From IMG/VR virus record IMGVR_UViG_3300031873_001030: a stretch of DNA of 64,000 bases; one strand, 5' to 3'. The notes under the pieces were generated by a model, which had not been told where the DNA came from, searched no databases, and was given only the letters and a program-made list of their open reading frames with translations. A program made the translations under genes and the position numbers. Positions within the stretch are counted from its first letter, which is position 1. Each line of letters begins with the position of its first letter. This document shows, piece after piece, positions 1 through 64,000 of the stretch. This DNA is from a virus (lineage: Duplodnaviria; Heunggongvirae; Uroviricota; Caudoviricetes).

Positions 1-73
1 GAAGAATTTGAAGACGGAGAATGGAGAGAATACTATAATGACGATAGTGAAGACATAATGGAGATGATAGATA

Positions 74-295
74 ATGGGAAATGAAGATGAATGGGATAAG
101 GTAAGGACAATATGTAAGGATTTGCTATACTTGGCTAAGATGAATGGATATGAGAAAGAATCCTTCTTTACATCTATGATTATACTGACAAACTTGAGGA
201 AGTCTTTGGATAGTGAAGATAATGTATGTATGCTTGAGGAAATGGAAAAGGAATTGAGGGAAGAGATACGTAGAAGGATAGGTGGATTTTCTTGA
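74..295 (+). CDS. hypothetical small acidic protein
   Basis: ORF track; co-oriented small-gene block; no recognisable motif. Confidence 0.4.
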   Translation: MGNEDEWDKVRTICKDLLYLAKMNGYEKESFFTSMIILTNLRKSLDSEDNVCMLEEMEKELREEIRRRIGGFS

Positions 296-371
296 GAGAG
301 GGATTTTGTAAAATAAAGAATGAGTATGCCTTCTGTTATTATTTTTCATTTGGACAGACTTATAATAGTCT

Positions 372-695
372 TTGTGGAAAGTTCAAGATAACTCCCACGA
401 AGAATGGATTTATAGTCAGAGAGAGGTGATACACGTATGTTTGAGGAAGAGGAAGAGATTGAAGAGAATGAGGAAGAAGAAGATGAAAAAGTGGAATGAC
501 AAGAAGTTAGTGAAAAATATAATGAAATACGAAGAAGGACTTATGGAAGACAAAGAAGTTGTGCTATTCTTTCAGTATCTTGTTGATATAGGAATGGCTT
601 GGACTTTACAAGGACACTATGGAAGGACTGCCCAATATCTTATTGACAGAGGATTTGTTGAAGACAAAAGAGGTAGGACGAATGTTGAACATTAA
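372..695 (+). CDS. small protein with C-terminal LVDIGMAWTLQGHYGRTAQYLIDRGF motif; start uncertain (in-frame ATGs at 468, 483, 522)
   Basis: ORF track. The C-terminal AW.LQG.YGR-type motif looks like a conserved phage/plasmid small-protein family (from memory, unverified). Basic low-complexity N-terminus. Confidence 0.5.
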   Translation: MWKVQDNSHEEWIYSQREVIHVCLRKRKRLKRMRKKKMKKWNDKKLVKNIMKYEEGLMEDKEVVLFFQYLVDIGMAWTLQGHYGRTAQYLIDRGFVEDKRGRTNVEH

Positions 696-697
696 AT

Positions 698-715
698 CAT
701 TAACATATGTTAATG
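698..715. repeat. 18-bp perfect palindrome CATTAACATATGTTAATG (core TTAACATATGTTAA at 700-713)
   Basis: Read directly; 5 nt after the stop of 372..695 and 25 nt before ATG 739. Confidence 0.95.
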
Positions 716-738
716 TAAAAAATATGGGATTGGTGTGA

Positions 739-975
739 ATGTTTGACGAGAAATGGATAGCTCATTTGGAGAAGGAACACAACGAGAGATGTTCTGATAG
801 GGATTTGAGAAAGAAGAATAAGATATATGAAGTTTCTAAAAAGTATGCTAAGGATTGTATCAAGTGTCAATATATCTGTGAGAGAAGCAATAATTTTCAA
901 TCCACGTTGAAAGAGTTGAAGAGAATGGGTTGGAAGATATATTTTCCTAAAGTGAGACAAACCAGAGGAGATTGA
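739..975 (+). CDS. hypothetical protein
   Basis: ORF track; bracketed by two copies of the TTAACATATGTTAA palindrome. Confidence 0.5.
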   Translation: MFDEKWIAHLEKEHNERCSDRDLRKKNKIYEVSKKYAKDCIKCQYICERSNNFQSTLKELKRMGWKIYFPKVRQTRGD

Positions 976-987
976 AATCTTATGTCA

Positions 988-1001
988 TTAACATATGTTA
1001 A
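988..1001. repeat. TTAACATATGTTAA palindrome
   Basis: Read directly; 13 nt after stop 975 and 38 nt before ATG 1040. Confidence 0.95.
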
Positions 1002-1039
1002 ACATTTTTTTTCTAGCGAACCAAACAGGAAGGTGTAGA

Positions 1040-1195
1040 ATGAAAAAGAAAAAAACATATTGGATAATTGATTGGTGTAATGTGGAAAATTGTAAAGTAG
1101 CATATACATTAACAGAAGCAAGAAAATTTGCGAAAGAATTATATGAAGATAGTTCTCGCGTAATCATATTTCAATATATAGAAGAAAAGAGTTAG
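1040..1195 (+). CDS. hypothetical small protein (track start 995 lies inside the palindrome; ATG 1040 preferred)
   Basis: AGGTG at 1031-1035 precedes ATG 1040; in frame with track ORF 995..1195. Confidence 0.45.
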   Translation: MKKKKTYWIIDWCNVENCKVAYTLTEARKFAKELYEDSSRVIIFQYIEEKS

Positions 1196-1206
1196 AGGTG
1201 TAGAAA

Positions 1207-1578
1207 ATGGGAATGTATAGTTCTACTGATTGGTGTGAATTGAAAGTGAAAAGGGGAAAGGAAATAGAATTTTTTGATTGGCTTAAGAGGAATGAAGATT
1301 GGAAAGAAGCGATAGAAGTATTGAATGGCGAAGTAGAGATACAAGTCAGTTGGAAGATTATAAGTTATTGGTATGACAGCTTCCTTGACGAACTTGAACA
1401 GCTTGCTGAATATATTACAGGAAAATGGATATTGCTTTATGAGACAGGAGAAAGCAAAGCCATAATAACATTTACAGAAGATGACGAAGTGAAGATAGAA
1501 GTTGGGGAAATGGATTATCACAAAATTGATATAGATGATTTGAGAAAGGAAAATATGAAAATGGAAAGGAGTGATTAA
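1207..1578 (+). CDS. hypothetical acidic protein
   Basis: ORF track; stop codon TAA lies inside palindrome 1575-1588. Confidence 0.55.
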   Translation: MGMYSSTDWCELKVKRGKEIEFFDWLKRNEDWKEAIEVLNGEVEIQVSWKIISYWYDSFLDELEQLAEYITGKWILLYETGESKAIITFTEDDEVKIEVGEMDYHKIDIDDLRKENMKMERSD

Positions 1579-1626
1579 CATATGTTAAGAGAGTCGGCGG
1601 ACCCTGAGTTGCTTAACATATGTTAA
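1575..1626. repeat. pair of TTAACATATGTTAA palindromes (1575-1588, 1613-1626) enclosing a 24-bp GC-rich insert
   Basis: Read directly; insert gagagtcggcggaccctgagttgc is 16/24 G+C. Confidence 0.95.
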
Positions 1627-1796
1627 GAAGCTTCATCCCGTTTCCATAGTAAATTTAAATACTATGGAAACTAATATTACATATGGTTAGATGGAAAAAA
1701 GATAGCCATATGATATTTGACAGCAACAATATCTATAATGATTTAGGTAATTGTTGGATTGACTTGAAAGCAAAGAAAAAAATGAGGTGATATGAA

Positions 1797-1886
1797 ATGC
1801 CTGTTGGAAGACCTAAAGGTTATAGTCCTAAGAGAGATAATCAGAAGTGGAACTATTGCCCAAATTGTGGGAAGAAAGTAAATTGA
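1797..1886 (+). CDS. 29-aa AT-hook (GRPKG) plus CxxC mini-protein
   Basis: GAGGTGA at 1784-1790 precedes ATG 1797; translation MPVGRPKGYSPKRDNQKWNYCPNCGKKVN; below the ORF-track size cutoff. Confidence 0.35.
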   Translation: MPVGRPKGYSPKRDNQKWNYCPNCGKKVN

Positions 1887-1905
1887 ACTAAAGAGGTAAT
1901 GAATT

Positions 1906-2094
1906 GTGAATTTGGAGAAGATTGTAAAGAAGATACAATTCCATAAAGAGATATTGATAAAGTTGAAGAATGATATGATTAAGAAGCATAGTCCTTTAGC
2001 TCCTGCGTATATAACTCATATACGTAGTTTGGAAGGTTTCTTGGCATATCTTGAAAAGGAGTTCAAAGCTATTGGAGAACAGAAAGAAGATTGA
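1906..2094 (+). CDS. hypothetical small protein
   Basis: ORF track; AGAGGT upstream. Confidence 0.45.
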   Translation: MNLEKIVKKIQFHKEILIKLKNDMIKKHSPLAPAYITHIRSLEGFLAYLEKEFKAIGEQKED

Positions 2095-2313
2095 TATGCT
2101 GAAAGGAAGTCTTTATAGATATTTCTTTTGTAAGGAAAAGAAAGAAAAAGAATATAGGTGTCCAAAATGCGATTGTATTTTGGAGATAGAGATAAAATGT
2201 GGACCCAAGTGATATTGATGAATAAATTACACGTAGATATATTTGGTATGGATATGGATTTTGTTAAATGTAATTCTATAAAAAATTCTCAGACAAGCGC
2301 TTCTGAAGACAAC

Positions 2314-2504
2314 TTAACATATGTTAAGAATTCAGCAGTACCTGCAGCAAGCAACTCATTAACATATGTTAAGTATCTCCATCGAATCATCCTTGGCAAA
2401 CGCCAGACCCAGGAACACAAGTCTTTAACATATGTTAATGTAATCATTGGCCGCATTGCCTCAAACAAGAAAGAAAATCCCAGTCGCCCATTAACATATG
2501 TTAA
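2314..2504. repeat. four-copy TTAACATATGTTAA array (2314, 2359, 2425, 2491) with unique 31-, 52- and 52-bp spacers
   Basis: Read directly. It produces mirror-image artefact ORFs 2158..2559(+) and 2289..2564(-) with repeated LTYV(N/K). Confidence 0.95.
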
Positions 2505-2641
2505 TAAGTTGGTGCCAGCAATTGCTTGGCAACCAACAGCATACAAAGTGATATTATGAATCATATTCCTTTCATATGAAGCAGATATGTGGAAAATATT
2601 TGATACAATAATAGAAGGGAGAAAAAATGAGTTAAAAAGAG

Positions 2642-2854
2642 ATGCGAATAATGAAAATATTTAATTACAACGTGAGCATAACAATAAAGAAAGATTATCC
2701 TAATTGTAAAGCTCCTATTCAAAAGAGATATAGAGAAAAAAAGAGGATGCGTGGTTTTTGTATAAATGGTGGATGTTGGAACAAAGTTGAAAATAACCGT
2801 TCCAAATGTCCAATCTGTATGGAAAAAGATAGGAAGAGATGGAAAGTGAGATAG
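2642..2854 (+). CDS. small Cys-rich (zinc-ribbon-like) basic protein
   Basis: ORF track; CKAP...CINGGC...CPIC cysteine pairs. Confidence 0.5.
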   Translation: MRIMKIFNYNVSITIKKDYPNCKAPIQKRYREKKRMRGFCINGGCWNKVENNRSKCPICMEKDRKRWKVR

Positions 2855-2867
2855 TTAGTGATTATTT

Positions 2868-3089
2868 GTGGACATAATAATTTCAACATTGATAGCATTT
2901 GGCTCTTTGGTATTGGCGATATTTTTCATACTTATTGCGAGGTGGGACGCAAACAAAGTGATAGATAAGTTGTATAGAGAGGAATATAAAGAGAGAAATA
3001 GGATTGATGCGAATGTTGTCAAATCACTTGTAGGGAACTTGAAACAGAAAAGAGATGATGAAATATCTAGTTCGGAATATACAAAATGA
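2868..3089 (+). CDS. small membrane-anchored protein
   Basis: ORF track; N-terminal hydrophobic helix IISTLIAFGSLVLAIFFILIA. Confidence 0.5.
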   Translation: MDIIISTLIAFGSLVLAIFFILIARWDANKVIDKLYREEYKERNRIDANVVKSLVGNLKQKRDDEISSSEYTK

Positions 3090-3209
3090 TTTTTAAGTAG
3101 CAACGTGTAATTATTAGATTAGTTAGATATAGAGGAGTGAAGGAAGTAACTAAAGAATCTCGTTTCTTTGGATATTTTCTTTAAGAATAAAGTATAATGG
3201 AGGTGGCAA

Positions 3210-3296
3210 ATGTCATTCTACGAAAGATTGGAGAGGAGAGCAAAAGCACTTAATGATATAATGTGGGGTTCAGACGATGAGACTGAAAGTGAATAA
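3210..3296 (+). CDS. 28-aa hypothetical peptide
   Basis: GGAGGTG at 3199-3205 precedes ATG 3210; weak. Confidence 0.3.
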   Translation: MSFYERLERRAKALNDIMWGSDDETESE

Positions 3297-3365
3297 CTCT
3301 ACTATTAATACTTTAGCAATTAATTATACTATAGGGACTTTAGGAGTTCCTATGGTATAAAAAAT

Positions 3366-3409
3366 CTAGGGGCTTTGTTCCTAGTTAGAAAGGGATATTC
3401 TTCCTTTCT
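3366..3409 (+). promoter_or_regulatory. two adjacent short hairpins (CTAGG..CCTAG; AGAAAGG..CCTTTCT) upstream of the 3441 operon
   Basis: Inverted repeats read directly. The second resembles hairpin 7673-7699 (GAAAGGG..CCCTTTC followed by ATAAAA). Confidence 0.5.
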
Positions 3410-3440
3410 AAAAATATGGTAAAAATAAGGTGATATATAA

Positions 3441-4010
3441 ATGAAGACAATAGAAGTAGAAATAAAAGGTCCTATTTTGCTGATGCATAATCCGAAGTCT
3501 ATGCTAGACCCACAGACTACTGGAACGAAATCATCAACTGCGAAATATGACTATAATGTCGAAGCAGAGAAGTCTGCTTACAAGACGAAAAAAAATGAAT
3601 TATATATTCCTGCCCAAGCTATGTTCAGTTCCACATTGAATGGAGCTTCTTTCAAGAAAGTAGGAAAATATACTGCCAAGAGCATTATAGCTGGCAATAT
3701 GAGAATAGAGCCAGAAGAAATCCTGATTCTAGATAGCAAAGGGAAAGTCATGACAAAATATGAGATAGACTTGAGGACTGTGGTTATTGCTCAAGGTAAG
3801 AAAAGAAACCGAATAGTCAGGGCAAGAGCTATGGTAAAGGATTGGAGTGCTAGATTCAGAATAGTCTATAACGACCAATTCATAGGCGACCCTGCTATAA
3901 TAGAAGATTGCTTGAAGGATGCAGGTTCAAGGATAGGTCTGTTGGAATACAGACCACAGACAAGTGGAAGCTACGGAACATTTGAGATAGTGAAATTCAA
4001 GGTGATATAA
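3441..4010 (+). CDS. hypothetical protein, translationally coupled to the ParB-like gene
   Basis: ORF track; AAGGTGA upstream; stop abuts ATG 4011. Confidence 0.65.
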   Translation: MKTIEVEIKGPILLMHNPKSMLDPQTTGTKSSTAKYDYNVEAEKSAYKTKKNELYIPAQAMFSSTLNGASFKKVGKYTAKSIIAGNMRIEPEEILILDSKGKVMTKYEIDLRTVVIAQGKKRNRIVRARAMVKDWSARFRIVYNDQFIGDPAIIEDCLKDAGSRIGLLEYRPQTSGSYGTFEIVKFKVI

Positions 4011-4895
4011 ATGGCACTATGGGATAGGGAAGAAAGAAAGCATACGGAAAATAAAGTATTGCCACTCAAGGATATAGTATTTGATGAGAACATATATCCA
4101 AGACAAAGTTCATGGTGGCAAACTTCGTATAAATATGCCGAAGAGATGAAAGCAGGCGCAAGGTTTCCTCCAATCACAGTAGGTTTTGTGAATGGAAGAT
4201 ACGTGCTTGTGGATGGGAAGCATAGGAATGACGCACTTCTGATGAATAAGGAGACACATACATCAGTAGTAGTTCTCTATGGTTACACTTTGGATGAACT
4301 CTATATTGAAGCTGTAAAACTCAATAGGGCTCACGGTGTAGGACTTACTTCTTTCGACAAGGTCAAGATAATCAAGAGACTTGAAGATATGAAATATTCA
4401 TTGGGAGACATAGCCACGATAGTCCAGATTCCTTTGGGAAGCATAGAGAAATTTGTAGCACAGAGGATTACGTTAAATCCATTAGGACAAGTCACAGTAT
4501 TGAAATCTCCTCTCAAGTTTATGGCAGGAGGAACTATAACGATGACTGACGAAGAGCAAGATACTCTAAGTGTGAGGAGTGAGATAAGTCTGGTAAATCA
4601 GATGACACAGATATTCTCAAATCCGAAGATGCTAAGGGTTGATATAACATTCGTTGATGCTATCGAGAAGCTTTACCAACTGATTCAAGATTTCCTCAAA
4701 GAACAGAAAATTTTGAATGGAGCTGGAAATACAATAGAAGAAGTTCCAAAAGAGAAAATATACAAGAAAAGAGGAAGACCTAAGAAAATCAAGACTGAAA
4801 GTGAGACTTCAGAACCAAAGAAAAAGGGAAGACCTAAAGGTTCTAAGAACAAGCTTAAAGAACTTGATGTCAGTAACGTCAAAGAACAAGCATAA
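4011..4895 (+). CDS. ParB/Srx-fold (ParB-like nuclease domain) protein with two C-terminal AT-hooks
   Basis: N-terminal LPLKDIVFDENIYPR ... RFPPITV ... YVLVDGKHR matches the ParB N-domain pattern (DGxHR). C-terminal KKRGRPKK and KKKGRPKGSK are AT-hook cores. Confidence 0.7.
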   Translation: MALWDREERKHTENKVLPLKDIVFDENIYPRQSSWWQTSYKYAEEMKAGARFPPITVGFVNGRYVLVDGKHRNDALLMNKETHTSVVVLYGYTLDELYIEAVKLNRAHGVGLTSFDKVKIIKRLEDMKYSLGDIATIVQIPLGSIEKFVAQRITLNPLGQVTVLKSPLKFMAGGTITMTDEEQDTLSVRSEISLVNQMTQIFSNPKMLRVDITFVDAIEKLYQLIQDFLKEQKILNGAGNTIEEVPKEKIYKKRGRPKKIKTESETSEPKKKGRPKGSKNKLKELDVSNVKEQA

Positions 4896-4944
4896 ATAGT
4901 TAATCAGTTAGACTTTATTTGGAAAGAATGAAGCAGGGTTTAGT

Positions 4945-5015
4945 GACAACGAACCTCAGAGATAGAACTTACTGATTCTTAGAATCAGTTGGTTCTTACT
5001 GCGAGGTTCGTTGTC
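4945..5015 (+). repeat. 71-nt imperfect-hairpin element, copy 1 (candidate structured RNA or DNA cruciform site)
   Basis: Outer 13-bp stem GACAACGAACCTC/GAGGTTCGTTGTC, inner stems AGAAC/GTTCT and ACTGATTCT/AGAATCAGT; 50 nt after the ParB-like stop. Confidence 0.8.
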
Positions 5016-5431
5016 ATAGTTCCTTCCCTCTTCATACTTTCTTTAATATTAGGGAATTTATAAAAACTGTAGGTTTTTATTATGAGATAAGGTTCGGTTG
5101 GGTCAGTTGGGGTGGGTTCCGTTCCGATATGGTATGGTAAGATTATATTTATTGGACGTGGTAGGATAGGGTAGGATGCGATATGGTATTGTTACTTGTT
5201 CCGATATGGTTCGGTGATTTGGGGTTAGGTTAGGTCTGTTCCGATAGGGCAAGGTATGGTATTTTATTTATTCGATACGGTTCGGTTTGGTGGGTTTGGG
5301 TTAGGCAAGATAAGATAGGGTTAGACAAGGTATCTTACTTTTGTATCCGATTGGGTAAGGTCTGGTAGTATTCGGTCCGTTGTGGTTAGGCACGATATGG
5401 TGTGGTAAGGTTTGACATTTATAGTCAGTCA

Positions 5432-5491
5432 TTAACATATGATAAAGAGTTGGACCCAGTGCACGGGTGGCATTCCATTAACATATGTTAA
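5432..5491. repeat. palindrome pair (5432-5445 TTAACATATGATAA with 1 mismatch; 5478-5491 perfect) enclosing a 32-bp GC-rich insert
   Basis: Read directly; insert agagttggacccagtgcacgggtggcattcca is 19/32 G+C. Confidence 0.9.
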
Positions 5492-5525
5492 TGAGAAAAG
5501 ATAAGAAATAATGTAAAATGATAAT

Positions 5526-5798
5526 ATGAAGAAGATAAAGGAAGAATTTTGCTTTCGCAGGAATGATACTAGAACTTCATATGATATGCAGAAAGGCTAT
5601 CTGATATATGGCAAGATTGATGACATTTATAATATCATCACTTACAATCTATTTGAGATGTGGAATACTACAAAGTGTTTTAAAAGGTTTAGGAAATTGT
5701 TCGTCACTACTTCAAATCACGAATGGATACATTATCTTGTTCCAGATATAAAAGATGGAAGTCTGATGAAGAAGATTGAAAATTGGTTTAACTGGTAA
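5526..5798 (+). CDS. hypothetical protein embedded in the GGTNN tract
   Basis: ORF track; bracketed by a 42-bp perfect direct repeat that contains the palindrome. Confidence 0.45.
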   Translation: MKKIKEEFCFRRNDTRTSYDMQKGYLIYGKIDDIYNIITYNLFEMWNTTKCFKRFRKLFVTTSNHEWIHYLVPDIKDGSLMKKIENWFNW

Positions 5799-5822
5799 AA
5801 TGTATCGTTAACCAAAATTCCA

Positions 5823-5836
5823 TTAACATATGTTAA
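5823..5836. repeat. TTAACATATGTTAA palindrome (within the 42-bp direct repeat 5817-5858 = 5472-5513)
   Basis: Read directly. Confidence 0.95.
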
Positions 5837-5881
5837 TGAGAAAAGATAAGAAATAATGAAAATCAAAAAGAGGTAAAAAAA

Positions 5882-5989
5882 ATGAGATACTATTGCCGAG
5901 AACATAAGGAAAGTTTTGAGACTACTGTCTGCTTTCTTCAACATGTTCTTAAGGAACACCATAGCATATTTGACATCACAAGTGAATAG
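5882..5989 (+). CDS. 35-aa Cys/His-containing peptide
   Basis: ATG 5882 lies 45 nt after the palindrome; translation MRYYCREHKESFETTVCFLQHVLKEHHSIFDITSE; below the track cutoff. Confidence 0.3.
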   Translation: MRYYCREHKESFETTVCFLQHVLKEHHSIFDITSE

Positions 5990-6151
5990 ATATTTATGTG
6001 ATGAGGTGGGGTCAAGTCAGGTCGGTTCTGGTTGCGATACTGACCTTATCACACCAAACCTCACCTTACCAGGGTTCGATAAGTTGTGATTTGGTAGGAT
6101 AGGGTAAAGTTATTTATATTTGAAACACGTAATTATATGTCAAGGAAGTCT

Positions 6152-6223
6152 GACAACAAACCTCAGAGTTGGAACTTTCTGGTTCTAAAAAATCACTTAG
6201 TTCTTTCTGCGAGGTTTGTTGTC
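6152..6223 (+). repeat. imperfect-hairpin element, copy 2
   Basis: Outer stem GACAACAAACCTC/GAGGTTTGTTGTC. Confidence 0.8.
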
Positions 6224-6949
6224 TTTGTATCGACTTTATCATTCGGTCAGGTAAGGCGGGTTCAGGTGGGGTATAGTTTCGGTTCGGTATGGTAGTTTGA
6301 CATTTATACGATACGGTAAGGTGAGGTTTGGAAGATAGTCTTTATGATTCGGTAAGGTGGGGTCAGTTGCGATTGTGTGAGGTTTGATTTGGTTTGGTCT
6401 GATTTGGTAGTTTGAGGCAAGGTAAAGTTAATTCCTTTTATATGATAAGGTATGGTCTAATTCGGTCTGGTTTGGTTGGATGGGCTACGTTCCGATAAGG
6501 TTCGGTATGGTAATATGACACTTATACGATTAGGTTCGGTCAGGTAAGGTTGGGTCAAATGCGATTAGGTAAGATGAGGTTCGGTCAGATACGGCAAGAT
6601 ATGGTATAATATTTATTCGGTTAGGTGAGGTCAGTTTAGGTCTGGTCTGATGTAGTTTGGCATGGTAGTATAACACTTATCGGTTTGGTTCGGTATGATG
6701 CGATATGGTCAGATTCGGTTTGATATGGTAGTATGACACTTATTGGTCAGGTTTAGTAGAATATGGTAAGGTTCGGTTCGATACGGTGGGATATGGTCAG
6801 TTAGGATTTGGAAAAGGAGAGAATAGTTTCAAGAAAGAATCAGCCCTTGGGTGAGTCCCTTGAAATGAAAAATGCCGCACCAGAGATGGTGATATTAGGT
6901 AAACTAATATAAATCAAGGTTCGAACCGTCCGTTAGGCAACGGTTCTCT

Positions 6950-7020
6950 GACAACAAACCTCAGAGTTAGAACTTACTGGTTCTTGAAATCAGTTGGTTC
7001 TTTCTGCGAGGTTTGTTGTC
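6950..7020 (+). repeat. imperfect-hairpin element, copy 3
   Basis: Outer stem GACAACAAACCTC/GAGGTTTGTTGTC; preceded by hairpin GAACCGT..ACGGTTC (6923-6946). Confidence 0.8.
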
Positions 7021-7201
7021 TTCCTCCAAAAAATTACTTATTCGATAGGGTAAGGATAGGTATGCTATGTCAGGGTCAGGTTTGGTTAGGTTTGATATGG
7101 TATGGTAAGGTAATTTAATACTTTTGCTTTGGTGCAATATGGTAATATTCGGTAGGGTATAATTCGGTGGGTTCCGTTAAGGTATGGTAAGGATTATATT
7201 T

Positions 7202-7321
7202 ATGAAATACGTATATAGGAATAGAGATGATGAAAGGGAACTTAAATTTGAAGTTCCAGATAGTATGTCAATAGCTGAAGCATTTGAATTTGCAGAAAGG
7301 AAATGCGCCAGCATGGAGTGA
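7202..7321 (+). CDS. 39-aa hypothetical peptide inside the GGTNN tract
   Basis: Only non-repetitive, protein-like composition in this part of the tract (MKYVYRNRDDERELKFEVPDSMSIAEAFEFAERKCASME); weak. Confidence 0.3.
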   Translation: MKYVYRNRDDERELKFEVPDSMSIAEAFEFAERKCASME

Positions 7322-7672
7322 TTATAATTTTTGGTCTGGTAGGGTGCGATTAGGTACGATTGGGTTTGGTCAGATAGGATATGATATGGACTATTGTAAT
7401 TTTCGGTTAGGTGCGGTTAGGTCTGGTTTGGTGCGTTCGAGGTGTGGTCAGATAGGATATGGAACTTTCATTCGTACTTTTCGGTAGGGCATTATTCGGT
7501 CCGATATGGTCTGGTCAATTCCGCTCTGGTTCGGTTAGATAGTGTATGGTGATATATGTTAAGTCGTGGTTTGGTTCGGTCTGGTAGAATGAGGTTTATC
7601 TTTTTTGATAGGCTATCGTTCGGTCTGGTGAGGTATGGTTCGGTAGGGTTCGGCAAGGTTTAATCCTTTTAG

Positions 7673-7787
7673 GAAAGGGTCTTTGATTCATTCCCTTTCT
7701 ATAAAAGATTTATCCCACGTCTTCGGGATTTATCCCTTCTTTCAGAAGGGATTTATATATCACCGAATCTCGTTTTAAACGAGATTC
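7673..7787 (+). promoter_or_regulatory. cluster of four hairpins (7673-7699; 7707-7758 double ATCCC/GGGAT unit; 7765-7787 GAATCTCGTTT/AAACGAGATTC)
   Basis: Inverted repeats read directly. The GATTTATCCC-N6-8-GGGATTTAT unit recurs at 25703 and 43483. Confidence 0.6.
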
Positions 7788-7963
7788 ACAAAGAACTTGT
7801 GGTCGGGTCTGATACGGCAAGGTGTGATACGGTAAGATAAGATTGGGTTATGGTCTGGCAAGGAACTTTTTACTTATATGGTTTGGCACGGTCCATTCCG
7901 TTGCGTTTAGGTGTGGTAAGGCTTGGTATGGTTACGATTTATTTGGCGTAACATATGTAATAC

Positions 7964-8632
7964 GTGTATTTAAGGTTTCTTATGTATAGTTATGCTATGG
8001 CAAAAGATGAGAATAGGGAAATAAACGTCAGTGGAAAGACAATTGCCTTAATCCTTATGGTAATCATTACAATATTTTCAGTAGGCAGTCTGATAGTAGC
8101 CATAAATGATAAAGGTCAAGCTTCCTCAGATTCAACTAGCTGGCAGAACAAATATACAACTTGCAGTTCTGGATTAAGCTCTTGCAACTCTCAACTAAGC
8201 TCTTCTCAATCAAGCTCCTCTTCATGCGCTTCACAACTCAATACTTGCAATAGCAACCTTGATTATTATCAGAACACAGGAGGAACTTGCAGTTCAGATT
8301 TGAGCAATTGCAATGCCAATTATAATACCTGCAATGCCAATCTTAACAATTATAAGACACTTTATTCTAATTGCGGTGGCAGTCTGACTAACTATCAGAC
8401 ACTTTATTCTAACTGCCAGTCAAGCTATTCTACTTGTAATTCTAATTTCAATACTCTGACTTCCACTTACAATTCTCTGAAGTCAAATTCTGATGTCATG
8501 GCACAGAATTATGCCAGTATGAAATGCTGTCCAAGCTGGCCATCCACCAAATACAGCTATTACTATACAAGCAATGGAAATGTCTATTGCACTGATACAG
8601 CAACAGCAAGCACAAAACTTACAGGATGCTAA
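7964..8632 (+). CDS. membrane-anchored Ser/Asn/Cys-rich low-complexity protein
   Basis: ORF track; TM helix TIALILMVIITIFSVGSLIVAI followed by recurring C-N-S/A-N-(L/Y/F) motifs; start may be ATG 7982. Confidence 0.6.
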   Translation: MYLRFLMYSYAMAKDENREINVSGKTIALILMVIITIFSVGSLIVAINDKGQASSDSTSWQNKYTTCSSGLSSCNSQLSSSQSSSSSCASQLNTCNSNLDYYQNTGGTCSSDLSNCNANYNTCNANLNNYKTLYSNCGGSLTNYQTLYSNCQSSYSTCNSNFNTLTSTYNSLKSNSDVMAQNYASMKCCPSWPSTKYSYYYTSNGNVYCTDTATASTKLTGC

Positions 8633-8635
8633 ATC

Positions 8636-8761
8636 ATGAGAAAATATACATCCGACAAATGGTTGAAACCTGGTGAAAAATATATCAGCACTGCAGAGAA
8701 AGAACCTGTTCCTAAAAAGAAATATGGTCATGTAGAAATTCCAGATATAGAAGACGATTGA
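8636..8761 (+). CDS. 41-aa hypothetical peptide
   Basis: ATG 4 nt after the previous stop; below the track cutoff. Confidence 0.35.
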   Translation: MRKYTSDKWLKPGEKYISTAEKEPVPKKKYGHVEIPDIEDD

Positions 8762-8793
8762 TAACTAATATTATAATAGTTTTTAAGTGGTAA

Positions 8794-9276
8794 GTGATGA
8801 GTTACGACGAGACAAGTGATTTAGCATATCTGATATTATTCGTCGGTTGTATAATTGGATTGCTCATACTTATCGTTGGCTTAGTCGGATTTTTCAATCT
8901 TGTCCAAGGATTATATTTTTGGGATTGGTTCATACTATTTATCTTGACATTCCTAGCTTCAGAAGTTTTCTTCCTTCTTGTATTCAAGAAAAAACCGACA
9001 GGAAATGTATTCTGGAAGACATTTGGAAATAAGATTTTATCTTGGATGTCAGGTTCGTTGATAATCGCAGAATTTACTTCTTTCTATTATTACATTATTC
9101 TGAACATAATCAGAGATTGGCTTACCGTATTGGAAGTATTGACTACTATAGGAAAAATAATTGGAATAGGTGTGATGATTGCATCACTTATTGCTTTTTA
9201 CGTATGGTTCAACACTTTGAGATATAAAAATATCAAAGAACCTAAAGGGAAACTTAAAAAAGTATACAAGAGGTGA
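8794..9276 (+). CDS. polytopic membrane protein
   Basis: ORF track; four to five hydrophobic helices. Confidence 0.65.
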   Translation: MMSYDETSDLAYLILFVGCIIGLLILIVGLVGFFNLVQGLYFWDWFILFILTFLASEVFFLLVFKKKPTGNVFWKTFGNKILSWMSGSLIIAEFTSFYYYIILNIIRDWLTVLEVLTTIGKIIGIGVMIASLIAFYVWFNTLRYKNIKEPKGKLKKVYKR

Positions 9277-9280
9277 TTAG

Positions 9281-9610
9281 TTTCTGATAATTACTCAGAC
9301 ATTCACATTCGGACATAGTGAAAATCTTCTGGCAAGGATATTCTCCTCAAGCACAACACTTGCAAGATGCACATTTGTTTTCAATGAAAGACGCATAATA
9401 GAATATTATATCCGTGAAGAATGGGGTGGAAAAATTGCTGATACAAAAACTATTAATGGTTTCATAGACAGATTATGTAGAGACACCACGCATGAATTTG
9501 TTCATGCTCTTGGAAATTGCCATGTGGAATGGGTACCAAAGATGATGGATAGATGGATGAAAAAACGAATCATATATGCACATTCTGTGGGACAAAGGAA
9601 GGACCTATGA
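9281..9610 (+). CDS. HExxH (HEFVH) putative metallopeptidase-like ORF with no ATG/GTG/TTG near its 5' end
   Basis: Open frame from the stop at 9278-9280 to TGA 9608-9610. Its stop overlaps the next ATG (ATGA at 9607-9610). First canonical start is 87 codons in (GTG 9542); first ATG is 93 codons in (9560). Confidence 0.35.
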   Translation, partial: FLIITQTFTFGHSENLLARIFSSSTTLARCTFVFNERRIIEYYIREEWGGKIADTKTINGFIDRLCRDTTHEFVHALGNCHVEWVPKMMDRWMKKRIIYAHSVGQRKDL

Positions 9611-9681
9611 TACAGTTTGACTATGACGACTGGGAATGTGAAAAATGCCATAGGATGGGAAGACACATATCACGTAAATAA
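9607..9681 (+). CDS. 24-aa CxxC peptide
   Basis: ATGA overlap with the preceding ORF; MIQFDYDDWECEKCHRMGRHISRK. Confidence 0.3.
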   Translation: MIQFDYDDWECEKCHRMGRHISRK

Positions 9682-9702
9682 ATATGAATATCAAAATCAG
9701 AA

Positions 9703-10209
9703 TTGAAATATATGGAAGGATATAGTGTAAAGATTGGAAAGTGTTGTAATTGTAAAAAGGATATAACTAAAATGGGATTGAAAATAATAAAAGCAGAAGT
9801 TTTCACGAAAGAAGTATTTGACAAGATAATGAAAGGTGATTATATCGAAAATGCTAAGAAAGAGTATGAAAGCTTTTCCAATCAAAATCAGAGAAAAGGC
9901 CAATGGTTGTGGAATAAAATATGGGATAAAGTAGTTGATAAAGCAAAGAGACCAGAGAGTGAAAAAGATATTCTTGAAAATGAACAATTAGTTTCACATC
10001 ATCTATGGACTATGAAAGATTCTGAATTTGATGAGATGATGTCAAAGAGGGTAGATTGTTCTAAAATCTTGAAACTGATTGACGAATTTAGTAAAAAGTT
10101 TGATGTTAAGACTTTAGAATTATGTGGAGAAACTATAGAATATATTCCTATAACAATTGCAGACTGGAACAACTTTAAGGAAAAACTCAAGCAAGAGATT
10201 TTGAAATGA
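9703..10209 (+). CDS. hypothetical protein
   Basis: ORF track. Confidence 0.55.
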   Translation: MKYMEGYSVKIGKCCNCKKDITKMGLKIIKAEVFTKEVFDKIMKGDYIENAKKEYESFSNQNQRKGQWLWNKIWDKVVDKAKRPESEKDILENEQLVSHHLWTMKDSEFDEMMSKRVDCSKILKLIDEFSKKFDVKTLELCGETIEYIPITIADWNNFKEKLKQEILK

Positions 10210-10343
10210 TGATAACAACAGCAATATTCATATTACTGAAACTTTTTGTAGAGAATAATAGTGTATCTTGGTGGTGGATGTTACTTTTCATACTCTTTGA
10301 TTTGATGATGGTTCTTACTATCAGAGTAGATTTTGGAAGATGA
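10206..10343 (+). CDS. 45-aa small membrane protein
   Basis: ATGA overlap with the 9703..10209 stop; two hydrophobic helices (MMITTAIFILLKLF...WWWMLLFILFDLMMVLTI). Confidence 0.4.
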   Translation: MMITTAIFILLKLFVENNSVSWWWMLLFILFDLMMVLTIRVDFGR

Positions 10344-10347
10344 AATT

Positions 10348-10524
10348 ATGAGTTATAAATGTGAAAATTGTAAAGGAACAGTTCCAAACTGTATGCCACA
10401 AATAAAGATAATTGTAGAAAAGAGAGATAAGACATATCCGAATGGAAGCATTGGTTGGGAAACAGTCAAAGAGAAAGTATTGTGCAGTTCATGCAATAAG
10501 GATAAAGAGGTCAAAAAATCATAG
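10348..10524 (+). CDS. small zinc-ribbon protein (CENC...CSSC)
   Basis: ORF track (track start TTG 10333; ATG 10348 preferred). Confidence 0.5.
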   Translation: MSYKCENCKGTVPNCMPQIKIIVEKRDKTYPNGSIGWETVKEKVLCSSCNKDKEVKKS

Positions 10525-10649
10525 ATTTCAATCAGATAATTGACAAGTATCTGGATAGGGAAAGGAGAGAAAGAAAGATAGGGGAATATTATGTTAGCGA
10601 GATTCCATATTGTTTAAGATTAACTTGGTTTAGATTCAAACAGCCTAAA

Positions 10650-11186
10650 GTGACATCCAAAAAAACACTCAGGCTATTCGAGAGGGGCAATGTGATTCAT
10701 CAATTCATATCAAAAGTCCTATTGAGTTCGGAAGCAGTAAGGGAAGTAAAAAGTGAACAGTCACTAAGGATACCAAGGATATCTGACAACCCTAAGGAAA
10801 ATTTTCTAATCACAGGCAGATTTGATAACTTTATTGAATTAGTAGAAGGGGAAAATGTGCTGATTGAAGTGAAGACGACAAGAAATCTGGATTATCAGAA
10901 ATCAGCTTCATTGCATCATATCATGCAACTGACACCATATCTTTTATACAAGCAAGGTCTGAAAGGTGCCATATTGTATATAGACATGAACTTCCAGACA
11001 AAAGTATTTGAAGTGATTTATGACCCTAAATTGATGCTGGAAATAATGAAAAGGGCAGAAAATTTGCATATGTATTTAGTGGAAGACAAAATGCCGCTAC
11101 CAGAAGCCAAAGACATACCAGAAAAAAATTGGGAATGCAAATACATATGCAATTATAAAGAGGAATGTGATAAATGTGTTACCTAA
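10650..11186 (+). CDS. Cas4-like / RecB-family PD-(D/E)xK nuclease with Fe-S cysteines; the real N-terminus lies upstream of the track start
   Basis: GNVIH, GRFDNF...LIEVKT (D..ExK), QLTPY (QxxxY) and C-terminal CKYICNYKEEC. The conserved N-terminal SEIPYCLR with the fourth Cys is in frame upstream (10587-10610), where no canonical start exists. Confidence 0.7.
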   Translation: MTSKKTLRLFERGNVIHQFISKVLLSSEAVREVKSEQSLRIPRISDNPKENFLITGRFDNFIELVEGENVLIEVKTTRNLDYQKSASLHHIMQLTPYLLYKQGLKGAILYIDMNFQTKVFEVIYDPKLMLEIMKRAENLHMYLVEDKMPLPEAKDIPEKNWECKYICNYKEECDKCVT

Positions 11187-12039
11187 AGTCACATTTGCAG
11201 TCTGCGCATACAATGAGGAAAAGATTATCGCAGAATGTCTGAGACACATAAAGAACGTCGATTATCCTAACAAGGAGATAATAGTCGGAAGCGATGGGAC
11301 TGACAGGACAACTGAGATAGCACAAAATATTGGTGGTGTGGAAGTCATATCATCTGGAGAGAGGCTTGGAAAGACTCAGATGCTGATGAAGATAATAGAG
11401 CAAGCCAAAGGAGATATAATAATCATAAATGATGCTGAATTTTTCCTATTTCCAAATGACGCTGTCTACAAGATTGTAGAAAGTTTTGAGAACGAAAGGA
11501 TAGGAGGATTGTCATTTGGCTCTTCAGCTCCTCATGAGATTGACTTCACAAATTGGTGGGGACTCGTGGAACACGTGATACAGGACATATTCAGATATCA
11601 TAGGATGAAAAAGAACCCACTCACGTCATTGAAAGATGCTAATTTTATCATCGTAGCAAATGCTTTCAGAAAGGATATCATAACAAAGCTTGAGACGATA
11701 AATGATGATGCTGAGATAGGATATCAATTACTGTCTAAAAATCATTATCTGCTATATGTCCCTTCAGTCAGTTTCTATACACCTGGAGGTTCTGCAAAGA
11801 ACATAAAGGATAATATAAACCAGAGGTCAAGGACTGCAGTAGGATGGATACAGATAGGAAAGTTGTATAAGATAAACTTCTTGAGATTCTATATAATCTC
11901 TTTCTGGATGATTGTCAAACTGATATTCAGCCTGATAATCTGGACTGGAGTATTCATATTCAGCTACCTGAAAGGAAGATTCCTCTACATCATAGGCAGA
12001 AGGTCTTCAAAGCAAGTATGGACAAAGGTAAGAAGATGA
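11167..12039 (+). CDS. family-2 glycosyltransferase with C-terminal membrane helices
   Basis: VTFAVCAYNEEKII...YPNKEIIVGSDGTDRT and IIINDAEF (DxD-like) match the GT2 pattern. Confidence 0.8.
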   Translation: MINVLPKVTFAVCAYNEEKIIAECLRHIKNVDYPNKEIIVGSDGTDRTTEIAQNIGGVEVISSGERLGKTQMLMKIIEQAKGDIIIINDAEFFLFPNDAVYKIVESFENERIGGLSFGSSAPHEIDFTNWWGLVEHVIQDIFRYHRMKKNPLTSLKDANFIIVANAFRKDIITKLETINDDAEIGYQLLSKNHYLLYVPSVSFYTPGGSAKNIKDNINQRSRTAVGWIQIGKLYKINFLRFYIISFWMIVKLIFSLIIWTGVFIFSYLKGRFLYIIGRRSSKQVWTKVRR

Positions 12040-12374
12040 GAAAAAAATTCAATTATGAAAACTATTACAAGAAATATTATGAAAGTCATAAGGATAAGCA
12101 CTTGTATTATGTCAATGAATGGAAGAAGAAGCATAAAGATAGTGTAAGAATTTATTCCAAACGTTATTCCAAAAGTTGGAGATTGAGAAACAAAGAAAGA
12201 TTGAAGAAAACTTCAAAAAGATATTATGACAGGCATATCAGAAGTTCTTGGTTCGATAGGATATTTGGTTTCAAATGCAAAGTATGCGGCAAGAGATATA
12301 AAGATAAAAAGGCTTTGGGTGGGCATACCACATATTGTAAAAGAAAAAGGATTGAACTTATTAACATATGTTAA
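12018..12374 (+). CDS. basic Tyr/Lys-rich protein with C-terminal CxxC...HxxxC zinc finger
   Basis: ORF track; stop codon inside palindrome 12361-12374. Confidence 0.5.
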   Translation: MDKGKKMRKKFNYENYYKKYYESHKDKHLYYVNEWKKKHKDSVRIYSKRYSKSWRLRNKERLKKTSKRYYDRHIRSSWFDRIFGFKCKVCGKRYKDKKALGGHTTYCKRKRIELINIC

Positions 12375-12411
12375 AAAGATTGCATGCAGATAACTTCTTA
12401 ACATATGTTAA
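12361..12411. repeat. palindrome pair (12361-12374, 12398-12411) enclosing a 23-bp insert
   Basis: Read directly; insert aaagattgcatgcagataacttc. Confidence 0.95.
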
Positions 12412-12446
12412 TTGCTCGGAAATTCCGAAAAGCAGAAGGTAATGAC

Positions 12447-12995
12447 ATGGACCCATTGTGGAACAAGAAATTAGAGATAATAAAGAAGCATGGTATAGAC
12501 AATGCTATTTTGGATTTAGGATGCAACATAGGTGACTTCTCCTCATATTTCGTGAGAAATGGATATGATGTGACTGGCGTCGACATAGACAATGAAAATT
12601 TGCTCATAGCAAACAGCAGAGGGATACATACGAAAAAATGCAATCTGAATCTGAAATTGCCTATGAAAAGCAATTCATATCCTACCATCTTCGCATTGGA
12701 GATAATAGAGCATCTCATCAATCCAGACAATGTCATAAAGGAAGCGCATAGACTGCTCAAAGATGGCGGGAAGTTTTATGTGTCAGTCCCATACTTCGGA
12801 CTAGTAAAAAGAACAGCGATATCGCTGTTCTTTTTTGATGATGTCTTTCTATATAATGGTCCGCATATAAGATTTTTCTCTGAAAAATCTTTCCGTAATA
12901 TATTGACAAAAAATGGATTCAAGATTCTCAAGATTTATAAACTTGGAAGATTCTATCCAGTCTATATGGACATGCTTGCCGTATGCTCTAAATAA
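12447..12995 (+). CDS. class I SAM-dependent methyltransferase (Methyltransf_11-like)
   Basis: ILDLGCNIGDF motif I, LEIIEHL, LKDGGKFYVSVP. Track start 12405 is the ATG inside the palindrome; ATG 12447 preferred. Confidence 0.75.
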   Translation: MDPLWNKKLEIIKKHGIDNAILDLGCNIGDFSSYFVRNGYDVTGVDIDNENLLIANSRGIHTKKCNLNLKLPMKSNSYPTIFALEIIEHLINPDNVIKEAHRLLKDGGKFYVSVPYFGLVKRTAISLFFFDDVFLYNGPHIRFFSEKSFRNILTKNGFKILKIYKLGRFYPVYMDMLAVCSK

Positions 12996-13353
12996 GCAAT
13001 ATGCCTACTACAATCAATAACGAAAGCATTACGAAATTTATAAATCTCGAAGAATCAAATGAGATATTCTTCCCATTATACCAAAGGAATACAAAAGGTG
13101 ACATCCAGAAAAAATGTTTGTGCTTCAGTATGAACAGAGTATCTTCAAGAGTAAATTTGCTATGCCTCAAATCTTCTTTATAATCCTTTATGAAACTTTT
13201 TTCTACCAGATGCTTTTCCTCATGCTTTCTGAGCCTTAAGAACAAGCTTCTATTTTTTTTTAGAAATGGTTCCATGTAGATATTGCCATCTTCGACATAG
13301 GCTATGTTGAACGGGTCAAGCTTCTTATAGATAATCTGGTATTTCAAAGTCAT
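12988..13353 (-). CDS. hypothetical protein with C-terminal TM helix
   Basis: ORF track; start of the minus-strand block. Confidence 0.5.
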   Translation of the reverse strand: MTLKYQIIYKKLDPFNIAYVEDGNIYMEPFLKKNRSLFLRLRKHEEKHLVEKSFIKDYKEDLRHSKFTLEDTLFILKHKHFFWMSPFVFLWYNGKNISFDSSRFINFVMLSLLIVVGILLI

Positions 13354-13583
13354 TTATCATCATCAGAATCTTTTGTAAACAGAATTCCCAGATATTTCAA
13401 TCTATCTTCCTCTATTCTTTCAAATCTCAATCTTGTATTTCCAAGCCTGTATACTTCATGGTTGGTGCTATAGTTGTAAAACATGAACCTCAATTGGAAT
13501 TGTTCCAAATCTTTTTTCCCATATAATCTTCCTATCTCAAGTTCATTGTCATCCATCATTTCCTTTCTCCTATACATGAGCAA
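13350..13583 (-). CDS. hypothetical protein
   Basis: ORF track; 4-nt overlap with the downstream gene. Confidence 0.45.
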   Translation of the reverse strand: MLMYRRKEMMDDNELEIGRLYGKKDLEQFQLRFMFYNYSTNHEVYRLGNTRLRFERIEEDRLKYLGILFTKDSDDDK

Positions 13584-13723
13584 TTTTCACAAATCCAATA
13601 CATTGAATTTTTCATTTTGTCATGCCTTATTTTTATGCATTTATTTATGCAGGCAGACTTCCCACAGATGACACATGCTGCCAAAGCTGTCCTTTCGGCT
13701 CTACATATTTCACATGCCATTTA

Positions 13724-14488
13724 TTATCCTTTCCAATTATAATAATTTTTGCAATCATCTTTTGATTCGCACTGTTGGCATGATGTATCATCCTTATCAA
13801 AAAGTGTGAAGCAGTCATGAAAAGGTGGTCTCTTTATTATTTTTTTATTGCCCATGAACAATCCTAATTCGACCAATCTATCTGAACATTCGCTATCTTT
13901 AGCAGATATCACTTCTTCTAATTTGATTTTAAATAGCGCTAGCAAGACCATCGCTTGTCCTCTTTCTTTGCTCTCTCCTTTTGGAAAGTGCTTGTCCAGT
14001 TCATCAATAAGTTCTTCTATTACATTTGCAGACAAGATTTCAGAACAAGGATGCTGTTCTGTCCCTCTTGTTTTACAGGATGAATTGTTTGGGTTATCTG
14101 ACTTGCCTTTCAAAAAATTATTACGAACCTTTTTGAAATCATTAATCTCACCTTCAAGAGCTATGCCTCCGCTCCAATGTAATTGCTTCAGTTTTCTCAT
14201 GTTTTCCAATCTCTTGATTTCACTGTCCAGAATCTTAATTACATTGTCTTTTGCAATTCTTTTTTCATATCTGCTTGGATTGAATGAACACTTTTCCCAG
14301 CTCCTTACTTTCCCATCATTATATTCTCCATCCTCAGAAGTTCCGCATATCAAATCACAATGCAGGGCGACTAATCCCAAATCATTATCAGCATGTTTGC
14401 AACTGCCACAAGTCATCAGTTCTTCTTTGTTGCAACTTTTTATTATTATTTTTTTCATATTCATTTTCATTTTTTCATCTTCTGTCAT
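13724..14488 (-). CDS. Cys-rich hypothetical protein
   Basis: ORF track; preferred over the low-complexity antisense ORF 13848..14588. Confidence 0.55.
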   Translation of the reverse strand: MTEDEKMKMNMKKIIIKSCNKEELMTCGSCKHADNDLGLVALHCDLICGTSEDGEYNDGKVRSWEKCSFNPSRYEKRIAKDNVIKILDSEIKRLENMRKLKQLHWSGGIALEGEINDFKKVRNNFLKGKSDNPNNSSCKTRGTEQHPCSEILSANVIEELIDELDKHFPKGESKERGQAMVLLALFKIKLEEVISAKDSECSDRLVELGLFMGNKKIIKRPPFHDCFTLFDKDDTSCQQCESKDDCKNYYNWKG

Positions 14489-14822
14489 ATTTCACTACAA
14501 CAACTGTTTTGTTTTTCATAACGGCAGTAGCGATAGTATGTGCTGTTCCATAACTCCAACCATCCCAGAACGCAATGACAATATTTGAATCATTTACCAT
14601 TTCAATATTCCTTTTGAGATAATTGCCACTATCAGCAGGGAAATGTTCTATTTCAATATTATTCTCTCTTGCATATTCTTCTGCATATTCGTCAGCACTA
14701 TTCTTACAACAACCTTCAATAATTATGTCATCTTTATGCAAATGACATTTCAATGTATCAAATACTAATTCCTTATAAGATTCTTTCGTTCTTGTTCCAC
14801 ATATCAAGACTTTATTCATCAT
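14475..14822 (-). CDS. SLOG-fold / DUF2493-like protein
   Basis: VLICGTR...IIIEGCCKNSADEYAEEYA...AFWDGWSYGTAHTI matches the DUF2493 pattern (G.R...G...GaD...FWdG.S.GT) from memory. Confidence 0.55.
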   Translation of the reverse strand: MMNKVLICGTRTKESYKELVFDTLKCHLHKDDIIIEGCCKNSADEYAEEYARENNIEIEHFPADSGNYLKRNIEMVNDSNIVIAFWDGWSYGTAHTIATAVMKNKTVVVVKYDRR

Positions 14823-15055
14823 TTCACCTTTCTTTTTTTCTTATTCAAAGGCATCAAGTCATTCGTACCAATAGCAAAATAACCCATCTTTATCATAGGC
14901 GTGCTGTCTCGCAATATCTTTTTGGGATTATTCTTGTCAGCATAGATTGTAGTATTTCCAAATTGCCCTACTATCATGTCTTCACTTTCAAATGTCTCTA
15001 TCCTTGTATTTTTCACCCTCTCTATGAAATCCTTTAATTCTAATTTTATATCCAA
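14819..15055 (-). CDS. hypothetical protein
   Basis: ORF track; overlapping stop/start chain. Confidence 0.45.
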   Translation of the reverse strand: MDIKLELKDFIERVKNTRIETFESEDMIVGQFGNTTIYADKNNPKKILRDSTPMIKMGYFAIGTNDLMPLNKKKRKVK

Positions 15056-15059
15056 ATCA

Positions 15060-15419
15060 TTACCTCTTTAATTTCTTTTTTCGAAAGAAGGCATTGTCAT
15101 AAGTGCAATTCCATTCTGGTTTTCCAACGAGATAAAATCGTTCCTTGCTCAACTTGCCTCTTTTATATTTCTTCTTTTCAATCTTTCCGTAATGATAGCA
15201 TTTGCCTTCATCAAGGACATCATTGACCACATGCCAGAATTTCCTGAACATCAGATTTGCAGGCTTGTCCATATAATTAATCTTCAACCAATGCTGCATA
15301 TTCTTGTTCATCATGAAGAATCCCATGTCAAACATGGCTCTCAATTCATCTTCAGATATCGGTATCTGCAACCAATCCATATTTTTGTCATCAACTATGT
15401 TAATCGTCACTCTCTTCAT
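15060..15419 (-). CDS. hypothetical protein
   Basis: ORF track. Confidence 0.5.
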   Translation of the reverse strand: MKRVTINIVDDKNMDWLQIPISEDELRAMFDMGFFMMNKNMQHWLKINYMDKPANLMFRKFWHVVNDVLDEGKCYHYGKIEKKKYKRGKLSKERFYLVGKPEWNCTYDNAFFRKKKLKR

Positions 15420-15682
15420 AAGATATTCGCTCCTAGATTTCCTATGTTGAGTGCAAGTTTTTCACATCGCAGCCCATCATCAGTCACATCTATCACTTTA
15501 TATAATACTCCATTTTTATCCATGATTACTTTTCCGATATAGTTCTGCTTGTTGACTCTCATGTCTTTCAGCACTTCTGAAGTTATCGAACTCATGTCAA
15601 GAAATCCTCTTATATCATTTTTTTCTGTCCTTGCTCCAAAAATAATCCTTATGTCTCCCATATCATTCATCCTCCAACTCAT
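15416..15682 (-). CDS. hypothetical protein
   Basis: ORF track; 4-nt overlap. Confidence 0.45.
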   Translation of the reverse strand: MSWRMNDMGDIRIIFGARTEKNDIRGFLDMSSITSEVLKDMRVNKQNYIGKVIMDKNGVLYKVIDVTDDGLRCEKLALNIGNLGANIL

Positions 15683-15765
15683 TCAAATCCTTGTCAAATT
15701 CATATATGGCATTCTCATCTTCTGGCATGCACCATTTTTTCAAGAACTTTTTTAATTTCATTTAA

Positions 15766-15984
15766 TCAACCCTGGCAATAATGTCTTGTTCTCTTCTCAC
15801 CTTTGAAAATCCTTCTCGCTTTCCATATTTCCCGATTCTTGTTTACGACGAAGTTCAGGTATTCGCCATCATTATCCATCTTCTCCAAGTCAGCACAAAG
15901 CATGTTCTCATGATATGGACATGGATAATAGTTTCCTCCGCTTGTCCTGCATCCGCAGGCAAAGTCTGTTCCGATTTGAATCAC
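15766..15984 (-). CDS. small Cys-rich protein
   Basis: ORF track. Confidence 0.45.
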   Translation of the reverse strand: MIQIGTDFACGCRTSGGNYYPCPYHENMLCADLEKMDNDGEYLNFVVNKNREIWKARRIFKGEKRTRHYCQG

Positions 15985-16499
15985 CTAAGCTTTCGTATCT
16001 TGACTTCGATGAATGTCTCGGCATCGAAAAACTTTCCAAACTTCAGAGGAATCCATATTATCTTCCCTCTTTTTCCCATCTGACCCACCTTACATCTAAA
16101 ACTTATTTCATTTATCATAAAATATATTAGTTTCATTAGAATATAAAGTTTTAAATTCAATTATAATACAGCAAATAGAAGTGACAATTATACCAAACCC
16201 AAGTTGAGTCACTGAAATGAGGATTTATAGTTCAATCCAATCTTTACAATTTCCACAGAAGTCTCCACCACTCTTACAGCTTCCATCATAAAAATTTTTA
16301 CAACTACTGCAGCATCTCAAGTTTTAACCTATTTTTAGCTTCTTCTTCCAACTTACATATTTCATTTATCGTATACATCACAATAACCTCCACATCTTCA
16401 ATCTGACAGCGAGTTTATACATATTATGCCAAAACCAACTGCCTTCATTCTTTCTCGCAAACATATATATTCCAACATATGTTATCAATGACATAATTG

Positions 16500-16775
16500 T
16501 AAACCACAGATTACCAGACCATACCCGAACCTATAAGACCACATCACACCTGAGCGAAAAGTGTTAACCATACCACATCAGACTTTATCATGCCTTACCA
16601 GTCCTTAACATATCGTAACTTACCACAACGTAGCATAAATGACAATCCATATCTTACCACACACCAACATATCTTACCAAAACCCACCCTAACCCATCTA
16701 ACCCAATCATAAATATAATCCCTATCTTACCAAATCCCATCACAACGGACCCTACCAAATCAGACCCCGTTAAAT
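16500..16775 (-). repeat. GGTNN pentanucleotide tract on the minus strand (NNACC on +)
   Basis: 5-nt reading ttacc agacc atacc ... accaa aaccc accct aaccc; lies downstream (sense) of minus-strand gene 16869..17171. Confidence 0.8.
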
Positions 16776-16803
16776 AATTATAAGTTTCCCTTTAAAGAAA
16801 CAT

Positions 16804-16826
16804 GGAAGAGGACTTGTTCCTCTTCC
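16804..16826 (-). terminator. hairpin GGAAGAGGA-cttgt-TCCTCTTCC, 43 nt downstream of the 16869..17171 stop
   Basis: 9-bp perfect stem read directly, followed on the minus strand by a T-rich stretch. Confidence 0.5.
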
Positions 16827-16868
16827 CAACCAAATAATACCTTCTTGCCCTCTAAGTCAGTTACTTCT

Positions 16869-17171
16869 TTATCGAATAAAAACGTCGAAAGCTTTTGCCT
16901 TTCGTCCGCTTTTAGTTGAAACTAGACCCTTGAAGACAATTTTCAGTTCCTGACCAATTTTCACTGAACCCATCTGTCTCTCTAAAATCATAGAACCAAA
17001 GACAGTTCTGACTTTTCCAGTGTTGTCTTTGATGTCGTAGACTCTGGACTTACTTCCATCTGGCCTGAAGTAATTTCCATCTCGAATTTGCATGAGAGTT
17101 CCTTCCAGTGAGTCGTCTTCATTTTCGAATCTGAATATTTCTCCACTTGTAGATTGCCAATTTCCTGGCAT
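16869..17171 (-). CDS. hypothetical beta-rich protein (possible OB-like fold; speculative)
   Basis: ORF track; first gene of the minus-strand block. Confidence 0.55.
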   Translation of the reverse strand: MPGNWQSTSGEIFRFENEDDSLEGTLMQIRDGNYFRPDGSKSRVYDIKDNTGKVRTVFGSMILERQMGSVKIGQELKIVFKGLVSTKSGRKAKAFDVFIR

Positions 17172-17440
17172 GAATTATCAACTCCATTATTAATTAATAG
17201 AAACTATCAGTCTCTATCTAGATTATTTCATAACTTGGGAATAGTCTAGAATACAGACAAGCTCTTCAGTCTATATAAACATAATTGAAATCTGTGAGAT
17301 AAACTTCAGAAACTTTATCTCATGACTTATATCTTTCAAGATAAAGTTTCCCTGATAGAAAAGAGTATTTATAATCAAACATCAATATAATGACCGATAG
17401 CTTTTTAAAGCTATGCTTTATGTGATAAAGGAGAATAGGA

Positions 17441-17638
17441 ATGATAATAGACTATGGCAAGTTGAAAGGAAAGAAAGTGAAATTGTTATGCGTATTTGAA
17501 GGTCTGAGTCAGACTATCTATTACGATGGCATAATACTAGATTCATCTGAAGTCAATAAGGTTGTGACCATATCAGATAGATTTAGCAAGACAGTTCACA
17601 TTGATATGGATAGTATAAAACAAGTGGTAGAGTTATGA
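17441..17638 (+). CDS. small beta-rich protein (possibly Sm/KOW-like; speculative)
   Basis: ORF track; AAGGAG upstream. Confidence 0.45.
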   Translation: MIIDYGKLKGKKVKLLCVFEGLSQTIYYDGIILDSSEVNKVVTISDRFSKTVHIDMDSIKQVVEL

Positions 17639-17742
17639 TTGAGAGAAAGAAAGACAGAACAAAGGTGGATAACCATTAGTCCTGCCCTTCATCTGTATAA
17701 GATATTGCTTTTTCTAGTATATAAGTCTTACTTGGTGGTATT

Positions 17743-18933
17743 ATGACGTTGAAGAATCTTGTAACGCCATTGGAACTTAAGACTCTCTGGGATTCTGAAT
17801 ATTACAAATCAATATTGACAGCTACAGCTAGCAGCTGCCAATTTGGAAGGATAAGAGAACACCAACGTAATAATACATTCAAAGAAATCAGAGCCAATCT
17901 GAATGCTCTGATAGTTGGAGAATATGGAATTGGGAAATCCACAATGTTGGACATTAAGAATGTCCCAATAGTCAGGGCTAATACAGTTTCAGTTGCTGGA
18001 CTAGCTGGAACTACGACAAGAAGTGGGGAACACGTTATTGGAGCTGCATATAAAGCTAATAATAAATTACTAATTATAGATGACGTTGGTAGTGGTGAAA
18101 ATTCTTATATAGATAATTCTGTAAAACGATGCATGAATCTGCTATTGGAACCTCCGCATACTTTTTCACGAATGTTAGGATTTAAGATGAACATTCCTGT
18201 GAAAGAGAAGAAGGGTGGAGCTTGGGTGAAAGGAAGTGAGAATCAGTTTACATTGCGTTCTAAGTTCAGTTGCATCGTAGCTACAACATCAGTTGTAATT
18301 CGAAATACTGATGACAAAGCTTGGATGTCAAGATTCGTACCAGTAAAACTACATGGTAGTGTGGATTACATGTTTGAATTTTTATCTGGTTCTAATCCAT
18401 TTACAATTACTGGTTTGAATCGGAAAGTCAAGTTATTTGAATTTCCAGATTATCTGGAATTCTTGGAATTCTATGAAGAACATTTTCGTGGAAGTCTGTG
18501 GGAGAAAAGCATAATAGAAAAGGAAGATGAAGTCGGTTCTATAGCGAGAAATACTGGTGACTTGGTAAGATTGGCTGCTTTCAATTGCGCTGTCGATGAT
18601 AGAATAAATATAGAATTTGAAGATGCCAAGAAAGTTTTTGATAGGTTCTACAATCAGATATGGTTCAATATCCAAGTTGGACCACTGACTCATGAACAAT
18701 ATAGAGTTCTATTACTTCTCAATAAGAAGTTGACTGAAGATGAGATAGCAGAAACTATACAAAGGTCACAGCCTTACGTATCTAAGATGATAGAGAAATT
18801 TGAAAGTAAGGGAATACTTGTAGACAGAAAAGTTGCGAAAGAAGTTGAAAACTTTAAACAAACTTCATGGGAAAAACTCGAACCACAGCAGACTTTATCA
18901 GAATCTGTAAAGTTAGATGGTAGTCATGAGTGA
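17743..18933 (+). CDS. MCM-like AAA+ ATPase with C-terminal winged helix-turn-helix
   Basis: Walker A VGEYGIGKST, Walker B LLIIDDVG, sensor-1-like CIVATTS, Arg-finger-like MSRF (MCM SRFD), and C-terminal LTEDEIAETIQRSQPYVSKMIEKFESKGIL. Confidence 0.65.
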   Translation: MTLKNLVTPLELKTLWDSEYYKSILTATASSCQFGRIREHQRNNTFKEIRANLNALIVGEYGIGKSTMLDIKNVPIVRANTVSVAGLAGTTTRSGEHVIGAAYKANNKLLIIDDVGSGENSYIDNSVKRCMNLLLEPPHTFSRMLGFKMNIPVKEKKGGAWVKGSENQFTLRSKFSCIVATTSVVIRNTDDKAWMSRFVPVKLHGSVDYMFEFLSGSNPFTITGLNRKVKLFEFPDYLEFLEFYEEHFRGSLWEKSIIEKEDEVGSIARNTGDLVRLAAFNCAVDDRINIEFEDAKKVFDRFYNQIWFNIQVGPLTHEQYRVLLLLNKKLTEDEIAETIQRSQPYVSKMIEKFESKGILVDRKVAKEVENFKQTSWEKLEPQQTLSESVKLDGSHE

Positions 18934-19090
18934 TTATAAAGATAAATTGCATTATAGTGAACGTGATGATAGATATTACACAATGAGTGACTATGAAAAA
19001 AAATATCGACAAACTAAAAAGTACAAGGAATATAGAAAAAAATATCGGAAAAAACTGAAAGAGAAAAGGTTGATGAGAAGTTACAAATGA
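18926..19090 (+). CDS. 54-aa basic Tyr/Lys-rich peptide
   Basis: Overlaps the ATPase stop by 8 nt; YEKKYRQTKKYKEYRKKYRKK; below the track cutoff. Confidence 0.4.
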   Translation: MSDYKDKLHYSERDDRYYTMSDYEKKYRQTKKYKEYRKKYRKKLKEKRLMRSYK

Positions 19091-19236
19091 TATTACAAAA
19101 TCGGCGCGCGCAAGTTTAACTAAAGCTATTAGCTGATGTGATGAGACTACTATGTAGGAGTAATGCTATATGAAGAACTCTAAGTAGTAAAAATAAAAAA
19201 ATTATATAATATATATATTAGAGTATATGAATGAAA

Positions 19237-19452
19237 TCGTTGTTGGAGTTAAGGCGTAGAATGTCTCCGTTGGGGTAATTCATCTAGTCTGTATAGAGTA
19301 GAGGAAGAATATTCCAAATCGCAGAACATAGAGAGAGAGAGAGAGAAAATCTTGACTTCTTGTTTTGCCAAATGGAATATTTTGCTAGTAGTCTATAAAG
19401 ACTAGATGAACAAGGCTAACGGAGACAATTTACGCCTTCTTTCCAATAACGA
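19237..19452. repeat. 216-bp imperfect palindrome (~66-bp arms) centred on a (GA)8 microsatellite
   Basis: Left arm 19237-19304 aligns to the reverse complement of 19385-19452 at roughly three quarters identity by eye. Inner inverted pair AATATTCCA/TGGAATATT. (GA)8 at 19331-19346. Confidence 0.8.
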
Positions 19453-19672
19453 AAAACGCAGTTTTTTTGCCAAAAATGATATTGAAAAAAGCCACTTTTT
19501 CGTTGTTTTTTGAAACAGCACTAAATTCATAGACTAGTAGTAAAAAAAACTCAAATTAAGTATATGCTTCAAAACATACTTCATATGATATAATTTAACG
19601 AAGGATGACATTTCATGCATTGAAGATATTTAAACTTGAAAAACGAAAGTTATCATTAGTTTAAGTGATAAG

Positions 19673-20074
19673 ATGTTGGAAGAAAAACATAAAGGTTCTT
19701 CAAGTTTTTTACTGATTTTGCTTGGAATTTTTATTGGTGTAGCTATTATGTTTTTGATTGGTTTCATTTCAGATTCAAATCCAGATTTTGATTCACCTTC
19801 AGTCAAACTTTTGGGAACTTGGCAGACTTTCATACCAATCAATGGTGTTCAGAATTTATTCACATTCAGTTTTGACAAGAACGCTAGCACAATCATAGCT
19901 TCAGAAACTGCATCAGTCAGTGGAAAATATGAGATTAAAGGTTCAAGTCTGACTATCTTCGATTCCAGCAATCAGACAATTTCAGTTTATACTTATCAAT
20001 TTATTACAGATAACTCTTTGAGTCTGATTCAGTCTGGACAAAATTTAGGAATTATTCTGACTAGATTGGCATAA
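19673..20074 (+). CDS. signal-anchored secreted/membrane protein
   Basis: ORF track; N-terminal hydrophobic FLLILLGIFIGVAIMFLIGFI. Confidence 0.55.
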   Translation: MLEEKHKGSSSFLLILLGIFIGVAIMFLIGFISDSNPDFDSPSVKLLGTWQTFIPINGVQNLFTFSFDKNASTIIASETASVSGKYEIKGSSLTIFDSSNQTISVYTYQFITDNSLSLIQSGQNLGIILTRLA

Positions 20075-20128
20075 AAATTTTAAAACTTTATAAAGAATGA
20101 TTCCTAAATGAATTGTAGGAAATTTTAA

Positions 20129-20344
20129 TTGGTAAATATGGATTTTATACCTGGAAAATTTTACAGTGTTAAGGAAATAGATGAAGGACTTACAGATTTG
20201 AGAGTCATACACAAGATTAAGGGTGTCGATTATCATCTTTTTAGGAATAAATCACATGATGATGGGAATAGGTATTATCTTATGTATGTTTCAAAAGCGT
20301 ATTGGTTGAAAGAAATACGGGAACGAGGTTTGTTGAAAATATGA
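20129..20344 (+). CDS. hypothetical protein
   Basis: ORF track. Confidence 0.4.
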   Translation: MVNMDFIPGKFYSVKEIDEGLTDLRVIHKIKGVDYHLFRNKSHDDGNRYYLMYVSKAYWLKEIRERGLLKI

Positions 20345-20502
20345 CAAGAGAAGATAGAAGAAACAAAGTCGCACCAGGATGGAAATTTCTCCATAGCAAG
20401 AATAAGACCCTGCTGTTGAGATACGACAATGAAAATAAATAAAATCAGGAAAGTGAAAAATAGATGACTCACCAAATATAAAGAATAATGAAAGTGAAAT
20501 AG

Positions 20503-21249
20503 ATGAGTATCATAGAAGTCAGAAAAGATGCTGCTTATAGAGCTATGAAAGATATTATTTCGCTGATTAATAATGTTAATACAGTTTATGATGTGGGTGG
20601 GAGGAATGGTTGTGACAAACTTTTGAAGAAAGTGAAAAATGTTATCATTTTGGATAGGAATAAAGAGATGCTTGCAAGAGCACGGAGGAAAGGATTCAGA
20701 ACTATCTGTTGTGATTTGAATTACAAGCTTCCATTGAAAAGCAATTCTATAGAAGCATATTTTTGTGCTAATCTAGTGGAGCACATAGTAAATATAGATA
20801 TACTCATATCTGAGATGTGGAGGACTTTGAAACCAGGTGGAACTTTATTTATTCTGACGCCGAATTTGGTCTCGCTGCATAATCGGTTCTTGTTCTTATT
20901 TGGAAAATTACCGACTTGTTGCTGTGTATCTGATTTGTTCTATGTTGGAAGTTCTGGAGAAGAGGGGATATCCCATCGGCATATAAGAATGCATACATTC
21001 TCGTCTCTTGCGAGACTATTTGAACTTCATGGTTTTGATTCTGTGCTTATGAAGGGTTCTGGGTTCTATCCAAGTTTCCTCAATTTCATGTCAGGTGTAG
21101 TGCCTACATTCTCGGTGTATATAATAGCGGTATTTAGAAAGGGAAAAGTTCCAAAAGATGATGTCAGGAGACTTTTGTATAGGAAGCTATATGATGATGA
21201 TATGGAACTGTTAAAAAGAAAATTGTTAGATAGCAGATATGATTTATAG
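20503..21249 (+). CDS. class I SAM-dependent methyltransferase
   Basis: VYDVGGRNG, LVEHIVN, LKPGGTLFILTPN. Confidence 0.7.
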   Translation: MSIIEVRKDAAYRAMKDIISLINNVNTVYDVGGRNGCDKLLKKVKNVIILDRNKEMLARARRKGFRTICCDLNYKLPLKSNSIEAYFCANLVEHIVNIDILISEMWRTLKPGGTLFILTPNLVSLHNRFLFLFGKLPTCCCVSDLFYVGSSGEEGISHRHIRMHTFSSLARLFELHGFDSVLMKGSGFYPSFLNFMSGVVPTFSVYIIAVFRKGKVPKDDVRRLLYRKLYDDDMELLKRKLLDSRYDL

Positions 21250-21672
21250 AGACTATGTTTTGGATGTCGGTTGTGGAAAAGGAAATCTTGAAGTGATATT
21301 GGAAAGAAGGGGATTTGAAAATCTTTTTGCATTGGACAGTTCCAAAATGGCATTGGCAGAACTTAAATTGAGAACAAGAAAAAGCAAGACATCCAAAATC
21401 CTATGCAAGTCATAAAGGAATGCATGAGAGTTGGCAGACAAGCTATCATAGCCGTTCCTAATGGATTTTGGGTCGAACTGATACCTAAGAATTGGACTAT
21501 GCCAATTCCAAATTACTATGCACCTACAAAGAAATTGTTGAAATCTGCTGTGCATTGGTTGGGAGGAGAGATAATAGAATGGAATTATTACTATTCAGAT
21601 TTCAGATTCATAAGAAAATTCTTTCCAAGATGGTTCAGTACTAGCTTCATAGTAAGAGTAAAAAAACGATAA
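21239..21672 (+). pseudogene. decayed methyltransferase: N-fragment 21239..21415 (motif I VLDVGCGKGN) and C-fragment 21403..21672 (RVGRQAIIAVPN) in different frames, middle missing
   Basis: Translated by hand. Premature TAA at 21413-21415. The C-part is open in another frame from 21367. The motif II region is absent. Confidence 0.5.
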
Positions 21673-21728
21673 GTTTATATACTTTCACAAACAATATATA
21701 ATATGCTTCAGAGACATGAAGTTAACTA

Positions 21729-22961
21729 TTGGAGATGAAAGTGATGAACATAGGTGAAGTTGAAATTGGAAAACCTTGGCAATATAAGGAAAATTCTATT
21801 GGAATTGTTGTTCCACTTTTAAGGAAGAATCAAGTCAAAAGAAATTATAAGACAGTTGAGGAAGTTAAGGAGATGATGAATATCAAGGATACTGGAAATA
21901 TAGACAGTGTTGAAATTTCCTCAAAAGTCAATGAACCAGTTTTTATCAGGAGCGGGACGATGTTTGAAGGGGTTGGAACTCAGAGCAGGACGCCAACAAC
22001 TAGCATTGTCATAATTCCAAATCAACAGCCTATGAAAGTTCCTGTAAAATGCATACATGCTTCTCATCACATATCTTCTGGAAGCAACTTTAAAGTCGCA
22101 GGTAGTATTCCCCACTATATTGGTTATGCAGCTTTTGGACCAAGGGCTAGTCAATCTCGTGTGTGGTCTTCTGTAAGCATGCAAGCAAGTTCTGTAAGCC
22201 ATCATGCTATGCATCTTTCTGACAATCTTATCGATAACGTAAGAAAAATAGAAACTTTTAAGAAAGATATTGGCGAAGCAGTTAAAAACTATCCGATATT
22301 GAAAAATCAAGTTGGTATAGTTGTTCTTGATTTTAACGGGGTTGTTGGTCTTGAGATGTTTGATAATTCTGAATCTTGGGCAGCAGTATGTAAAGACATA
22401 ATCAATAAGTATTCTGACACAATAACACAGCTTGTTGACAGTCCTTTATTTTCATTGAATGAAGAAAGCATAAAACCAAAGATATTGGAATTCTTGAAGA
22501 AGCTGACAGAAGCAAAAGAAGAGATTATCTTTCAAGCAGATGTGATGAAAACAATCTTATTGGAAAATGGAGATATCATTGGAGAATGTACGAGTATTGA
22601 TGGCAGGATGATACATCTCATGGGAATGAAAAAGAAGGATGAGGAAAGGACATATGGTTCAGTTGCTCCAAATAATTTACCATTTACACCACAAAATTGG
22701 ACAACCAGAGGTTCTAACTATTCTGTGCTATCTGCACTTGGAGATGGAAGTAGGAGATTTTCAGAAATAGAGAAAACAACTAAATTATCCCCAGCTACAG
22801 TAAGCAAAAATTTAAGCAAGTTCCATTCTCTTGGATTTATTGACAAGTCAGCAGAAATAATAAACAACAAGGCCCGTGAAGTTTATAGCCTTACAAGCAA
22901 CGGTAAAAATGCATTTTTTACTATGCATGATGTCAGGAAGAAATTGATGAAGCTTGGATAA
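21729..22961 (+). CDS. uncharacterised N-domain fused to a C-terminal wHTH (ArsR/TrmB-like)
   Basis: C-terminal YSVLSALGDGSRRFSEIEKTTKLSPATVSKNLSKFHSLGFI. Confidence 0.6.
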   Translation: MEMKVMNIGEVEIGKPWQYKENSIGIVVPLLRKNQVKRNYKTVEEVKEMMNIKDTGNIDSVEISSKVNEPVFIRSGTMFEGVGTQSRTPTTSIVIIPNQQPMKVPVKCIHASHHISSGSNFKVAGSIPHYIGYAAFGPRASQSRVWSSVSMQASSVSHHAMHLSDNLIDNVRKIETFKKDIGEAVKNYPILKNQVGIVVLDFNGVVGLEMFDNSESWAAVCKDIINKYSDTITQLVDSPLFSLNEESIKPKILEFLKKLTEAKEEIIFQADVMKTILLENGDIIGECTSIDGRMIHLMGMKKKDEERTYGSVAPNNLPFTPQNWTTRGSNYSVLSALGDGSRRFSEIEKTTKLSPATVSKNLSKFHSLGFIDKSAEIINNKAREVYSLTSNGKNAFFTMHDVRKKLMKLG

Positions 22962-23109
22962 GCCTTAAATACTTTAACAGCCAATATTTTTTAGATATCA
23001 AATGAGAATCTACGATAATGTCACGATATAAGTTACACATTATGTGTAACCTCTCTATCTTTGCCTAGCAAGTGAAGACAGGGACATAAAAGAAAAAGAG
23101 GTAGATTCA

Positions 23110-23427
23110 ATGGTATTAATGTATAGGCAGGGAGACTTGCTTTTCAGAAAAGTAGAGAAGATTCCTTCTAATGCAGATGTCGTTAAAAATGGCGTTATTC
23201 TAAAAGGTGAAGCGACTGGACATGCTCACAAGCTTGTAGGCGGTACAGTATTTTCACAGTCAACTGGATTCATGGGAAATGGTCCAAGACAAATGTTCCT
23301 TCAAGTTGAAAAGAGCGGAAGAGTTGTTCATGAAGAACATAAAACAATTGAACTTGAAATTGGGTTCTACATCGTAATCCGTCAACGTGAATATAACCCA
23401 TACAGAATCTCATTAGTCGGGGATTAG
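23110..23427 (+). CDS. hypothetical protein (QGDLLF...GEATGHAH motif)
   Basis: ORF track. The motif resembles a small family seen in phage genomes (memory only). Confidence 0.55.
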   Translation: MVLMYRQGDLLFRKVEKIPSNADVVKNGVILKGEATGHAHKLVGGTVFSQSTGFMGNGPRQMFLQVEKSGRVVHEEHKTIELEIGFYIVIRQREYNPYRISLVGD

Positions 23428-24054
23428 ATGATGGACGAATTCAAGAACACAATGAAAGGATTCTTTCACAGTTTTGATTATCTTCCTGAAGTGTTCAAGA
23501 CTCTTCATATCATAAGGCTAGTTCCAGGAAAGTTCGAGGTCAAGATGAAGCAGCCAATGATAATCCTTGGAAACCTGAGATTCCTGAATGAGACAAAACA
23601 TAGATGGCAGGAATACAATTTCGAAACTTTCTTCCTCAAAAAGAGAATTCCAGATTGCCAATGCAAAGAAGTCATGGATGCTGCAAAGGAATACATCCTA
23701 TTCAAAAGACTGCATGAGAACCAGAAAATCAGTGCAAGAGAAATAATGAATTGCAAAAATCTCGAATTGAGGAGAGCATTACTTGAAAGGTTTGGTTATG
23801 AGAAAATGTTGAATGAGCTTGGTGGACATATGATAGATGCAGAAGGAAATTACATTCTTTTCAAAATGGATTTCAGGGAAGTAAATGAATCTGTAAAATT
23901 AAATGAGGATGTAAAACTTTTGAAGATGAAGGATTCCTCAACAGAAAGATGGTATGTATTAAGGGTTCCTCCAAATGTAAAAAATTGCACTGAAGCTGTG
24001 TCATGGTCTTTCAATACGCCAGTTGAAGAATACAAATTAGAAGTGGAAACATAG
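23428..24054 (+). CDS. hypothetical protein
   Basis: ORF track; abuts the previous stop. Confidence 0.55.
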   Translation: MMDEFKNTMKGFFHSFDYLPEVFKTLHIIRLVPGKFEVKMKQPMIILGNLRFLNETKHRWQEYNFETFFLKKRIPDCQCKEVMDAAKEYILFKRLHENQKISAREIMNCKNLELRRALLERFGYEKMLNELGGHMIDAEGNYILFKMDFREVNESVKLNEDVKLLKMKDSSTERWYVLRVPPNVKNCTEAVSWSFNTPVEEYKLEVET

Positions 24055-24110
24055 TGCGTGTGACAGGATTTGAACCTGTAAGGCACTAAGCAACGGATAT
24101 CCAAGTCCTA
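24055..24110 (-). other. tRNA 3'-part-like fragment (T-arm ACAGG-TTCAAAT-CCTGT plus acceptor strand CACACGC plus A); no matching 5' acceptor strand found
   Basis: Read on the minus strand. The complementary GCGTGTG occurs once (31075-31081), inside ORF 31056..31520 and about 7 kb away, so it cannot be the 5' acceptor strand. Confidence 0.35.
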
Positions 24111-24415
24111 ATCGTTTAAGTTTACTCTTGGTTTGAGCCTTTGAGTTTGGGCCTCTAAGTCCGCCTATCTTTTAAATAATTATATATGCTGTAATATATA
24201 TTATGAAAAAGCGAAAACTAATTTAACTGTTGAAATTAAAGTTATTGGATATGTCTTACTGTAAAGCATGCAGAATATGCCTTCCTTTCTTAATTCATCA
24301 TGCAATTTTATAATTAAGAAGGTTATAATGTTGACTTTGATACTCTTCTTTCCAGCACAAGCTCATATCTTTTTAATACCTTCCTTATTGCAGCAATGAT
24401 ACTTATCTTTTTCTC

Positions 24416-24479
24416 TTAACATATGTTAATCAGTGATGCAGCATAATGCAAAATTCCTTCAGTCTTTAACATATGTTAA
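24416..24479. repeat. palindrome pair (24416-24429, 24466-24479) enclosing a 36-bp insert
   Basis: Read directly; lies between the tRNA fragment and tRNA-Tyr. Confidence 0.95.
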
Positions 24480-24527
24480 TGTCAAATTAGAAATGCAATA
24501 CGATTGTTAACAAGAAAGTTAACAAAG

Positions 24528-24598
24528 TCTCACCTGCCAGAATTGCACCAGCATCTACGAGGCTACAGCTCGTTGTTCTACTGTTGAACTAAGGCGAG
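24528..24598 (-). tRNA. tRNA-Tyr (GTA)
   Basis: Hand fold CTCGCCT-TA-GTTC-AACAGTA-GAAC-A-ACGAG-CTGTAGC-CTCGT-AGAT-GCTGG-TGCAATT-CTGGC-AGGTGAG-A; C1-G72 as in archaeal/eukaryal tRNA-Tyr. Confidence 0.75.
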
Positions 24599-24601
24599 TT
24601 G

Positions 24602-24674
24602 TGGGGATGCTGAGATTTGAACTCAGATTATTCGCTTCCAGAGCGAAGGTTCTAACAAGTTATACTACATCCCC
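24602..24674 (-). tRNA. tRNA-Pro (TGG)
   Basis: Acceptor GGGGATG/CATCCCC, anticodon arm TTCGC-TCTGGAA-GCGAA, T arm CTGAG-TTCAAAT-CTCAG. Confidence 0.85.
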
Positions 24675-24677
24675 AAG

Positions 24678-24751
24678 GGAGAATAGAGGGATTTGAACCC
24701 TCTCTAACAAGTTCACAGCTTGACGTGCTCGCCTACTACACCATATTCTCC
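24678..24751 (-). tRNA. tRNA-His (GTG) with genomically encoded G-1
   Basis: G-GAGAATA...TATTCTC-C, D stem GTGT/GCAC, anticodon loop CTGTGAA, T arm GAGGG-TTCAAAT-CCCTC. Confidence 0.8.
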
Positions 24752-25212
24752 ATTTTATTATGTTCTTCTCTATGGCAATTTGCACATAGAAGTTTGCATT
24801 TCTGCAATTCTTTTCGTATCACCTCGAGACTATTATGCCATATTCTGGATATTTCATATTTCTTTTCTCCGTTCATATGATGAAATTCAAGTGCTGCGAA
24901 ACATTTGTTATATCCACATTTTTGACATTTACCTCCAAATTCCATTTTCATAATTTTTGTTTTTTCTTGGTTTTTACGCTTTTGTGCTATATACCACAAA
25001 TGTCTCTGAGGGAGAGATGATTTTTGTTTATGTTGTTTTATATATTTTCTCATATATTCTCTATGATATTTTTTCCTTTTTTCTCTGTTTTCAGGGTTTG
25101 ACAACCAAATTTTCCATCGTTCTTTTTCTTGCTCACGGTGTGATTTTCTATATAATCTATTTATTTCACACAATCGTTCTTTGTTTTTTTCATAATATTT
25201 TTTACTGGTCAT
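24736..25212 (-). CDS. HNH endonuclease with N-terminal basic Tyr/Lys-rich region, inserted in the tRNA cluster
   Basis: CQKCGY...LEFHH...N...CANCHREEH; its 3' end overlaps tRNA-His by 16 nt. Confidence 0.8.
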   Translation of the reverse strand: MTSKKYYEKNKERLCEINRLYRKSHREQEKERWKIWLSNPENREKRKKYHREYMRKYIKQHKQKSSLPQRHLWYIAQKRKNQEKTKIMKMEFGGKCQKCGYNKCFAALEFHHMNGEKKYEISRIWHNSLEVIRKELQKCKLLCANCHREEHNKMENMV

Positions 25213-25255
25213 ATAATGTAATTGTTTAATACCATTTATATTTGTTGTTGAACTA

Positions 25256-25330
25256 CGCTCTGGGCAAGACTCGAACTTGCAATTTCTCCGTTAACAGCGG
25301 AGCGCTTGTACCTGTTTAAGCTGCCAGAGC
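25256..25330 (-). tRNA. tRNA-Asn (GTT)
   Basis: GCTCTGG-CA-GCTT-AAACAGGTAC-AAGC-G-CTCCG-CTGTTAA-CGGAG-AAATT-GCAAG-TTCGAGT-CTTGC-CCAGAGC-G. Confidence 0.85.
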
Positions 25331-25333
25331 AAG

Positions 25334-25437
25334 TACTCCCCGAATGATTCGAACATTCGTCTCTTGGTTTCTCCAAGTTTCAGATTCTTGTTGAAATTAT
25401 CAAAGCCAAGCATCTTTGTCCACTGGACGAGGGGAGT
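25334..25437 (-). tRNA. tRNA-Gln (TTG) with a ~31-nt intron after position 37
   Basis: Acceptor ACTCCCC/GGGGAGT (A1-U72); anticodon stem CTTGG/CCAAG enclosing CTTTGA-[intron]-A; T arm GAATG-TTCGAAT-CATTC. Confidence 0.65.
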
Positions 25438-25466
25438 ATATTGATTGTAGTTCTTTTTAAAAACTA

Positions 25467-25538
25467 TGGACACAAGCGGGAATCGAACTCGCATCTCTTT
25501 CTTGCAAGGGAAGTATCCTACCATTAAACGATTGGCCC
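25467..25538 (-). ncRNA. degenerate tRNA-like element (Ala TGC-like anticodon loop CTTGCAA) with mismatches in the acceptor, anticodon and T stems
   Basis: GGGCCAA...TTGTGTCCA pairs at only 5 of 7 acceptor positions (2 mismatches). Anticodon stem CTTCC/GAAAG and T stem GCGAG/CCCGC each carry an A-C mismatch. Confidence 0.35.
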
Positions 25539-25702
25539 GTCATTGAAGAAAAAAGAACTAGCTCTATTGATTTGCCTTATGGGCGGGCTGTTGATTATAT
25601 GCTTCAATAGACATATTAGAAAATTTAGTCTTGATGATTGATTTGATTTTGTATTATGTGATATATAGAATGCAATATATATTTTAGAAGCATTATTTTC
25701 TA

Positions 25703-25729
25703 GATTTATCCCTCTAACGGGATTTATAT
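25703..25729. promoter_or_regulatory. GATTTATCCC-tctaac-GGGATTTATAT hairpin unit overlapping the XPF stop codon
   Basis: Read directly; same unit as 7707-7758 and 43483-43508. Confidence 0.5.
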
Positions 25730-26358
25730 TTTTCAGTCAATATCTTCTTGATTCTAGTTGAAAGTACGTCTCCTATTCCCTTTGCTTTCTGCAAGTCTTC
25801 CTCACTGGCTAAAAGTACTTTTTCAACAGAACCGAGATTTTCCAACAGCCTTTTGGATATTGTCGAATTTACTCCAGGAATGGAGGAGACTATCTGCTCT
25901 TGTATCTTTGACATTTCTGTCGGCACCTTTTCAAATTTGTATGATACAGTTCTTTTGCTTTCAACTTGCTCTTTTTTCGCAAGATGATATATCATTCTGG
26001 CAGTGTCCATTTTGTCCTTAGTATTTACTATGGAAATGTTGAATCTGATGATTAGACTTGCCATAGCGGCTTTCACAATGTTCACATCTATGCGTTCATT
26101 TGGAAATCCTTCTATGATTATGATGACAATCTTAAAATTGTCCTTCATCCTAGTTGTCTGTTCAAATAACCTTCCATCAAATATTGACGCTACAAAATCT
26201 TGATATGTCTTCCTTTCAATCACTGTCCTATCCGAAACTATGAAGTCTCCAACTTCCAAGAAAGATTCATTCAAGTTGACGTTGGCAAAATTTCTCAGAA
26301 AGTATATCAGCTCTTTTTCCCTGGAATCTGCTGATATCGTGATTTTAAATTCTTCCAT
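25714..26358 (-). CDS. short-form XPF/Hef-type ERCC4 nuclease with C-terminal (HhH)2
   Basis: DSRE...VGDFIV...VIERKTYQDFVASIFDGRLFEQ...IIIIEG; C-terminal IPGVNSTISKRLLENLGS...AKGIGDVLSTRI. Confidence 0.85.
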   Translation of the reverse strand: MEEFKITISADSREKELIYFLRNFANVNLNESFLEVGDFIVSDRTVIERKTYQDFVASIFDGRLFEQTTRMKDNFKIVIIIIEGFPNERIDVNIVKAAMASLIIRFNISIVNTKDKMDTARMIYHLAKKEQVESKRTVSYKFEKVPTEMSKIQEQIVSSIPGVNSTISKRLLENLGSVEKVLLASEEDLQKAKGIGDVLSTRIKKILTEKYKSR

Positions 26359-26598
26359 AGTATTATCAGTAATTGCAAAAATATATCTCCGAAATCGGGA
26401 AGGTTACAGATTCACTGGAAACCAGCGAAGCATTGTCGATGCTATGAAATCCTTCCCAGTAGGAGATAAATTTATTTGTGCAGATAATCTTAAATACTTT
26501 AACAACCGATATAATTGTATCTCTCATACAGCTATGGGATTCATAATACAACAACAGGATGTAGTACAGTTTCCGTAGCGATTTTGGAGGGTACATTT

Positions 26599-26859
26599 AT
26601 GGATACCATCACGCTATATATACTTAGAACAAAGCCAGAGACACATTTCTATGTTGGAATTACTAAAGACCTTGATAAGAGATTAGAACAGCATAAAAAT
26701 AATCCAAATGTCTCTTGGGTAAAAAGAAGAAACTTTAAATTTGATTTAGTATGGAGAGAGAAATTTCCTGATTTGAAATCTGCAAGGAAAAAGGAGAAAT
26801 ATTATAAGAAAATGGAAAGGAAAAGACTCTTAAAAATCATTGGGATAAAAGGAGTGTGA
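26599..26859 (+). CDS. GIY-YIG nuclease-domain protein (paralog 1)
   Basis: LYILRTKPETHFYVGITKDLDKRLEQH...RKKEKYYKK; GGAGGG precedes ATG 26599 (track start 26515 is less likely). Confidence 0.8.
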   Translation: MDTITLYILRTKPETHFYVGITKDLDKRLEQHKNNPNVSWVKRRNFKFDLVWREKFPDLKSARKKEKYYKKMERKRLLKIIGIKGV

Positions 26860-26863
26860 TGGT

Positions 26864-28279
26864 ATGGAACTAAACAAAGGTTCAAAAAGAACGAGAAAAG
26901 TAATTAATCCTGAAGGTTCTATAGTATTGAAACGTTCAGATGAAATCCAGCTATATCTTGAAGCAAGCAATCTCAACATAAAGGAAGATAAGTTCTATCA
27001 GAGTGCTAAGGACAAGCTGGCAAGCTTGATAAAGATGGCTAGGGAAGCCAATCAGGCATACGTCTTTGGTCTTGGAAGATTCTTAACTGACAACGGATTG
27101 AAACTTTCTCCAGTTGTGTTATATTCAGTACTGTCTGACAGACATGTTCCAATTAATGCAAGTGCAATAAAGACATTCAACACTCCTCAAAGAATAGCAG
27201 AAGCTGTATCATTGCAGAATCTTAAGATAGTTAAATTGAACAACCAATTCAAGAAAAAGATTCTTAAGAAAGCCTTGGAAAACATGTCAGAATTTACTTT
27301 GAGAAAGAACAAGATGCTTAAGAGAAAAGTCAAGGAAAAGGACTTGATTAAACTTTTGAGGCCTAAGCCAGCAAATGCAGAAATGGCAAAGCTATACAAG
27401 GCAATTATAGAAGATGACAAGCTTTCAAAGATGAAGGAGACTGAAACATTTGTAAGAGTGAAGTCTTCAAAAGAAATGAACACTAAAGATAAGCTTGATT
27501 ATTTGACAAATAACGTAGACAGGCTTCCAATAAATGAATTGATAAGAAATCTTAAGTTCATCTCTGAAAATGCAGACTTCAGGAAAGACTTTGAATTGAA
27601 GAGCAAAGTGATAGCAAAATTGCAGAATATAAAGGACATGAGGTTCTTGAACGTTTTTGATTTGATAACCACTGTGGTTTATGTTCCAGACTTCAGCAAG
27701 GCACTGTCAGAAGTTGTAAAGAAATTTTGCGATGATGTTAAAGCTAAGTTTGACTACAATGAAAGTGCAACTGTATTATTTGACTTGTCTGGAAGTATGG
27801 AAGGGGAGGGAATAGAAAAAGGTTTTAAGTACTTGGTACTGTTTGCAAATATATTTGGCAATTTGAAATTGAGATGCTTTAGTGAAGAATTGCTTAAGGA
27901 CACTTACCAGAATGTCATCACTGACATAAATAAAGGAAATTACAAGATTGCATTGAACAAGCTTGACACTATCGGTGGAACTGCATTGCTTGATTCTTTG
28001 GACAAACTTATAGATGAGGGAAAGACTGAATCTAATATAATCATTATAAGCGATGAAGTGAGCTGGCTTGAAGGAGATGACTTGAGTGTGAGAATAAAGG
28101 AAATTTCAGACAAGCTTAAGGGAAAGAAAGTGATACTGGTAAATCCTGTAGTTTATAAGGGAACAGTATTCAGGGACAATATAATTGCATTTGCAAGCCT
28201 TACCTCAAATGTCATTTACAATCTGATGATAGGAACAAAGCCAGAAGCATTTGTAAAGATGATAAAAGAATATAAGTGA
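26864..28279 (+). CDS. Ro60-like TROVE domain plus vWA (MIDAS) protein
   Basis: NPEGS...FYQS, KDLIKLLRPKP (compare Ro60 KDLLRLSHLKP), LIRNLKF; vWA MIDAS residues DLSGSM, GGT, SDE. Confidence 0.65.
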   Translation: MELNKGSKRTRKVINPEGSIVLKRSDEIQLYLEASNLNIKEDKFYQSAKDKLASLIKMAREANQAYVFGLGRFLTDNGLKLSPVVLYSVLSDRHVPINASAIKTFNTPQRIAEAVSLQNLKIVKLNNQFKKKILKKALENMSEFTLRKNKMLKRKVKEKDLIKLLRPKPANAEMAKLYKAIIEDDKLSKMKETETFVRVKSSKEMNTKDKLDYLTNNVDRLPINELIRNLKFISENADFRKDFELKSKVIAKLQNIKDMRFLNVFDLITTVVYVPDFSKALSEVVKKFCDDVKAKFDYNESATVLFDLSGSMEGEGIEKGFKYLVLFANIFGNLKLRCFSEELLKDTYQNVITDINKGNYKIALNKLDTIGGTALLDSLDKLIDEGKTESNIIIISDEVSWLEGDDLSVRIKEISDKLKGKKVILVNPVVYKGTVFRDNIIAFASLTSNVIYNLMIGTKPEAFVKMIKEYK

Positions 28280-28299
28280 TAAAAAAGGAAGTGAAATAA

Positions 28300-28599
28300 A
28301 TGGGAATGTTTGATTATGTATTGGCAGATTTCAAATGTCCTTACTGCAAATTTATTGTTGCACAAGAAAGCATGCAGAAAAGTGTAAACACTGGGGAATA
28401 TGACACATGGCAAACAAAAGATTTGAGTTGCGGTTTGAGGATAATAAAGGTTGGTGACAAGATAAAATTAAGTGGGATGCATATCGGAAAAGGATTCCTA
28501 AACATTCATCACATATGCCCAAAATGCGACAAGCTTGTCGAAGCAAGAATCAAAATAAAGAATTACAAGCTTACAAACAAAAAGAGATACATAATATGA
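28300..28599 (+). CDS. zinc-ribbon protein (CPYC...CPKC)
   Basis: ORF track. Confidence 0.55.
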   Translation: MGMFDYVLADFKCPYCKFIVAQESMQKSVNTGEYDTWQTKDLSCGLRIIKVGDKIKLSGMHIGKGFLNIHHICPKCDKLVEARIKIKNYKLTNKKRYII

Positions 28600-28844
28600 A
28601 CTTTGAAGACTCATCAAGAGAAAGGATAGAATCCATGAAGAAATTAAAGGACGAATTTTTAGAGGAAGTATTCAAGAAATTTGGAATGTCCAAAACTGGA
28701 AGTAATGATATCTATAAGGTGAAGGACATGTCAATAGGTATCGTTAGAGATGAACTATATCAAGTGTTCAGAAAATTGGCAAAGCAGGAATTGCGAAATA
28801 CCTTTACTAAATTATGCAAGGAAATAGATGGTGATGAAGATTAA
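28596..28844 (+). CDS. hypothetical protein (ATG 28596 overlaps the previous stop; track start 28515 is less likely)
   Basis: ATATGA overlap; in frame with the track ORF. Confidence 0.45.
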   Translation: MNFEDSSRERIESMKKLKDEFLEEVFKKFGMSKTGSNDIYKVKDMSIGIVRDELYQVFRKLAKQELRNTFTKLCKEIDGDED

Positions 28845-29322
28845 GCAATACAAGATAGTCTATCCAAAAGAGTTTGAGGTCAACGAAACTTGGGGAAAAT
28901 CATTTGTTTTTCCATTTGAACCATTGGATTTGTCAAATAAGCCAGATAGCTTGGGAAGAATTGAGTGGCATATAGAACTTGTAATGGATAAGAAAAAGAG
29001 CAAGGTCAGCAAATCATTTTCAAAATATTACATAAAGGAATTGTGGGTATTTGCCACACAGACAAAAGATAAGAGGTACATAGGTAAAATATTCAAGATA
29101 CCGTGCCATACAGAAACTCTTACTGCTTCTTCTTTCCATCCTGAGGACTATTTGAACAACTTATGGAAATTCACATTCTGCGATGAGCACAAGAACCCAC
29201 TCTTTTCTGCATATCCAAAAGATGAGCACAAATATTTTGTGATTGATGCATCAAGTTCCATTTCAATAGAACCAAAATTCATGTCAAAATTACCTGTTAA
29301 AGATGTACTGCATAAGAGTTAG
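28828..29322 (+). CDS. hypothetical protein
   Basis: ORF track. Confidence 0.5.
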   Translation: MVMKIKQYKIVYPKEFEVNETWGKSFVFPFEPLDLSNKPDSLGRIEWHIELVMDKKKSKVSKSFSKYYIKELWVFATQTKDKRYIGKIFKIPCHTETLTASSFHPEDYLNNLWKFTFCDEHKNPLFSAYPKDEHKYFVIDASSSISIEPKFMSKLPVKDVLHKS

Positions 29323-29483
29323 AATAAAGTAATGATGTAAAATGTATGTTGCGATATATAATTTCTGAAATCTAAAACAATATTAATCATCTTTCATAAA
29401 TTTTATTCTGCTCCTAAAAGTTTGTCTTAATAAGCTAGCTTTACGGAGTATTTGATAAGTAAGTAAGTAACTAGGTAATAATA

Positions 29484-29903
29484 ATGGATAAGCCTAAATC
29501 AAATGAAGAGGAAAAGTTTGAGAAGGGAGCAGAGGCTAGTTCATCTACCCTTGCTCCTTCTTCAAAATTAAAAGAAGAGAGAAAAATTCCTGAGGCGACT
29601 TTTGTGGTTCCTACTTCTACTATTGGGACTTTTGTGAAGAAGGATGATAAAGACGTTTCATTTCCAGAATGGGAGGGACGGTATAGGAAACGGGCTAGGA
29701 GGCTTGGGATTATTTTCACGGTCTGCTGTATTTTGGCTGTCATTTGGTTGTTATACATTTACATTGCTGGAAACAAGGATGTCCTTAGTACGATAACATA
29801 TACTCTTCTGATGTGGATACTTGTGATAGTGTTCCTGAAGTTTGCTGTGAATAGGAGAGTAAAGCAGAAAGAGAATTCCTATAGAAAGAAAGCGGAGGGC
29901 TAG
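29484..29903 (+). CDS. membrane protein (two TM helices, acidic/basic N-tail)
   Basis: ORF track. Confidence 0.55.
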   Translation: MDKPKSNEEEKFEKGAEASSSTLAPSSKLKEERKIPEATFVVPTSTIGTFVKKDDKDVSFPEWEGRYRKRARRLGIIFTVCCILAVIWLLYIYIAGNKDVLSTITYTLLMWILVIVFLKFAVNRRVKQKENSYRKKAEG

Positions 29904-29905
29904 TT

Positions 29906-30238
29906 GTGGGAAATTACAGATTTCTTATAACTCTTGAGCTCCTTGGGAGATTAGTCTTGGGTGTGAGCTGGCTTATTTTCGTCAGCGCTTTTGTGCGGTT
30001 TGGTGAATATTTTTCGGCTTTTGCGTTTGTAGTTTTTGGATTGTCATCTATCGCAATGGTTTACTGGATGTTCGTTCCATTCTTCATTCCTGTTGCTTTA
30101 TTGACCCCACTGATGGGGTTGACAAGAAAGAAAGATGAGAAACTGGATAGCAGAAGGAAACCAGAGGAATTTTCTGGAATGATACTTTTCAACTTGGCCT
30201 ATGAAAGATTAAAACAGAGAGTAGAGCGAGGTTCATAA
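29906..30238 (+). CDS. membrane protein (three TM helices)
   Basis: ORF track. Confidence 0.5.
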   Translation: MGNYRFLITLELLGRLVLGVSWLIFVSAFVRFGEYFSAFAFVVFGLSSIAMVYWMFVPFFIPVALLTPLMGLTRKKDEKLDSRRKPEEFSGMILFNLAYERLKQRVERGS

Positions 30239-30241
30239 TCA

Positions 30242-31066
30242 ATGGCTAAACTTACTGCTACTGTAAATGATGTTGTCATGTTCAAGTCTCTTTTTGGTCT
30301 GTTGTGCAGGAATTCTGATATGCTAAAATTTAAAGTCGATAAGGAAGGTATAAGTTCTGTTACTATGCCTGCGGATATGGCGACTTTTCTTAGTGTTTTG
30401 ATAAAGCCAAATTTCTTTGAGGAATGGAATTTTGAAGGTTCGTTCATGTATTGCTATTTTGACCCGCAGCAATTTTCTCGGATGATGAAGAATCTTACCT
30501 CGAAGAAGATTGAGATGGTGCTTGATGAGAATTATATAAATTTCAGTCTTGAGAACGAGGGAAGAAAGAAACATATCTCATTGGTACAGATTACTGGAGA
30601 ATTGTCAGAGCTTCCTGGGAATTTGGGAACTGATTTTGATTTTTCATGGATTATTGAGATAGAGACTTTGAAAAGCATTGTGGATGATATTGTCAATGTC
30701 GATGACAATGCGGATTTGTCTTCCATCTATTTCACATGGGAAAAAGACAGTCTGAAAGTTGAAGCAAGGGAGAGTAAGGTCATGAAGTTTGAGACTATTA
30801 TTGGCCCACCTTTTGTGAAATGTGGTAGCGGGCATTCTTCTTTTAGGACCAATTATTTTTCAAAGATAGTCTGGGCTGGTCTTGGTAAGATTAGATTTTC
30901 AATCTTGAATACTGACGGTCCAGCTTTTATGGAGACTTGTGATGATAGCAAGTTCTCATTGAAATTTATTGTGGCGCCTTTTGTGGCAAGTAATCCTGAT
31001 ATGGATATCACGTCCGAGAATGACGGTAAAAGTTCACAAGATAGTGAGGTGGTAAGTGATGGGTAA
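30242..31066 (+). CDS. divergent PCNA-like sliding clamp with acidic C-terminal tail
   Basis: Colinear resemblance to archaeal PCNA recalled from memory: FKVDKEGISSVTMPADMATFLSV vs FKVTEDGISMRAMDPSRVVLIDL, and terminal LKFIVAPFV vs LTFLLAPRV; ~250-aa core. Confidence 0.65.
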   Translation: MAKLTATVNDVVMFKSLFGLLCRNSDMLKFKVDKEGISSVTMPADMATFLSVLIKPNFFEEWNFEGSFMYCYFDPQQFSRMMKNLTSKKIEMVLDENYINFSLENEGRKKHISLVQITGELSELPGNLGTDFDFSWIIEIETLKSIVDDIVNVDDNADLSSIYFTWEKDSLKVEARESKVMKFETIIGPPFVKCGSGHSSFRTNYFSKIVWAGLGKIRFSILNTDGPAFMETCDDSKFSLKFIVAPFVASNPDMDITSENDGKSSQDSEVVSDG

Positions 31067-31520
31067 ATGTACAGCGTGTGGAAAAAACATAGGAATGTTT
31101 GGTAGCAGCAAGTCTTGCGATGCTGAAGATTGTAAAGTTGAAGGTCTGTGCAAGGAATGTTCGTCTGCCAAATTGTCAGACTGCGAAAAATGCGGATATA
31201 CATTCTGCATTGCTCACATAAAAAATCATGAATGCGAAGAGGAAAGTGATAAGGAAGAGAGTGAGGATTCTGAAGATGGAGAAGAGGAGGAAGAGCCTGT
31301 TGAATTGTCTGAAGATGATGTCCATATCTCAAAGGATAAGAAATTTAAGATGCTTCTTTTGGAAGATTACTATAATGAAGATATTGTAAACTTCCTTGAA
31401 GAGACGGAAAAGGAAGGGTATGTGCTTATCGGCACCGATATGGGCAATAGCATGTACTTATTCAAGAACTTTTCTTTAGAAAAGAAAAGTTCACAAAAGA
31501 AAGAAGGAGAAAGTGCATGA
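31056..31520 (+). CDS. Cys-rich zinc-finger (AN1-like second half CxxCx4CxxHx3HxC) protein with an acidic linker
   Basis: CEKCGYTFCIAHIKNHEC; Glu/Asp-rich run. Confidence 0.5.
   Translation: MMGKCTACGKNIGMFGSSKSCDAEDCKVEGLCKECSSAKLSDCEKCGYTFCIAHIKNHECEEESDKEESEDSEDGEEEEEPVELSEDDVHISKDKKFKMLLLEDYYNEDIVNFLEETEKEGYVLIGTDMGNSMYLFKNFSLEKKSSQKKEGESA
31466..31492. repeat. GAACTTTTCTT-tagaa-AAGAAAAGTTC palindrome plus ACAAAAGAAA tail, inside the 3' end of ORF 31056..31520
   Basis: Read directly. Confidence 0.9.
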
Positions 31521-31547
31521 AGAATCAAGAATCAGAAAATTCTTTGT

Positions 31548-31569
31548 ATACTTTCTTTGAAGAAAGTAT
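31548..31569. promoter_or_regulatory. ATACTTTCTT-tg-AAGAAAGTAT palindrome upstream of the SPFH gene
   Basis: Part of the 29-bp block TTCTTTGTATACTTTCTTTGAAGAAAGTA (31541-31569), repeated exactly at 33876-33904; followed by GGAGGT and ATG 31587. Confidence 0.85.
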
Positions 31570-31586
31570 TTGGAGGTTATAAAGAA

Positions 31587-32483
31587 ATGATAATGACAAC
31601 AGGAAGTTGGATATTGGCAGGATTAGGTGCCTTCATATTCATAATGTTTCTTTCTGGAATAAGGATAGTAAGGCCTTTGGAAAGGGGTTTGGTTGAAAGG
31701 TTTGGTAAGTATCATAGGTTTGCCATGCCAGGTTTCAATTGGATAATCCCAGTATTTGACAGCATGTACAGAATCAACATCACCGAGACTATGGTGAATG
31801 CTGAACCTCAGCAGATTATTACTATGGATAAACTGAATGCCACAGTTGATGCGCAGGTTTATTTCAAGGTAAAAGATGATGAGACTTCTGTGAAGGCTTC
31901 TCAATATAACGTCTACAACTACAGGTACCAGATTGTAAATCTTGCGAGGACTACTCTGAGAAACATCATAGGTACGATGTCCCTTACTGATGCAAATAGC
32001 AAGAGGGATGTGATAAACAAGGATTTGATGGATACTCTCAGTGTCGAGACAAAGAATTGGGGTATACAAGTTGTGAGGACTGAATTGAAGGAGATAGACC
32101 CGCCAGAAGATGTACAAGCTACAATGAACAGGGTAGTGAAAGCGGAGAATGAAAAGATGGCTGCCATAGACTTTGCAACAGCTGCAGAGACTCAGGCAGA
32201 TGGTCTTAAGAGAGCGAAGATAAAGGAAGCGGAAGGTCTGAGGCAATTTGAGATATTGCGTGCAGAAGGTAATAAGCAGGCGACTATACTTGAAGCTGAC
32301 GGAAGAGCTCAGGCTATCAAGCTTGTGAATGAGGCTGCAGAAAAGTATTTCATTGGAAATGCCCAGAAATTGAAGACTCTCGAAGTCACTCAGAGTTCAT
32401 TGGAAAGCAATACAAAAATAATAGTTCCGAACGACCAGAAAATCATAAATGTGATAGGAAACTTAATCGGCGAAAAATTATAG
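31587..32483 (+). CDS. SPFH/band-7 (stomatin/prohibitin-like) membrane protein
   Basis: N-terminal TM, then IRIVRPLERGLVERFGKY...GFNWIIPVFD...VDAQVYFKV and a C-terminal coiled Ala/Glu-rich region. Confidence 0.85.
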   Translation: MIMTTGSWILAGLGAFIFIMFLSGIRIVRPLERGLVERFGKYHRFAMPGFNWIIPVFDSMYRINITETMVNAEPQQIITMDKLNATVDAQVYFKVKDDETSVKASQYNVYNYRYQIVNLARTTLRNIIGTMSLTDANSKRDVINKDLMDTLSVETKNWGIQVVRTELKEIDPPEDVQATMNRVVKAENEKMAAIDFATAAETQADGLKRAKIKEAEGLRQFEILRAEGNKQATILEADGRAQAIKLVNEAAEKYFIGNAQKLKTLEVTQSSLESNTKIIVPNDQKIINVIGNLIGEKL

Positions 32484-32484
32484 A

Positions 32485-32506
32485 GAAACTTTTTCAAAAA
32501 AGTTTC
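32485..32506. repeat. GAAACTTTTT-ca-AAAAAGTTTC palindrome 1 nt after the SPFH stop
   Basis: Read directly. Confidence 0.85.
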
Positions 32507-32564
32507 ATCAAAAAATCTGTGGTAGGGTTTGGTATATTGATTTTGTTAGTGAGGAGTATATAAA

Positions 32565-32807
32565 ATGACGAAAACAATAGTTGAGGAAAGTGTGATGCCG
32601 CATAAAAATGATTTCAGTTTTGACGAAGGAAAATCTTTTCTTGTAGAGGAATTTAAGATTAATGATAATCTTAGAAGAAGATATGTGAAGCTTATTGACC
32701 AGCATGGAAAATTCGAATTGTCTTTGTCACAGTTCAAATGGATTGTTGAAAAAGTCAATTGCATAGAATCTGAAGTAAATGTATATGAAAAACAATTGAG
32801 ATTGTGA
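32565..32807 (+). CDS. hypothetical protein
   Basis: ORF track. Confidence 0.45.
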   Translation: MTKTIVEESVMPHKNDFSFDEGKSFLVEEFKINDNLRRRYVKLIDQHGKFELSLSQFKWIVEKVNCIESEVNVYEKQLRL

Positions 32808-33193
32808 ATATGAAAAATATAAAGATAACGACAAAAATTTGTGACAAGCATTTTGCAATTTTGAGATATGAAAGTGATGATATGATTAGTGCGAAGAAGG
32901 TTTTCAATAAGCTGAATTGTAAGTTTAATTTCAAAGAGACTTGGTTCGTATCTGTTGATGGGATGATTTTTTCCATATCTTTCTGCCTTTATACTTGGTC
33001 GAAATACAAGTCGATGATTTATGCAAAAGGTATTTCAAAGAATTTCCGTGAAGGATGTTTGAAGGATAGGTGCGGTTGTCTTGTGTTGAAACCTGGCTGC
33101 AAGTTTAAAGTATTGTACAAATTCAATCAGGAGCGTTCGAATCAGGAACTTAAGAATAGCATTCAAGATATATTAACTAGGAAAGAATTATAA
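32804..33193 (+). CDS. hypothetical protein
   Basis: ORF track; 4-nt overlap. Confidence 0.45.
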   Translation: MNMKNIKITTKICDKHFAILRYESDDMISAKKVFNKLNCKFNFKETWFVSVDGMIFSISFCLYTWSKYKSMIYAKGISKNFREGCLKDRCGCLVLKPGCKFKVLYKFNQERSNQELKNSIQDILTRKEL

Positions 33194-33200
33194 TTATGGA

Positions 33201-33222
33201 GAACTTTCTTCAAAGAAAGTTC
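33201..33222. promoter_or_regulatory. GAACTTTCTT-ca-AAGAAAGTTC palindrome plus ACAAAGAAA tail
   Basis: Read directly; followed by GGAGGT and ATG 33247. Confidence 0.85.
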
Positions 33223-33246
33223 ACAAAGAAATTGGAGGTAACTGGT

Positions 33247-33501
33247 ATGAGTAAAGAAGCTGCAAGTAAGGAAGATGGTAGAGGAAGAAACGCAGTTTCT
33301 TCCCTAATGCATAAGCTGAAGATGGAAAAAAGATATAAAGGTAAGAAGATTGTTTCGATGAAGGAACGGTTCCTTAAGACTGCGCATCAGAGAGGGAAGA
33401 TGAAAAAAGGAATGACTAAATCCCAGATGAAGAAAGAAATCAAGCAAAGATTAAAAGATAAAAAACCAATATATCAATCAAGGCTTACCGATTATGTTTA
33501 A
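33247..33501 (+). CDS. small basic Lys-rich protein (track start 33196 lies before the palindrome)
   Basis: GGAGGT 8 nt before ATG 33247; in frame with the track ORF. Confidence 0.45.
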   Translation: MSKEAASKEDGRGRNAVSSLMHKLKMEKRYKGKKIVSMKERFLKTAHQRGKMKKGMTKSQMKKEIKQRLKDKKPIYQSRLTDYV

Positions 33502-33829
33502 GAAGAAAAAAGTTTCGGCGAGACAGGAAGTAGAAGATATACGGAATAAAGTACATCAATCTGTACATTCTAAAGATAGGATGTCTTTAAAGGAAGAGCT
33601 TGATGAACTTCATGCACAGATACATGAGTCTGGAAAAGTTCGGATGCCTACTAGGGGGGAGATATATGGACATCCAACAAAGCCGATTGGAATCTGCTTG
33701 AAATGCAAAAAGATGTTTCCGACTGAGCAGCTTCAACGTTATTATATAAATCCAGAAGAGTGTTATTGGTTGTGTCCAAAGTGCGGTTTCAAGAAAAGAA
33801 TGAGAGAAAAGTTTTCATCGAGATTATAA
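33494..33829 (+). CDS. protein with C-terminal zinc ribbon (CLKC...CPKC)
   Basis: ORF track. Confidence 0.5.
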   Translation: MFKKKKVSARQEVEDIRNKVHQSVHSKDRMSLKEELDELHAQIHESGKVRMPTRGEIYGHPTKPIGICLKCKKMFPTEQLQRYYINPEECYWLCPKCGFKKRMREKFSSRL

Positions 33830-33882
33830 TTAAGTGATAAGAGGCAATAGAAAGTGAAAGAAGAAATCATTAATTTCTTTGT

Positions 33883-33904
33883 ATACTTTCTTTGAAGAAA
33901 GTAT
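33883..33904. promoter_or_regulatory. ATACTTTCTT-tg-AAGAAAGTAT palindrome abutting the PrimPol-like start
   Basis: Identical to 31548-31569. Confidence 0.85.
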
Positions 33905-33905
33905 T

Positions 33906-34622
33906 ATGATAGAAGATGAAATTATAAGCGGGAGAATTTCTATTGGTCGGGTTGGTATTTATCTTAATGCTAAGACTAAAGGTGGTTACAATATAGGATT
34001 TAATTTTCTTAATAGTCCAGAGCTGAGGACTGCGGGCGTGTGCAATATCACGAAGGACCAGATGTTTATAATGTTTGCTGATTTTGACAATATAGGTTAT
34101 GAAAAACTTAAAGACCAGTTGGATTTCATAAATAGGAATCATGATGTGAGCAATTTTCTTGTTCTTACGACTGGAAAGAATCGATATCATGTGATAAGTT
34201 TTGAAAAATTCTGGAAACAGGAATTAGTTGACATATTGAAGAATACTTTCTGCGATTATACGTATAAAAGTTTTGTTCCGTTGAAAGTTGACAAGGGCTG
34301 GATACTTAGGGTGACTGAAAAGAGGGATTTGGATAATAATGTTGTGAAGGACAGGCCTGAATATGTAGAATCGTTTTCTTATTCTGAAGTCCCTAAGAGG
34401 AGATTGTCGCGTGCTCACGTAGAATTTTTTTCGAGAATGTATCCTGAATTCAGGAAATTTGCAGAGGAGAAGCTTGATAAAAATTATTGGGATGAGTTTA
34501 CTGTGATTCAGCTGCTGAAATATGGGACAAGCCATGAGAATCTTATTGCAAAATTTGACTTGAAGGATTTGATAGATTCCAAGAAGCTTGAAATAGTGTG
34601 GAAGGACAATATATTTGATTAG
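33906..34622 (+). CDS. archaeo-eukaryotic primase (AEP)/PrimPol-like replication protein (tentative)
   Basis: FIMFADFDNI (hhhDxD) and LTTGKNRYHVISF (sGxxxH) occur in the order and spacing of AEP motifs I and II; motif III is unclear. Confidence 0.5.
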   Translation: MIEDEIISGRISIGRVGIYLNAKTKGGYNIGFNFLNSPELRTAGVCNITKDQMFIMFADFDNIGYEKLKDQLDFINRNHDVSNFLVLTTGKNRYHVISFEKFWKQELVDILKNTFCDYTYKSFVPLKVDKGWILRVTEKRDLDNNVVKDRPEYVESFSYSEVPKRRLSRAHVEFFSRMYPEFRKFAEEKLDKNYWDEFTVIQLLKYGTSHENLIAKFDLKDLIDSKKLEIVWKDNIFD

Positions 34623-34623
34623 T

Positions 34624-34694
34624 GACAATGAACCTCAGAGTAGGAACCAACTGGAAAGTGGAATCAGCAAGTCATAACTGCGAGGTTCATTGTC
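34624..34694 (+). repeat. imperfect-hairpin element, copy 4
   Basis: Outer stem GACAATGAACCTC/GAGGTTCATTGTC; starts 2 nt after the stop of 33906..34622. Confidence 0.75.
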
Positions 34695-34739
34695 AGGCTT
34701 TTATTGTACAAAAACGAAGATTAATATTGAGGACCTTTT

Positions 34740-35402
34740 ATGACCGATATCGATGCCGAAAAAGTTTGGAGCTCTCTTAGAAGGGAAAAGACATTGGATT
34801 TGTTAGGGCTTACTGACAGTGAATTGAGGGATATTGTTGATTCGCTTATTGATGAGGCTGGATTTCCTGCGACTAATTTGGGAGATGAAGCTAGGGAATT
34901 GCTGACAGATGAGGCTAGAAAGGAAGCTGGTCCTGAGGAGGAAGTTGAAAGAGAAAAAGAGATAGAGGAAGCAGAAGAAGTCACTGAAGAAGAGCTTGAA
35001 GCTGCTAGGGAAGGAAGAGCTGAAGAGAGAAGGGAAGAGCGTCTTGAACGTCTTGGAGAAAGGAGACCAAGAAGGGAAAGAGGAGTTGGAATTGAGCCTA
35101 TGGAATTGCCTAAAGTGAAGATTCCAGAAGAGAGGATTCCAGAAATAAGAGTTCCTCCTGGAGTTGAACTTCCAGTTATTCGGGAATTTGAAACTCCATC
35201 TAAGCGCATGGAAAGGGTCATAGGTGAAGTTGAGGGTGGTGTAGAGAAGAGAATAAAAGAGACTGATGAAAAGACAAAAGAGATTAGTAAAGGTCCAGTT
35301 AGTTTTGGCCAGAGAGTTGCCGATACTGCAAGAAATGTGAGGGATACTGTTATTAATGTTTCAAAGCGTATAATTGATAGAATAAGGCAATTAGGTAGAT
35401 AA
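34740..35402 (+). CDS. Glu/Arg-rich acidic protein
   Basis: ORF track; preferred over the Ser-rich antisense ORF 34721..35221. Confidence 0.55.
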   Translation: MTDIDAEKVWSSLRREKTLDLLGLTDSELRDIVDSLIDEAGFPATNLGDEARELLTDEARKEAGPEEEVEREKEIEEAEEVTEEELEAAREGRAEERREERLERLGERRPRRERGVGIEPMELPKVKIPEERIPEIRVPPGVELPVIREFETPSKRMERVIGEVEGGVEKRIKETDEKTKEISKGPVSFGQRVADTARNVRDTVINVSKRIIDRIRQLGR

Positions 35403-35408
35403 TCTTTA

Positions 35409-35490
35409 TGTGATGAGTTAGGGTCCGATGGGGTAAGTTAGGATATTGTGAGGTCGGATGTGGTATGTTTGGTGAGGTAAGGTATGGTCC
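35409..35490 (+). repeat. short GGTNN tract filling the intergenic gap
   Basis: gttag ggtcc gatgg ggtaa gttag ... ggtga ggtaa ggtat ggtcc gatat ggttt. Confidence 0.7.
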
Positions 35491-35502
35491 GATATGGTTT
35501 AA

Positions 35503-35982
35503 GTGATTGATATGAAAATTGAAGTAAGGATGCACCATCTTAGCGAACTTAAGAGAAAGTTGCTTGATTCTGATATGAATCATACCAAGTATATTTTACT
35601 GGATGAGATGAGAGCGACGATAGATAAGTTGAAGGGTGACAGGAATCTCATGTTCAAGATTGTTGCTATGATGTCGAAAGTGACTACTGCTTCTCGGTTG
35701 ACTACTGAAGGGATGATAATGGCTTTGGAAAATATGGTTTTGTTTGATATAATGCAATATGATATTTTACAGGATGGTGATGTGACTGTTTTGAATCTGA
35801 ATGTTGATGATAATTATTTTGAGATTTTTAACAAGATTCCTCTGATTGGCAGGTTTATCTCAACTCTTTCTGGAGGAAGAAAAAGATATTTGGAAGAGGT
35901 GAGAAAAACTATAGAGGAGGATTATACAAAAGATTATACACTGAAAATAATCATGGATGATACAAAGGAGGTTCATGAATAA
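35503..35982 (+). CDS. hypothetical protein
   Basis: ORF track. Confidence 0.5.
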   Translation: MIDMKIEVRMHHLSELKRKLLDSDMNHTKYILLDEMRATIDKLKGDRNLMFKIVAMMSKVTTASRLTTEGMIMALENMVLFDIMQYDILQDGDVTVLNLNVDDNYFEIFNKIPLIGRFISTLSGGRKRYLEEVRKTIEEDYTKDYTLKIIMDDTKEVHE

Positions 35983-36239
35983 TGAATCGCGTCACATTGT
36001 ACATATTAAAATGCGATAATGGAATGTTTTATACTGGTATTACTAGAGATTTAAAAAAGAGACTTTTTCAGCATAGAAATTGTAAAAGTTCTTCATTTGT
36101 AAAAAGAAGAAATTTAAATTTTGATGTTGTTTATACTGAAACTTTTGGGAATTGGACACTTGCTAGAAAAAAGGAAAAATATTATAAGAAGATGAATAGG
36201 GAAAAATTAAAAAAAATTATAAAGAGTGTGACGCGATGA
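35982..36239 (+). CDS. GIY-YIG nuclease-domain protein (paralog 2)
   Basis: LYILKCDNGMFYTGITRDLKKRLFQH...RKKEKYYKKM; colinear with 26599..26859. Confidence 0.8.
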   Translation: MNRVTLYILKCDNGMFYTGITRDLKKRLFQHRNCKSSSFVKRRNLNFDVVYTETFGNWTLARKKEKYYKKMNREKLKKIIKSVTR

Positions 36240-36646
36240 ATTCACTTGTGTGGATTTTGTTGATACTTTATGTTCTGATAGGTGTTGGAGTAGCTGTCAG
36301 CAAGAAATGGATAACGAATAGCACGGGTGAGATAAACTTGCAGAATGTGTTGAGGCTGCAGACTTGGACAAGATTGTTTTTCAATCCATGGACTGTTTTG
36401 ATTTTAGCGGTCTCTATAGGATTGTTCGGAGTTTCTATGTGGGTGTTTTCTCTTGAGAAAGCTAACAGTATAATTTTAGTGAGCATGGTTCTTGGATTAC
36501 CAGCTACGTTGTTCAACGTATTCTTGAATAAGAGGATTCTTGGTGAGATTGTGTCATCTTCACAGTACGTTCCAATTTCTATGACTGTTGTCGGTTATAT
36601 GCTGATGATTGCTGGAGTCTGGTATTTCGTTGGAGGGATAAAGTGA
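36236..36646 (+). CDS. four-TM small transporter-like protein (EamA/SMR-like; possible lipid-sugar flippase subunit)
   Basis: Four hydrophobic helices; function inferred only from the glycan-cluster context. Confidence 0.5.
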   Translation: MNSLVWILLILYVLIGVGVAVSKKWITNSTGEINLQNVLRLQTWTRLFFNPWTVLILAVSIGLFGVSMWVFSLEKANSIILVSMVLGLPATLFNVFLNKRILGEIVSSSQYVPISMTVVGYMLMIAGVWYFVGGIK

Positions 36647-36771
36647 AATTGTCAGATGAAGATAAAAAAGTCTTGAAGGATAAGAAATGGTGGGTTCTTT
36701 TAGCGTTTTCTTTGCTGCTTCTTGGAGTTTTTATATGGTTTGTTAGTTCTCACAGTGGAGCAGGTTTATGA
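36643..36771 (+). CDS. 42-aa single-TM peptide
   Basis: GTGA and ATGA overlaps with both neighbours. Confidence 0.35.
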   Translation: MKLSDEDKKVLKDKKWWVLLAFSLLLLGVFIWFVSSHSGAGL

Positions 36772-37862
36772 AGATAGCAATTCTATTTGATTTCATAGAA
36801 GGATGTGCGGGTGGAGAGAAGTTGTTAAAATTCCTAGCTCAAAAATATGATGCTGATATTTATACTGGCTATGTGGATTGGGACAATACTTATCCAGAAT
36901 TTAAGAATATGCGTATAACTGTCATAGGAAAAATATCAAAGATTCAGATATTGAAGCAGGAGATGCTGATAAGAAGTTTCAGGAAATTGGATTTGTCTGG
37001 ATATGATAAGATAATATGTCTTGGATTGTATTCAATCTACGCAGCGGAGAACTTTTCTTTGAAGAAAAGTTCACAAAAGAAATCAGAGATAATTTGGTAT
37101 CCTTATGGAGTGAGTCCTTTCTACAAAAAGAGAGCCAATATGGATGATAGTTTTGCTAATCAGAGTTTGATTTGGAAGATAGGTGCTTGGATATTGACGC
37201 AAAGGACTAAAGGATATAATAAAAAGATTGTTCAAAATAATATTGACAGGATAGTGACGATATCCACGTATTCAAGGAAATCTTTCAGGGAATATTATGG
37301 AAGGGATTCTGCTGTGATATCGCCGCCAGTGGATATGGATAAACATTATTGGAAACAAAACAAAGGATACTATCTGATTGTATCAAGGTTGCTTGCTGGA
37401 AAGAGAGTTGACTTGGTGATAGAGGCTTTCAAAAAAATGCCAGACAAGATTCTTTATATCGAAGGGATAGGTCATATGGAAAATAAATTGAAGGAGCTTG
37501 CAAATGGATATGATAATATAAAATTTCTTGGAAGGATTCAGTCTGACAAGCTTCCAGAACTTTATTCTGAATGCATAGCTTTTGTGGGAACTGCTCTATA
37601 TGATGATTGGAGCATGCCTATGGTGGAAGCTTTGGCATCAGGGAAACCTTGCATAGCTGTGAATAAGGGGGCATATCCTGAAATCATAAATGACAGGGTT
37701 GGCATATTGGTTGAAGGGACGCCAGAAGGGATAATTGCAGGTGTGAATAAGATTACTCCAGGAATCGCTGAGAGCATGAAGGATGAGTGCATCAAAAGGG
37801 CAAGAAGATGGGGCATGGTAGAATTTGGAAATAAATGGGATAAGATATGCGAAGTATATTAA
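36768..37862 (+). CDS. GT-B glycosyltransferase (GT4-like)
   Basis: C-terminal WSMPMVEALASGKPCIAVNKGAYPEII (E-x7-E type motif). Confidence 0.8.
   Translation: MKIAILFDFIEGCAGGEKLLKFLAQKYDADIYTGYVDWDNTYPEFKNMRITVIGKISKIQILKQEMLIRSFRKLDLSGYDKIICLGLYSIYAAENFSLKKSSQKKSEIIWYPYGVSPFYKKRANMDDSFANQSLIWKIGAWILTQRTKGYNKKIVQNNIDRIVTISTYSRKSFREYYGRDSAVISPPVDMDKHYWKQNKGYYLIVSRLLAGKRVDLVIEAFKKMPDKILYIEGIGHMENKLKELANGYDNIKFLGRIQSDKLPELYSECIAFVGTALYDDWSMPMVEALASGKPCIAVNKGAYPEIINDRVGILVEGTPEGIIAGVNKITPGIAESMKDECIKRARRWGMVEFGNKWDKICEVY
37049..37072. repeat. GAACTTTTCTT-tg-AAGAAAAGTTC palindrome plus ACAAAAGAAA tail, in frame inside the GT4 gene
   Basis: Read directly; encodes ENFSLKKSSQKK. Confidence 0.9.
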
Positions 37863-39082
37863 AATGCAGGTCATGTGGTAGTAAAAAATTGATTCCTTTA
37901 CTGTCATTGGGAAATCAATACATATCTAATTTTGTAAAAAAATCTGAAGAGAGGGGAAAGAAGATACCTCTGACTCTTCTGTTGTGTGAAAATTGCAAAT
38001 TGGTGCAGTCGAAATATACAGCGCCTCGGGAATTGCTATATTCAAAGTATTGGTACAAATCTGGGATAAGTTCTACAATCAGGGATGACTTGAAAGATAT
38101 AGTAGATAGTGTGAAAAAATTTGTTGCTTTGGAGAGGAATGACAAAGTGATTGACATAGGTTGCAATGATGGGACTTTGCTGCGGTATTATAAGAATGAT
38201 GTGGTCAAGATAGGATTTGAACCGTCGGATTTGTATAAGGAAGCTGAAGATGGAAATGATTGGATAGTCCATGATTATTTCAGTCTGCATCCCAAAGGGT
38301 TGGGATATGAAAATTTCTTTGATGTCAGGGCAAAAGTTGTGACTGCAATCTCGATGTTCTATGACTTGGATGACCCGAACCAATTTCTTGAGGATGTGAA
38401 AAATATTCTGCATGAGGATGGCATATTTGTCATACAGCAGAATTATCTTGTGTCCATGATGGAGCAGAATGCTTTTGATAACATTGTACATGAGCATCTG
38501 GAATATTATTCATTGTATTCTTTGGAGAAACTTTTGGACAGGCATGGCATGGAAATTTTTGATGTCAAGATAAGCGGCATAAATGGCGGAAGTTTTAGGA
38601 CATACATAAGATTGAAGAAAGGAAATAAAATCCCGTCAAGACGGGATAAATGTTCTTCTTATTCTCTAAAGTCAATGAGAAAAAAAGAAAAACTTTTGAA
38701 GTTGGACAAAAAAGAAATTTATATGAGATTTGGAAAAAGGGTAAAAAAAATAAGAAGAGATTTGAAATCATTGCTGCTAAAGCTGAAAAAACAGAAGAAG
38801 AGCATAGGGATATATGGGGCATCGACAAGGGGAAATACGATTCTCCAATATTGCGGCATAGACAAATCCATAGTTGATTTTGCGACAGACAAGAATCCAG
38901 ATAAATGGGGCAAGCATACAATCACGATGATACCGATAATATCAATAGAAGAATATAGGAAAAGAAAACCAGATGTCCTTCTTGTGATGACTTGGCATTT
39001 CTTTGACGAGATAAAAAAACAGGAAAAAGATTATGAAGGTGTATTCATAATTCCAATGCCTAAGGTGAGGCTAGTAGCATGA
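37847..39082 (+). CDS. sugar C-methyltransferase-type SAM enzyme (N-terminal Zn-ribbon, SAM domain, C-terminal C-MT domain)
   Basis: CRSCGS...CENC, VIDIGCNDGTLL; overall architecture of NDP-hexose C-methyltransferases. Confidence 0.75.
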   Translation: MRSILKCRSCGSKKLIPLLSLGNQYISNFVKKSEERGKKIPLTLLLCENCKLVQSKYTAPRELLYSKYWYKSGISSTIRDDLKDIVDSVKKFVALERNDKVIDIGCNDGTLLRYYKNDVVKIGFEPSDLYKEAEDGNDWIVHDYFSLHPKGLGYENFFDVRAKVVTAISMFYDLDDPNQFLEDVKNILHEDGIFVIQQNYLVSMMEQNAFDNIVHEHLEYYSLYSLEKLLDRHGMEIFDVKISGINGGSFRTYIRLKKGNKIPSRRDKCSSYSLKSMRKKEKLLKLDKKEIYMRFGKRVKKIRRDLKSLLLKLKKQKKSIGIYGASTRGNTILQYCGIDKSIVDFATDKNPDKWGKHTITMIPIISIEEYRKRKPDVLLVMTWHFFDEIKKQEKDYEGVFIIPMPKVRLVA

Positions 39083-39213
39083 TGTTATGGATAAAAATTG
39101 TGATTGGAATTGCATCGTTCATAGTTGCTGCATTCATATTTTTGGTGATTTCTTTCTACTTTCTGATGAAAGAGCTTGAGAAACGGGAAAGGGAGATGGG
39201 GGAATCTCAATGA
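39079..39213 (+). CDS. 44-aa single-TM peptide
   Basis: ATGA overlaps at both ends. Confidence 0.35.
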   Translation: MMLWIKIVIGIASFIVAAFIFLVISFYFLMKELEKREREMGESQ

Positions 39214-40823
39214 TGGAAATAAAATTTGACCCATATCTGATTGTTTTTATTATCATCGCTCTCGGTGTTTTGGTATTTGAATTGATTGTGACTGTCGGCA
39301 AGCCTCTGGCTTTCGGTGACGAGGCATATCATGCTTACATCGGAAAATATATTGGAACTACGCATACATTTCCAAAGGACCTTCCAGGATTCGGAGGTCT
39401 TTACACGTATTCTCCATTGTTGCATATCATATTGGGTGTGATATATGTATTGCCTTCTGCGTTATGGGTATTGGCAAAGACTGTAGTGCCATTGACTGTT
39501 CTTGTGATAGGGATGTCGATGTTCATTCTTCTGTCGAAATTATATAATAGCAGGCTGGCATTTGTAGCTTCAGTGATAATAATCGCATTGCCGATATTTG
39601 TGACTTATTCAGTTTTGATTTATACTGACATGCTGATGGTATTGTTTTTCTTCCTTTCATTTGCTTTCACATTATTGGCAGATAAATTTGGTAGTAAAAA
39701 ATATTGGTTTCTTGCTGTCGTATTTGCATCTCTTTCTTACTTGTCAAAAACTCCAGGAATAGTGAGTTTCTTGTTCATCGGTGGGTTGCTGGTATATAAA
39801 TTTGCGAAGAAGGAATTGTCTCTGAAACAATTCTTGGCAATATCATTGATATCTATCGGGATTGTGGCAGCATTAGTCGGTTGGTGGTGGGTGAGGAATT
39901 ATGTTGATTTCAAGACGATTGATTGCAATCTTCCTCTTACATTTTTCAACACCGTTATCGGTGTCAAATCAGAATGTTACAATCTGTCGGATGTGATTAC
40001 TAAGGAGAGTGCTGATAAGTTTGCTGGATATGTTGCACCGACTGGTTCGAATCTGGACGTGCTTCATTTTGGATTGAAAGGATTCATGGAATTTGTGTAT
40101 GGAAAAATGTTGTTGGTTCCACTGTTCGTATTTTGTGGAATAATTCTGATGTTGAGAAGGAGAGAACGGAATGACATTTATTTGCTGGTATTATTGCTGC
40201 TGTCTGTATTGCCAGTGATATTTGTAAGTTCTGCAAGAGTGGAGGATGTTGGAAGGTATATAATTCTGTCAACTGTGACTTTTGCCCTGATGTCTGCAGT
40301 TTTTCTTGAGGAGTTTTTCAAGTCAGTGCAAAAGTTTTGGAAATACATACCTGTGTTAATCATCATTGTGATGCTGATATTGTTTTGGCCTGTGTTTAAG
40401 AGCAGGTTGGATACGATGTCACAAGTGAAGACTTTCTCTCCATTGTTCTTTGATGCGTGCGATTGGATAAAAGGAAATACGCCAAATGATGGGATATTCC
40501 TGTCTTTATGGTCAGCTCCTACTGCATATAATTGCGAAAGGACATCAAAATGGAGCACTAATGATTTGCCTGATATTGTACTGAGTCAGAATGTGACGAT
40601 TGTATTGGATGCGTTGGAAAGTGAAAAAATAAATTATATATTCATCCAGAAATTTGCAATGAGCGGTGCTGCATATATAACCATGGTTCCTTACAATTTT
40701 GTAGTATTTCTAGAGAGTAATCCAAATAACTTTCAGAAGGTTTATGAGAATGGACCTTCCTTGAATGATTGTGCGAGTGCTGGCGGATGTGACGGAACTA
40801 TAGTTTATAAAGTGATAAAATGA
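39210..40823 (+). CDS. GT-C family glycosyltransferase (PMT/ArnT-like)
   Basis: ~12 TM helices, a first-loop FGDEAYHAY acidic motif, and a C-terminal soluble domain. Confidence 0.7.
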   Translation: MMEIKFDPYLIVFIIIALGVLVFELIVTVGKPLAFGDEAYHAYIGKYIGTTHTFPKDLPGFGGLYTYSPLLHIILGVIYVLPSALWVLAKTVVPLTVLVIGMSMFILLSKLYNSRLAFVASVIIIALPIFVTYSVLIYTDMLMVLFFFLSFAFTLLADKFGSKKYWFLAVVFASLSYLSKTPGIVSFLFIGGLLVYKFAKKELSLKQFLAISLISIGIVAALVGWWWVRNYVDFKTIDCNLPLTFFNTVIGVKSECYNLSDVITKESADKFAGYVAPTGSNLDVLHFGLKGFMEFVYGKMLLVPLFVFCGIILMLRRRERNDIYLLVLLLLSVLPVIFVSSARVEDVGRYIILSTVTFALMSAVFLEEFFKSVQKFWKYIPVLIIIVMLILFWPVFKSRLDTMSQVKTFSPLFFDACDWIKGNTPNDGIFLSLWSAPTAYNCERTSKWSTNDLPDIVLSQNVTIVLDALESEKINYIFIQKFAMSGAAYITMVPYNFVVFLESNPNNFQKVYENGPSLNDCASAGGCDGTIVYKVIK

Positions 40824-40978
40824 AATCAAAGGAACGGAGATTGCTATTGGCATGTGAAAAGCTGTCTAAGTTAAAACAAGAGGAAAGAGAATTGGAAGAT
40901 AAGTTATATCATGTAAGGATAAAAATTGAAGAATTGTATTATGGGAAGAGGCAAGCAAATGAAATCAGTAAATATTAG
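40820..40978 (+). CDS. 52-aa coiled-coil peptide
   Basis: ATGA overlap with the GT-C stop. Confidence 0.35.
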   Translation: MKSKERRLLLACEKLSKLKQEERELEDKLYHVRIKIEELYYGKRQANEISKY

Positions 40979-41090
40979 GACAGAATCAAAATCAGTGACT
41001 TATGTTTCTTATGAGGATAATCCAGATGAAAAGGAAATGAGAGACTATATTTTGAAGACATTGAACTTTAGAGGTGACTTTCTTTTATGA
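40959..41090 (+). CDS. 43-aa peptide
   Basis: Overlaps both neighbours (ATGA at 41087). Confidence 0.3.
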   Translation: MKSVNIRTESKSVTYVSYEDNPDEKEMRDYILKTLNFRGDFLL

Positions 41091-41671
41091 CAGATTTGAG
41101 CAGAGTGATAGAAAATAGCGGGGTAGTGTTGAAATATTGCGAGGGGATTAAGAATCCGAAGATAATAGAATTTGGCGGTGGAAACAATAGGTTGGTGCTT
41201 CCATACAAAGTTGATGAATTGGATTACATAAGATTGAAGAAAGGCGATATGATTGCGGATTTGGAAAAGAGACTTCCGATAAAGAGCAATTCTTATGATA
41301 TCATATTCTCATCATCAGTCTTCGAACATGTGTTCAACATCAAGCAGCTTTTCAATGAATGCCATAGGATACTCAGACCAGAAGGGAAATTGATATGTTT
41401 CATTCCGCATTTTGCATCGTTATCGTCTATACACTTTCTGCATCAGAAATTCTTTTCAACAACATCTTTTGGAGTTCTGACCGAAATTGATACTGATTTC
41501 AATTATGAGTTTAGAGGAAAGTTGTGGAAGATAGTTGAGATGAGAATAACTTGTCCGTTGAAATTCTTGGAGCCATTGATAAACTTGAACCAGAGATTTT
41601 ATGAAGGTACGATACTGAAAAATATAGTTCCTCCACGATTCTTGGTTGTTGTGCTGGAAAAGGTTTTATAA
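41087..41671 (+). CDS. class I SAM-dependent methyltransferase
   Basis: IIEFGGGNN, LPIKSNSYDIIFSSSVFEHV, LRPEGKLICFIPH. Confidence 0.7.
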   Translation: MTDLSRVIENSGVVLKYCEGIKNPKIIEFGGGNNRLVLPYKVDELDYIRLKKGDMIADLEKRLPIKSNSYDIIFSSSVFEHVFNIKQLFNECHRILRPEGKLICFIPHFASLSSIHFLHQKFFSTTSFGVLTEIDTDFNYEFRGKLWKIVEMRITCPLKFLEPLINLNQRFYEGTILKNIVPPRFLVVVLEKVL

Positions 41672-41696
41672 ACTTTGATTACCAATTATTATGACA

Positions 41697-41745
41697 GCGT
41701 ATGGTTAGGTCTGGTTGGATGTGATAAGATAAGGTTTGGTAAGAT
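41697..41745 (+). repeat. short GGTNN tract in the intergenic gap
   Basis: gcgtatggttaggtctggttggatgtgataagataaggtttggtaagat. Confidence 0.65.
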
Positions 41746-41763
41746 AATAAAGAGGTAATGTAA

Positions 41764-42054
41764 ATGGGAATACTTGATATGTTTACGCAATCTGACAGAC
41801 TGAAAAATGTTTTGTTGGGAATTATTAATATGTTGCTTCTTTTGGGAATTTTTCTTCTTGGCCATAATTCTGCGATATGGACAAATGAACAAATACAAAC
41901 ATATTGTTCCATAGATTGGTGCAATGCTTATCGCATGAATACAGGAATTTTCAATACTTCTATCATAACTGGTGTGAATGATACTTTTAATATTTCAGAT
42001 TTAGGTCTGAATCCGAAATTGAATTTTACATTGGTGAATGTAAGTGGTAGCTAG
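41764..42054 (+). CDS. small signal-anchored protein with N-x-S/T sequons
   Basis: ORF track. Confidence 0.45.
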   Translation: MGILDMFTQSDRLKNVLLGIINMLLLLGIFLLGHNSAIWTNEQIQTYCSIDWCNAYRMNTGIFNTSIITGVNDTFNISDLGLNPKLNFTLVNVSGS

Positions 42055-42583
42055 AATCTTGAATGTCGGTTGTGGTAATGATACCTATGGAACGGATTTT
42101 ATAGACATGTATCCGATGAGAAAGGAAGTAAGAAGATGCGATATTGAGAATGAGAAGCTTCCATTCAAGGATAATACTTTTGACGAAGTGTATTCTGAAA
42201 ACTTTTTTGAGCATCTGAAAAATCCAAGCAATGTGTTGAAGGAAATGAGAAGAGTGTTGAAGCATGGAGGCAAGCTTGTAGTCATAACAGATAATGCTGG
42301 ATTCTGGGCATTTCATATTGCTGGTGCTACTACTCACTATGGAGGATATGAGAAGAAAAGTTTTGGAAAATTGGACAGGCATTTCGGATTGTTCACCCCT
42401 TGGCATCTGAAAAATCATTTTGAAGATATCGGACTGAAAAATATCATGTATAAATATAGGTTATTGAGAAAGAAAAATCCTTATTGGTATGTGAGAATAA
42501 TTTCAAATGTCATAAGTGTTGTGACTAAGAGAATGGGACAATCGCAGATAAGGATTGAAGGTATTAAACAATTTACCAAATAA
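42044..42583 (+). CDS. class I SAM-dependent methyltransferase
   Basis: ILNVGCGND, LPFKDNTFDEVYSENFFEHL, LKHGGKLVVITDN. Confidence 0.8.
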   Translation: MVARILNVGCGNDTYGTDFIDMYPMRKEVRRCDIENEKLPFKDNTFDEVYSENFFEHLKNPSNVLKEMRRVLKHGGKLVVITDNAGFWAFHIAGATTHYGGYEKKSFGKLDRHFGLFTPWHLKNHFEDIGLKNIMYKYRLLRKKNPYWYVRIISNVISVVTKRMGQSQIRIEGIKQFTK

Positions 42584-43328
42584 TTTGGTACAATTCAATT
42601 GTTCTATTTGGAAAACCAAAAGAATTTGATGTGTTTACTTCTTCATCATTTTGAGGTTCGATGAAAATTCTACCTTTGTCTGTAGTGTTGAATATTATTA
42701 TTGCATGCCCTATTGTGTAATTTTTCCATTCAATATATACTAAGCCAATACTGATGTGTTGTTTAAGAGAATTTAATATGATGTCTCGACTAAAGTCCCA
42801 ACAATTATAAGTTTCATTATATGTGTTTTCATTTGTCTTATCAGTAGCTATGAAATTTTTCATATCATTATATGTTGGGTCTTGAGAATTTTCATAGAAA
42901 AGGTAGTCATTTAAATTCCACGTATTACGATAGAATGTTGTCAAGTTAGTTGTGTTAAAGACTGATATATTTGTTATGTTCAATACTGTCAAATTAGTTG
43001 TGTTAAAGACTGATATATTTGTTATGTTCAATACTGTCAAATTAGTTGTGTTAAAGACTGATATATTTGTTATGTTCAATGTTGTCAATTCTGTTATGTT
43101 CGTTACGTTTAATACTGTGATATTAGTTATGTTAAGAATTTTGATGTTTGATATCGAACTGTTGACTAAATTTATCTTATCGTCTAAAAGAGTTTTTACA
43201 CTGCTTAGTTCATTTTGTGTGGAAGTTAGACTTTTTTGTATTTCAGATGTTTTTTGAATCTGAAAAATTATTGTAATCAAGGTTGCAATAAAAATTGTGG
43301 AAAAGACGAAGATTGTCTTTGAATCCAT
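42573..43328 (-). CDS. membrane-anchored protein: NIT/NTT 16-aa repeats plus a C-terminal Cys-His domain (possible thiol-peptidase/transglutaminase-like core)
   Basis: TM helix near the N-terminus; NITNISVFNTTNLTVL x3; YNCWDF...IGHAIIIF...IEPQNDE. Confidence 0.65.
   Translation of the reverse strand: MDSKTIFVFSTIFIATLITIIFQIQKTSEIQKSLTSTQNELSSVKTLLDDKINLVNSSISNIKILNITNITVLNVTNITELTTLNITNISVFNTTNLTVLNITNISVFNTTNLTVLNITNISVFNTTNLTTFYRNTWNLNDYLFYENSQDPTYNDMKNFIATDKTNENTYNETYNCWDFSRDIILNSLKQHISIGLVYIEWKNYTIGHAIIIFNTTDKGRIFIEPQNDEEVNTSNSFGFPNRTIELYQIIW
42939..43082 (-). repeat. 48-bp tandem repeat x3 (near perfect), with degenerate copies to ~43140, inside CDS 42573..43328
   Basis: Units start at 42939, 42987 and 43035. 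Confidence 0.9.
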
Positions 43329-43482
43329 AATTTATCATAGTGTTCGTTGAACTTAAGACAATCGCAGATTCTGCAACATACAGGTTGAGTCTTGTATATA
43401 CGTAGAATCATGTCCTAAACTATATGATTAAGCTTATATATTTCCAAAGCTTAATTACTAATTGTGACCAAATTACATAAAA

Positions 43483-43508
43483 CTTTTATCCCGAAGACGG
43501 GATTTAAG
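43483..43508. promoter_or_regulatory. CTTTTATCCC-gaagac-GGGATTTAAG hairpin unit upstream of the RHH gene
   Basis: Near reverse complement of the 7711-7730 unit (ATCCCGAAGACG(T)GGGAT). Confidence 0.5.
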
Positions 43509-43538
43509 AGAAATTTGTTGAATCCTATTTCACAGAGG

Positions 43539-43721
43539 ATGAGTTTTGTATTTCCTGTTTCTTTTTACAGATTGTTGGGAGGCATCAGTATGAAGTACAA
43601 TCGTGATATGACATATATCATGATGGAAGCTGTGAATGAATGGACGATGAAGAGGGAAGGAATAAATCTTGCAGAACTTTCAAACAATGGAAGAAAAATA
43701 AAAATAGGAGGTAGATTGTAA
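43539..43721 (+). CDS. ribbon-helix-helix (CopG/MetJ-like) DNA-binding protein
   Basis: FVFPVS (strand), FYRLLGGISMKYN (helix), RDMTYIMMEAVNEW (helix); first gene of the plus-strand surface module; start uncertain (43464/43539/43590). Confidence 0.5.
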   Translation: MSFVFPVSFYRLLGGISMKYNRDMTYIMMEAVNEWTMKREGINLAELSNNGRKIKIGGRL

Positions 43722-43919
43722 ATGGGCGGTGAATCGATAGAAGATAAGATTGCAGGTACGATACCATTAGTCATAACTACTGGAGTTGCTATGAATGTCT
43801 ATGAGAGGACTTTGGGCAGTAGCGGAAAGAAACCGAAGAAAAAGATGGTGAATAAAGTATTTGGTGCGAAGAAAATTTCTTTCGGGAATTCAAAGAAAAA
43901 TGGATTGTATGACTTGTGA
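43722..43919 (+). CDS. hypothetical small protein
   Basis: ORF track. Confidence 0.4.
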   Translation: MGGESIEDKIAGTIPLVITTGVAMNVYERTLGSSGKKPKKKMVNKVFGAKKISFGNSKKNGLYDL

Positions 43920-44162
43920 TGTGAGTTGAAGAAAACATGTCACATGGGGAAAAAAGACAGAGAAGGAAAAAAACTAAGAAGCAAAGGCAAAGAAAAAGGA
44001 TGAAAGAGAGGAGAGACAAAGGGAGGTAATCTATGAATGAGATTGACATCCATGAAATGAATTATTTCATCGACATGGTGTCACCAGCTTATCAAGATGA
44101 GTTGTGAAAAAAATGAGATGCGAAAACAATAGGGGTAATTGCCCAATTTGGAGGGTTTTGTA

Positions 44163-47100
44163 ATGGCAAATAGTATTTTTGGTCAGCCTCAGCCAAATCC
44201 ATTTTCACCAGGCACGACATTGCCGTCATCAAATGTAAGTGTGACGCCAAGTATGCCCATTGGTGGATTGACTGTAGGATTAGGAGGAAGTGGAAATGTT
44301 TATTATGGAGGAGCGCCTGCTGGAGGAGTTGGTCAGACTACAACAACAACTGGAGGTCCTGCGATTTATATTCCTCCACAGGAGACTGCAAAAGCAGCAG
44401 AAAAAACAATAACTCCTGCTTTGATTCCTGAAATAAAACCGCCAACTTTAAAAGTTGGTGTCGGCGGATTGGTAGAAGGTTTGGGAAAATCTGGTAATGT
44501 ATATGAAGGTGGTGTGCTTGTTGGAGGTACTACTCCATGGGGTCCTGTAGTTAAGGAAGGTGGTGTCAGTTATGTCCCAACTGGAAGGACAGCTGAAACT
44601 GGAGAGACAATTTATTCTGGAACTCAGATAAGTTCTGCAACACCTATTGGAACTTTTGTGCCTGCAAAGAGAATTGAAATAACTCCACTGATGCCAGAGA
44701 TTAGTGTACAACCAGCTACAGCTGGTGCTATAGGTCTTTCATTTCCTGCAGGTGTTTTGTCTGTAAAATCTGGTCCAGTTGATGTGAGCAAACTTTCTCC
44801 AGATGTGCAGACTGCGTTGGGAAATCTTCAAGGAAAGGTGCAGGCTGAATATCCAGGATTCAAGCTTGCAAGTTGGACTCGTGAAGGTGATGAGCTGAAA
44901 GGTGTTTTGGAACCTGTGAAGTATGTCTCACTTGGAACTGATGTTACGAAAGCGACTGCTGCCATAAAGGATTTGGGATTGAAAGAAGGTGATTATAAAT
45001 TATATACTGGAATTGGTGGGGATTATCAGCTTGTGACTGATAAGGTGTCAAGCCAGAAATACGTGAGTGGTCTTCTTTCCAGTTATTCAGTTATTCCTAT
45101 AACTGGGTATGGACAGTATAGAGGGTCTGATGAGAGGATTGCATTGAAGTTTCTTGATAAGGAAGGTTATATCAAAGATGGTGTGATAAGCAAAGATGTT
45201 CAAGTGATAGGGGATATAGGAGTAGGAGGAACTGGTGCGATGATAGTTTTAAAGGGAAGTACAAAGAGTTCTGAAGATTTGTCAAAGACTTATTTTTCTT
45301 CCTTGACTGAAGTGCAGAAGGAAGATACTGCGATGGCAAGAGGAGAGTTGCAGATTGCTCAGGAAAAGGAACTTTTGAGACAACCTGGTATGAGTGTTGA
45401 AAAGGGAGCTGCTTGGTGGAATTTGAATGTTGGTCCTTATATGCTTTCTCCAAAGGACCCTCTTGGTCTGAGGAGTGCTTACATAGGAGTTGAAGGTTTG
45501 GTAAAAGGAACTCCTGTCAGTGTCATACAAAAGGACATAGAAGCTAGCAGGCTTTCTGCAGAACAGGAATTTCTTCAGAGAAAATATATGGGAGAGTCTT
45601 GGACTAAATCATTATGGGAAGCTCCTGCAACGCAGCCTTTGAAAGTTGCTGCTACTTGGTATGGCGGTGGTCTTTTGTTGGGAGGTGCTGCTGGAGTTCT
45701 TAAAACTGCTGAAGTAGGTGCTGGTATAGTATCAAAAGCTCCATGGCTTGCAACTACAGGAAGAGTTATTTCAACTGCTGGAAAAGTTGCGACAAGTGTT
45801 CCAGGACAAGTTGTAATTGGTTCAGGATTGTATGGTTTTACTGAAAGAGGAAATATAATGGCACTTGCAAAAGGAGGTGTTCCAAGAGACATTGTTCCTG
45901 GAATGATTTTTGACGCATCACAATTTGGATTTGCATATGGCGGTGCAGCTGCAGGTTTTCCAGTTGGTTATTCTAGAGGTGCTGGATTGGGTTATGCTTT
46001 CAAGCCTGGTGCATTGCCTCCATCTGAAACATTCGTGGCAGAAATCAGAGGGACTGGAGTATCTGGAATTCCAGGTGAATTGCAAGGATTGAAACTTGGG
46101 ACAAGGGTTGCTGGAGAAGTTCCAAAGGGTTTTGTTCCAAAAGGATTTAGTGAAGGTGTTCCTTATAGGGCGTTCTTGCAGGAGGGTGTGACAGTTACAA
46201 GAGCTGGAGAAGTTGTACCTTCTGGGACTTTGATGCCAACTATTGCAGAAATGGAACCTGCAAAACCTTTGATGCAGAGGATTGCCACTGCAATGACAAA
46301 GCCAAGCGAATTGATTCCTAAGATGCTTCCTGGAGGACCTACTGTTGAAGCTCCTTTTCTTGAATCAATCAGATATGGTGAAGAAAAGATAGCGAAAGGA
46401 GGAACTAAGGATATTTATGCTGCAGGTTATCAGCCAGGAACTACAATATGGTCAAGATTGAAGATGCCTGTTGAAGGAGCGCAGTATGGGATTGCTGAAG
46501 GTTTTAAGACTGTTACAGCTGAGAGTCCTCTTGCTTCGTTGACAGAAAAATACACTACAAGGATGGCATTGAGAGCTACTGGCGCTCCTATTGAAGCGGG
46601 AGATGTTGTTCCAGTGAAAATAATGGCAAAGACAGATTTTATTGTAAATGATGAAGGGATAGCTGCGATGTTGAAATCTGGAAAGAATCTTGCAGATATT
46701 GAAAAATTGAAAGGTGCTGATATAATACAGCGTGATATTGAATTTGCAGATAAGCCTGCTGTAAGGTACACTAGATTTATTGATAAGGAAACTGGAAAAT
46801 CTTTGGTTGTGTTGAAGCAGACTGCAGCTCCTACAATAGAGGAAGTTGTTGCTTTGGCAGAGGAAGGAAAGACTTTGATAAAACCTGAATATGTTGGAGG
46901 AAAGGTTGCAGGCTATAGTATAAGAGGTACTGAAATAGTTGGAGAGGGGAAAGAATTTGCAGGAGGAGTGCGTTATAAAAAGGGTGTTGAAGTAGTTGGT
47001 AAGGAACAAGTGACAGGAATAGCTCTTGATGATAAGACATTTAACGCATTGATGGATAAATATGGAAACAAGATATTGAGGGTTTCATCTCCGACAACTG

Positions 47101-48161
47101 CAAGAGATATAGCAGCTCTTGAGGCAAGTGCTGAAGGCGGTGTCACAAGAGGGACAAGCGAGCTTTCTGTCATCAGATACGTCTCAAGGGGACAATTTGA
47201 AGATTATCTGAAATCAAGAACTGGAGTAAGTAGTGTGAAGGGTGGTGAATATCCTCCTACTGAAGCTGGAACTTTTGGAACTGTTTCAATTGAAAGGCCT
47301 GAAGTTCCTAGACTTCCTAAGGTACCAGAAGAAAAAATAGTTCCACCTGAAGCTGGAGTTTCAAAAGGAGGTCTTATGTCTGAAGGCGAGAGAGTGATGT
47401 CAATTGCTCTTTCAGAAGAAGTTGGAAGACCAGCAGTCGGATTGGAAGAACGTCCTTTGAGATTCACTGAAAAGTATTTTGGGATGCAAACTCCATCCTT
47501 TGGAGTGACATCTGTTGAAGGTGCAGGGATAATAAGTTCTGACATAGCCATTGCTACAAAGTCTGCTGTTGGAATGCGTGAACAATTAGTTGCAGCTCCA
47601 GAGATTAGTGTTAGAACTATGTTGAAACCATCTGCAATTATGACTAGTGTAAATATTGAGGATGTGTTGCTTAAGATTTCTGAAAGTATTTTAGGCAAGT
47701 TGCAGCCAAGGATAAGTACTGATATCACTGATGTAGGAATGAGGATTGAACCGATAACTTCTCCTATTGTTACAACTAAGGTTACAACTGCTGTTGATAT
47801 AACACCTATACCTATGAATTTGATAGCTCCTATTACAACTTTTAAAGGACCAATTGTGACTGTCAGACCTCCAATAATACCTCCTGGTGGTGGGGGCGGT
47901 GGTGGAGAAGGTAAAAAACCTGAAAGAGAATATTTTGGATATTTCGGTCGTAAAAAAGCAGGAAAGAGAATTTTAAGTTCTGATTTGTTTTCTGTTGCTG
48001 TGTCTCAGGCTGCGTATGGAAAAGCCACTACTCCAAAGTTTAGTAGGAAAGAAGTTTCTGAACTTGAGAGCAGAGGTTTGATAAGAGTTCCTACAGCTGA
48101 GATATCTGGAATCCCAAGTTCTGGAGAATTATTGAAAAGATTGTTAGGAGGTAGAAAATGA
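44163..48161 (+). CDS. 1332-aa Gly/Val/Ala/Pro/Thr-rich protein of unknown function
   Basis: Uninterrupted ORF; GGAGGG precedes ATG 44163; no TM helix seen; G7 run and basic tail near the C-terminus. Confidence 0.8.
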   Translation: MANSIFGQPQPNPFSPGTTLPSSNVSVTPSMPIGGLTVGLGGSGNVYYGGAPAGGVGQTTTTTGGPAIYIPPQETAKAAEKTITPALIPEIKPPTLKVGVGGLVEGLGKSGNVYEGGVLVGGTTPWGPVVKEGGVSYVPTGRTAETGETIYSGTQISSATPIGTFVPAKRIEITPLMPEISVQPATAGAIGLSFPAGVLSVKSGPVDVSKLSPDVQTALGNLQGKVQAEYPGFKLASWTREGDELKGVLEPVKYVSLGTDVTKATAAIKDLGLKEGDYKLYTGIGGDYQLVTDKVSSQKYVSGLLSSYSVIPITGYGQYRGSDERIALKFLDKEGYIKDGVISKDVQVIGDIGVGGTGAMIVLKGSTKSSEDLSKTYFSSLTEVQKEDTAMARGELQIAQEKELLRQPGMSVEKGAAWWNLNVGPYMLSPKDPLGLRSAYIGVEGLVKGTPVSVIQKDIEASRLSAEQEFLQRKYMGESWTKSLWEAPATQPLKVAATWYGGGLLLGGAAGVLKTAEVGAGIVSKAPWLATTGRVISTAGKVATSVPGQVVIGSGLYGFTERGNIMALAKGGVPRDIVPGMIFDASQFGFAYGGAAAGFPVGYSRGAGLGYAFKPGALPPSETFVAEIRGTGVSGIPGELQGLKLGTRVAGEVPKGFVPKGFSEGVPYRAFLQEGVTVTRAGEVVPSGTLMPTIAEMEPAKPLMQRIATAMTKPSELIPKMLPGGPTVEAPFLESIRYGEEKIAKGGTKDIYAAGYQPGTTIWSRLKMPVEGAQYGIAEGFKTVTAESPLASLTEKYTTRMALRATGAPIEAGDVVPVKIMAKTDFIVNDEGIAAMLKSGKNLADIEKLKGADIIQRDIEFADKPAVRYTRFIDKETGKSLVVLKQTAAPTIEEVVALAEEGKTLIKPEYVGGKVAGYSIRGTEIVGEGKEFAGGVRYKKGVEVVGKEQVTGIALDDKTFNALMDKYGNKILRVSSPTTARDIAALEASAEGGVTRGTSELSVIRYVSRGQFEDYLKSRTGVSSVKGGEYPPTEAGTFGTVSIERPEVPRLPKVPEEKIVPPEAGVSKGGLMSEGERVMSIALSEEVGRPAVGLEERPLRFTEKYFGMQTPSFGVTSVEGAGIISSDIAIATKSAVGMREQLVAAPEISVRTMLKPSAIMTSVNIEDVLLKISESILGKLQPRISTDITDVGMRIEPITSPIVTTKVTTAVDITPIPMNLIAPITTFKGPIVTVRPPIIPPGGGGGGGEGKKPEREYFGYFGRKKAGKRILSSDLFSVAVSQAAYGKATTPKFSRKEVSELESRGLIRVPTAEISGIPSSGELLKRLLGGRK

Positions 48162-48304
48162 AACTTACAAAGGAAAAGATAGCGTATTTCATCAAGGACG
48201 AGAAGAAAGCTGTGAAGGAATATCACAAGTATGGCCTGCACAATCTTGAAAAGGACGAGCGCAAGCATAAGAAATTCCTGCTTAAAAAATTAGGGGGAAA
48301 GTAA
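48158..48304 (+). CDS. 48-aa basic peptide
   Basis: ATGA overlap with the previous stop; abuts ATG 48305. Confidence 0.4.
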   Translation: MKLTKEKIAYFIKDEKKAVKEYHKYGLHNLEKDERKHKKFLLKKLGGK

Positions 48305-48928
48305 ATGCCAGAAGAAAAATGGAGGAAAAGATTAACATTTCAACCTTCTCCTGGAGCTTCTATAATGGATGCTTTTAAGATTGCAGAAGATTTGCCGCAA
48401 CTGACTACAGGAAAATTGCCATTGGGAGAAACAGAAAGAGAAATCAAGTCAAAAGAATGGTATGGGGCGACACGTCCAGAGGAATATGAGGAAAGGGAAC
48501 GGATAAAGAGAGAGGCTATGGTAAGGGAAGGAGTTAGGAGAAATCCGAAGTTGCCTGAACCTGAGATGGTTGGTGGGAAGGAAGGAATTGAAATTTTTAG
48601 TCCTGCTAAATCCTCGCTAACTTATGGTAGTCAGCCTCAAATAAGGGAAGCTGAAGATGTTCTCTCAAGGAAAGAAAAACTTAGAGCTAGGGCGCAAGTA
48701 TTGTCTGAAAAGGTTGAAGCAGAAAGTTTAAGAAGAAGAGAATTTGAAGAATGGAGAAGTTCTCCGAAAGGTGCTCCATTGAGATTTGCAGAGACTGTTG
48801 GTGCAAGATTTCTTAATCCAAGAGAGCTTCGTAGGATTCCCGCAATACCAAAAATGCCATTTGGCGGGTATAAAAAATATGGAAGGGGAATTGAAAGGAG
48901 AAAAGCTAAATTGCTTTTCAGCAGGTAA
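48305..48928 (+). CDS. Arg/Glu/Lys-rich protein
   Basis: ORF track. Confidence 0.55.
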   Translation: MPEEKWRKRLTFQPSPGASIMDAFKIAEDLPQLTTGKLPLGETEREIKSKEWYGATRPEEYEERERIKREAMVREGVRRNPKLPEPEMVGGKEGIEIFSPAKSSLTYGSQPQIREAEDVLSRKEKLRARAQVLSEKVEAESLRRREFEEWRSSPKGAPLRFAETVGARFLNPRELRRIPAIPKMPFGGYKKYGRGIERRKAKLLFSR

Positions 48929-49089
48929 AATAAAAATGGGAGATTCAAGATGAAATTAGTTAAAAGGAATGGTCAGTTCTTGGAGGAATGAACTAAGATG
49001 AATATCACTAGACAATTGTGGTTAGAAAAAAATAGAGATATGATTAGTGATTATAATAAAAATTATTATCTGAAGGAGGAAAAAAAATA

Positions 49090-49320
49090 ATGAGATTAAA
49101 AAAAGTCAAAGGTCAGTTTCTCATAGTTTCCATGATTGCCACATTTATGACAGTGACGGCATTCATCGTAATCTATCCGATATTGAGCAGCCAGATAAAT
49201 TCAGCAGTTGGAGATATGGATGTTTATTCTGCAACTATGCTGAAACTGACTCCGTTCTTCATATTGGTTAGCATAATACTGACGATAGTGTTCGCATCAA
49301 TGCCTATGAGAGAAGGTTGA
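49090..49320 (+). CDS. type IV pilin-like small protein (class III signal peptide)
   Basis: MRLKKVKG/QFLIVSMIATFMTVTAFIV: basic N-terminus, KG-Q junction, then a hydrophobic helix. Confidence 0.55.
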   Translation: MRLKKVKGQFLIVSMIATFMTVTAFIVIYPILSSQINSAVGDMDVYSATMLKLTPFFILVSIILTIVFASMPMREG

Positions 49321-49388
49321 ACACCGATAACGGTGTTGAAGAACTTTTTCAAATTAGGAGGAACTGACATGAAAGTAAAGAGTACAAT

Positions 49389-52300
49389 ATGCATTGGAAA
49401 CATTTACTTACTCATAAGTCTCTTTTTCTGGAGGGGATTCGAATCAGTATAAGATTGTCAAAGGCAACTGTAAAGATTACAAGCTTGATATTCGCATTGG
49501 CTCTGATTGGAACTTTTGGCTATCTTTTTATCTCCAATGTCAGCAACAAAGTGAGTGGAGATTCTTATAATGACATAAATATGAGTGATATAGTCAATAA
49601 TACTATAGTGACAGCATCTAGTTATTCGAATTATGAATATGAGGTGACTAAAAATGTATACAAGACTTATTTCCAAGACAATATCAATTCAGGTGAAGCT
49701 GTAAGGTTTGAGAAGGATGGATATTATTTCATATATGATTTGAGTGGTGGAAAGATTCAGTGGGCAGAACAAGATGGAAACCCTACGAAGACAAAGTCCA
49801 TAGGAGCAATATTATCTTCTCCGATAAGTCTTGCTGGTGATAAAGTTTATTACAATGATGCTTTTGCATATACAAATGTGAGTTATCTTATCTTGAATGA
49901 CATGCTCAAAGAGAATTTCATATTGTCATCATCGTTGCCGATAGATGACACATACTTGTATTTGGAATATACTGGTGAGATAAAGCATTCGGATAGTCTG
50001 ATGATTTATGCAAATGATAAGAATCAGACTGAAAAGAATTTTGTAACTCAAGGTAAGATAGAATTCAAGGATGTAAATGGAACTACGATATTTTTCTTAC
50101 CAGCACCTACAGTAACTGATTCGAATGGAAAGTCGGAATATGGTTTTTATGATATAAAAATTTCCAGTGGAAAGATTGCATTCAATCTTAGAGTGAACAG
50201 CACTTTCTTGAAAAATGCCGCTTACCCAGTGTATATAGACCCAACTATTAGAACTTTCAATGATACATTATCATCAAAAAACTTGACATTTATATGGAAT
50301 CAGAATCAGACACTTTATATATCAATACCAAAAAATGCTATAGTTACAAATGCTTACTTGAATTTGAGTGGATTCCCGGCACAGAATAATGTAAATTTCT
50401 TTGACCCCTTAGACAATGGAAATTATATTAGTTCAACCAATGCTATAGTAAGTGGCGGGCAAATAACATTAAATCGTCAAAACAATACAGGGGAAAGTTT
50501 TACTTCACCTCCCTGCAGTGAAATACAATATATAGGCGGTACCGTACCAGGTACTTATGCAACTGCACAATCCTTTAGAGCATCGGGTGTGTATCTTTCA
50601 TATATTAAAGTCAAGTTCTTCAATCAAGTCACCGCAACATTATCAATAAGGTCGAGTTTAGCTGGAGCCAATCTTGTTTCTACAAGTGTTGCAAGCGGAG
50701 ATGAGAGATATTATGAATGGTATATCACAAACCCACCAGCGCTCACTGTTGGTAATACTTACTACATAGTTCTTACATGGAGTTCTGACGGAAGCAATTA
50801 TGGAGGCTTGAGACAGGCTTGCTACAATTATTTGTATCCGAACGGAACTTATTATGCTTACTTGTTAAGTTCCTGGAACACTGAACCGAATGGGGCTTAC
50901 TATGACCATGCTTTTGAAACAAAATACTGGGAGTATGATACAAGCAATTATGTTAATTCAGTTGCAATAGACACCACATCATATTATTTGAATGCAACCT
51001 TAACAAAATCAGATAACATACCAGCAGGAACATCAATAACTTATTATTTAAGTTCAAATGGTGGCGCGTCTTGGGAACAAGTCACCTCAGGCATAAATCA
51101 TACATTCTCTAATATCGGGCAAGATATCAGATGGAGAGGAGTATTGACAACAAATTCTGATAGGTCATCAACACCAACACTTTATAACATGACTGTGAAT
51201 GCATCTCAAGGGTATTGGCCAATGAATCCTTATCTTGATATTTCTGGGGATGGAGACGTGGAATGGAATTATACAGGAACATTTAATCAATCAAACAATA
51301 GGACAGCAAACTTATCCTCTGAAATAAACACATATTTGTCGACTTGTACACCAACAAGTGGGAATTGCACAATGCCATTAGTATTCCATTCAGATACAGC
51401 AGGAATAATTCAGGTTTCAGATATCAACATAACATATAATGTGCCTTTTATATCGGTTTGGAATACTTCAAAGGCAGGAACTAGCAACTCTACACAGATT
51501 GAATTGCCTTTATACAATGGAGGCACTTATGCATTTACAGTGGACTGGGGTGATGGAACAACAGATTACATCACTTCATATCTGAATGATAACCACACTT
51601 ATGCGACAGCAGGGGTTTACGTTGTGAACATAGCTGGGACTATAAATGGATTCAGGTTCAACAATGGTGGCGACAGATTAAAGATTATCAACATCACACA
51701 ATGGGGAGACTTGAATGTAGGAAATTCTGGTAATTATTTTCACGGTTGTGCTAATTTGAATAGCAATGCCACTGATAACTTGAATTTGGCAGGAACTACG
51801 GATTTGTCTAATATGTTTTATTCAGCTACTTCCTTCAATGGAAGTATTTCAGGCTGGGATACAAGTGGTGTCACTTCCATGTATACTATGTTCTATGGCG
51901 CTTCTAATTTTAATTCGAATATTTCAAGCTGGAATACAGGAAATGTAATCAATATGGAATATATGTTTTATACCGCTTCTTCCTTTAATCAGAATATTTC
52001 AAACTGGAATACAGGAAAAGTCACTAGTATGTTAAGTATGTTTCATGGTGCCACTTCTTTCAATCAGAACATAAGCAATTGGGATGTCAGTAAAGTCACT
52101 ACTATGTCTGATATGTTTCATAGTGCTACTTCCTTCAATGGAAATATTTCAGGCTGGAATGTAGTCAATGTCACTACTATGTATGATATGTTCCATAGTG
52201 CCACTTCTTTCAATCAGAGTATGAGTAGTTGGAATACAGGAAATGTTGCTACTATGTTTTCCATGTTTTATGGTGCTACTGCTTTCAATGGCAATATTTC

Positions 52301-55300
52301 AGGCTGGAATACAGGAAATGTCAATAATATGGTAGCTATGTTTTATAATACTCCTTTTAATCAGAATATTGGAAATTGGAATGTCAGCAGTGTCACTACC
52401 ACATATCAGATGTTTTATAGTGCTTCTATTTTCAATCAGAATATCAGTAGTTGGAACACAAGTAAAGTCATTACTATGAGTGAGATGTTTCGTGGTGCTT
52501 CTGCTTTCAATCAGAATATAAGCAATTGGGATACAAGCAAAGTCACTACTATGACCAATATGTTTTATGATGCTACTTCATTCAATGGCAATGTTTCAGG
52601 CTGGAATATAGGAAATGTCACTACTATTGATTATATGTTCCGTGGTGCTACTTCTTTCAACCAGAGTATGAATAATTGGAACACAAGTAAAGTCACTACT
52701 ATGTATGCTATGTTCTATGGCGCTTCTAATTTTAATGGAAATATTTCAAATTGGAATACAAGCAATGTCATTGCCATGGATTATATGTTTTATAATACTG
52801 CTTTCAATCAGAATATTTCAAGCTGGAATACAGGAAAAGTCGCTAGTATGGCAGGTATGTTTCAGAGTGCTGCTTCCTTCAATCAGAATCTTAGTTCTTG
52901 GAATGTCAGTTCAGTGACTAATGCGGCAAATATGTTTTTGTCTGTGACATTATCTACTCCCAATTATGATTCCTTGCTTGTTGGATGGGGCAGCAGGGTT
53001 GAAAAGAATGCTACTGTTTTTTCGGGAGGTAATTCCAAGTATTCTGCTGCTGGTCTTGCTGGCAGGAATAATTTGACTGGTATTTATAATAATTGGACTA
53101 TCACTGATGGTGGTCCTGTGGACATAATTAATCCGACATATACTAACTTCGGTTCAGATTACACGAATAACACAGCAGTAAATGGCGGAAGTATTTTAAC
53201 TTATTATGCGAAATGGATAGATAATATCCAATTAGACAAATGTGTAAACTCAAGCAAGATAAATACCTCAGGCAGCTGGACTAATGGAACTTGGGCATCA
53301 GCAGGAACAGGTAACTGGACTAACTACACAGTAAAATTTCCAGCAGAAGTAGGAAGCAACTATACAGTAAAAATCTATTGTAACGATACTTCTGGATACA
53401 TGAATGTGACTGGAACTTTATTCTGGTGGGCAGAGAGTTTTGTGATAACTCAGAATCATACTTGGCAAGGTACGACATTGGAAGATGACAATACATTCGC
53501 ATATTCTCCAACGTTGAATGTGAGTTTCCAGATGACTGCATTGAATTTTGACAATGGAACATTTGAATTTGACGGAGCTAATTATACAATTTCTACAAAT
53601 CCAAAAGTTTACAACAATACCAATGGAGTTTATTGGATTAATTTTACAAATAAAAAACCAGGAAATTATAATTTCAAATGGTATGCCAGTACGATTAGTG
53701 GAATATGGAAAAATACAAGTCAAGTGACTTTGATAGTTACAAAGGCATATCCTGCATTTTCAAATTCAGTTACAACACCGATAAATTATCTTACTGCATC
53801 TGATTATGCAAGTAATGGAAATAATTTAGGTTGTGATGACTGTACATATTATACAAAAAGGAATGGAACTCAGATATGTGTTGGAGCTTGTTCAGATACG
53901 ACTGTATTAGGAGCAAGTGCATATAATTATACAATCTATACGGCTGGAGGTGAGAATTATACTTCAGGCCAGAGTGAATTGGATTTGACTGTGAATAAAA
54001 TCATATTGTCAGGTACGATAAATTCTCCTGATGTGACTTATCCTACTGGAATGTCAATAACTGGAAGCGAATCAAATACTGGAGATGGAGATGTCGCATA
54101 TCAAACTTGTTTAGATAATGTATGTACATTAGGCAAGGGACCAAATACTTTTAATTATGGTGCGAATACTTACACTTGCAAGTTCAACACCACTGGAGCT
54201 ACTTTTGAAAACTATACGGCAAGTGCAAGCATAGCTATAGACTCATGCACTATAAACAAAGGTACGTCACTTTCGCTGTCGATAAATTCAAATGTGACAT
54301 CACCGATAACATATCCTATACCATCATCGATAAACGGAAGTGGGTGTGTGTTTGGAGCTGGTTATGGGACAGATATAGTTTGTACTTTATACAGAGGAAA
54401 TTCAACTTGGTCAGGAACTGGAAATGATACGGCAATCTTAGGAGCGGGCATCTATGCATATAATTATTCTACTCCAGGAGGAACAAACTGGACTGCAACA
54501 TCTGCAAGCAATTATACACTGATAGTGAACAGGGGAAGTCTTTCTTTATCGATAAATTCCAATGTCACGTCTCCGATAACATATCCTACACCATCATCGG
54601 TAAATGGAAGTGGATGTGCAGGAAGTGATGTAGTCTGCACTTTATACAGAGGAAATTCGTCTTGGTCTGGAACAGGAAATGATTCTGCAGTTTTATCTGC
54701 AGGTGTGTATGCATATAATTATTCCACTCCAGGTGGAACTAACTATTCAGCAGCATCTGCTGTTAATTATACATTGGTAGTGCTTGGTAATACTCCGCCA
54801 ACATATTCGTATTTTGGTGCAACTGTTCCAAATAATACAGTAGTGGTTGGTGGAAGTGTTGTGACTTATTATGCAAAATGGTCAGATGATGTCCAATTGG
54901 ATAAGTGTGCAAATTCTTCGAGAGTGAATAATTCAGCATGGGTTAATGGGACATGGGTATCTCCAGGAACAGGCAATTGGACGAACTATACAGTAGCATT
55001 TCCATCTGAGCGTGGGAGCAACTTGACAATAAGGATTTATTGCAATGATAGTGTCGGGCAGATGGTTGAGACTGGAACTTTGTTCTGGATTATAGATTAT
55101 TATCCATATTCAAATTCTACAGGACAAGCAAGCAATTCGATACCTTCAGGGACTAACAACACGTTATTTTCTAAATTATTTGCTGGTGGCGGAGGCACTA
55201 CACTTAGTTGGGCATGGCTATCTACAAATGAAACAGGAGCGTGGAAAAATTATACAATTACTAATTATACGTATTATAGTGTAATCTTAAATGAATCAAA

Positions 55301-58300
55301 TAGTGGTAATATTGGTGATACTTTTGAGGCAGGTAGTAGTAATCCTAATATAAATAATGGTATATATCCAAGTCTGGAAGTCTATGCATTTTATGGTATG
55401 CGAACATTTTTGTTGTGGAATTTGTCAATAATACCAACAGGTGCTACAATAGTTAGTGCTAATTTGTCTTTATATGGGTATGATATTGCACATGGTGGAC
55501 TTGGTTCAAGATTGTATAATGCATATAATACATCTACATATACTCTCAATGATTGTGGGCAGCAATGGATAGAAGGAACAAGGAACCAGTCAGCTAATGT
55601 GACCTGTAATGAATTGGTATATAACAATCAGCCATCTTTGAATATTTTACAGGATTCTATTTGGACTGGAACTACAAGTAATGTTTGGTTATCTTGGAAT
55701 GTGACAAACGCCACTATATCAACTTATTCAAATACAACCAATAAAAATATGAGCATAGTAATAAAAGAAAATACTGAAGTTGACAATATTTATTCACTTT
55801 TCTTCTCAAAAGAATATACAGGTAACATAGCATTAAGGCCACAATTGAATATAACATATGCATTGCCTTCTCCTTATATTGCTGGAAGTTTATTCAATTG
55901 GGTTAATTTCACGTGGCAGAACAATTCCATAATTGCTGGAAACATAATAGGTTGGAAGATATATTTCAATGATTCTTTAGGGCATGAAAATGTGACTGAG
56001 ACATATAACTTTACTATTGAGAGTAGCAAACCGATAATATCCCAGAATCATACTTGGCAAGGTACGACATTGGAAGATGATAATACATTTACATATTCTC
56101 CAACTTTGAATGTCAGTTTCCAGATTACTGCATGGGCTTATGATTTGAACATTCTTACTGCGACATTTGAATTTAACGGAGTCAATTATACAAATTCAAC
56201 AACAACTAGGGTCTATAATAATACAAATAATGTGTTCTGGATTAACTTCACTTCGATGAAAGCTGGCAATTATAATTTCAGGTGGTATGTCAATGATACT
56301 GTAGGTGGATGGAGCAATACAAGTCAAGTTGTATTGGCAATAGGTAAAGCTACATTGGTTGGAACAATATCCTCTCCAGATGTGTATTTTCCTGCTGACA
56401 TGTCACTGACTGGTTTGGAAAGCAATGCAGGAGATGTGGATGTTGCATATCAGACTTGTCTAGGTGATGCATGTAAACCTGGATTAGGACCAAATCTTTT
56501 TGGTTCATGTTGTGAATATCCTGCAGATACTTACACTTGCAAATTCAATACGACTGGAGCTGTCTTTGAGAATTATACTTCAAATGCCAACATAGCTACA
56601 GATTCTTGTACAATCAATAAAGGAGGACTTGTAGGAACAATAACAAGTCCAGATGTAACTTATCCAGCTGACTTATTTTTAACTGGTTCAGAGAGCAATG
56701 TAGGTGATACAGATGTCACATATCAGACTTGTGTCAGCAACATATGTAAGGCAGGTTTGGGTGCGAATAGTTTTGATATTGGAGGAGGAACATATAATTG
56801 CATATTCAATACTACAGGAGCTACTTTTGCAAATTGGACGGCAAGTGCAAGCATGCAGACTGACAGTTGCACTGTAAACAAAGGAATATTGACAGGAAGT
56901 TCTTCATCACCAGCAGTGACTTATCCTGCTGGATTGACAGCGACAGGAACTGAAACTAACACAGTGGATACTGATGTCGCATACAGGGAATATTGTGAAT
57001 TAGGAACAAAAGGAGTTTTGATGGGTTCTGCCTTAGGTGGAAATCCTTCAGGAACTGTTGTGCTTGATGTAGGGACATGGACATGCAAGCTTAACACCAC
57101 AGGCGGACCATTTGCCAATTGGACTGCATCCGCAAGCATAGGAACATCTGTTGGAATAGTAAGCATAGGAACATTGACTGGGACTATATCATCTCCAGAT
57201 GTCACTTATCCGACTGATATGACAATCACTGGAATTGAGACTAATACTGGTGATAGTGATGTTGCTTATAGGACTTGTTTAAGTGGCAGTGGTGAATGCA
57301 AGTCAGGAAAGGGACCAAATACTTTTGATTATCCTCCTGGAACTTATAGTTGCGTATTTAACACTACAGGTGCGGCATTTGCAAATTGGACGTCATCATC
57401 AAATATTGCTACGGATGTGTGTGTCATAAACAATGGAACGCTTACAATACAATTGTCAACACCAACTCCTATAACTTATGAAGCTGTAGCTGGTATCGAA
57501 GGATGGATTACTAATAACGCTGGAGATGGTGGATGTACTTATATCTTATTGAGGAATGGCACTCAAATCAATACCAGTATTCATGTCACTGATAACACAA
57601 TACTAGGTGCTGGATATTACAACTATACTTATTATACAGCAGGTTGTGCAAATTATACTATCAATAGGCTTGCTGATGTGCCATTGACTGTGAATCAGAA
57701 AAATGCATTTGTAAGAGTCTATCCATGGACAGGTCCTATAACATATGAGACAAGTGTATTTCAATATTGTACATCCTTATCTACATTGGTAAATTGTACG
57801 ATGTACAGGAATGGAACTACAGTTACGAATGGAACGAATATAGTATTAGGAGTTGGAGCTTATCTTTTCAAGGCTAACATATCAGATGCTGCCAATTATA
57901 CAAATTATGATGACTTGAATATTCTGACTGTCGATAAAAAACAGTTGGCAGCAAATTTATGGATTAATGGTCACTTGAATCAGAATACAACTGTGGTTCA
58001 AACATTCCCATACATTCCTAAATATGCGACTTCAAATGCGACGAATATCAATGGATTGAGTGGTTCTCTATATAGAGATGATGCACCTGTTGCAGGTGAT
58101 ACTGATACAATTCCACCTGTGCAAGGAACATATAAATACAAGGCCAATGCGACTGGAAATGTAAATTATACAAGCGATTCTGTAGGGCAGACATTTTATG
58201 CAAGTGTCATCTCAGCTCACAACATAACAATCTCAAGTCCAGTAAATGGAAGTTCGATTGGGATATTGCCAAATACAAATAAGAGTGTCCAAATAAATTA

Positions 58301-60647
58301 TACGGTTGGAAATCCAGTTTCAATTGTTTGCGCATATGCGATAGATGCTGGAATCAATACATCATATCGTGTAAATATGCTGACATGTGAGAATGTGACT
58401 TCTATTGGCATAAGTCAGATTGGGAGCCATAACTTGACAGTAGCTGTTTGGGATACGTTCTTCACTACATATAATGAAAGCAGTGTCTTCTTTGACATAG
58501 ATTTTGTCAATCAGTGGATTGTGACTAATGGCGGTGGTGTTGTGCTGACTGATGGAAATGTATCATTTTCAAATGGAACGTATAGCTTTAACTTGTCTAC
58601 AACTAATGGAACGTTTTCGACAAATACATCTCTGCTTCCGAAAGGTAATGTGTCAGCTACATTCAAAGATTTTGTGACGTATGCAGATAAAACTGTATAC
58701 TACAATGTGACTAATGAGACTCAAATTTCTACAACTATTGTTCTTTCATTTTCTGGAGTCACTATAAGGGTATTTGGAGAAGATTCGCTTTCTCCGATAA
58801 ATTGGTATAAAGTGACGATGACAAATGGGACTGCAAGCACTGGAGCGTATACTACGCAATTGACAGTTGGAAAGGGAAATCCTGGGGGTTACTTGATAAA
58901 TTTCCTTGATGATGATATCAATACTTATGAGAGCAATCTGAATGCCTTGTTCACTTATGAATTTGGATTTACAAATGCGACATTTGCATTGACATATAAT
59001 ATATCTGATGCTGTTGGAAATAGCACCAATCTTACATTGAAGATTTATAACAATACAGTAGGTGCATGGGATACTGTCTTCAATCTGACAAATTCTGGAA
59101 ATAGTGGAGGAATCACGACAAGATATTTCACGATAGACAATAGTCCGTCGATATATGCAAATTATGGGGACATATTCACAAGCTGTCTTGGAACATATTG
59201 CCCATTGTTCATGATGAACATGACACCAGCTGGTTCTGCAGTGATAAAAGTTTATGAGATGAGATTGACAGAACCATATACTTATGATACAAACGGATTT
59301 GCACAGATTAATTTCACAAAGTTCCCGATTACTAGCGGAACTAGCAGATTCATGTTTCAATCTCCTGTATATGCTTCATCATTGAATAATTATGGACTGA
59401 GGACTTATTTCATAAATCCATCTGCGATGGCTACGATAAATTTGGATGCATATCTTAGTAACTTATGTTATATACAGCAGTTCCAAACTGTCCAATCTAG
59501 TTTGGCTACTACAAATCCTATTCCAGTTCCTGATGTGTTGCTTACATTGATGAAGGTATTTGGAACTGAATTGAAGATAGTCGACCAGCAGAAGAGCGAT
59601 TATTCTGGCATTGCAAGATTGTGTGTGGAAGCTGGTTATCCATATACTATGACTTTTGTGAAGAGTGGATATCAGACACAGACTGCTTATGATGAAGTGT
59701 TTTCAAACGCTGGTCCTTATTATGTCAACATGTTTACAGTGAACGCAAGCGATTACTTTTCAAACCCATATTCTACAAACATTTCGATAACTCCTGCAGA
59801 TAATTATATACACAATTCTACAACAATCTATACATGTGCTGTACTGGCTCCATATAATCCATGGGGACCTTCTGGAAATGTATTACTCTCATCTTTCCTT
59901 AGAATATATCATTCTTATGAGTTTGCTGCATATCCTCCAAACATATCTTCAGCGTTATATCCACCAAGTTCTGGATTCTGTAATGGTACTGCTCCATTTT
60001 GCACTAACTATTATACAAATACGACTTGTGCAGCAGTTGTAGGATGTAATTGGGTAAATTGGATTGTTACTGGTGCTTGTAATGGACCACCAACTTGCCT
60101 TAGTCATCTGAAAGAATCAACTTGTTTGAATGAGACTGGATGTGATTGGACACGTTTTGGACCATTTGGAATATCAACATTGCATAATTCGACATTGGTA
60201 TCTAATCAGACTTCAACAAATCCGCTTGGAGCTATATTCACTTATGGATTGAATGAGTCTGGAACTTACAACATAACTTGTGGAGGATATTTTCGTGTAG
60301 TGAATGATACTTCAATCTTCAATGCGACTGGGAGTATTATCGAAATTTCTAAGCAGAGGGTAATATGGGTAGAACCTACTGGAGGTGGAATAGCTGGTGC
60401 TGGAAAAGACTTGATAGGAAACATAAGCGAATCTGCGTTATATTTTGTAGTGCTGATATTGGATATGATTATAACAAGTTTCTTTGTCCGTCACTTTGGT
60501 ATGAAAAGTGCGTTTATATTCCTTGTAGTATGGGCTATGGCAATGGTGATATTAGGAGGTTGGGGTTTCAATGCACAGACTGGAGTATTCTCAGTTGGAT
60601 TTTTGTTATGGATAGCACTCATGTTCTATCCATATAGGAGGGAATAA
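49389..60647 (+). CDS. 3752-aa giant surface protein with DUF285/BspA-type repeats, duplicated modules, a Cys-rich region and C-terminal TM helices
   Basis: Uninterrupted ORF; N-terminal TM; ~15 x 25-aa MFxxAxxFNxNISxWNTxxVxxMxx repeats; very dense N-x-S/T sequons; DNRLRE-like segment (LLWNLSIIPTGATIVSANLSLYGY). Confidence 0.9.
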   Translation: MHWKHLLTHKSLFLEGIRISIRLSKATVKITSLIFALALIGTFGYLFISNVSNKVSGDSYNDINMSDIVNNTIVTASSYSNYEYEVTKNVYKTYFQDNINSGEAVRFEKDGYYFIYDLSGGKIQWAEQDGNPTKTKSIGAILSSPISLAGDKVYYNDAFAYTNVSYLILNDMLKENFILSSSLPIDDTYLYLEYTGEIKHSDSLMIYANDKNQTEKNFVTQGKIEFKDVNGTTIFFLPAPTVTDSNGKSEYGFYDIKISSGKIAFNLRVNSTFLKNAAYPVYIDPTIRTFNDTLSSKNLTFIWNQNQTLYISIPKNAIVTNAYLNLSGFPAQNNVNFFDPLDNGNYISSTNAIVSGGQITLNRQNNTGESFTSPPCSEIQYIGGTVPGTYATAQSFRASGVYLSYIKVKFFNQVTATLSIRSSLAGANLVSTSVASGDERYYEWYITNPPALTVGNTYYIVLTWSSDGSNYGGLRQACYNYLYPNGTYYAYLLSSWNTEPNGAYYDHAFETKYWEYDTSNYVNSVAIDTTSYYLNATLTKSDNIPAGTSITYYLSSNGGASWEQVTSGINHTFSNIGQDIRWRGVLTTNSDRSSTPTLYNMTVNASQGYWPMNPYLDISGDGDVEWNYTGTFNQSNNRTANLSSEINTYLSTCTPTSGNCTMPLVFHSDTAGIIQVSDINITYNVPFISVWNTSKAGTSNSTQIELPLYNGGTYAFTVDWGDGTTDYITSYLNDNHTYATAGVYVVNIAGTINGFRFNNGGDRLKIINITQWGDLNVGNSGNYFHGCANLNSNATDNLNLAGTTDLSNMFYSATSFNGSISGWDTSGVTSMYTMFYGASNFNSNISSWNTGNVINMEYMFYTASSFNQNISNWNTGKVTSMLSMFHGATSFNQNISNWDVSKVTTMSDMFHSATSFNGNISGWNVVNVTTMYDMFHSATSFNQSMSSWNTGNVATMFSMFYGATAFNGNISGWNTGNVNNMVAMFYNTPFNQNIGNWNVSSVTTTYQMFYSASIFNQNISSWNTSKVITMSEMFRGASAFNQNISNWDTSKVTTMTNMFYDATSFNGNVSGWNIGNVTTIDYMFRGATSFNQSMNNWNTSKVTTMYAMFYGASNFNGNISNWNTSNVIAMDYMFYNTAFNQNISSWNTGKVASMAGMFQSAASFNQNLSSWNVSSVTNAANMFLSVTLSTPNYDSLLVGWGSRVEKNATVFSGGNSKYSAAGLAGRNNLTGIYNNWTITDGGPVDIINPTYTNFGSDYTNNTAVNGGSILTYYAKWIDNIQLDKCVNSSKINTSGSWTNGTWASAGTGNWTNYTVKFPAEVGSNYTVKIYCNDTSGYMNVTGTLFWWAESFVITQNHTWQGTTLEDDNTFAYSPTLNVSFQMTALNFDNGTFEFDGANYTISTNPKVYNNTNGVYWINFTNKKPGNYNFKWYASTISGIWKNTSQVTLIVTKAYPAFSNSVTTPINYLTASDYASNGNNLGCDDCTYYTKRNGTQICVGACSDTTVLGASAYNYTIYTAGGENYTSGQSELDLTVNKIILSGTINSPDVTYPTGMSITGSESNTGDGDVAYQTCLDNVCTLGKGPNTFNYGANTYTCKFNTTGATFENYTASASIAIDSCTINKGTSLSLSINSNVTSPITYPIPSSINGSGCVFGAGYGTDIVCTLYRGNSTWSGTGNDTAILGAGIYAYNYSTPGGTNWTATSASNYTLIVNRGSLSLSINSNVTSPITYPTPSSVNGSGCAGSDVVCTLYRGNSSWSGTGNDSAVLSAGVYAYNYSTPGGTNYSAASAVNYTLVVLGNTPPTYSYFGATVPNNTVVVGGSVVTYYAKWSDDVQLDKCANSSRVNNSAWVNGTWVSPGTGNWTNYTVAFPSERGSNLTIRIYCNDSVGQMVETGTLFWIIDYYPYSNSTGQASNSIPSGTNNTLFSKLFAGGGGTTLSWAWLSTNETGAWKNYTITNYTYYSVILNESNSGNIGDTFEAGSSNPNINNGIYPSLEVYAFYGMRTFLLWNLSIIPTGATIVSANLSLYGYDIAHGGLGSRLYNAYNTSTYTLNDCGQQWIEGTRNQSANVTCNELVYNNQPSLNILQDSIWTGTTSNVWLSWNVTNATISTYSNTTNKNMSIVIKENTEVDNIYSLFFSKEYTGNIALRPQLNITYALPSPYIAGSLFNWVNFTWQNNSIIAGNIIGWKIYFNDSLGHENVTETYNFTIESSKPIISQNHTWQGTTLEDDNTFTYSPTLNVSFQITAWAYDLNILTATFEFNGVNYTNSTTTRVYNNTNNVFWINFTSMKAGNYNFRWYVNDTVGGWSNTSQVVLAIGKATLVGTISSPDVYFPADMSLTGLESNAGDVDVAYQTCLGDACKPGLGPNLFGSCCEYPADTYTCKFNTTGAVFENYTSNANIATDSCTINKGGLVGTITSPDVTYPADLFLTGSESNVGDTDVTYQTCVSNICKAGLGANSFDIGGGTYNCIFNTTGATFANWTASASMQTDSCTVNKGILTGSSSSPAVTYPAGLTATGTETNTVDTDVAYREYCELGTKGVLMGSALGGNPSGTVVLDVGTWTCKLNTTGGPFANWTASASIGTSVGIVSIGTLTGTISSPDVTYPTDMTITGIETNTGDSDVAYRTCLSGSGECKSGKGPNTFDYPPGTYSCVFNTTGAAFANWTSSSNIATDVCVINNGTLTIQLSTPTPITYEAVAGIEGWITNNAGDGGCTYILLRNGTQINTSIHVTDNTILGAGYYNYTYYTAGCANYTINRLADVPLTVNQKNAFVRVYPWTGPITYETSVFQYCTSLSTLVNCTMYRNGTTVTNGTNIVLGVGAYLFKANISDAANYTNYDDLNILTVDKKQLAANLWINGHLNQNTTVVQTFPYIPKYATSNATNINGLSGSLYRDDAPVAGDTDTIPPVQGTYKYKANATGNVNYTSDSVGQTFYASVISAHNITISSPVNGSSIGILPNTNKSVQINYTVGNPVSIVCAYAIDAGINTSYRVNMLTCENVTSIGISQIGSHNLTVAVWDTFFTTYNESSVFFDIDFVNQWIVTNGGGVVLTDGNVSFSNGTYSFNLSTTNGTFSTNTSLLPKGNVSATFKDFVTYADKTVYYNVTNETQISTTIVLSFSGVTIRVFGEDSLSPINWYKVTMTNGTASTGAYTTQLTVGKGNPGGYLINFLDDDINTYESNLNALFTYEFGFTNATFALTYNISDAVGNSTNLTLKIYNNTVGAWDTVFNLTNSGNSGGITTRYFTIDNSPSIYANYGDIFTSCLGTYCPLFMMNMTPAGSAVIKVYEMRLTEPYTYDTNGFAQINFTKFPITSGTSRFMFQSPVYASSLNNYGLRTYFINPSAMATINLDAYLSNLCYIQQFQTVQSSLATTNPIPVPDVLLTLMKVFGTELKIVDQQKSDYSGIARLCVEAGYPYTMTFVKSGYQTQTAYDEVFSNAGPYYVNMFTVNASDYFSNPYSTNISITPADNYIHNSTTIYTCAVLAPYNPWGPSGNVLLSSFLRIYHSYEFAAYPPNISSALYPPSSGFCNGTAPFCTNYYTNTTCAAVVGCNWVNWIVTGACNGPPTCLSHLKESTCLNETGCDWTRFGPFGISTLHNSTLVSNQTSTNPLGAIFTYGLNESGTYNITCGGYFRVVNDTSIFNATGSIIEISKQRVIWVEPTGGGIAGAGKDLIGNISESALYFVVLILDMIITSFFVRHFGMKSAFIFLVVWAMAMVILGGWGFNAQTGVFSVGFLLWIALMFYPYRRE
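51790..52945 (+). repeat. ~15 tandem 75-bp (25-aa) DUF285-type repeats inside the giant ORF
   Basis: Successive ATGTT(T/C) unit starts at 51813 and 51888 are 75 bp apart. Confidence 0.9.
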
Positions 60648-60649
60648 TC

Positions 60650-61099
60650 ATGAAAATGATATATAGGAAAGCAGCATCGTTGACTTTATTATTATCCATA
60701 TGGGCTGGAATAATAGGAGTTGGTGTATTGGCATATCCAAGCGGATATAAATCTACTTGGGACCAGATACAGACAGTATATTCAAATCCAGTTGGTGCAA
60801 TTCCAGTGATAATTAAGAATGCATTTTCAGCAGGGAATCTTGGTATGTTTGGAGGATTGTTAGTTGCTGGAGCAGTATCTGCAGTGATATTTACAACTTC
60901 TGTCTTGGGTGGTGGATTTTCCCAGCTGTTTGCAATTCCACTATTGATTATATTTGCAGTTGTCAATATGTTTGTCTTGCCAACGACTCAGATATTGTCA
61001 GAAAGTGGTGCGCCTTATGCAGTGCAGGTAATCTATACGCTTTTCATAGGGACACTTACTATTTTGACGGCATTGACATTCACTTCAGGTAGACCATAA
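60650..61099 (+). CDS. polytopic membrane protein
   Basis: ORF track; 3 nt after the giant ORF stop. Confidence 0.6.
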   Translation: MKMIYRKAASLTLLLSIWAGIIGVGVLAYPSGYKSTWDQIQTVYSNPVGAIPVIIKNAFSAGNLGMFGGLLVAGAVSAVIFTTSVLGGGFSQLFAIPLLIIFAVVNMFVLPTTQILSESGAPYAVQVIYTLFIGTLTILTALTFTSGRP

Positions 61100-61149
61100 G
61101 AGGCAAATGATATGAAAAAAGAAGATACAGAGAAGGAGGGAATGAGAAA

Positions 61150-61425
61150 ATGGTAGTATCTTTTCCATTCTTATGGGATGAATTGATTCAACAATTGTTA
61201 CTTAGTGTGACAGGTAGCCCATTACTTGTTGGTCTAATCGGAATATTTTTCATCGGAGTGTTAGGATTGGCAATGAGATTGACATTAGAGATACAGCTAA
61301 TTGCGATGTTCTTTTTTATAATGCTAATTGCTGTCGCATATATACCATGGATAAGTGGAGTTGTGCTAATTGTAGCTGGAATATTCGTTGGAATGTTTTT
61401 CTTTTACACGTTTTTCAGAGGATAA
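61150..61425 (+). CDS. small membrane protein (three TM helices)
   Basis: ORF track. Confidence 0.55.
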   Translation: MVVSFPFLWDELIQQLLLSVTGSPLLVGLIGIFFIGVLGLAMRLTLEIQLIAMFFFIMLIAVAYIPWISGVVLIVAGIFVGMFFFYTFFRG

Positions 61426-61426
61426 T

Positions 61427-61615
61427 ATGGAATTTGAAAAAGAATTGCAGTGCCCAAGATGCAGGACAAATTCACTGATAGATATAGGTGATTGGGATGA
61501 TGAGAATCTTTTCAAGTGCGTGTCTTGCAGATATTGGTTTCTGGAATCTTACATAAGAGGAAAAAATAATGATGCGTTGTGTCTGCATGAAGTGCCGATA
61601 GGAGATTTAAAATGA
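61427..61615 (+). CDS. zinc-ribbon protein (CPRC...CVSC)
   Basis: ATG 61427 lies 2 nt after the previous stop; in frame with track ORF 61388..61615. Confidence 0.5.
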   Translation: MEFEKELQCPRCRTNSLIDIGDWDDENLFKCVSCRYWFLESYIRGKNNDALCLHEVPIGDLK

Positions 61616-61830
61616 AATATCTGTACAACAAAGTTTCAGAAAAAATAGATGAGCTGATAAGGAAGAGCCCGAAGAGGGAGTTGGATATGGAATTATTGAA
61701 GAGGAGTCTTCCAAATAAGATAAGGCTTACAAGATTTGACGTATTGAGCATTGTGAGAGAAATGGAAAAAGATGGTTGTTTCGTTATCGATGGCAATAAA
61801 CTCAGAAAGGAGGTGAAAACCGATGGTTGA
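61612..61830 (+). CDS. small wHTH-like protein
   Basis: ORF track; ATGA overlap. Confidence 0.45.
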   Translation: MKYLYNKVSEKIDELIRKSPKRELDMELLKRSLPNKIRLTRFDVLSIVREMEKDGCFVIDGNKLRKEVKTDG

Positions 61831-61942
61831 ATACATTGTGAAAATATATAAAAGGAAAAGAGACGGAACTCTGACTGCTAATCTTGTGAGGCATTCTTAT
61901 AAGAAAGGAAAGGCTATAAAGATGGCTAAAGTCAATATTTGA
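61823..61942 (+). CDS. 39-aa basic peptide
   Basis: Overlaps the previous stop by 8 nt. Confidence 0.3.
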   Translation: MVEYIVKIYKRKRDGTLTANLVRHSYKKGKAIKMAKVNI

Positions 61943-61978
61943 TGAATTAAGATATAAAATAGTGGAGGTGAAAAAGAA

Positions 61979-62053
61979 ATGGCAAAAAAATGTTCAAATA
62001 AAGGAAAATTACTCAAAGTCAAGGGAAAAGTTCCCAAAGGTTGGAAAAAATGA
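61979..62053 (+). CDS. 24-aa basic peptide ending GKVPKGWKK
   Basis: GGAGGTG 8 nt upstream; 3' end lies in the 37-bp repeat 62024-62060. Confidence 0.35.
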   Translation: MAKKCSNKGKLLKVKGKVPKGWKK

Positions 62054-62092
62054 AAGAGTTGAAAAATATAAGATGATGGGGGTGAAAAAGAA

Positions 62093-62206
62093 ATGCAAAA
62101 ATGGAAAATTGAAAAAAGCAAAGTGAAAAAATTGAAAAAAATGAAAGGGAAATTTGATAAGATTGACATATATGAAGGAAAAGTTCCAAAAGGTTGGAAA
62201 AAATGA
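62093..62206 (+). CDS. 37-aa basic peptide ending GKVPKGWKK (paralog)
   Basis: GGGGGTG upstream; 3' end lies in the 37-bp repeat 62177-62213. Confidence 0.35.
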   Translation: MQKWKIEKSKVKKLKKMKGKFDKIDIYEGKVPKGWKK

Positions 62207-62349
62207 AAGAGTTAGGAACTGTGAAAAGAGGCAAGGTGAAGATATATTCAGAGAAACAGATGAAGTATCTTCATTTTAAGGAATTGCCTCACACTCACTA
62301 TAAGTATGTTGGAGGAAAGTTAATAAAAAAGAGGCATATATATACATGA
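62203..62349 (+). CDS. 48-aa basic peptide
   Basis: ATGA overlaps at both ends. Confidence 0.35.
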   Translation: MKELGTVKRGKVKIYSEKQMKYLHFKELPHTHYKYVGGKLIKKRHIYT

Positions 62350-64000
62350 CGCTTAAATTTGGAAAAATCAATAAGTTTAGTATGAGATGGCTTATCCTAT
62401 TAGCTATAGTGCCACTGATATTTTTCTCAGGATGTACTAGTCAACCAGGCATAATTTTATCTGCACCAAGCGGTAATCAGACTATATTTTTGACTCATGT
62501 TAATACGACTGTATTTGCATGGAATGGAACAGCTTTATCAGATTTGAATATGAGCATGTATTCGATAATAAATGCGACTTGGGTTAATACCACAAATATA
62601 AATGTCAGTCAGATTTGTTTCAATGGAACTTGTCTATTGTCATGGCCTATAAATTCATCTGCACAGATTATTGCTGTAATAAATAATTCTGGATATTACA
62701 ATATCACAGCTGCGATAGCTTCATACATAAATAATGCGACTGAGAGAAATCTGTTTACTGCGACATATAACATAACTTACAATACATGGGCATACAACCA
62801 GACATCTCCAGCAGTCAGCTATATAGATTGGTTGATACTTGTTTTTAATTCCACTTGGAATTCTACGTATAATGTTACGTATGATACTTGGGCTTATAAC
62901 CAGACAACACCTGCAGTAAATTATGTAGATTGGATTGTAGATACTTTCAATTCAACTTGGAACACCACTTATAACTCGACGTATGACACATGGGCATATA
63001 ACCAGACCACTCCAGCAGTCAGTTATACAAATTGGATTGTAGATATTTTCAACGCGACTTGGAACACAACTTATAATTCTACTTATGACCAATGGACTTA
63101 TAATCAAACACTTCCTGCTATCACATATGCGAACAGTCAATTCATAAATATGTCAAATGCAACTGTAAACCAATGGTTATACAATCAGACAACTCCTGCT
63201 ATAGACTGGGTTATAGCTCAAGGGTACATTAGCCAAGAATCAGAATATAATTCCAATCCACTTGGTTACATAAATGATACTTCGTGGAACATAACTGCAT
63301 GGAACGGTACTTTAGCTTTCAATAATACTTTATCAACTTATGACACATGGGCATATAACCAGACTACACCAGCTATAGATTGGGTCATAGCTCAAGGATA
63401 TACTGGAAATGCTTCATGGAACCAATCGTTAGCTGATACGTTATATTACAGTATCTTGAATCCGAATAATTTCATAAACAGTAGTTATAATGCAACTTAT
63501 GATACATGGTCATACAATCAGACTACTCCAGCTATTGACTGGGTCACAGCTCAAAATTATACTACTAGTAATTTTACATGGAACCAGTCATTAGCAGATA
63601 CACTTTACTACTGGATAACAAATCCAGATAATTTTGTGAATAATACTTATAATTCTACCTATGATACATGGGCTTATAATCAAACAACTCCAGCTATAGA
63701 TTACATACTGTCAAATCCTTATGGCTGGCTTAATACGAGTTATAACTCAACGTATAACACTTATGCTTATAACCAGACACAGCCAGCAATAGATTGGGTT
63801 ATAGCTCAAGGGTACATTAGTCAAGAGTCAGAGTATAACTCAAATCCACTTGGTTACATAAATGATACAAGTTGGAACATATCAGCTTGGAATGGTACTT
63901 TAGCTTTTAACGACACATTGGCTACATATGATACTTGGGCATATAACCAGACACTTCCAGCAATAGATTATGCAAATAGCCAATTCATAAACATGACTAA
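62347..64000 (+). CDS. lipoprotein-like surface protein with (S/N)TYDTWAYNQTTPAIDW repeats; 3' end beyond the window
   Basis: Hand translation shows the frame open from ATG 62347 to the window end. It is not in the ORF track because no stop is reached. N-terminal MRWLILLAIVPLIFFSGC is lipobox-like. At least 11 W/Y-AYNQT units. Confidence 0.8.

Follow-up and report, generated by a model that had tools for sequence, protein, structure and literature searches.

A 216-bp imperfect palindrome downstream of a gene for a small MCM-like helicase, a candidate replication origin in a probable archaeal mobile element

The window, that is the whole stretch of 64,000 nucleotides analysed in this work, carries on its plus strand the mini-MCM gene (17743-18933), identified by Pfam, by a family profile and by an AlphaFold model. 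The gene encodes a protein of 396 amino acids in which a Walker A motif (G62-K65-S66), a Walker B motif (D113) and an SRF arginine finger (R197) are followed, at about residues 315-362, by a C-terminal winged helix. Searched alone against Pfam, the protein gives a weak match to the MCM P-loop domain and, over residues 315-362, a weak match to a MarR/TrmB winged helix. An exhaustive HMMER search assigns it to a family which comprises 135 clusters when grouped at 50% identity, with members mostly 330-400 amino acids long. In a 55-member alignment of this family the Walker A (GxGKS/T), Walker B (IDE) and SRF arginine-finger motifs and the C-terminal helix-turn-helix are conserved, and 12 of the 55 members have a Pfam MCM match. 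The profile built from the 55 sequences matches MCM4 and archaeal MCM in the PDB (E 3.4e-12 to 2.6e-11). The AF2 model of mini-MCM obtained with the 55-sequence alignment reaches a pLDDT of 88.6, as against just 30 with an alignment of three sequences, and all of its top 50 Foldseek matches in the PDB are MCM subunits. Since profile matches, AlphaFold model and Foldseek matches all lead to MCM, the protein is an MCM AAA+ motor joined to a winged helix and devoid of the MCM N-terminal domain. A preliminary description of this DNA had placed a palindrome just downstream of an MCM-like operon, and the MCM-like nature of 17743-18933 is confirmed. There is no primase domain in the mini-MCM protein, and Orc1/Cdc6 is not found among its top PDB sequence matches or its top 50 structure matches.

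The end of the mini-MCM gene is overlapped by a small ORF on the same strand (18917-19090 in the ORF list), encoding a basic, K/R/Y-rich protein of 57 amino acids without a Pfam match; with this ORF the replication operon probably ends. A K/R-rich ORF overlapping the end of the mini-MCM gene is present also in the relative L002. Upstream of mini-MCM are two divergent genes, of 100 amino acids (16869-17171, minus strand) and of 65 amino acids (17441-17638, plus strand), both lacking a Pfam match. Their order is kept in L002, L003 and L012 (there a gene of 69 amino acids), and they probably belong to the replication module.

The element is probably an archaeal mobile element. This assignment is made because of three features: the ERCC4 nuclease encoded at 25714-26358 on the minus strand, which matches the Hef nuclease model with E 3.6e-58; the tblastn matches of this nuclease, the sole ones being Methanobacteriales viruses; and the start codon of mini-MCM, which is located 24 nt past a TATATAAG box, a spacing that would fit a leaderless archaeal transcript of the gene. 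Among the proteins of the element that were tested no phage hallmark gene was recognised.

A perfect 14-bp palindrome, TTAACATATGTTAA, is present in 14 copies in the window (700, 988, 1575, 1613, 2314, 2359, 2425, 2491, 5478, 5823, 12361, 12398, 24416 and 24466), often paired 38-66 nt apart. It is absent from 19091-19672, and in L003 it is found at 3933, 11 nt past the mini-MCM stop codon. The ParB-like gene at 4011-4895 sits amid the copies, and these could act as parS-like centromere sites or as an operator for some global regulator. The plus strand also carries four 73-nt hairpins (4945-5015, 6152-6223, 6950-7020 and 34624-34694), whose stems vary by compensatory pairs (GACAACGAACC/GGTTCGTTGTC, GACAACAAACC/GGTTTGTTGTC and GACAATGAACC/GGTTCATTGTC) and two of which start 49 and 2 nt past stop codons; a role as 3'-end or terminator hairpins is conceivable, as is a REP-like nature. 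Degenerate short GGT-rich repeats such as GGTTCGGT, GGTAAGGT and GGTTAGGT occupy long stretches of the plus strand that are poor in ORFs (5080-5420, 5990-6820, 7030-7200, 7320-7960 and about 35430-35500). An ACC-rich mirror version precedes the divergent replication promoter, at 16400-16760. Directly after the ParB-like gene comes the most extensive block of these repeats, about 3 kb long (4896-7963), and the blocks could represent a centromere-like array or an alternative origin.

Outside these families there is a tandem repeat at 42939-43088, intergenic or antisense, with 3.1 copies of a 48-bp unit at 97% identity. A tRNA cluster (24527-25538, minus strand), which runs against the prevailing gene direction and is flanked by two TTAACATATGTTAA sites, comprises Tyr-GTA, Pro-TGG, His-GTG and Asn-GTT and a fifth tRNA (25468-25538) detected by Rfam alone. 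Genes for glycosyltransferases and methyltransferases are clustered at 36.7-41.7 kb. A 1340 amino acid ORF without a family match (44139-48161) precedes a giant ORF of 3752 amino acids (49389-60647) with DUF285/BspA-like repeats, in which the DNA shows a periodicity of 75/150 nt at 51805-52903.

Past the replication operon lies the gene-free region 19091-19672, which had been given as 580 bp and measures 582 nt; the only ORF of at least 50 amino acids in it is spurious, antisense and overlaps the next gene. The same 582 nt are present with 100% identity in the Logan assembly L001 (run SRR9651338), a run which may itself be the source of the window. The palindrome starts 304 nt past the mini-MCM stop codon and 147 nt past the last ORF of the operon. 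On its left it is abutted by an AT-rich tract (19183-19236, 80-90% AT in the AT profile), which contains the TATA-like string TTATATAA (19202-19209) and which could, from its composition, serve as a DNA-unwinding element. On its right a second inverted repeat found by repeat search (19445-19507, plus strand), with 23-nt arms of 74% complementarity, overlaps the end of the right arm, includes a T7 run (19462-19468) and folds weakly better than shuffles (z -1.95). The pair AACGAAAAA/TTTTTCGTT at 19448 and 19496 and the isolated GGCGCGCGC at 19103 are where the preliminary description had them, and an 18-mer, TTTTCGTTGTTTTTTGAA, at 19497-19514 on the plus strand matches exactly a stretch of the non-coding region of L016. 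The minimum of the cumulative GC skew is at 17.0-17.5 kb, about 2 kb from the palindrome, and tracks the switch in gene orientation. A scan for sigma-70 promoters and intrinsic terminators, with a model unsuited to an archaeal host, gave none above shuffle expectation.

The palindrome itself is an imperfect inverted repeat of 216 bp, the longest local inverted repeat of the 64-kb window in the repeat search. Its left arm (19237-19328, plus strand) and right arm (19361-19452, minus strand) are of 92 nt each, gapless and 76% complementary, and are separated by a non-palindromic spacer of 32 nt (19329-19360), which is 60-70% AT in the AT profile and carries the (GA)8 run at 19331-19346 already seen before. 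The arms are longer than the 68 nt originally claimed, and the match of about three quarters proposed for 19237-19304 against 19385-19452 amounts to 52 of 68 positions, or 76%. The 22 non-Watson-Crick positions between the arms are clustered rather than scattered: they form blocks, equal in length on both sides and without any indel, which alternate with the perfectly conserved boxes TCGTT.TTGGA, AAGGCGTA.A.TGTCTCCGTT, TTCATCTAGTCT.TATAGA and AATATTCCA. The outermost 11-12 nt of the arms (TCGTTgTTGGA) are well kept, the longest perfect stem is 12 bp, and 24% of the positions are mismatched. The blocks GTCTCCGTT and TTCATCTAGTCT, described earlier as identical between the arms, are indeed so and occur nowhere else in the window; the inner pair AATATTCCA/TGGAATATT is likewise present, its halves starting at 19308 and 19373, 56 nt apart.

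Each arm contains one box reading inward, AGGCGTAGAAT on the left (19252-19262, plus strand) and AGGCGTAAATT on the right (19427-19437, minus strand). Both boxes contain the 7-mer AGGCGTA, which has just these two copies in 64 kb, at 19252 (plus strand) and 19431 (minus strand). Each arm also holds a sub-palindrome, TAGTCT-GTAT-AGAGTA in the left arm (19285-19300) and TAGTCT-ATAA-AGACTA in the right arm (19389-19404). The hexamer TAGTCT is found 5 times in the 582-nt region, as compared with 32 times in 64 kb, and all three CTAGTCT sites of the window fall in this region.

Folding as RNA, one of the checks proposed in the preliminary description, gives a result far beyond that of shuffled sequences. 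The plus strand of the palindrome reaches -108.7 kcal/mol (z -13.9) with a shuffle mean of -47.1, and none of 200 shuffles is as good; as a baseline, 230-nt windows over the whole 64 kb average -44.8 on the plus strand, with a standard deviation of 10. The minus strand folds at -85.3 kcal/mol (z -12.2), and with DNA parameters the value is -54.2 kcal/mol (z -11.6).

Another of the proposed checks, a search for further copies as would befit a MITE, returned none in the window or in the databases scanned. Allowing up to 3 mismatches, no second copy of an arm exists in the 64 kb. A full 28-base arm had 0 matches in IMG/VR, and two more arm patterns had 3 and 0 matches there, the three being on contigs of 38-52% GC which encode no mini-MCM. 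One of these three, L024, agrees with the left arm at 24 of 26 nt, but lacks an inverted second copy and the match is apparently in coding DNA; like the other two it was judged to be chance. With an 18-base arm pattern, 7 matches were obtained from JGI metagenome contigs and a single one from GTDB genomes, each of them isolated and limited to the pattern, and these are chance matches. Neither the 582-nt region nor the mini-MCM protein gave a similarity match when searched against INPHARED phages, PLSDB plasmids and IMG/VR (the last by protein). In Rfam the tRNAs are the sole matches of the window above the gathering threshold, and a permissive scan of 19000-19700 returned MIR4208 at 30.7 bits with a gathering threshold of 140, a meaningless match to a miRNA precursor. 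The palindrome is genuine, statistically extreme and single-copy.

A word-based search found two close relatives of mini-MCM (75% and 71% identity), on short contigs which end 106 and 41 nt past the gene; the same type of search gave no relatives for the 133 amino acid gene downstream. For L002 (SRR12594517), L003 (JGI 3300013133) and L012, the nearest relatives, the contig stops 41-262 nt past the mini-MCM gene, and a homologous palindrome is present on no contig of a relative. The idea that the palindrome causes assembly breaks in relatives was rejected: the L003 contig stops within a copy of the dispersed 14-bp palindrome and those of L019 and L020 begin with tandem iterons, so the breaks say nothing specific about the palindrome. 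The mini-MCM of L012 is 38% identical, and the 262 nt past its gene have no strong fold (z -0.68).

Short motifs are shared with the distant relatives at the equivalent place. The sole AGGCGTA of L012 is located 121 nt past the mini-MCM gene, within an 11-mer identical to AGGCGTAGAAT of the left arm, and the downstream region of L012 is also the best nhmmer match of the arms (E = 2), top in about 126 kb searched. In L016, whose mini-MCM is 32% identical, non-coding DNA dense in direct and inverted repeats extends for 1 kb past the gene. The sole AGGCGTA copies of L016 lie in this DNA, at 3080 and 3109 on the minus strand, and a one-mismatch version, AGGCGTTAG, is at 2742 on the plus strand, inward-facing with respect to the minus strand copies and about 330 bp away. 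As boxes, the sites of L016 are AGGCGTAAGAT twice on the minus strand and AGGCGTTAGCT on the plus strand, facing inward as in the window; L016 shows separated inverted boxes and not a hairpin. The 18-mer TTTTCGTTGTTTTTTGAA is found there at 3167-3184 on the opposite strand, past the mini-MCM gene, and in both the window and L016 it adjoins a common CCAAAAATG. By shuffling, a GC-rich 7-mer common to the regions of the window, L012 and L016 has a p of 0.045, and the window and L016 have 28 9-mers in common in their non-coding DNA, with 13.6 expected (p 0.006), while an alignment of the whole region with the non-coding DNA of L016 scores no better than shuffles. The sharing consists of short motifs of modest significance and is suggestive, not strong.

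Iteron and palindrome arrays are present just upstream of the mini-MCM gene in L022 and L019. Together with L016, these arrays mean that in several relatives the mini-MCM gene stands beside repeat-rich non-coding DNA. At the start of the L019 contig (1-66) there are 9-bp TTACTTTGT iterons, AACTTTGTTTA repeats are common to L019 and L022, and TATAAC-N3-GTTATA palindromes are common to L016 (2640-3460) and L022 (2300-2700). These repeat sets suggest lineage-specific origin motifs which change along with the helicase.

The palindrome is tentatively read as the core of a replication origin, the site where the adjacent mini-MCM would assemble, and our rough probability for this reading is 45%. It is the SaPI-like layout together with the pRN1-like position of the stem-loop, both compared below, which leads to it. 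In its favour, the palindrome lies in a gene-free region directly past the replication operon, and the architecture of the neighbouring protein suits a self-loading initiator-helicase. AGGCGTA is present once per arm, facing inward, and its copies in L012 and L016 are likewise past mini-MCM. The 9-mers in common with L016 and the repeat-rich DNA beside the gene in other relatives also speak for it. The AT-rich tract abuts the palindrome, the minimum of GC skew and the switch of gene orientation are some 2 kb away, and the palindrome has a single copy. Furthermore, as the mismatches of the arms come in equal blocks without indel, the boxes keep their spacing, as is expected of protein sites. 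Against the origin, the centre between the arms is just 60-70% AT, and the GC-skew minimum is at 17.0-17.5 kb instead of 19.3 kb and follows gene orientation. The window has other large repeat-rich non-coding regions, at 4.9-7.9 kb and 16.2-16.9 kb, which could hold the origin; moreover, the motifs in common with relatives are short and of modest significance, the 262 nt of L012 are without a strong fold, the arms match L012 at no better than E = 2 and the L016 alignment stays at shuffle level.

An origin had been proposed before in the form of a cruciform. The origin part of this proposal is now the best supported reading, but not its cruciform part, since with 24% mismatch and a longest perfect stem of 12 bp spontaneous extrusion is judged unlikely; the data favour putative symmetric protein-binding boxes beside an initiator/helicase gene. 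A protelomerase tel site or hairpin-telomere junction was also considered and rejected, the centre being a 32-nt non-palindromic (GA)8 spacer and the flanks being unrelated genes.

Three other explanations were weighed. The plus strand might be transcribed into a long-hairpin RNA, either as a non-coding RNA of about 230 nt extending from the TATA-like string (19202-19209) to the T7 run (19462-19468) or as a 3'-UTR hairpin of the replication operon acting as terminator, stabiliser or replication primer; taken jointly we consider the two variants unlikely. The extreme plus strand fold speaks for such an RNA, and it is 23 kcal/mol better than that of the minus strand, with 7 G.U pairs compared to 1. 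Yet once corrected for composition the G.U asymmetry is not significant (p 0.086), and the plus strand folds better genome-wide (-44.8 vs -36.7). By archaeal rules the hairpin would begin about 4 nt past the predicted transcription start and about 27 nt past the TATA-like box, and would end 10 nt before the T7 run, a possible archaeal terminator, but TATA-like strings are unavoidable in a tract of 90% AT. No oligo-T is present between the stop codon of the operon (19090) and 19462, so read-through from the operon would take in the hairpin. The element has its four-copy family of 73-nt plus strand hairpins with compensatory stem changes, two of them directly past stop codons, and post-gene hairpins are therefore a habit of this genome. 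On the other side, the best Rfam match is the MIR4208 one already dismissed, and what the relatives share is short boxes 175-330 bp apart and not a continuous hairpin. If real, a near-perfect hairpin RNA of 230 nt would be unusual for archaeal mobile elements.

The MITE of the preliminary description is very improbable, as is any other palindromic insertion of a selfish kind or an inverted duplication in decay, which would be without function for the element. Its size, its non-coding and intergenic nature and its long terminal inverted repeats would be in keeping with it, but a second arm copy is missing from the 64 kb and the matches in JGI, GTDB and IMG/VR are chance at most. In addition, the flanks have in common a trivial AAA alone, which is not a convincing target-site duplication, the mismatches are in blocks between perfectly kept boxes and not scattered, and AGGCGTA recurs at the equivalent locus of distant relatives. 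It is similarly improbable that the sub-palindromes (TAGTCT-N4-AGACTA type, 104 bp apart) are operators bound by dimeric winged-helix regulators with no role in initiation. They are of the size of MarR-type operators, AGTCTATATAAGACT, which resembles the right-arm sub-palindrome, is present in L003 in the promoter region upstream of the replication operon, and two genes in the vicinity, 17743-18933 and 21729-22961, code for winged-helix proteins. However, the next promoter-like element follows 220-340 nt past the sites, the operon which they would regulate ends before them, and the 92-nt arms would be left unexplained. Initiators often autoregulate via origin-like sites, and operator use is compatible with the origin reading too.

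If the palindrome is an origin core, its use can be envisaged as follows. The winged helix of mini-MCM would recognise the boxes mirrored on the arms (AAGGCGTAnAnTGTCTCCGTT, TTCATCTAGTCTnTATAGA and AATATTCCA), and a pair of helicase rings would then be loaded face to face, at a distance of about 175 bp. The strands would separate either at the central (GA)8 run or within the adjoining left-hand tract of 80-90% AT, with the rings travelling away from each other. Each strand, once single-stranded, could form a long hairpin, a possible aid to loading or priming. The palindrome, the fact that it is unique, the nature of the protein encoded next to it and the motifs in common with relatives are observed, whereas binding, loading and melting are inferred. 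The complete scheme, in which an MCM without N-terminal domain would itself recognise the palindrome and load there, with head-to-head rings set by mirrored AGGCGTA-type boxes and transcription of the hairpin possibly helping, is more doubtful.

To form a double hexamer at origins, MCM helicases normally depend on dedicated loaders (ORC/Cdc6, Cdt1) as well as on an N-terminal domain of their own. The scheme, if true, would amount to one-protein, ORC/Cdc6-free loading of an MCM double hexamer in an uncultivated archaeal mobile element. The family of MCM motor plus winged helix, with its approximately 135 clusters, would, if paired with a cis site, offer a very small system in which to study ring loading and opening. 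An origin at this place would also provide a replicon module for an uncultivated, probably archaeal lineage of elements which has no genetic tools. Under either reading the target is a precise one, of about 220 bp and one protein. To our knowledge no origin has been described for the mini-MCM family.

Among known systems, the layout of SaPIs, the pathogenicity islands of Staphylococcus aureus, is close to what is seen here. SaPI Rep is a self-loading AAA+ helicase with a C-terminal winged helix, and its ori is immediately downstream of the rep ORF (PMC9371898). The SaPI ori has repeats on both sides in opposite directions, at which two hexamers are thought to load, and its recognition units are iterons of 5-6 nt, 6-12 in number, around a central AT-rich region (PMC9371898). 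The palindrome of the window similarly adjoins the gene of an AAA+ helicase with a C-terminal winged helix. In distinction to SaPIs, each arm has one inward AGGCGTA plus other mirrored boxes, and not multiple short iterons per side, and L016 has 1 + 2 inward-facing boxes. The central AT-rich region of SaPIs is not reproduced, the centre of the window palindrome being (GA)8 with 60-70% AT and the AT-rich tract lying outside the left arm. Two arms of 92 nt with several longer boxes, a helicase of the MCM clade and a probably archaeal host are further differences.

In pRN1 a stem-loop of about 100 nt downstream of the rep gene is required for replication, and the replication protein combines a prim-pol, an SF3 helicase and a C-terminal winged helix (PMC4234260). 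The structure of this stem-loop is kept among relatives whereas its sequence is not, and the Bordetella phage BIP-1 has a stem-loop similar to that of the pRN family of Sulfolobus plasmids (PMC4234260). The window shares with pRN1 a large stem-loop in non-coding DNA downstream of a replication gene for a helicase with a winged helix. It differs from it in that the palindrome is of 216 bp, with a stem about twice as long, and in that mini-MCM is an MCM-type AAA+ protein without a primase domain.

Archaeal chromosomal oriC regions have inverted ORB elements beside orc1/cdc6, a gene for an AAA+ protein with a winged helix, and MCM is there the helicase that is loaded; the ORB dyad consensus is of the TTCCA-N-TGGAA type, and in origins of the oriC type the AT-rich element is central. 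The window is alike in having inverted boxes beside a replication gene for an AAA+ and winged-helix protein. However, its neighbouring gene is MCM-like and not Orc1/Cdc6, the boxes do not enclose an AT-rich unwinding element, and inspection of the arms by eye for a contiguous TTCCA-N-TGGAA dyad revealed none. MITEs and palindromic repeats, such as Correia, ERIC and the archaeal MITEs, come in many dispersed copies with target-site duplications. The palindrome is like them in being short, non-coding, foldable into a long hairpin and bordered by terminal inverted repeats, and differs from them in that no dispersed copy and no target-site duplication was found for it.

Divergent MCM-family replication proteins are carried by other mobile elements as well, the MCM-like helicases of SCCmec (Cch), of Thaumarchaeota elements and of the Methanococcales pT26-2 plasmids being examples (PMC6972569). 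Mini-MCM resembles SCCmec Cch and the MCM-like helicase of pT26-2 in this respect, and is distinct from these helicases in that its family, of about 350-400 amino acids, is without the N-terminal domain and has canonical MCMs as best PDB matches. On evidence that is circumstantial, the palindrome is best explained as an initiator-adjacent origin with inverted recognition sites, a known layout which would here be that of a mini-MCM replicon.

Follow-up and report, generated by a model that had tools for sequence, protein, structure and literature searches.

The particles that Ro60 forms with its Y RNAs have been worked out in animals and for a small number of bacteria and phages. More than 250 bacteria and phages encode Y RNAs beside Ro60, and these display T/AS/D mimicry of tRNA (PMC4201824); phiRo60, the Ro60 of a Thermus phage, has two Yrl RNAs encoded upstream as its ligands and attenuates PNPase (PMC12135203). 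On archaeal mobile elements, Ro60/TROVE genes are known from 20 of 29 archaeal tRNA gene clusters (PMC6333295), from the Borg core (PMC11208441, PMC9605863) and from the Asgard 'Nidhogg' viruses, there together with XPF and RNA ligase (bioRxiv 10.1101/2021.07.29.454249), so that the view of an earlier note on the present locus, which was not aware of Ro60 as a usual gene of archaea, needs correcting. In the literature searched we found no report of partner RNAs for these archaeal-element proteins, be they from Asgard viruses, Borgs or tRNA clusters, and their role has therefore been guesswork. The analysis presented here supplies candidate partner RNAs, with strong comparative support, for a Ro60 of archaeal type. 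Taken as a whole, we consider it likely that a Ro60 ring and its own small non-coding RNAs make up a self-contained mobile cassette in which the Y-like RNAs serve Ro60.

The Ro60 gene lies at 26864..28279 on the plus strand of the 64,000-nucleotide stretch of DNA analysed here (the window) and encodes 471 amino acids, an N-terminal HEAT-repeat (TROVE) ring followed by a C-terminal vWA domain. Its ATG start is supported by the close family, since the family consensus opens with MELNK and M1 is invariant there. The motifs on which the earlier note had based its reading of this ORF are all present in the translation, namely NPEGS (15-19), FYQS (44-47), KDLIKLLRPKP (159-169) and LIRNLKF (226-232) on the TROVE side, and a complete MIDAS motif made up of DLSGSM (307-312), GGT (371-373) and SDE (396-398). 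Across 47 aligned homologues, D307, S309, S311, M312, T373, D397 and E398 are invariant on the MIDAS side, as are P83, P108, N224 and N229 elsewhere.

The product of this gene is a genuine, very divergent Ro60 ring protein, although the Pfam check that had been proposed for it does not reveal this. The protein matches neither TROVE (PF05731) nor VWA even at E<=10; its sole Pfam match, to CotO (E=0.02), is spurious, while PHROGs returned nothing meaningful and NCBIfam nothing. Among the 47 homologues, TROVE is touched weakly by three (best E=0.0098) and VWA_CoxE by 15, with matches to VWA_CoxE, VWA_2 or VWA_3 in up to 15. The assignment to Ro60/Rsr holds instead through the family profile and the predicted fold. 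Searched against the PDB, the profile finds the Thermus phage phiLo Ro60 (9l5y/9kop) over its full length at E=4e-28, human Ro60 at E=0.0046 and Xenopus Ro at E=0.034, and even the single sequence finds phiRo60 at E=3e-6. The AlphaFold2 model (pLDDT 85.4, pTM 0.83) is all-helical over residues 26-296, with alternating beta/alpha elements predicted for residues 301-443, and superposes over its full length on every solved Ro60/Rsr ring. Its best 12 Foldseek matches in the PDB are 12 chains of Ro60, Rsr or phiRo60 (TM 0.55-0.69), and full-length matches are limited to such chains (E 2e-11 to 7e-9). As the predicted fold is that of Ro60, the missing TROVE match leaves the assignment standing, a case against it having called for a different fold as well. 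By analogy, the viral protein may bind Y RNAs and misfolded RNAs.

A search for Y-RNA-like stems had been suggested for three intergenic regions around the gene. Two of these, 25540-25713 and 29323-29483, give no covariance-model match and fold unremarkably (z=-0.98 and +0.11), but the third, 26359-26598, contains two small, previously undescribed structured RNAs that look like Y-RNA partners of the viral Ro60. The first lies on the plus strand at 26519-26593, with the scaffold CUCAUACA-GCUAUGG-GAUUCAUA ... CCGUAGC-GAUUUUGGAG, and ends 6 nt before the start codon of a GIY-YIG gene, with GGAGG 8 nt upstream of that ATG. The second lies divergently on the minus strand at 26383-26469, with the scaffold CUCCUACU-GGGAAGG-AUUUCAUA ... 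CCUUCCC-GAUUUCGGAG and two small hairpins inside; downstream comes a U5 run and then the start codon of the XPF gene. The R1 covariance model, made from five elements all taken from loci other than the window, matches the plus-strand copy at E=0.0018 in 9 kb searched (the next unrelated match has E=1) and the minus-strand copy at E=0.00023. Against an expectation of 0.00, the window has one exact match to the consensus pattern, at the plus-strand copy. For both genes the minimum-free-energy fold is the scaffold itself (z=-3.07 for the plus-strand copy and z=-4.52 for the minus-strand copy, with none of 200 shuffles of the latter equally stable). The two copies lie 275 and 399 nt upstream of Ro60 and carry short hairpins only, without a tRNA-like module. 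Between them is an archaeal-type TATA box, CTTAAATA, of the octamer class YTTAWAWA (26489-26496, annotated without a strand). With 25 nt between its centre and either gene's 5' end, it is a putative bidirectional promoter.

These RNAs belong to a family that accompanies Ro60 throughout the related metagenomic loci. Apart from the two sites in the window, R1 matches 45 places, all of them upstream of Ro60 genes and co-oriented with them; a second model, R2, finds 51 elements, present in all 22 close-family loci that retain upstream sequence. They are usually arranged as tandem arrays of 2-6 elements that abut the Ro60 start codon, separated by gaps of 0-25 nt and located within about 1.7 kb upstream of the gene, mostly within 700 nt. 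The orientation of one window copy opposite to Ro60 has no parallel among 49 elements elsewhere. Of 18 related arrays, 14 have a YTTAWAWA octamer within -45..-20 of their first element; chance would put 0.028 in an interval of these 26 nt.

The elements share the scaffold 5' CUCAUAcAG-N7-UUCAUA ... N7'-GAUUUUGGAG, which forms a CUC helix, a 5-nt:7-nt internal loop of invariant sequence and a covarying stem of 7-9 bp leading to UUCAUA. Pairing is complete (190 of 190 cells), with double changes in all seven stem pairs, and the covariation score of 0.733 compares with 0.155 for shuffled alignments and 0.12-0.17 when the partners are slid. When elements were selected by motif only, all seven stem pairs formed in 26 of 37, whereas mismatched partners reached 1.4%; 34 different stems were represented. 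The family thus has the Y-RNA trait of ends paired in a helix with a conserved internal loop and a variable region beyond, and single-sequence folds agree. Neither the conserved helix of metazoan and Deinococcus Y RNAs nor the bacterial GNCGAAN0-1G motif (PMC4201824), the known Ro60-binding sequences, occurs in the scaffold; the 5' strand reads CUCAUAcAG and the 3' strand (C)GAUUUUGGAG, the sole likeness to the bacterial motif being a CGA on the opposite strand. At the gathering score, Rfam 15 recognised no family but tRNA in the window, L002-L005 and L008. At E<=1, the sole non-tRNA match in L023, L024, L025, L030 and L037 was a snoRNA (E=0.11) overlapping a tRNA and not a Y-like element, and at E<=10 the Y-like elements in 23000-31000 of the window stayed uncovered but for a chance-level snoZ163 match (E=7.1) to the first bases of 26519-26593. 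Near the more distant Ro60 homologues in L002-L004 (~30% identity), such RNAs were absent except for one weak partial match in L002. The last element of an array is closed by GGAG(G), 6-12 nt before the start codon, and part of the conservation could therefore serve translation and not protein docking.

The elements have also to be weighed as cis-acting structures in the leader of the Ro60 mRNA, controlling translation or stability or serving as autoregulatory Ro60 sites, in place of free, trans-acting Y RNAs. That the last element precedes an ATG by 6-12 nt in nine loci, and the GIY-YIG ATG by 6 nt in the window, speaks for such a leader, as does its GGAGG, which occupies a Shine-Dalgarno-like position and is masked by the terminal stem; the gaps of 0-25 nt, too, imply a single transcript. 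However, a single leader would hardly account for as many as six tandem copies whose modules differ and are each conserved, and GGAG is kept in internal copies without an ORF behind them. Position tells in the same direction: in L013 a tRNA array 1.5 kb away from Ro60 surrounds the elements, the minus-strand copy in the window faces away from Ro60 and has a U5 run after it, and an endonuclease gene separates array and Ro60 both in the window and in L021, where a NUMOD3/Vsr-like endonuclease takes the place of the GIY-YIG gene. We hold a leader function to be unlikely and favour free Y-like RNAs.

In eight related loci (L013, L023, L024, L025, L030, L037, L038 and L005) we found a YrlA-type module consisting of GGGUUCGAUUCCC, a covarying hairpin of 6-7 bp and GUGUAAUGGUAGCAC. 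Its T stem is 100% paired with 3 covarying pairs, and its acceptor-like stem 95.7% paired with 5 covarying pairs. The succession of T-arm, acceptor hairpin and D-arm between paired termini is also the layout of permuted pre-tRNAs in algae and one archaeon (bioRxiv 10.1101/312249), and these elements might be repeats derived from tRNAs, or tRNA genes of a circularly permuted or other unusual type, linked only incidentally to Ro60. Their lack of an anticodon loop argues against this, even though tRNA arrays adjoin them and the apparently archaeal setting would make a splicing endonuclease available. Moreover, the termini form a 5-nt:7-nt internal loop without a 4-bp central helix, which is not a bulge-helix-bulge, and the acceptor-like stem is closed by loops of 4-6 nt (GAAA, UUCG) with no room for a discriminator base and linker. 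Many copies, both of those in the window included, have the scaffold without the tRNA-like part, and the linkage to Ro60 persists in 22 of 22 loci while all other neighbours change. A tRNA origin for the elements therefore appears highly improbable to us, and tRNA mimicry by Y-like RNAs remains the preferred reading.

The neighbourhood of Ro60 in the window is, as the earlier note had stated, made up of real tRNA genes and of XPF and GIY-YIG nuclease genes; its HNH nuclease stands on a CxxC...HH...N...CxxCH motif in the ORF at 24736-25212, which gave no Pfam match. This HNH-like ORF interrupts the tRNA block (24527..25538, minus strand), a matter of context outside the conserved cassette, which comprises tRNA-Tyr, Pro and His (24527-24750), tRNA-Asn (25255-25331), an intron-containing tRNA (25333-25437) and a degenerate tRNA-Ala-like element (25468-25538) that is the fifth Rfam tRNA match, all on the minus strand. 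The segment 25333-25437 was also considered as a member of the Y family; it is without the scaffold and is better read as the intron-containing tRNA, for which UUA (a suppressor) and UUG (Gln) are the candidate anticodons. An ERCC4+HhH ORF of XPF/Hef type follows at 25714-26358 on the minus strand. On the plus strand, the GIY-YIG homing-endonuclease-like ORF (26599..26859; Pfam GIY-YIG E=5.9e-14, with a weak NCBIfam match to a group I intron endonuclease) sits between the first Y-like gene and Ro60, its stop 4 nt before the Ro60 ATG, and a second GIY-YIG copy is found at 35982-36167. Among the related loci, tRNA genes or arrays beside the cassette recur, with 22 tRNAs in L013, 20 in L037 and others in L012, L003, L005, L008 and L033, and RNA ligase genes lie near Ro60 in L005 and L008. 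Of XPF, PCNA, GIY-YIG, HNH, SPFH, DUF6745, RNA ligase and DEAD helicase, none is a neighbour common to the window and the related loci, with the exception of one weak HNH fragment. Since no protein neighbour is conserved, the conserved unit is the Y array together with Ro60.

This constancy also bears on the possibility that the TROVE-vWA protein belongs to a conflict or defence system, or to a TEP1/vault-like particle, where its MIDAS would sense a protein ligand and it would have no part in RNA surveillance. NTP-dependent conflict systems often contain vWA domains (PMC7159879), but no conserved NTPase or effector partner lies beside the gene, and its sole conserved partners are structured RNAs of Y-RNA architecture. 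Borg TROVE proteins have been likened to TEP1, telomerase and vault RNPs (PMC9605863), but the present protein is Ro60-sized (471 aa) and without the additional domains of TEP1. The MIDAS site of Ro60 has no assigned role (PMC12135203), and XPF, HNH and GIY-YIG nucleases do surround the gene in the window; yet Y-like RNAs are bound by the protein's nearest relative of known structure, a phage Ro60 (PMC12135203). A defence or vault function is in our judgement quite improbable next to a Ro60 served by Y-like RNAs.

The carrier is probably an archaeal virus or plasmid. It has Borg-like traits in its GC content of 35%, one-strand coding and the pairing of TROVE with a PCNA/Rad9-like gene, while its tandem repeats, tested against a Borg reading, are few and mostly imperfect. 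No viral hallmark gene was found among 20 further window ORFs scanned; related loci carry terminase, Mu-F, PolB and thymidylate synthase. Family matches are to archaeal Hef/XPF and PCNA, and the tRNA-Met of L037 has a 66-nt intron at the canonical site. A protein-pattern scan of 185,579 GTDB species genomes found no relative, and an RNA-pattern scan of GTDB gave four matches of 17-28 bits with R2, which we take to be chance because they fall below the elements adjoining Ro60 genes (29-69 bits, most >40). IMG/VR yielded no match to the RNA pattern and three Ro60 relatives of about 30% identity; tblastn against 50,697 GenBank phages gave no match, and against 72,556 plasmids it recovered nothing but a distant TROVE gene (22% identity) from a plasmid of Allomeiothermus silvanus. 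As part of the explanation as a whole, it is likely that the Ro60 clade is rare and known from metagenomes only, with mobile-element carriers, archaeal promoters and archaeal-type tRNA introns.

How such a cassette might work can be outlined from the better known systems. Transcription of the Y-like RNAs would start from a TATA box about 25-30 nt upstream, which in the window may serve both divergent copies; the plus-strand copy would be co-transcribed with GIY-YIG and Ro60 and would have to be cut out of the transcript. The conserved bulged helix formed by the paired 5' and 3' ends would be the docking site for Ro60, from which each RNA presents a variable module, in some related loci the YrlA-type tRNA mimic with its T-arm, closed 7-bp acceptor hairpin and D-arm. 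The expected place of docking is the ring's basic outer rim, as in 1YVP. If the systems of Deinococcus, Salmonella and the Thermus phage are a guide, the RNAs may gate the Ro60 cavity and tether the ring to factors of the host or the element, such as exoribonucleases, tRNA-processing enzymes or RNA ligase. To our knowledge PNPase is generally absent from archaea, so that the effector would have to differ from the PNPase of phiRo60. During infection the particle could act in RNA quality control or counter-defence, either by triaging or repairing structured RNAs that have been damaged, especially tRNAs, or by weakening a host RNase.

A bolder reading is that of an 'adaptor array', in which one viral Ro60 ring is served by up to six co-transcribed Y-like RNAs that share a previously unknown docking helix and each carry a different conserved effector module, be it a tRNA mimic, a T-arm only, a long module of 160-180 nt or short hairpins. 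In this way the ring of an archaeal virus could be linked simultaneously to several host machines, for instance RNA ligase, tRNA-processing enzymes, aCPSF/RNase J or the exosome, and the virus could either shield or repair its own set of tRNAs when anticodon nucleases of the host attack them, or shut down RNA decay in the host. All its parts taken jointly, we offer this reading tentatively and give it a modest chance of being right. If it is true, it would provide the first Ro60/Y-RNA particle with archaeal machinery and the first evidence of combinatorial Y-RNA repertoires.

The candidate docking helix has a consensus that differs from every known Ro60 site, and the promoter points to archaeal transcription. 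With a few hundred bases of RNA genes and a 471-aa protein, the cassette is compact enough to make an archaeal-type particle directly testable. Should binding be confirmed, the Y-RNA principle would extend to archaeal machinery, the complex would reveal how the Ro60 surface recognises a quite different helix, and it would offer a handle on the effectors that replace PNPase where it is absent. In viromes, the covariance models can also serve for annotating RNAs of this kind.

Compared with the described systems, the locus combines features of several. It shares with metazoan Ro60 (Xenopus 1YVP, human 9NEN) the ring fold (TM 0.58-0.69) and with metazoan Y RNAs the pairing of the termini in a conserved bulged helix followed by a variable loop region, but protein identity is about 14% and the sequence of the conserved helix differs; metazoan Y RNAs are transcribed by RNA polymerase III from genes scattered over the genome, whereas those of the window clade form arrays abutting the Ro60 gene. 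Bacterial Rsr with YrlA/YrlB (Salmonella rsr-yrlBA-rtcBA; M. smegmatis; PMC4201824; bioRxiv 10.1101/312249) resembles it in that the RNAs adjoin Ro60, with several per locus, and in the link to RNA ligase and tRNA biology. As in YrlA, the tRNA mimic of one RNA is ordered T-arm, closed acceptor stem and D-arm, joined to the terminal helix, and other RNAs of the clade keep the T-arm only, as YrlB does. The YrlA of M. smegmatis is cleaved by RNase P and receives a CCA tail. Unlike these bacterial systems, the clade has no GNCGAAN0-1G motif, no Rfam match and a protein too divergent for Pfam TROVE, and it shows archaeal-type transcription signals, larger arrays and apparently several recurring module types. 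The archaeal-element TROVE genes of tRNA clusters, Borgs and Nidhogg, compared here by description, are likewise extrachromosomal or viral, and they have in common with the present system tRNA clusters, HNH and XPF-type nucleases, RNA ligase and a PCNA/Rad9-like clamp nearby; those reports, however, annotate the protein alone. The best match in both sequence and structure (TM 0.65) is phiRo60 of Thermus phage phiLo with its Yrl1/Yrl2 (9L5Y, 9KOP; PMC12135203), which is also virus-encoded, has Y-like RNAs directly upstream, in its case on the same strand, and consists of a HEAT ring and vWA domain in about 500 aa. Identity to it is only about 18%, and its host is bacterial. Its two RNAs were identified via a CGAA motif that is absent in the window clade; there, arrays comprise as many as six RNAs, the conserved helix is a different one and the promoters are archaeal.

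The plus-strand ORF at 26864-28279 opens with an ATG and encodes the 471 amino acids that the earlier note had given it, and its product is almost certainly a Ro60. Every motif that had been read in the translation is present (NPEGS, FYQS, KDLIKLLRPKP, LIRNLKF and the MIDAS triad DLSGSM...GGT...SDE), and across 47 aligned homologues the MIDAS positions D307, S309, S311, T373 and D397 never vary; several residues of the TROVE region are likewise invariant. The HMMER-type check against Pfam TROVE and VWA gave zero matches for the ORF at E<=10, and scans of PHROGs and NCBIfam returned nothing useful. A search with the single sequence matched a solved "TROVE domain-containing protein" (9L5Y/9KOP, E=3e-6), which is the Ro60 of Thermus phage phiLo, phiRo60 (PMC12135203). 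A profile of the 47 homologues matched the same structures at E=4e-28 over residues 15-464, with human Ro60, Xenopus Ro and Deinococcus Rsr at E-values of 0.0046, 0.034 and 0.24. The AlphaFold2 model from this alignment (mean pLDDT 85.4, pTM 0.83) is helical up to residue 296 and continues as an alternating beta/alpha domain; in a Foldseek search of the PDB the Ro60, Rsr and phiRo60 chains fill the top 12 places, aligned at full length with TM 0.55-0.69, and only isolated vWA domains rank below them. The Ro60-like assignment thus holds: there is no TROVE match in Pfam but the predicted fold is that of Ro60, and the ORF is therefore a very divergent Ro60, a new and remote member of the family.

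A word-indexed search found 97 relatives, all of them metagenomic and none with an informative name, of which about 85, at 43-57% identity, make up a close family. Exhaustive searching of 1.84 billion cluster representatives with HMMER returned 64 clusters at E<=1e-30 (208 at E<=1e-10), so the clade is small. It is absent from GenBank phages and was not found by pattern scans of 185,579 GTDB species genomes, and PLSDB holds a single remote relative. The contigs carrying these relatives look viral. One of 60 kb from Hainich groundwater (L005; related loci are labelled in this way) encodes PolB, thymidylate synthase, dUTPase, RNA ligase and methylases, and another (L008) a terminase fragment, Mu-F, a metallophosphatase, an RNA ligase, an HNH protein and a histone-fold protein. 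Three indications suggest that the host is archaeal: the window's XPF and PCNA-like proteins match archaeal families, introns occur in a tRNA of L037 (66 nt, canonical position) and in a tRNA of the window (31 nt), and the promoters described below are of archaeal type.

In most related loci the 500-900 nt 5' of the Ro60 gene hold no ORF, and an all-against-all comparison of these upstream regions revealed a conserved, internally repeated block. Five aligned copies carry, in order, a T-arm (GGGUUCGAUUCCC), a covarying 6-7 bp hairpin with a tetraloop and a D-arm (GUGUAAUGGUAGCAC), enclosed by complementary 5' and 3' strands; bacterial YrlA, a Y RNA that mimics tRNA, likewise runs from T stem-loop through closed acceptor stem-loop to D stem-loop (PMC4201824; bioRxiv 10.1101/312249). 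Permuted tRNA genes were considered as a reading of these elements and ruled against, there being neither an anticodon loop nor a bulge-helix-bulge, and the acceptor stems being closed by tetraloops. A covariance model of the five copies (R1) matched 45 places in the fetched loci, all on the Ro60 strand, all 5' of the gene and in tandem runs. Common to them is a scaffold of 5' nAUaCUCAUAcAG - N7 - aUU(U/A)CAUA, a variable module of a few to about 130 nt, and N7' - (C)GAUUUUGGAG at the 3' end. The model of this scaffold (R2) finds 51 elements in 22 loci, that is, in every close-family locus retaining upstream sequence. Arrays reach six elements in L030 and five in L037 and L021, with spacings of 0-25 nt, and the last element ends 6-12 nt ahead of the Ro60 ATG. 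Module types, assigned by eye, seem to recur in partly similar order across the arrays of L024, L025, L030 and L037 (e.g. L030 7311-7994): a short module with a CUGAnnAGCGACCAAAA hairpin, a long one of 160-180 nt with the stem GA(C/U)GCAG, a tRNA-like one and a T-arm-only one. Their recurrence suggests several distinct conserved effectors.

These elements are very probably real structured RNAs. When 19 short copies are aligned, every one of the 190 pair cells holds a standard pair, although the related loci are close (43-57% protein identity) and independent events are accordingly fewer than counted cells; double, compensatory changes occur at each of the seven N7 pairs. The covariation score of 0.733 compares with 0.155 after shuffling and was reached in none of 500 shuffles, and sliding the 3' partners by 1-3 columns lowers it to 0.12-0.17. 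Because the 19 copies had been chosen partly by pairing, the test was repeated with 37 elements picked by flanking sequence motifs alone, which also counters the leaning of model-fitted alignments toward the structure of the model. Among them all seven pairs form in 26 and six in 4, and the failures are mis-joined neighbours or stray motif matches; mismatched partners form all seven in 1.4% of cases. The elements comprise 34 distinct stems. Paralogous copies inside one array already have completely different N7 stems. Within the tRNA-like subclass, pairing is 100% in the T stem (three of five pairs covarying) and 95.7% in the acceptor-like stem (five of six), and the D stem and an "anticodon-like" UUCAUAC/GUAGAA helix are conserved in sequence and do not covary.

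The earlier note had proposed a search for Y-RNA-like stems in three flanking regions, among them 26359-26598, and it is in this 240-nt spacer between the XPF and GIY-YIG genes that R1, which holds no window sequence, found two copies when run with filters off over 22000-31000. One lies at 26383-26469 (-), with two small hairpins followed by a U5 run (E=2.3e-4), and the other at 26519-26593 (+) (E=1.8e-3); the next-best match has E=1, all three E-values being rough because calibration was short. With R2 the copies score 59 and 54 bits and everything else in the 64 kb at most 13.5 bits, where only the gap is informative since both copies were in the training set. The window has one exact occurrence of the consensus pattern, where 0.00 are expected, and each copy folds alone into the scaffold (z=-4.52 for the minus-strand and z=-3.07 for the plus-strand copy); neither contains the tRNA-like module. 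In 14 of 18 related arrays a TATA-like octamer (YTTAWAWA, mostly TTTAAATA) starts 20-45 nt 5' of the first element, against a background rate of 0.028 per 26-nt window, and its position and sequence are those of the archaeal TATA box. Between the divergent copies of the window stands a single CTTAAATA (26489-26496), its centre 25 nt from both 5' ends, which we infer to be a bidirectional promoter. As the gaps from the plus-strand copy to the GIY-YIG ORF and from there to Ro60 are only 5 and 4 nt, the three probably form one transcript. The elements might instead act in cis, as a leader controlling Ro60 translation, and the terminal GGAGG of the last element is indeed placed like a ribosome-binding site and sequestered in a stem. 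Such control may well be an added layer, but it leaves unexplained the multi-copy arrays, the copies remote from the gene and the divergent copy of the window. That the elements are partners of Ro60 is the likely reading.

The neighbourhood is as described earlier. Four tRNA genes lie on the minus strand beside Ro60, with a fifth match to the tRNA model at 25468-25538; an ERCC4+HhH protein at 25714-26358 matches archaeal Hef/XPF families; and the GIY-YIG ORF is present with its real start at 26599. For the HNH nuclease, ORF 24736-25212 has an HNH-like motif and no Pfam match. The GIY-YIG ORF looks like a homing-endonuclease insertion: L021 has a NUMOD3/Vsr-like endonuclease in the same place, between array and Ro60 gene, and a second GIY-YIG copy at 35982-36167 (+), 51% identical over 63 aa to the first, fits a spread of mobile homing endonucleases through the element. 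A tblastn search with 15 proteins of the window and related loci against all loci found no common neighbour, so the conserved unit is the RNA array plus the Ro60 gene. A role for the TROVE-vWA protein apart from RNA, in a conflict system or a vault/TEP1-like particle, is countered by this same result, its conserved partners being RNAs only and no proteins. The tRNA genes are a recurrent, not universal, companion of the cassette, in line with the location of TROVE genes in 20 of 29 archaeal tRNA gene clusters (PMC6333295). L013 has 22 tRNAs around it (4588-6564, 9449-12860), and its Y-like elements (6257-6458) are interleaved among tRNAs, which suggests co-transcription and shared processing; L037 has 19 at 278-2603 by ARAGORN without intron search and 20 with it, L012 has six, and L003, L005, L008 and L033 have one to five.

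Several minus-strand tRNA features of the window are unusual. At 25333-25437 the ARAGORN intron search at default threshold calls a tRNA that contains a 31-nt intron and has the anticodon UUA, as in ochre suppressors. Moved by 2 nt, the intron would sit at the canonical 37/38 site and the anticodon would become UUG (Gln), whereas the minimum-free-energy fold has an elongated anticodon arm and a long hairpin resembling a variable arm. Should UUA be the true anticodon, the element might recode UAA or read through it. The match at 25468-25538 resembles a degenerate tRNA-Ala(UGC) (37.5 bits with the Rfam tRNA model), is called by ARAGORN at relaxed threshold only and has mismatches in both the acceptor and the anticodon stem; this may be a tRNA gene in decay or else an RNA that resembles tRNA. 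The 3' half of a tRNA stands alone at 24055-24125 (T-arm ACAGGUUCAAAUCCUGU, then CACACGCA), with no convincing 5' half, and ARAGORN completes it only by allowing a 231-nt "intron"; a split tRNA or what is left of an integration (att) site could account for it. Just upstream of the tRNA block lie an ARPP-1 domain fused to a winged helix (21729-22961, +) and a DUF6745 gene (23428-24054, +), conflict-system-associated or uncharacterised domains that may belong to another defence or counter-defence module.

Elsewhere, the window has 35% GC, nearly all genes on one strand, positive GC skew and giant ORFs. Two of these, 49389-60647 (+, 3752 aa) and 44139-48161 (+, 1340 aa, without match in Pfam and PHROGs scans), may encode surface or adhesin-like proteins; in the former a 75-nt (25-aa) repeat recurs about 14 times at 51805-52903, and further repeats follow it at 62784-63700. 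A near-perfect 48-bp tandem repeat (42939-43088; 3.1 copies, 97% matches) near the start of ORF 42573-43328 (-) might be iteron-like or regulatory. A PCNA/Rad9-like clamp (30242-31066) lies 2 kb 3' of the TROVE gene. This pair, with the GC content, strand bias and giant ORFs of the window, resembles by description the conserved TROVE + Rad9 cluster of Borg elements (PMC11208441), but the window has few tandem repeats.

The cassette thus comprises a protein of Ro60 fold and, next to its gene and in the same orientation, structured RNAs that have promoters and whose two ends pair into a conserved bulged helix, with a tRNA-mimic module in related loci. By analogy with Deinococcus, Salmonella, M. 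smegmatis and phiLo (PMC4201824; PMC12135203; bioRxiv 10.1101/312249), the conserved helix would dock on the ring's basic outer face, and an effector would be recruited by the variable module. The resulting RNP would either pass damaged structured RNAs on for decay or repair or tie up a host RNase, in the way that phiRo60 sequesters PNPase (PMC12135203). For a virus or plasmid with tRNAs of its own, and with an RNA ligase in its relatives, the likeliest targets would be tRNAs nicked or damaged in host-element conflict. A tRNA-centred counter-defence role, drawn from these analogies, is a tentative proposal, somewhat short of even odds.

Ro60 has already been annotated on archaeal elements, including Nidhogg viruses, Borgs and tRNA clusters. 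Full-text searches, of incomplete coverage and so offering absence of evidence only, returned no account of a Y RNA for any Ro60 associated with archaea, and the present RNAs match no Rfam family. They follow the Y-RNA and YrlA plan; however, they lack the Ro60-binding sequence motifs of known Y RNAs and differ from them in array size, module diversity and promoter type.

Follow-up and report, generated by a model that had tools for sequence, protein, structure and literature searches.

Mini-Borg elements of Methanoperedens are 52-145 kb in length, have 31.6-35.9% GC, carry their genes on one strand and show cumulative GC skew; their proteins are mostly hypothetical, glycosyl- and methyltransferases dominate the annotated functions, and they are stated to be without complete replication machinery (bioRxiv 10.1101/2023.08.02.551345; bioRxiv 10.64898/2026.05.22.727314; PMC12660748). 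The window analysed here, a 64,000-nucleotide stretch of DNA, is part of a ~92 kb contig with 35% GC and genes on a single strand (GC and skew profile computed), and a family scan of its ORFs found it rich in glycosyl- and methyltransferases. GC content, size, one-strand genes, skew, hypothetical proteins and these two enzyme classes are all common to the element and the mini-Borgs, and its incomplete replication gene set agrees with the published statement. Compared by published descriptions and gene tables, the element appears most like the mini-Borgs, of which it is a candidate member. We interpret the interval from 30.2 to 36.0 kb as a conserved module associated with replication, belonging to an archaeal extrachromosomal element that is low in GC and probably Borg-like. 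The best overall explanation, to which we assign a probability of about 0.7, combines a divergent clamp and an AEP-like/Zn-ribbon module, an archaeal element most like the Methanoperedens mini-Borgs, and a recent, private palindrome.

Gene tables extend the comparison. Borg marker tables contain a PCNA subfamily with an empty Pfam column, and the window clamp likewise has no match in a single-sequence Pfam search. The tables for Borgs and the Ceres mini-Borg list a Pfam-negative ‘possibly primase-polymerase’, and the AEP-like protein of the window is also Pfam-negative; the Ceres gene differs from it in genomic context and may represent another family. SPFH and ARPP-1 genes are listed for Borgs, and the Red Borg table places an SPFH gene beside a zinc-ribbon gene, as in the window. 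Near-perfect tandem repeats are few in the window element. The runs and assemblies that hold the window and its relatives are absent from the supplements of the Borg and mini-Borg papers, which counts against membership, and relatives of the element were not found among deposited phages, plasmids or IMG/VR. The element has five tRNA genes. As the initial annotation had it, genes for ribosomal proteins, RNA polymerase or aminoacyl-tRNA synthetases do not occur among the ~50 ORFs scanned, which supports reading the window as an accessory element that lacks core informational genes.

The module and its immediate surroundings comprise the following genes.

30242..31066, plus strand: divergent PCNA-family sliding clamp, 274 aa (PDB, NCBIfam and family-profile matches)
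31059..31520, plus strand: zinc-finger protein, Cys-rich, with an acidic region; opens a sub-clade cassette (PHROG 18518, E 3e-4)
31587..32483, plus strand: SPFH/Band 7 membrane protein (Pfam Band_7, E 5e-37)
32804..33193, plus strand: conserved module protein, 129 aa (syntenic homologues, 39-45% identity, in L001, L003, L005 and L006)
33247..33501, plus strand: small, very basic conserved protein, ~84 aa, motif HKLKMxKRY...FLKTAHQR (orthologues in L001, L003, L006 and L016)
33494..33829, plus strand: 4-Cys Zn-ribbon protein (CxxC...CxxC, ends in conserved EKFSS), conserved neighbour of the AEP-like gene
33906..34622, plus strand: orphan-family AEP-like protein, 238 aa from ATG, putative primase/primase-polymerase
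34740..35402, plus strand: acidic, Glu-rich conserved module protein, 220 aa (C-terminal homology to ~245-aa genes that follow the AEP-like gene in L001, L003 and L005)
35503..35982, plus strand: conserved module protein, 159 aa (homologues with 41-57% identity in L001, L003, L005 and L006)
35982..36239, plus strand: GIY-YIG nuclease-domain protein, 85 aa (Pfam GIY-YIG, E 6e-13)

The clamp and AEP-like genes are 2.84 kb apart. Their order, with the 32804-like, small basic and Zn-ribbon genes between them and the 34740-like and 35503-like genes following, is kept in the related loci L001, L003/L004, L005 and L016. Persistence of this synteny where identity is only ~30% (clamp) and ~50% (AEP-like protein) supports a functional link between the two. 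The 129-aa protein has no family match in Pfam, PHROG or NCBIfam, and the small basic protein, a candidate nucleic-acid-binding protein, has none in NCBIfam.

The SPFH gene had been grouped with this set through a shared control palindrome, a grouping that the relatives do not bear out. Together with the preceding zinc-finger gene it is a cassette of one sub-clade, outside the conserved module: L016 has a Band_7 gene and a 149-aa gene in the same slots and the zinc-finger gene is a 153-aa call in L009, whereas L001, L003 and L005 lack the zinc-finger gene and have no SPFH gene in the module, and other relatives hold a ParB-HTH gene in the slot. The SPFH protein has an N-terminal hydrophobic segment, and no NfeD-type partner gene was seen. 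Unlike SPFH/Band 7 scaffold proteins generally, it is encoded inside a replication module, in which it may have no role, and behind an element-specific palindrome.

This 18-bp palindrome is the core of a 31-bp repeat found at three sites.

31540..31570, plus strand: repeat P1, 31 bp identical to P2, palindrome at 31550-31567
33875..33905, plus strand: repeat P2, 31 bp identical to P1, palindrome at 33885-33902
33202..33230, minus strand: repeat P3, inverted 29-mer copy with 3 mismatches, perfect palindrome core at 33203-33220

The initial annotation had described a 29-bp block shared by the SPFH and AEP-like genes. It is exact (31540-31568 and 33875-33903; zero matches expected by chance), but it starts one base lower than was given, the identity really extends over 31 bp, and P3 is a third copy. 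P1 occupies a 66-nt spacer and is followed by GGAGG and the SPFH ATG at 31587, P2 abuts the ATG at 33906 without an intervening Shine-Dalgarno sequence, and P3 precedes GGAGGT and the ATG at 33247 of the small basic protein. P3 is intergenic because translation of this last gene is taken to start at 33247, the more likely choice since an ATG at 33196 would imply an N-terminal extension missing from the orthologues. The core, ACTTTCTTnnAAGAAAGT, is perfect at all three sites (0.06 matches expected).

Is this palindrome, first proposed as a control element, also conserved? It is missing upstream of the orthologues in L001, L003, L005 and L007, and of those in L016 and L017, which are close relatives; relatives without it include those whose AEP-like proteins are 61% and 74% identical to that of the window. 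The repeat is a recent feature private to the element, outside the conserved design. The Logan contig with the clamp stops ~20 bp short of P1. Most likely, a dimeric DNA-binding protein would use the repeat as its operator and so couple the SPFH, small basic and AEP-like transcription units; a regulator candidate did not come to light. The inverted P3 does not suit a directional promoter element. It is possible, though doubtful, that the repeats are instead copies of a short REP-like or duplicated palindromic element, or scars that recent rearrangement left near the SPFH cassette, and that they affect expression only incidentally, if at all. Such an origin would fit the lack of the repeat in every relative, including L016 (same gene order, SPFH gene without a preceding spacer), the 31/31 identity of P1 and P2 amid diverged flanks, the inversion of the whole unit at P3 and the presence of further repeat families on the element (15 TTAACATATGTTAA sites and four copies of a 79-nt hairpin). 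It fits poorly with the placement of all three copies 3-27 nt upstream of start codons, in a module where genes are tightly packed and spacers few, and with arms that are perfect in each copy although the P3 loop and flank differ, which suggests selection on the symmetric core. We favour the operator.

The AEP-like ORF exists as annotated and carries the strings FADFDNI and GKNRYHV. In 21 sequences that are 40-74% identical to it, D59-x-D61, H95, D117, D129, R135 and K139 are invariant, and the family has a conserved C-terminal S-K-K-L-x-I-x-W peptide. Enzymes of the AEP superfamily have the arrangement beta(DxD)-alpha-beta-beta(His), which is matched in the AF2 model by the DxD at the end of strand 54-61 and the His at the start of strand 93-102; one of five models is confident (71.9) and the other four range from 39.7 to 47.4. 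For motif III there are two candidates, D117 and D129. Sub-threshold Pfam matches come from five families only, two of which are AEP families, both on the motif region. We conclude that the 238-aa protein is likely a small, single-domain AEP-superfamily enzyme, judging by fold matches, by invariant motifs spaced as in AEPs and by weak matches of Pfam families to the predicted catalytic core. The initial annotation had made the same assignment and named failure in profile searches as grounds for withdrawing it, and on this count the call did not hold, though it survives by structure and motifs: nothing significant emerged from Pfam, NCBIfam, PHROGs, or PDB sequence or profile searches, hhalign found no match to pRN1 ORF904, and Foldseek returned none at E ≤ 0.001. 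It is unlikely that the protein is unrelated to AEP enzymes and has a generic ferredoxin/RRM-like fold, for instance as a nucleic-acid-binding or regulatory protein, with its conserved acidic and His residues in another role such as metal binding or nuclease activity.

The nearest candidates for comparison are the PrimPol-type HP0184 (2ATZ), RepB', the PrimPol of cyanophage S-2L (PrimPol-PV1 group) and the PriS catalytic subunit. Against AEP PrimPol-type enzymes, the window protein shows no detectable profile-level sequence similarity and is putative by fold and motifs; it lacks a fused helicase, PriCT or zinc domain, and its C-terminal peptide is specific to its own family. Most AEP primases carry a zinc finger in cis. 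Here a separate 4-Cys Zn-ribbon gene lies directly upstream at every locus examined (L001, L003, L005, L007, L008 and L016), and we propose that its product may be the zinc-finger partner of the primase-like enzyme.

PCNAs are carried by archaeal viruses and Borgs as well as by cells. The clamp ORF and its acidic tail are as first annotated, and the PCNA-like assignment gains from wider searches. In a single-sequence phmmer search of the PDB the top ten matches are all archaeal PCNAs (best E 0.003), and five archaeal sliding-clamp models of NCBIfam match, with E-values from 7e-11 to 7e-6. One of these matches is colinear across residues 6-248, and all are far under the curated cut-offs (42 bits against 207-293 bits). 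An exhaustive search yielded 10 further relatives. A profile of eight close family members aligns end to end with PDB PCNAs (E 1e-19 to 1e-26), a 12-member profile reaches E 1e-28 to 1e-59, and 7 of the 12 members match Pfam PCNA_N. At the level of sequence profiles, membership of the PCNA family is proven, and the clamp is shown to be too diverged for orthology with any cellular clamp. The AF2 model is poor (pLDDT 42). Like archaeal and eukaryotic PCNAs (Pfam PCNA_N/PCNA_C; NCBIfam PRK01115 models), the protein is of equal length, colinear over two domains, and has the C-terminal hydrophobic-AP-hydrophobic motif: it ends in KFIVAPFV (motif FIVAPFV) before a Ser/Asp/Glu-rich tail, and hh-x-APF is kept in the family. 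It differs from solved PCNAs in very low identity, a variable acidic tail and the absence of a cognate RFC or polymerase gene nearby.

Around these genes, the initial annotation had assembled most of a private replication toolkit, partly from the following.

25714..26358, minus strand: short-form XPF nuclease, ERCC4 + HhH2 (Pfam ERCC4, E 3e-26; HHH_5, E 3e-7)
17743..18933, plus strand: P-loop NTPase, 396 aa, winged-helix domain at the C-terminus (Pfam MCM, E 0.003; wHTH families over residues 315-362)
10650-11186: PD-(D/E)XK nuclease (E 6e-7)
4011-4895: ParB-like protein (PHROG, E 6e-6)

The SPFH and XPF calls are secure, and those of the Cas4-like nuclease and the ParB-like protein are weaker and acceptable. 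The MCM-like label is not upheld: the match covers only residues 42-92 (~50) around Walker A, and a PDB search gave none. L008 has a 40% identical homologue of this NTPase 2 kb upstream of its Zn-ribbon/AEP-like pair. ‘Most of’ a toolkit is too strong, as ~80 kb of the 92-kb contig yielded neither a DNA polymerase nor RFC nor a replicative helicase that could be recognised, and no clamp loader is encoded near the clamp gene. Archaeal XPF is a known PCNA client; a C-terminal PIP motif is not visible in the window XPF sequence, and canonical PIP boxes are missing from both this nuclease and the AEP-like protein. The missing polymerase and RFC, the repair nucleases (XPF, GIY-YIG and PD-(D/E)XK), the extreme divergence from cellular PCNAs and weak Rad1, Rad9 or Hus1 matches in some family members could point to a 9-1-1-type checkpoint or repair clamp, or to a decoy that sequesters host PCNA clients. 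We consider this improbable, given the full-length colinear match to homotrimeric PCNAs, the retained C-terminal motif and the synteny with a primase-like gene among relatives.

Structure in RNA was also considered.

34616..34694, plus strand: 79-nt hairpin-forming repeat, begins at the AEP-like gene stop codon

The other three copies of this family lie at 4937-5015, 6149-6225 and 6942-7020; members of the family fold at -26 to -44 kcal/mol (z -3.3 to -9.2), and the 13-bp outer stem is perfect in every copy, with two positions altered on both sides. There is little chance that the palindrome of the 31-bp repeat acts in RNA, as a 5'-UTR stem-loop tuning translation initiation or mRNA stability of its three genes: the hairpins predicted directly 5' of the AUG (P2) or Shine-Dalgarno (P1) have -7.8 and -11.9 kcal/mol (z about -2.4), but their stems, rich in A/U, are weak, 3-6 of 200 shuffled sequences fold as well, and the distance to the start codon varies from 3 to 27 nt.

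We suggest that the module supplies the element with its own sliding clamp, a diverged PCNA homologue, and with a small single-domain AEP enzyme to which the upstream-encoded Zn-ribbon would contribute a zinc finger in trans. The pair may make primers on element DNA and perhaps extend them, and the clamp would tether to that DNA a polymerase and also clients, among them the element's XPF and small DNA ligase. Since no polymerase, clamp loader or helicase turned up on the element, these would be supplied by the host. The kind of system is an ordinary one; the divergent clamp and the small, previously unannotated AEP-like protein with its zinc-ribbon partner make a useful annotation.

The genes of the clamp and AEP-like region to which the following paragraphs refer are:

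30242-31066, plus strand: PCNA-like sliding clamp, 274 aa
33247-33501, plus strand: small basic protein
33494-33829, plus strand: Zn-ribbon protein
33906-34622, plus strand: AEP-like protein, 238 aa

The initial annotation described the ORF at 30242-31066 as PCNA-like, and it lies at the stated coordinates and is 274 aa long, with homology to PCNA now established at the profile level by NCBIfam models and by family profiles compared with solved PCNAs. Five NCBIfam archaeal 'DNA polymerase sliding clamp' models match it at E values of 7e-11 to 7e-6. In the alignment to NF002222, clamp residues 6-248 correspond to model positions 4-242 of 245, and the protein is colinear with the two-domain, ~250 aa PCNA along its full length. 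The ten best phmmer matches in the PDB are all archaeal PCNAs (top E 0.003), and Pfam returned no match to the clamp even at E 10. One relative came from a word-indexed database, and ten more were recovered when 1.84 billion representatives were searched exhaustively. When the eight members nearest to the query (each at E <= 5e-9) are combined in a profile (A5, positions 1-246), its alignment to solved PCNAs covers the full length, at E 1e-19 to 1e-26. A 12-member profile reaches E 1e-28 to 1e-59 against PDB PCNAs, and 7 of the 12 family members individually match Pfam PCNA_N. The C-terminal motif of the clamp, KFIVAPFV, is conserved in the family as hh-x-APF[VI] and reads FILAPRVESD in the distant member P0034. 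It thus has the hydrophobic-x-x-A-P-hydrophobic motif found at the C-terminus of PCNAs (human PCNA ends in ...YYLAPKIEDEE).

The best NCBIfam score of the clamp, 42 bits, is far below the 284-bit cut-off of that model (curated cut-offs across the matching sliding-clamp models are 207-293 bits). Judged by sequence, the protein is a PCNA homologue that is not the orthologue or equivalog of any cellular clamp. The AlphaFold2 (AF2) model, built from a two-sequence alignment, is unusable (pLDDT 42, pTM 0.34), and the order of its secondary structure elements is compatible with the pseudo-sixfold beta-alpha-beta-beta-beta fold of the trimeric PCNA ring. Because structure prediction failed at this pLDDT, ring formation by the clamp is a property that we infer only. 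No gene for RFC or an AAA+ clamp loader was found in the window or the inspected flanks, and the XPF and AEP-like protein sequences are devoid of a canonical PIP box. The host could supply the clamp loader and PIP-motif clients.

We place the 238-aa AEP-like protein in the AEP superfamily with a probability of about three in four, and a primase or polymerase activity is somewhat less probable than membership. The ORF opens at the ATG at 33906, ends at 34622 and includes both FADFDNI and GKNRYHV, as reported in the initial annotation. The AEP call itself is favoured by motifs I and II and, moderately, by the predicted fold, and no profile search gave it a significant match, the outcome that the initial annotation had named as counting against it. 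The protein belongs to an orphan family of 22 proteins, 224-274 aa long except for one 143-aa fragment, for which there are no precomputed Pfam domains. Across 21 members (40-74% identity to the window protein), D59, D61, H95, D117, D129, G131-R135 and K139 are invariant. D59 and D61 close a predicted strand (54-61) in the manner of AEP motif I (21 sequences; AF2). The counterpart of motif II is TTGKNRYH, in which T89 and H95 are invariant and G90 is nearly so (21 sequences), and H95 opens predicted strand 93-102 (AF2). In the model, a helix and a strand lie between the DxD strand and the His95 strand, a predicted layout that is the AEP motif I and motif II arrangement. The spacing from D61 to H95 is 34 residues. 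The motif I-II spacing of pRN1 ORF904 is also 34 residues (D111 to H145). For motif III, a catalytic Asp in the RRM-like half of AEPs, there are two invariant candidates, D117 and D129 (DKGWILR), and segment 119-130 is modelled at pLDDT below 50, too low for the metal-site geometry to be judged.

The best of the AF2 models has a pLDDT of 72 (86-94 in the core), and the other four are at 40-47. In fold comparison, ranks 3-6, 10 and 17 are occupied by yeast and human PriS, ASFV PrimPol, a CRISPR-associated Prim-Pol, S-2L PrimPol and human PrimPol, which have the longest aligned lengths among the matches (100-120 residues). Foldseek searches of the PDB and BFVD with the model gave no match at E <= 0.001. 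The single sequence had no significant match in Pfam, PHROGs, NCBIfam or the PDB, the 21-sequence profile returned only noise from PDB sequences, and hhalign against the pRN1 ORF904 prim-pol domain gave nothing. Sub-threshold Pfam matches across the family involve just five Pfam families, two of which are AEP families, and both of these fall on the motif region (RepB_primase, E 0.1, residues 55-111; DNA_primase_S, E 0.019, residues 74-182). Because every profile comparison fails, the protein is best filed as a probable new divergent AEP family and not as a member of any described one. Neither it nor the clamp matched deposited phages by tblastn, the AEP-like protein had no tblastn match among plasmids, and its family profile detected no relative in IMG/VR.

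The C-terminus of nearly all of the 21 members carries S-[KR]-[KRN]-L-x-[IVL]-x-W and, after it, acidic residues (34566-34622 in the window). This peptide falls in the low-confidence tail of the model. Its sequence does not fit a canonical PIP box; it might be a protein-docking motif, perhaps onto the clamp.

The genomic setting was compared by tblastn of all window ORFs against contigs that carry AEP-like relatives. In the related loci L001, L003/L004 and L005, a clamp homologue (~30% identical, E about 1e-37) precedes the AEP-like gene by a few kb, and these loci share the same gene order, with homologues of w32804 (module genes are named by window start), the small basic protein, the Zn-ribbon protein, w34740 and w35503. 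In each of the loci examined, the gene immediately before that of the AEP-like protein encodes a four-cysteine Zn-ribbon protein (CxxC...CxxC...EKFSS), and this adjacency holds in the distant loci L007 and L008 too. A zinc-binding element is usual in AEP primases (PriS, PrimPol, pRN1), and we therefore infer that the Zn-ribbon protein is the zinc finger of the primase, encoded in trans.

In locus L008 the Zn-ribbon and AEP-like pair is preceded, at a distance of 2 kb, by a gene whose product is a homologue (40% identical) of the P-loop/winged-helix ATPase at 17743-18933 in the window, and the ATPase probably belongs to the same functional set. The earlier 'MCM-like' label for this ATPase is without support in Pfam, PDB and NCBIfam searches. 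L008 (CAZQJQ010000033.1) is an 8.8-kb contig with ATPase-wHTH, Zn-ribbon and AEP-like genes, and was the single contig recovered in a genome-collection scan. Mis-binning of a fragment from an extrachromosomal element probably explains its deposition inside a MAG labelled 'uncultured Clostridiaceae bacterium', a label that is uninformative about the host.

One part of the region is variable. The SPFH protein is a clear Band_7 member (Pfam PF01145, E 5e-37; 128 bits, threshold 23.6 bits). In L001, L003 and L005, a small ORF and a ParB-HTH gene take the place of SPFH between the clamp and w32804. In L016, a locus whose AEP-like protein is 61% identical to that of the window, the gene order is as in the window: a partial clamp, 149-aa, Band_7, 128-aa, 72-aa and 116-aa proteins, and then the AEP-like gene. 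The Zn-finger and SPFH pair is therefore a cassette of one sub-clade.

Three copies of a repeat with a palindromic core lie in three of the few spacers in this tightly packed module:

31540-31570, plus strand: P1, 19 nt before the SPFH ATG, with GGAGG between
33202-33230, minus strand: P3, 26 nt before the ATG at 33247, with GGAGGT between
33875-33905, plus strand: P2, abutting the AEP-like ATG, with no Shine-Dalgarno sequence

The initial annotation had noted an identical 29-bp block before the SPFH and AEP-like genes. The block is exact, with zero matches expected, and its coordinates were one base too high (31540-31568 and 33875-33903 are correct). Side-by-side alignment extends the identity to 31 bp (31540-31570 = 33875-33905). 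P3, which is new here, has three mismatches, and is most likely intergenic because orthologues have no N-terminal extension from the earlier ATG at 33196. At each of the three sites the 18-bp core, ACTTTCTTnnAAGAAAGT, is palindromic without a mismatch, where shuffles predict 0.06 matches. We tentatively read it as a predicted operator of a dimeric DNA-binding protein, recently acquired in this element. As a conserved element the palindrome was rejected: it is missing upstream of the orthologues in L001, L003 (where an unrelated palindrome is present), L005 and L007. It occurs nowhere in L016 or the related locus L017, and the SPFH gene of L016 has no spacer at all before its start. P3 inverts the whole 29-mer and not the core alone, and looser similarity between P1 and P2 continues for ~15 nt further upstream of the 31-bp block. 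A REP-like or duplication-scar repeat in place of an operator is somewhat less probable. Least probable of the three is a 5'-UTR hairpin, for which folding is predicted at a dG of -7.8 to -11.9 kcal/mol with z about -2.4.

Returning to the operator reading, the left part of the repeat unit, TTTGTATA, resembles an archaeal TATA box. If it acts as one, transcription would start near the AEP-like ATG and produce a leaderless mRNA. The Logan assembly of the same sample (contig L009, SRR9651338) breaks ~20 bp before P1, at about window position 31520, a break that fits the collapse of a short-k-mer assembly graph at the 31-bp exact repeat.

A second palindrome family, TTAACATATGTTAA, has 15 sites (14 of them perfect) against 0.03 expected, at 700, 988, 1575, 1613, 2314, 2359, 2425, 2491, 5432, 5478, 5823, 12361, 12398, 24416 and 24466. 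The sites are often paired 38-66 nt apart and are mostly intergenic, in the left part of the window and by the tRNA cluster. They are likely operators of another regulator. A ~79-nt hairpin repeat occurs at 4937-5015, 6149-6225, 6942-7020 and 34616-34694 (dG -26 to -44 kcal/mol, z -3.3 to -9.2), three times in an ORF-poor tract and a fourth time beginning at the AEP-like stop codon. Each of the four copies keeps a perfect 13-bp outer stem, two positions of which have changes on both sides, and covariation statistics are not meaningful at n=4 copies. The stem motif was not found in ten related loci. The only Rfam matches were tRNAs, and neither the hairpin repeat nor the palindromes correspond to a known RNA family.

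Degenerate G/T-rich intergenic tracts, with units such as GGTTCGGT, GGTATGGT and GGTAAGGT, are always on the coding strand:

5081-7680, plus strand: G/T-rich tract
16491-16710, minus-strand sense: G/T-rich tract
35431-35510, plus strand: G/T-rich tract
L001 12831-12910; L003 9541-9610 and 11691-11770; L016 about 2690-2745: G/T-rich tracts in relatives

The largest, an ORF-poor block of 2.6 kb, shows strong strand asymmetry. Relatives have shorter tracts, some of which precede the w35503 homologue and the AEP-like gene. Candidate roles are an origin, priming sites or promoter-associated elements.

The replication toolkit had been described as self-contained. In addition to the module genes, the XPF, the PD-(D/E)XK nuclease previously called Cas4-like and the ParB-like protein are all encoded on the contig, as is a GIY-YIG protein. 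No DNA polymerase, RFC or recognisable replicative helicase was found in about 80 kb of the contig. The toolkit is thus incomplete, and for these functions the element must depend on enzymes of its host. Just left of the window is a small ATP-dependent DNA ligase that consists of the adenylation domain only. Other genes of the window and its flanks (L012 and L015) are:

L015 1933-7247, 3-8 kb left of the window start: MoxR-type AAA+ ATPase (475 aa), VWA protein (540 aa) and DNA ligase (274 aa)
24527-25538, minus strand: five-tRNA cluster, with Tyr-GTA, Pro-TGG, His-GTG and Asn-GTT by ARAGORN and a fifth by Rfam only (25468-25538)
44139-48161: giant ORF, 1,340 aa, no family match
49389-60647: giant ORF, 3,752 aa, DUF285/BspA-like repeats (E 3e-138)
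L012 11697-20450, beyond the window: giant ORFs of 1,736 and 1,460 aa

The tRNA cluster immediately adjoins the XPF gene. Giant proteins in L001 and L007 have C-termini in which the final 60-80 residues of the 1,340-aa protein are conserved.

So, what kind of element is this? The window is roughly the 9.1-73.1 kb interval of a 91,950-bp ENA contig (92,011 bp in another source), the ends of which are 9.1 kb and 18.8 kb beyond the window. The sequence inspected runs from 1.3 kb inside the left end to 11.7 kb inside the right end. Its GC content is 0.32-0.42 per 2-kb bin and mostly about 0.35. Long ORFs are almost all on the plus strand, interrupted by short islands of minus-strand genes at about 13-17 kb and 24.5-26.4 kb. 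Cumulative GC skew climbs along the window, with a dip at about 12-18 kb that coincides with the first minus-strand island. The contig encodes many glycosyl- and methyltransferases, and there are no housekeeping genes among the ORFs scanned, in line with the earlier statement that core informational genes are missing.

Mini-Borgs have GC contents of about 31-36% and lengths of 52-145 kb, and the present element (~35%, ~92 kb) is within both ranges. It also agrees with their use of one coding strand per replichore, with a cumulative GC skew to match. Mini-Borg genomes are linear with inverted terminal repeats. They feature pervasive perfect tandem repeats. The window has one near-perfect array and the remaining arrays are degenerate:

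42939-43088: tandem repeat, 48-nt unit, 3.1 copies, 97% matches, with a degenerate 24-nt sub-period

This array is the sole Borg-style 'perfect' tandem repeat found in the window. Among the single-copy Borg markers tabulated in the literature are both 'DNA polymerase sliding clamp PCNA' and 'possibly primase-polymerase'. The Pfam columns are empty for the Borg PCNA (Rose Borg table) and for the primase-polymerase (Ceres table), and the Ceres mini-Borg also has 'possibly primase-polymerase' with a Prim-PolC structural match. SPFH and ARPP-1 subfamilies are in Borg tables as well, and the Red Borg table places an SPFH gene beside a zinc-ribbon gene. In the window, a protein with an ARPP-1 domain and a C-terminal winged helix is encoded at 21729-22961 (E 3e-25). 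It is 37-45% identical to proteins in L001 and L003, and the same Pfam family is found in Borg gene tables. By description and gene-content resemblance, the mini-Borgs of Methanoperedens appear to be a close fit (on them and on Borgs: bioRxiv 10.1101/2023.08.02.551345; bioRxiv 10.64898/2026.05.22.727314; PMC12660748). The sample and assembly accessions are absent from the supplements of the Borg paper, and the element is therefore best called a putative mini-Borg.

The boldest reading would make the AEP-like and Zn-ribbon proteins a true PrimPol that primes and replicates the ~92-kb element, tethered to the clamp via S-K-K-L-x-I-x-W, with the GGT tracts and 79-nt hairpins as initiation sites. 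We consider this very improbable; if true, it would be a clamp-coupled PrimPol replisome that functions without any family B or D polymerase. An element with its own clamp and AEP primase is a familiar arrangement among archaeal mobile elements, and is functionally matched here. Archaeal mobile elements with both genes are common and still depend on host polymerases, and the general picture is therefore unchanged. What is new is modest: a function for two 'hypothetical' families, the clamp/Zn-ribbon/AEP synteny, the putative split zinc finger and the C-terminal peptide. Borg-type and other large archaeal extrachromosomal elements encode mostly hypothetical proteins. Two such families now have annotations, a PCNA clamp that domain databases missed and a compact 22-member family that is probably a new and very divergent AEP branch. 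Related elements could be sought with the clamp/Zn-ribbon/AEP module as a marker set, and its few proteins are open to biochemical study.
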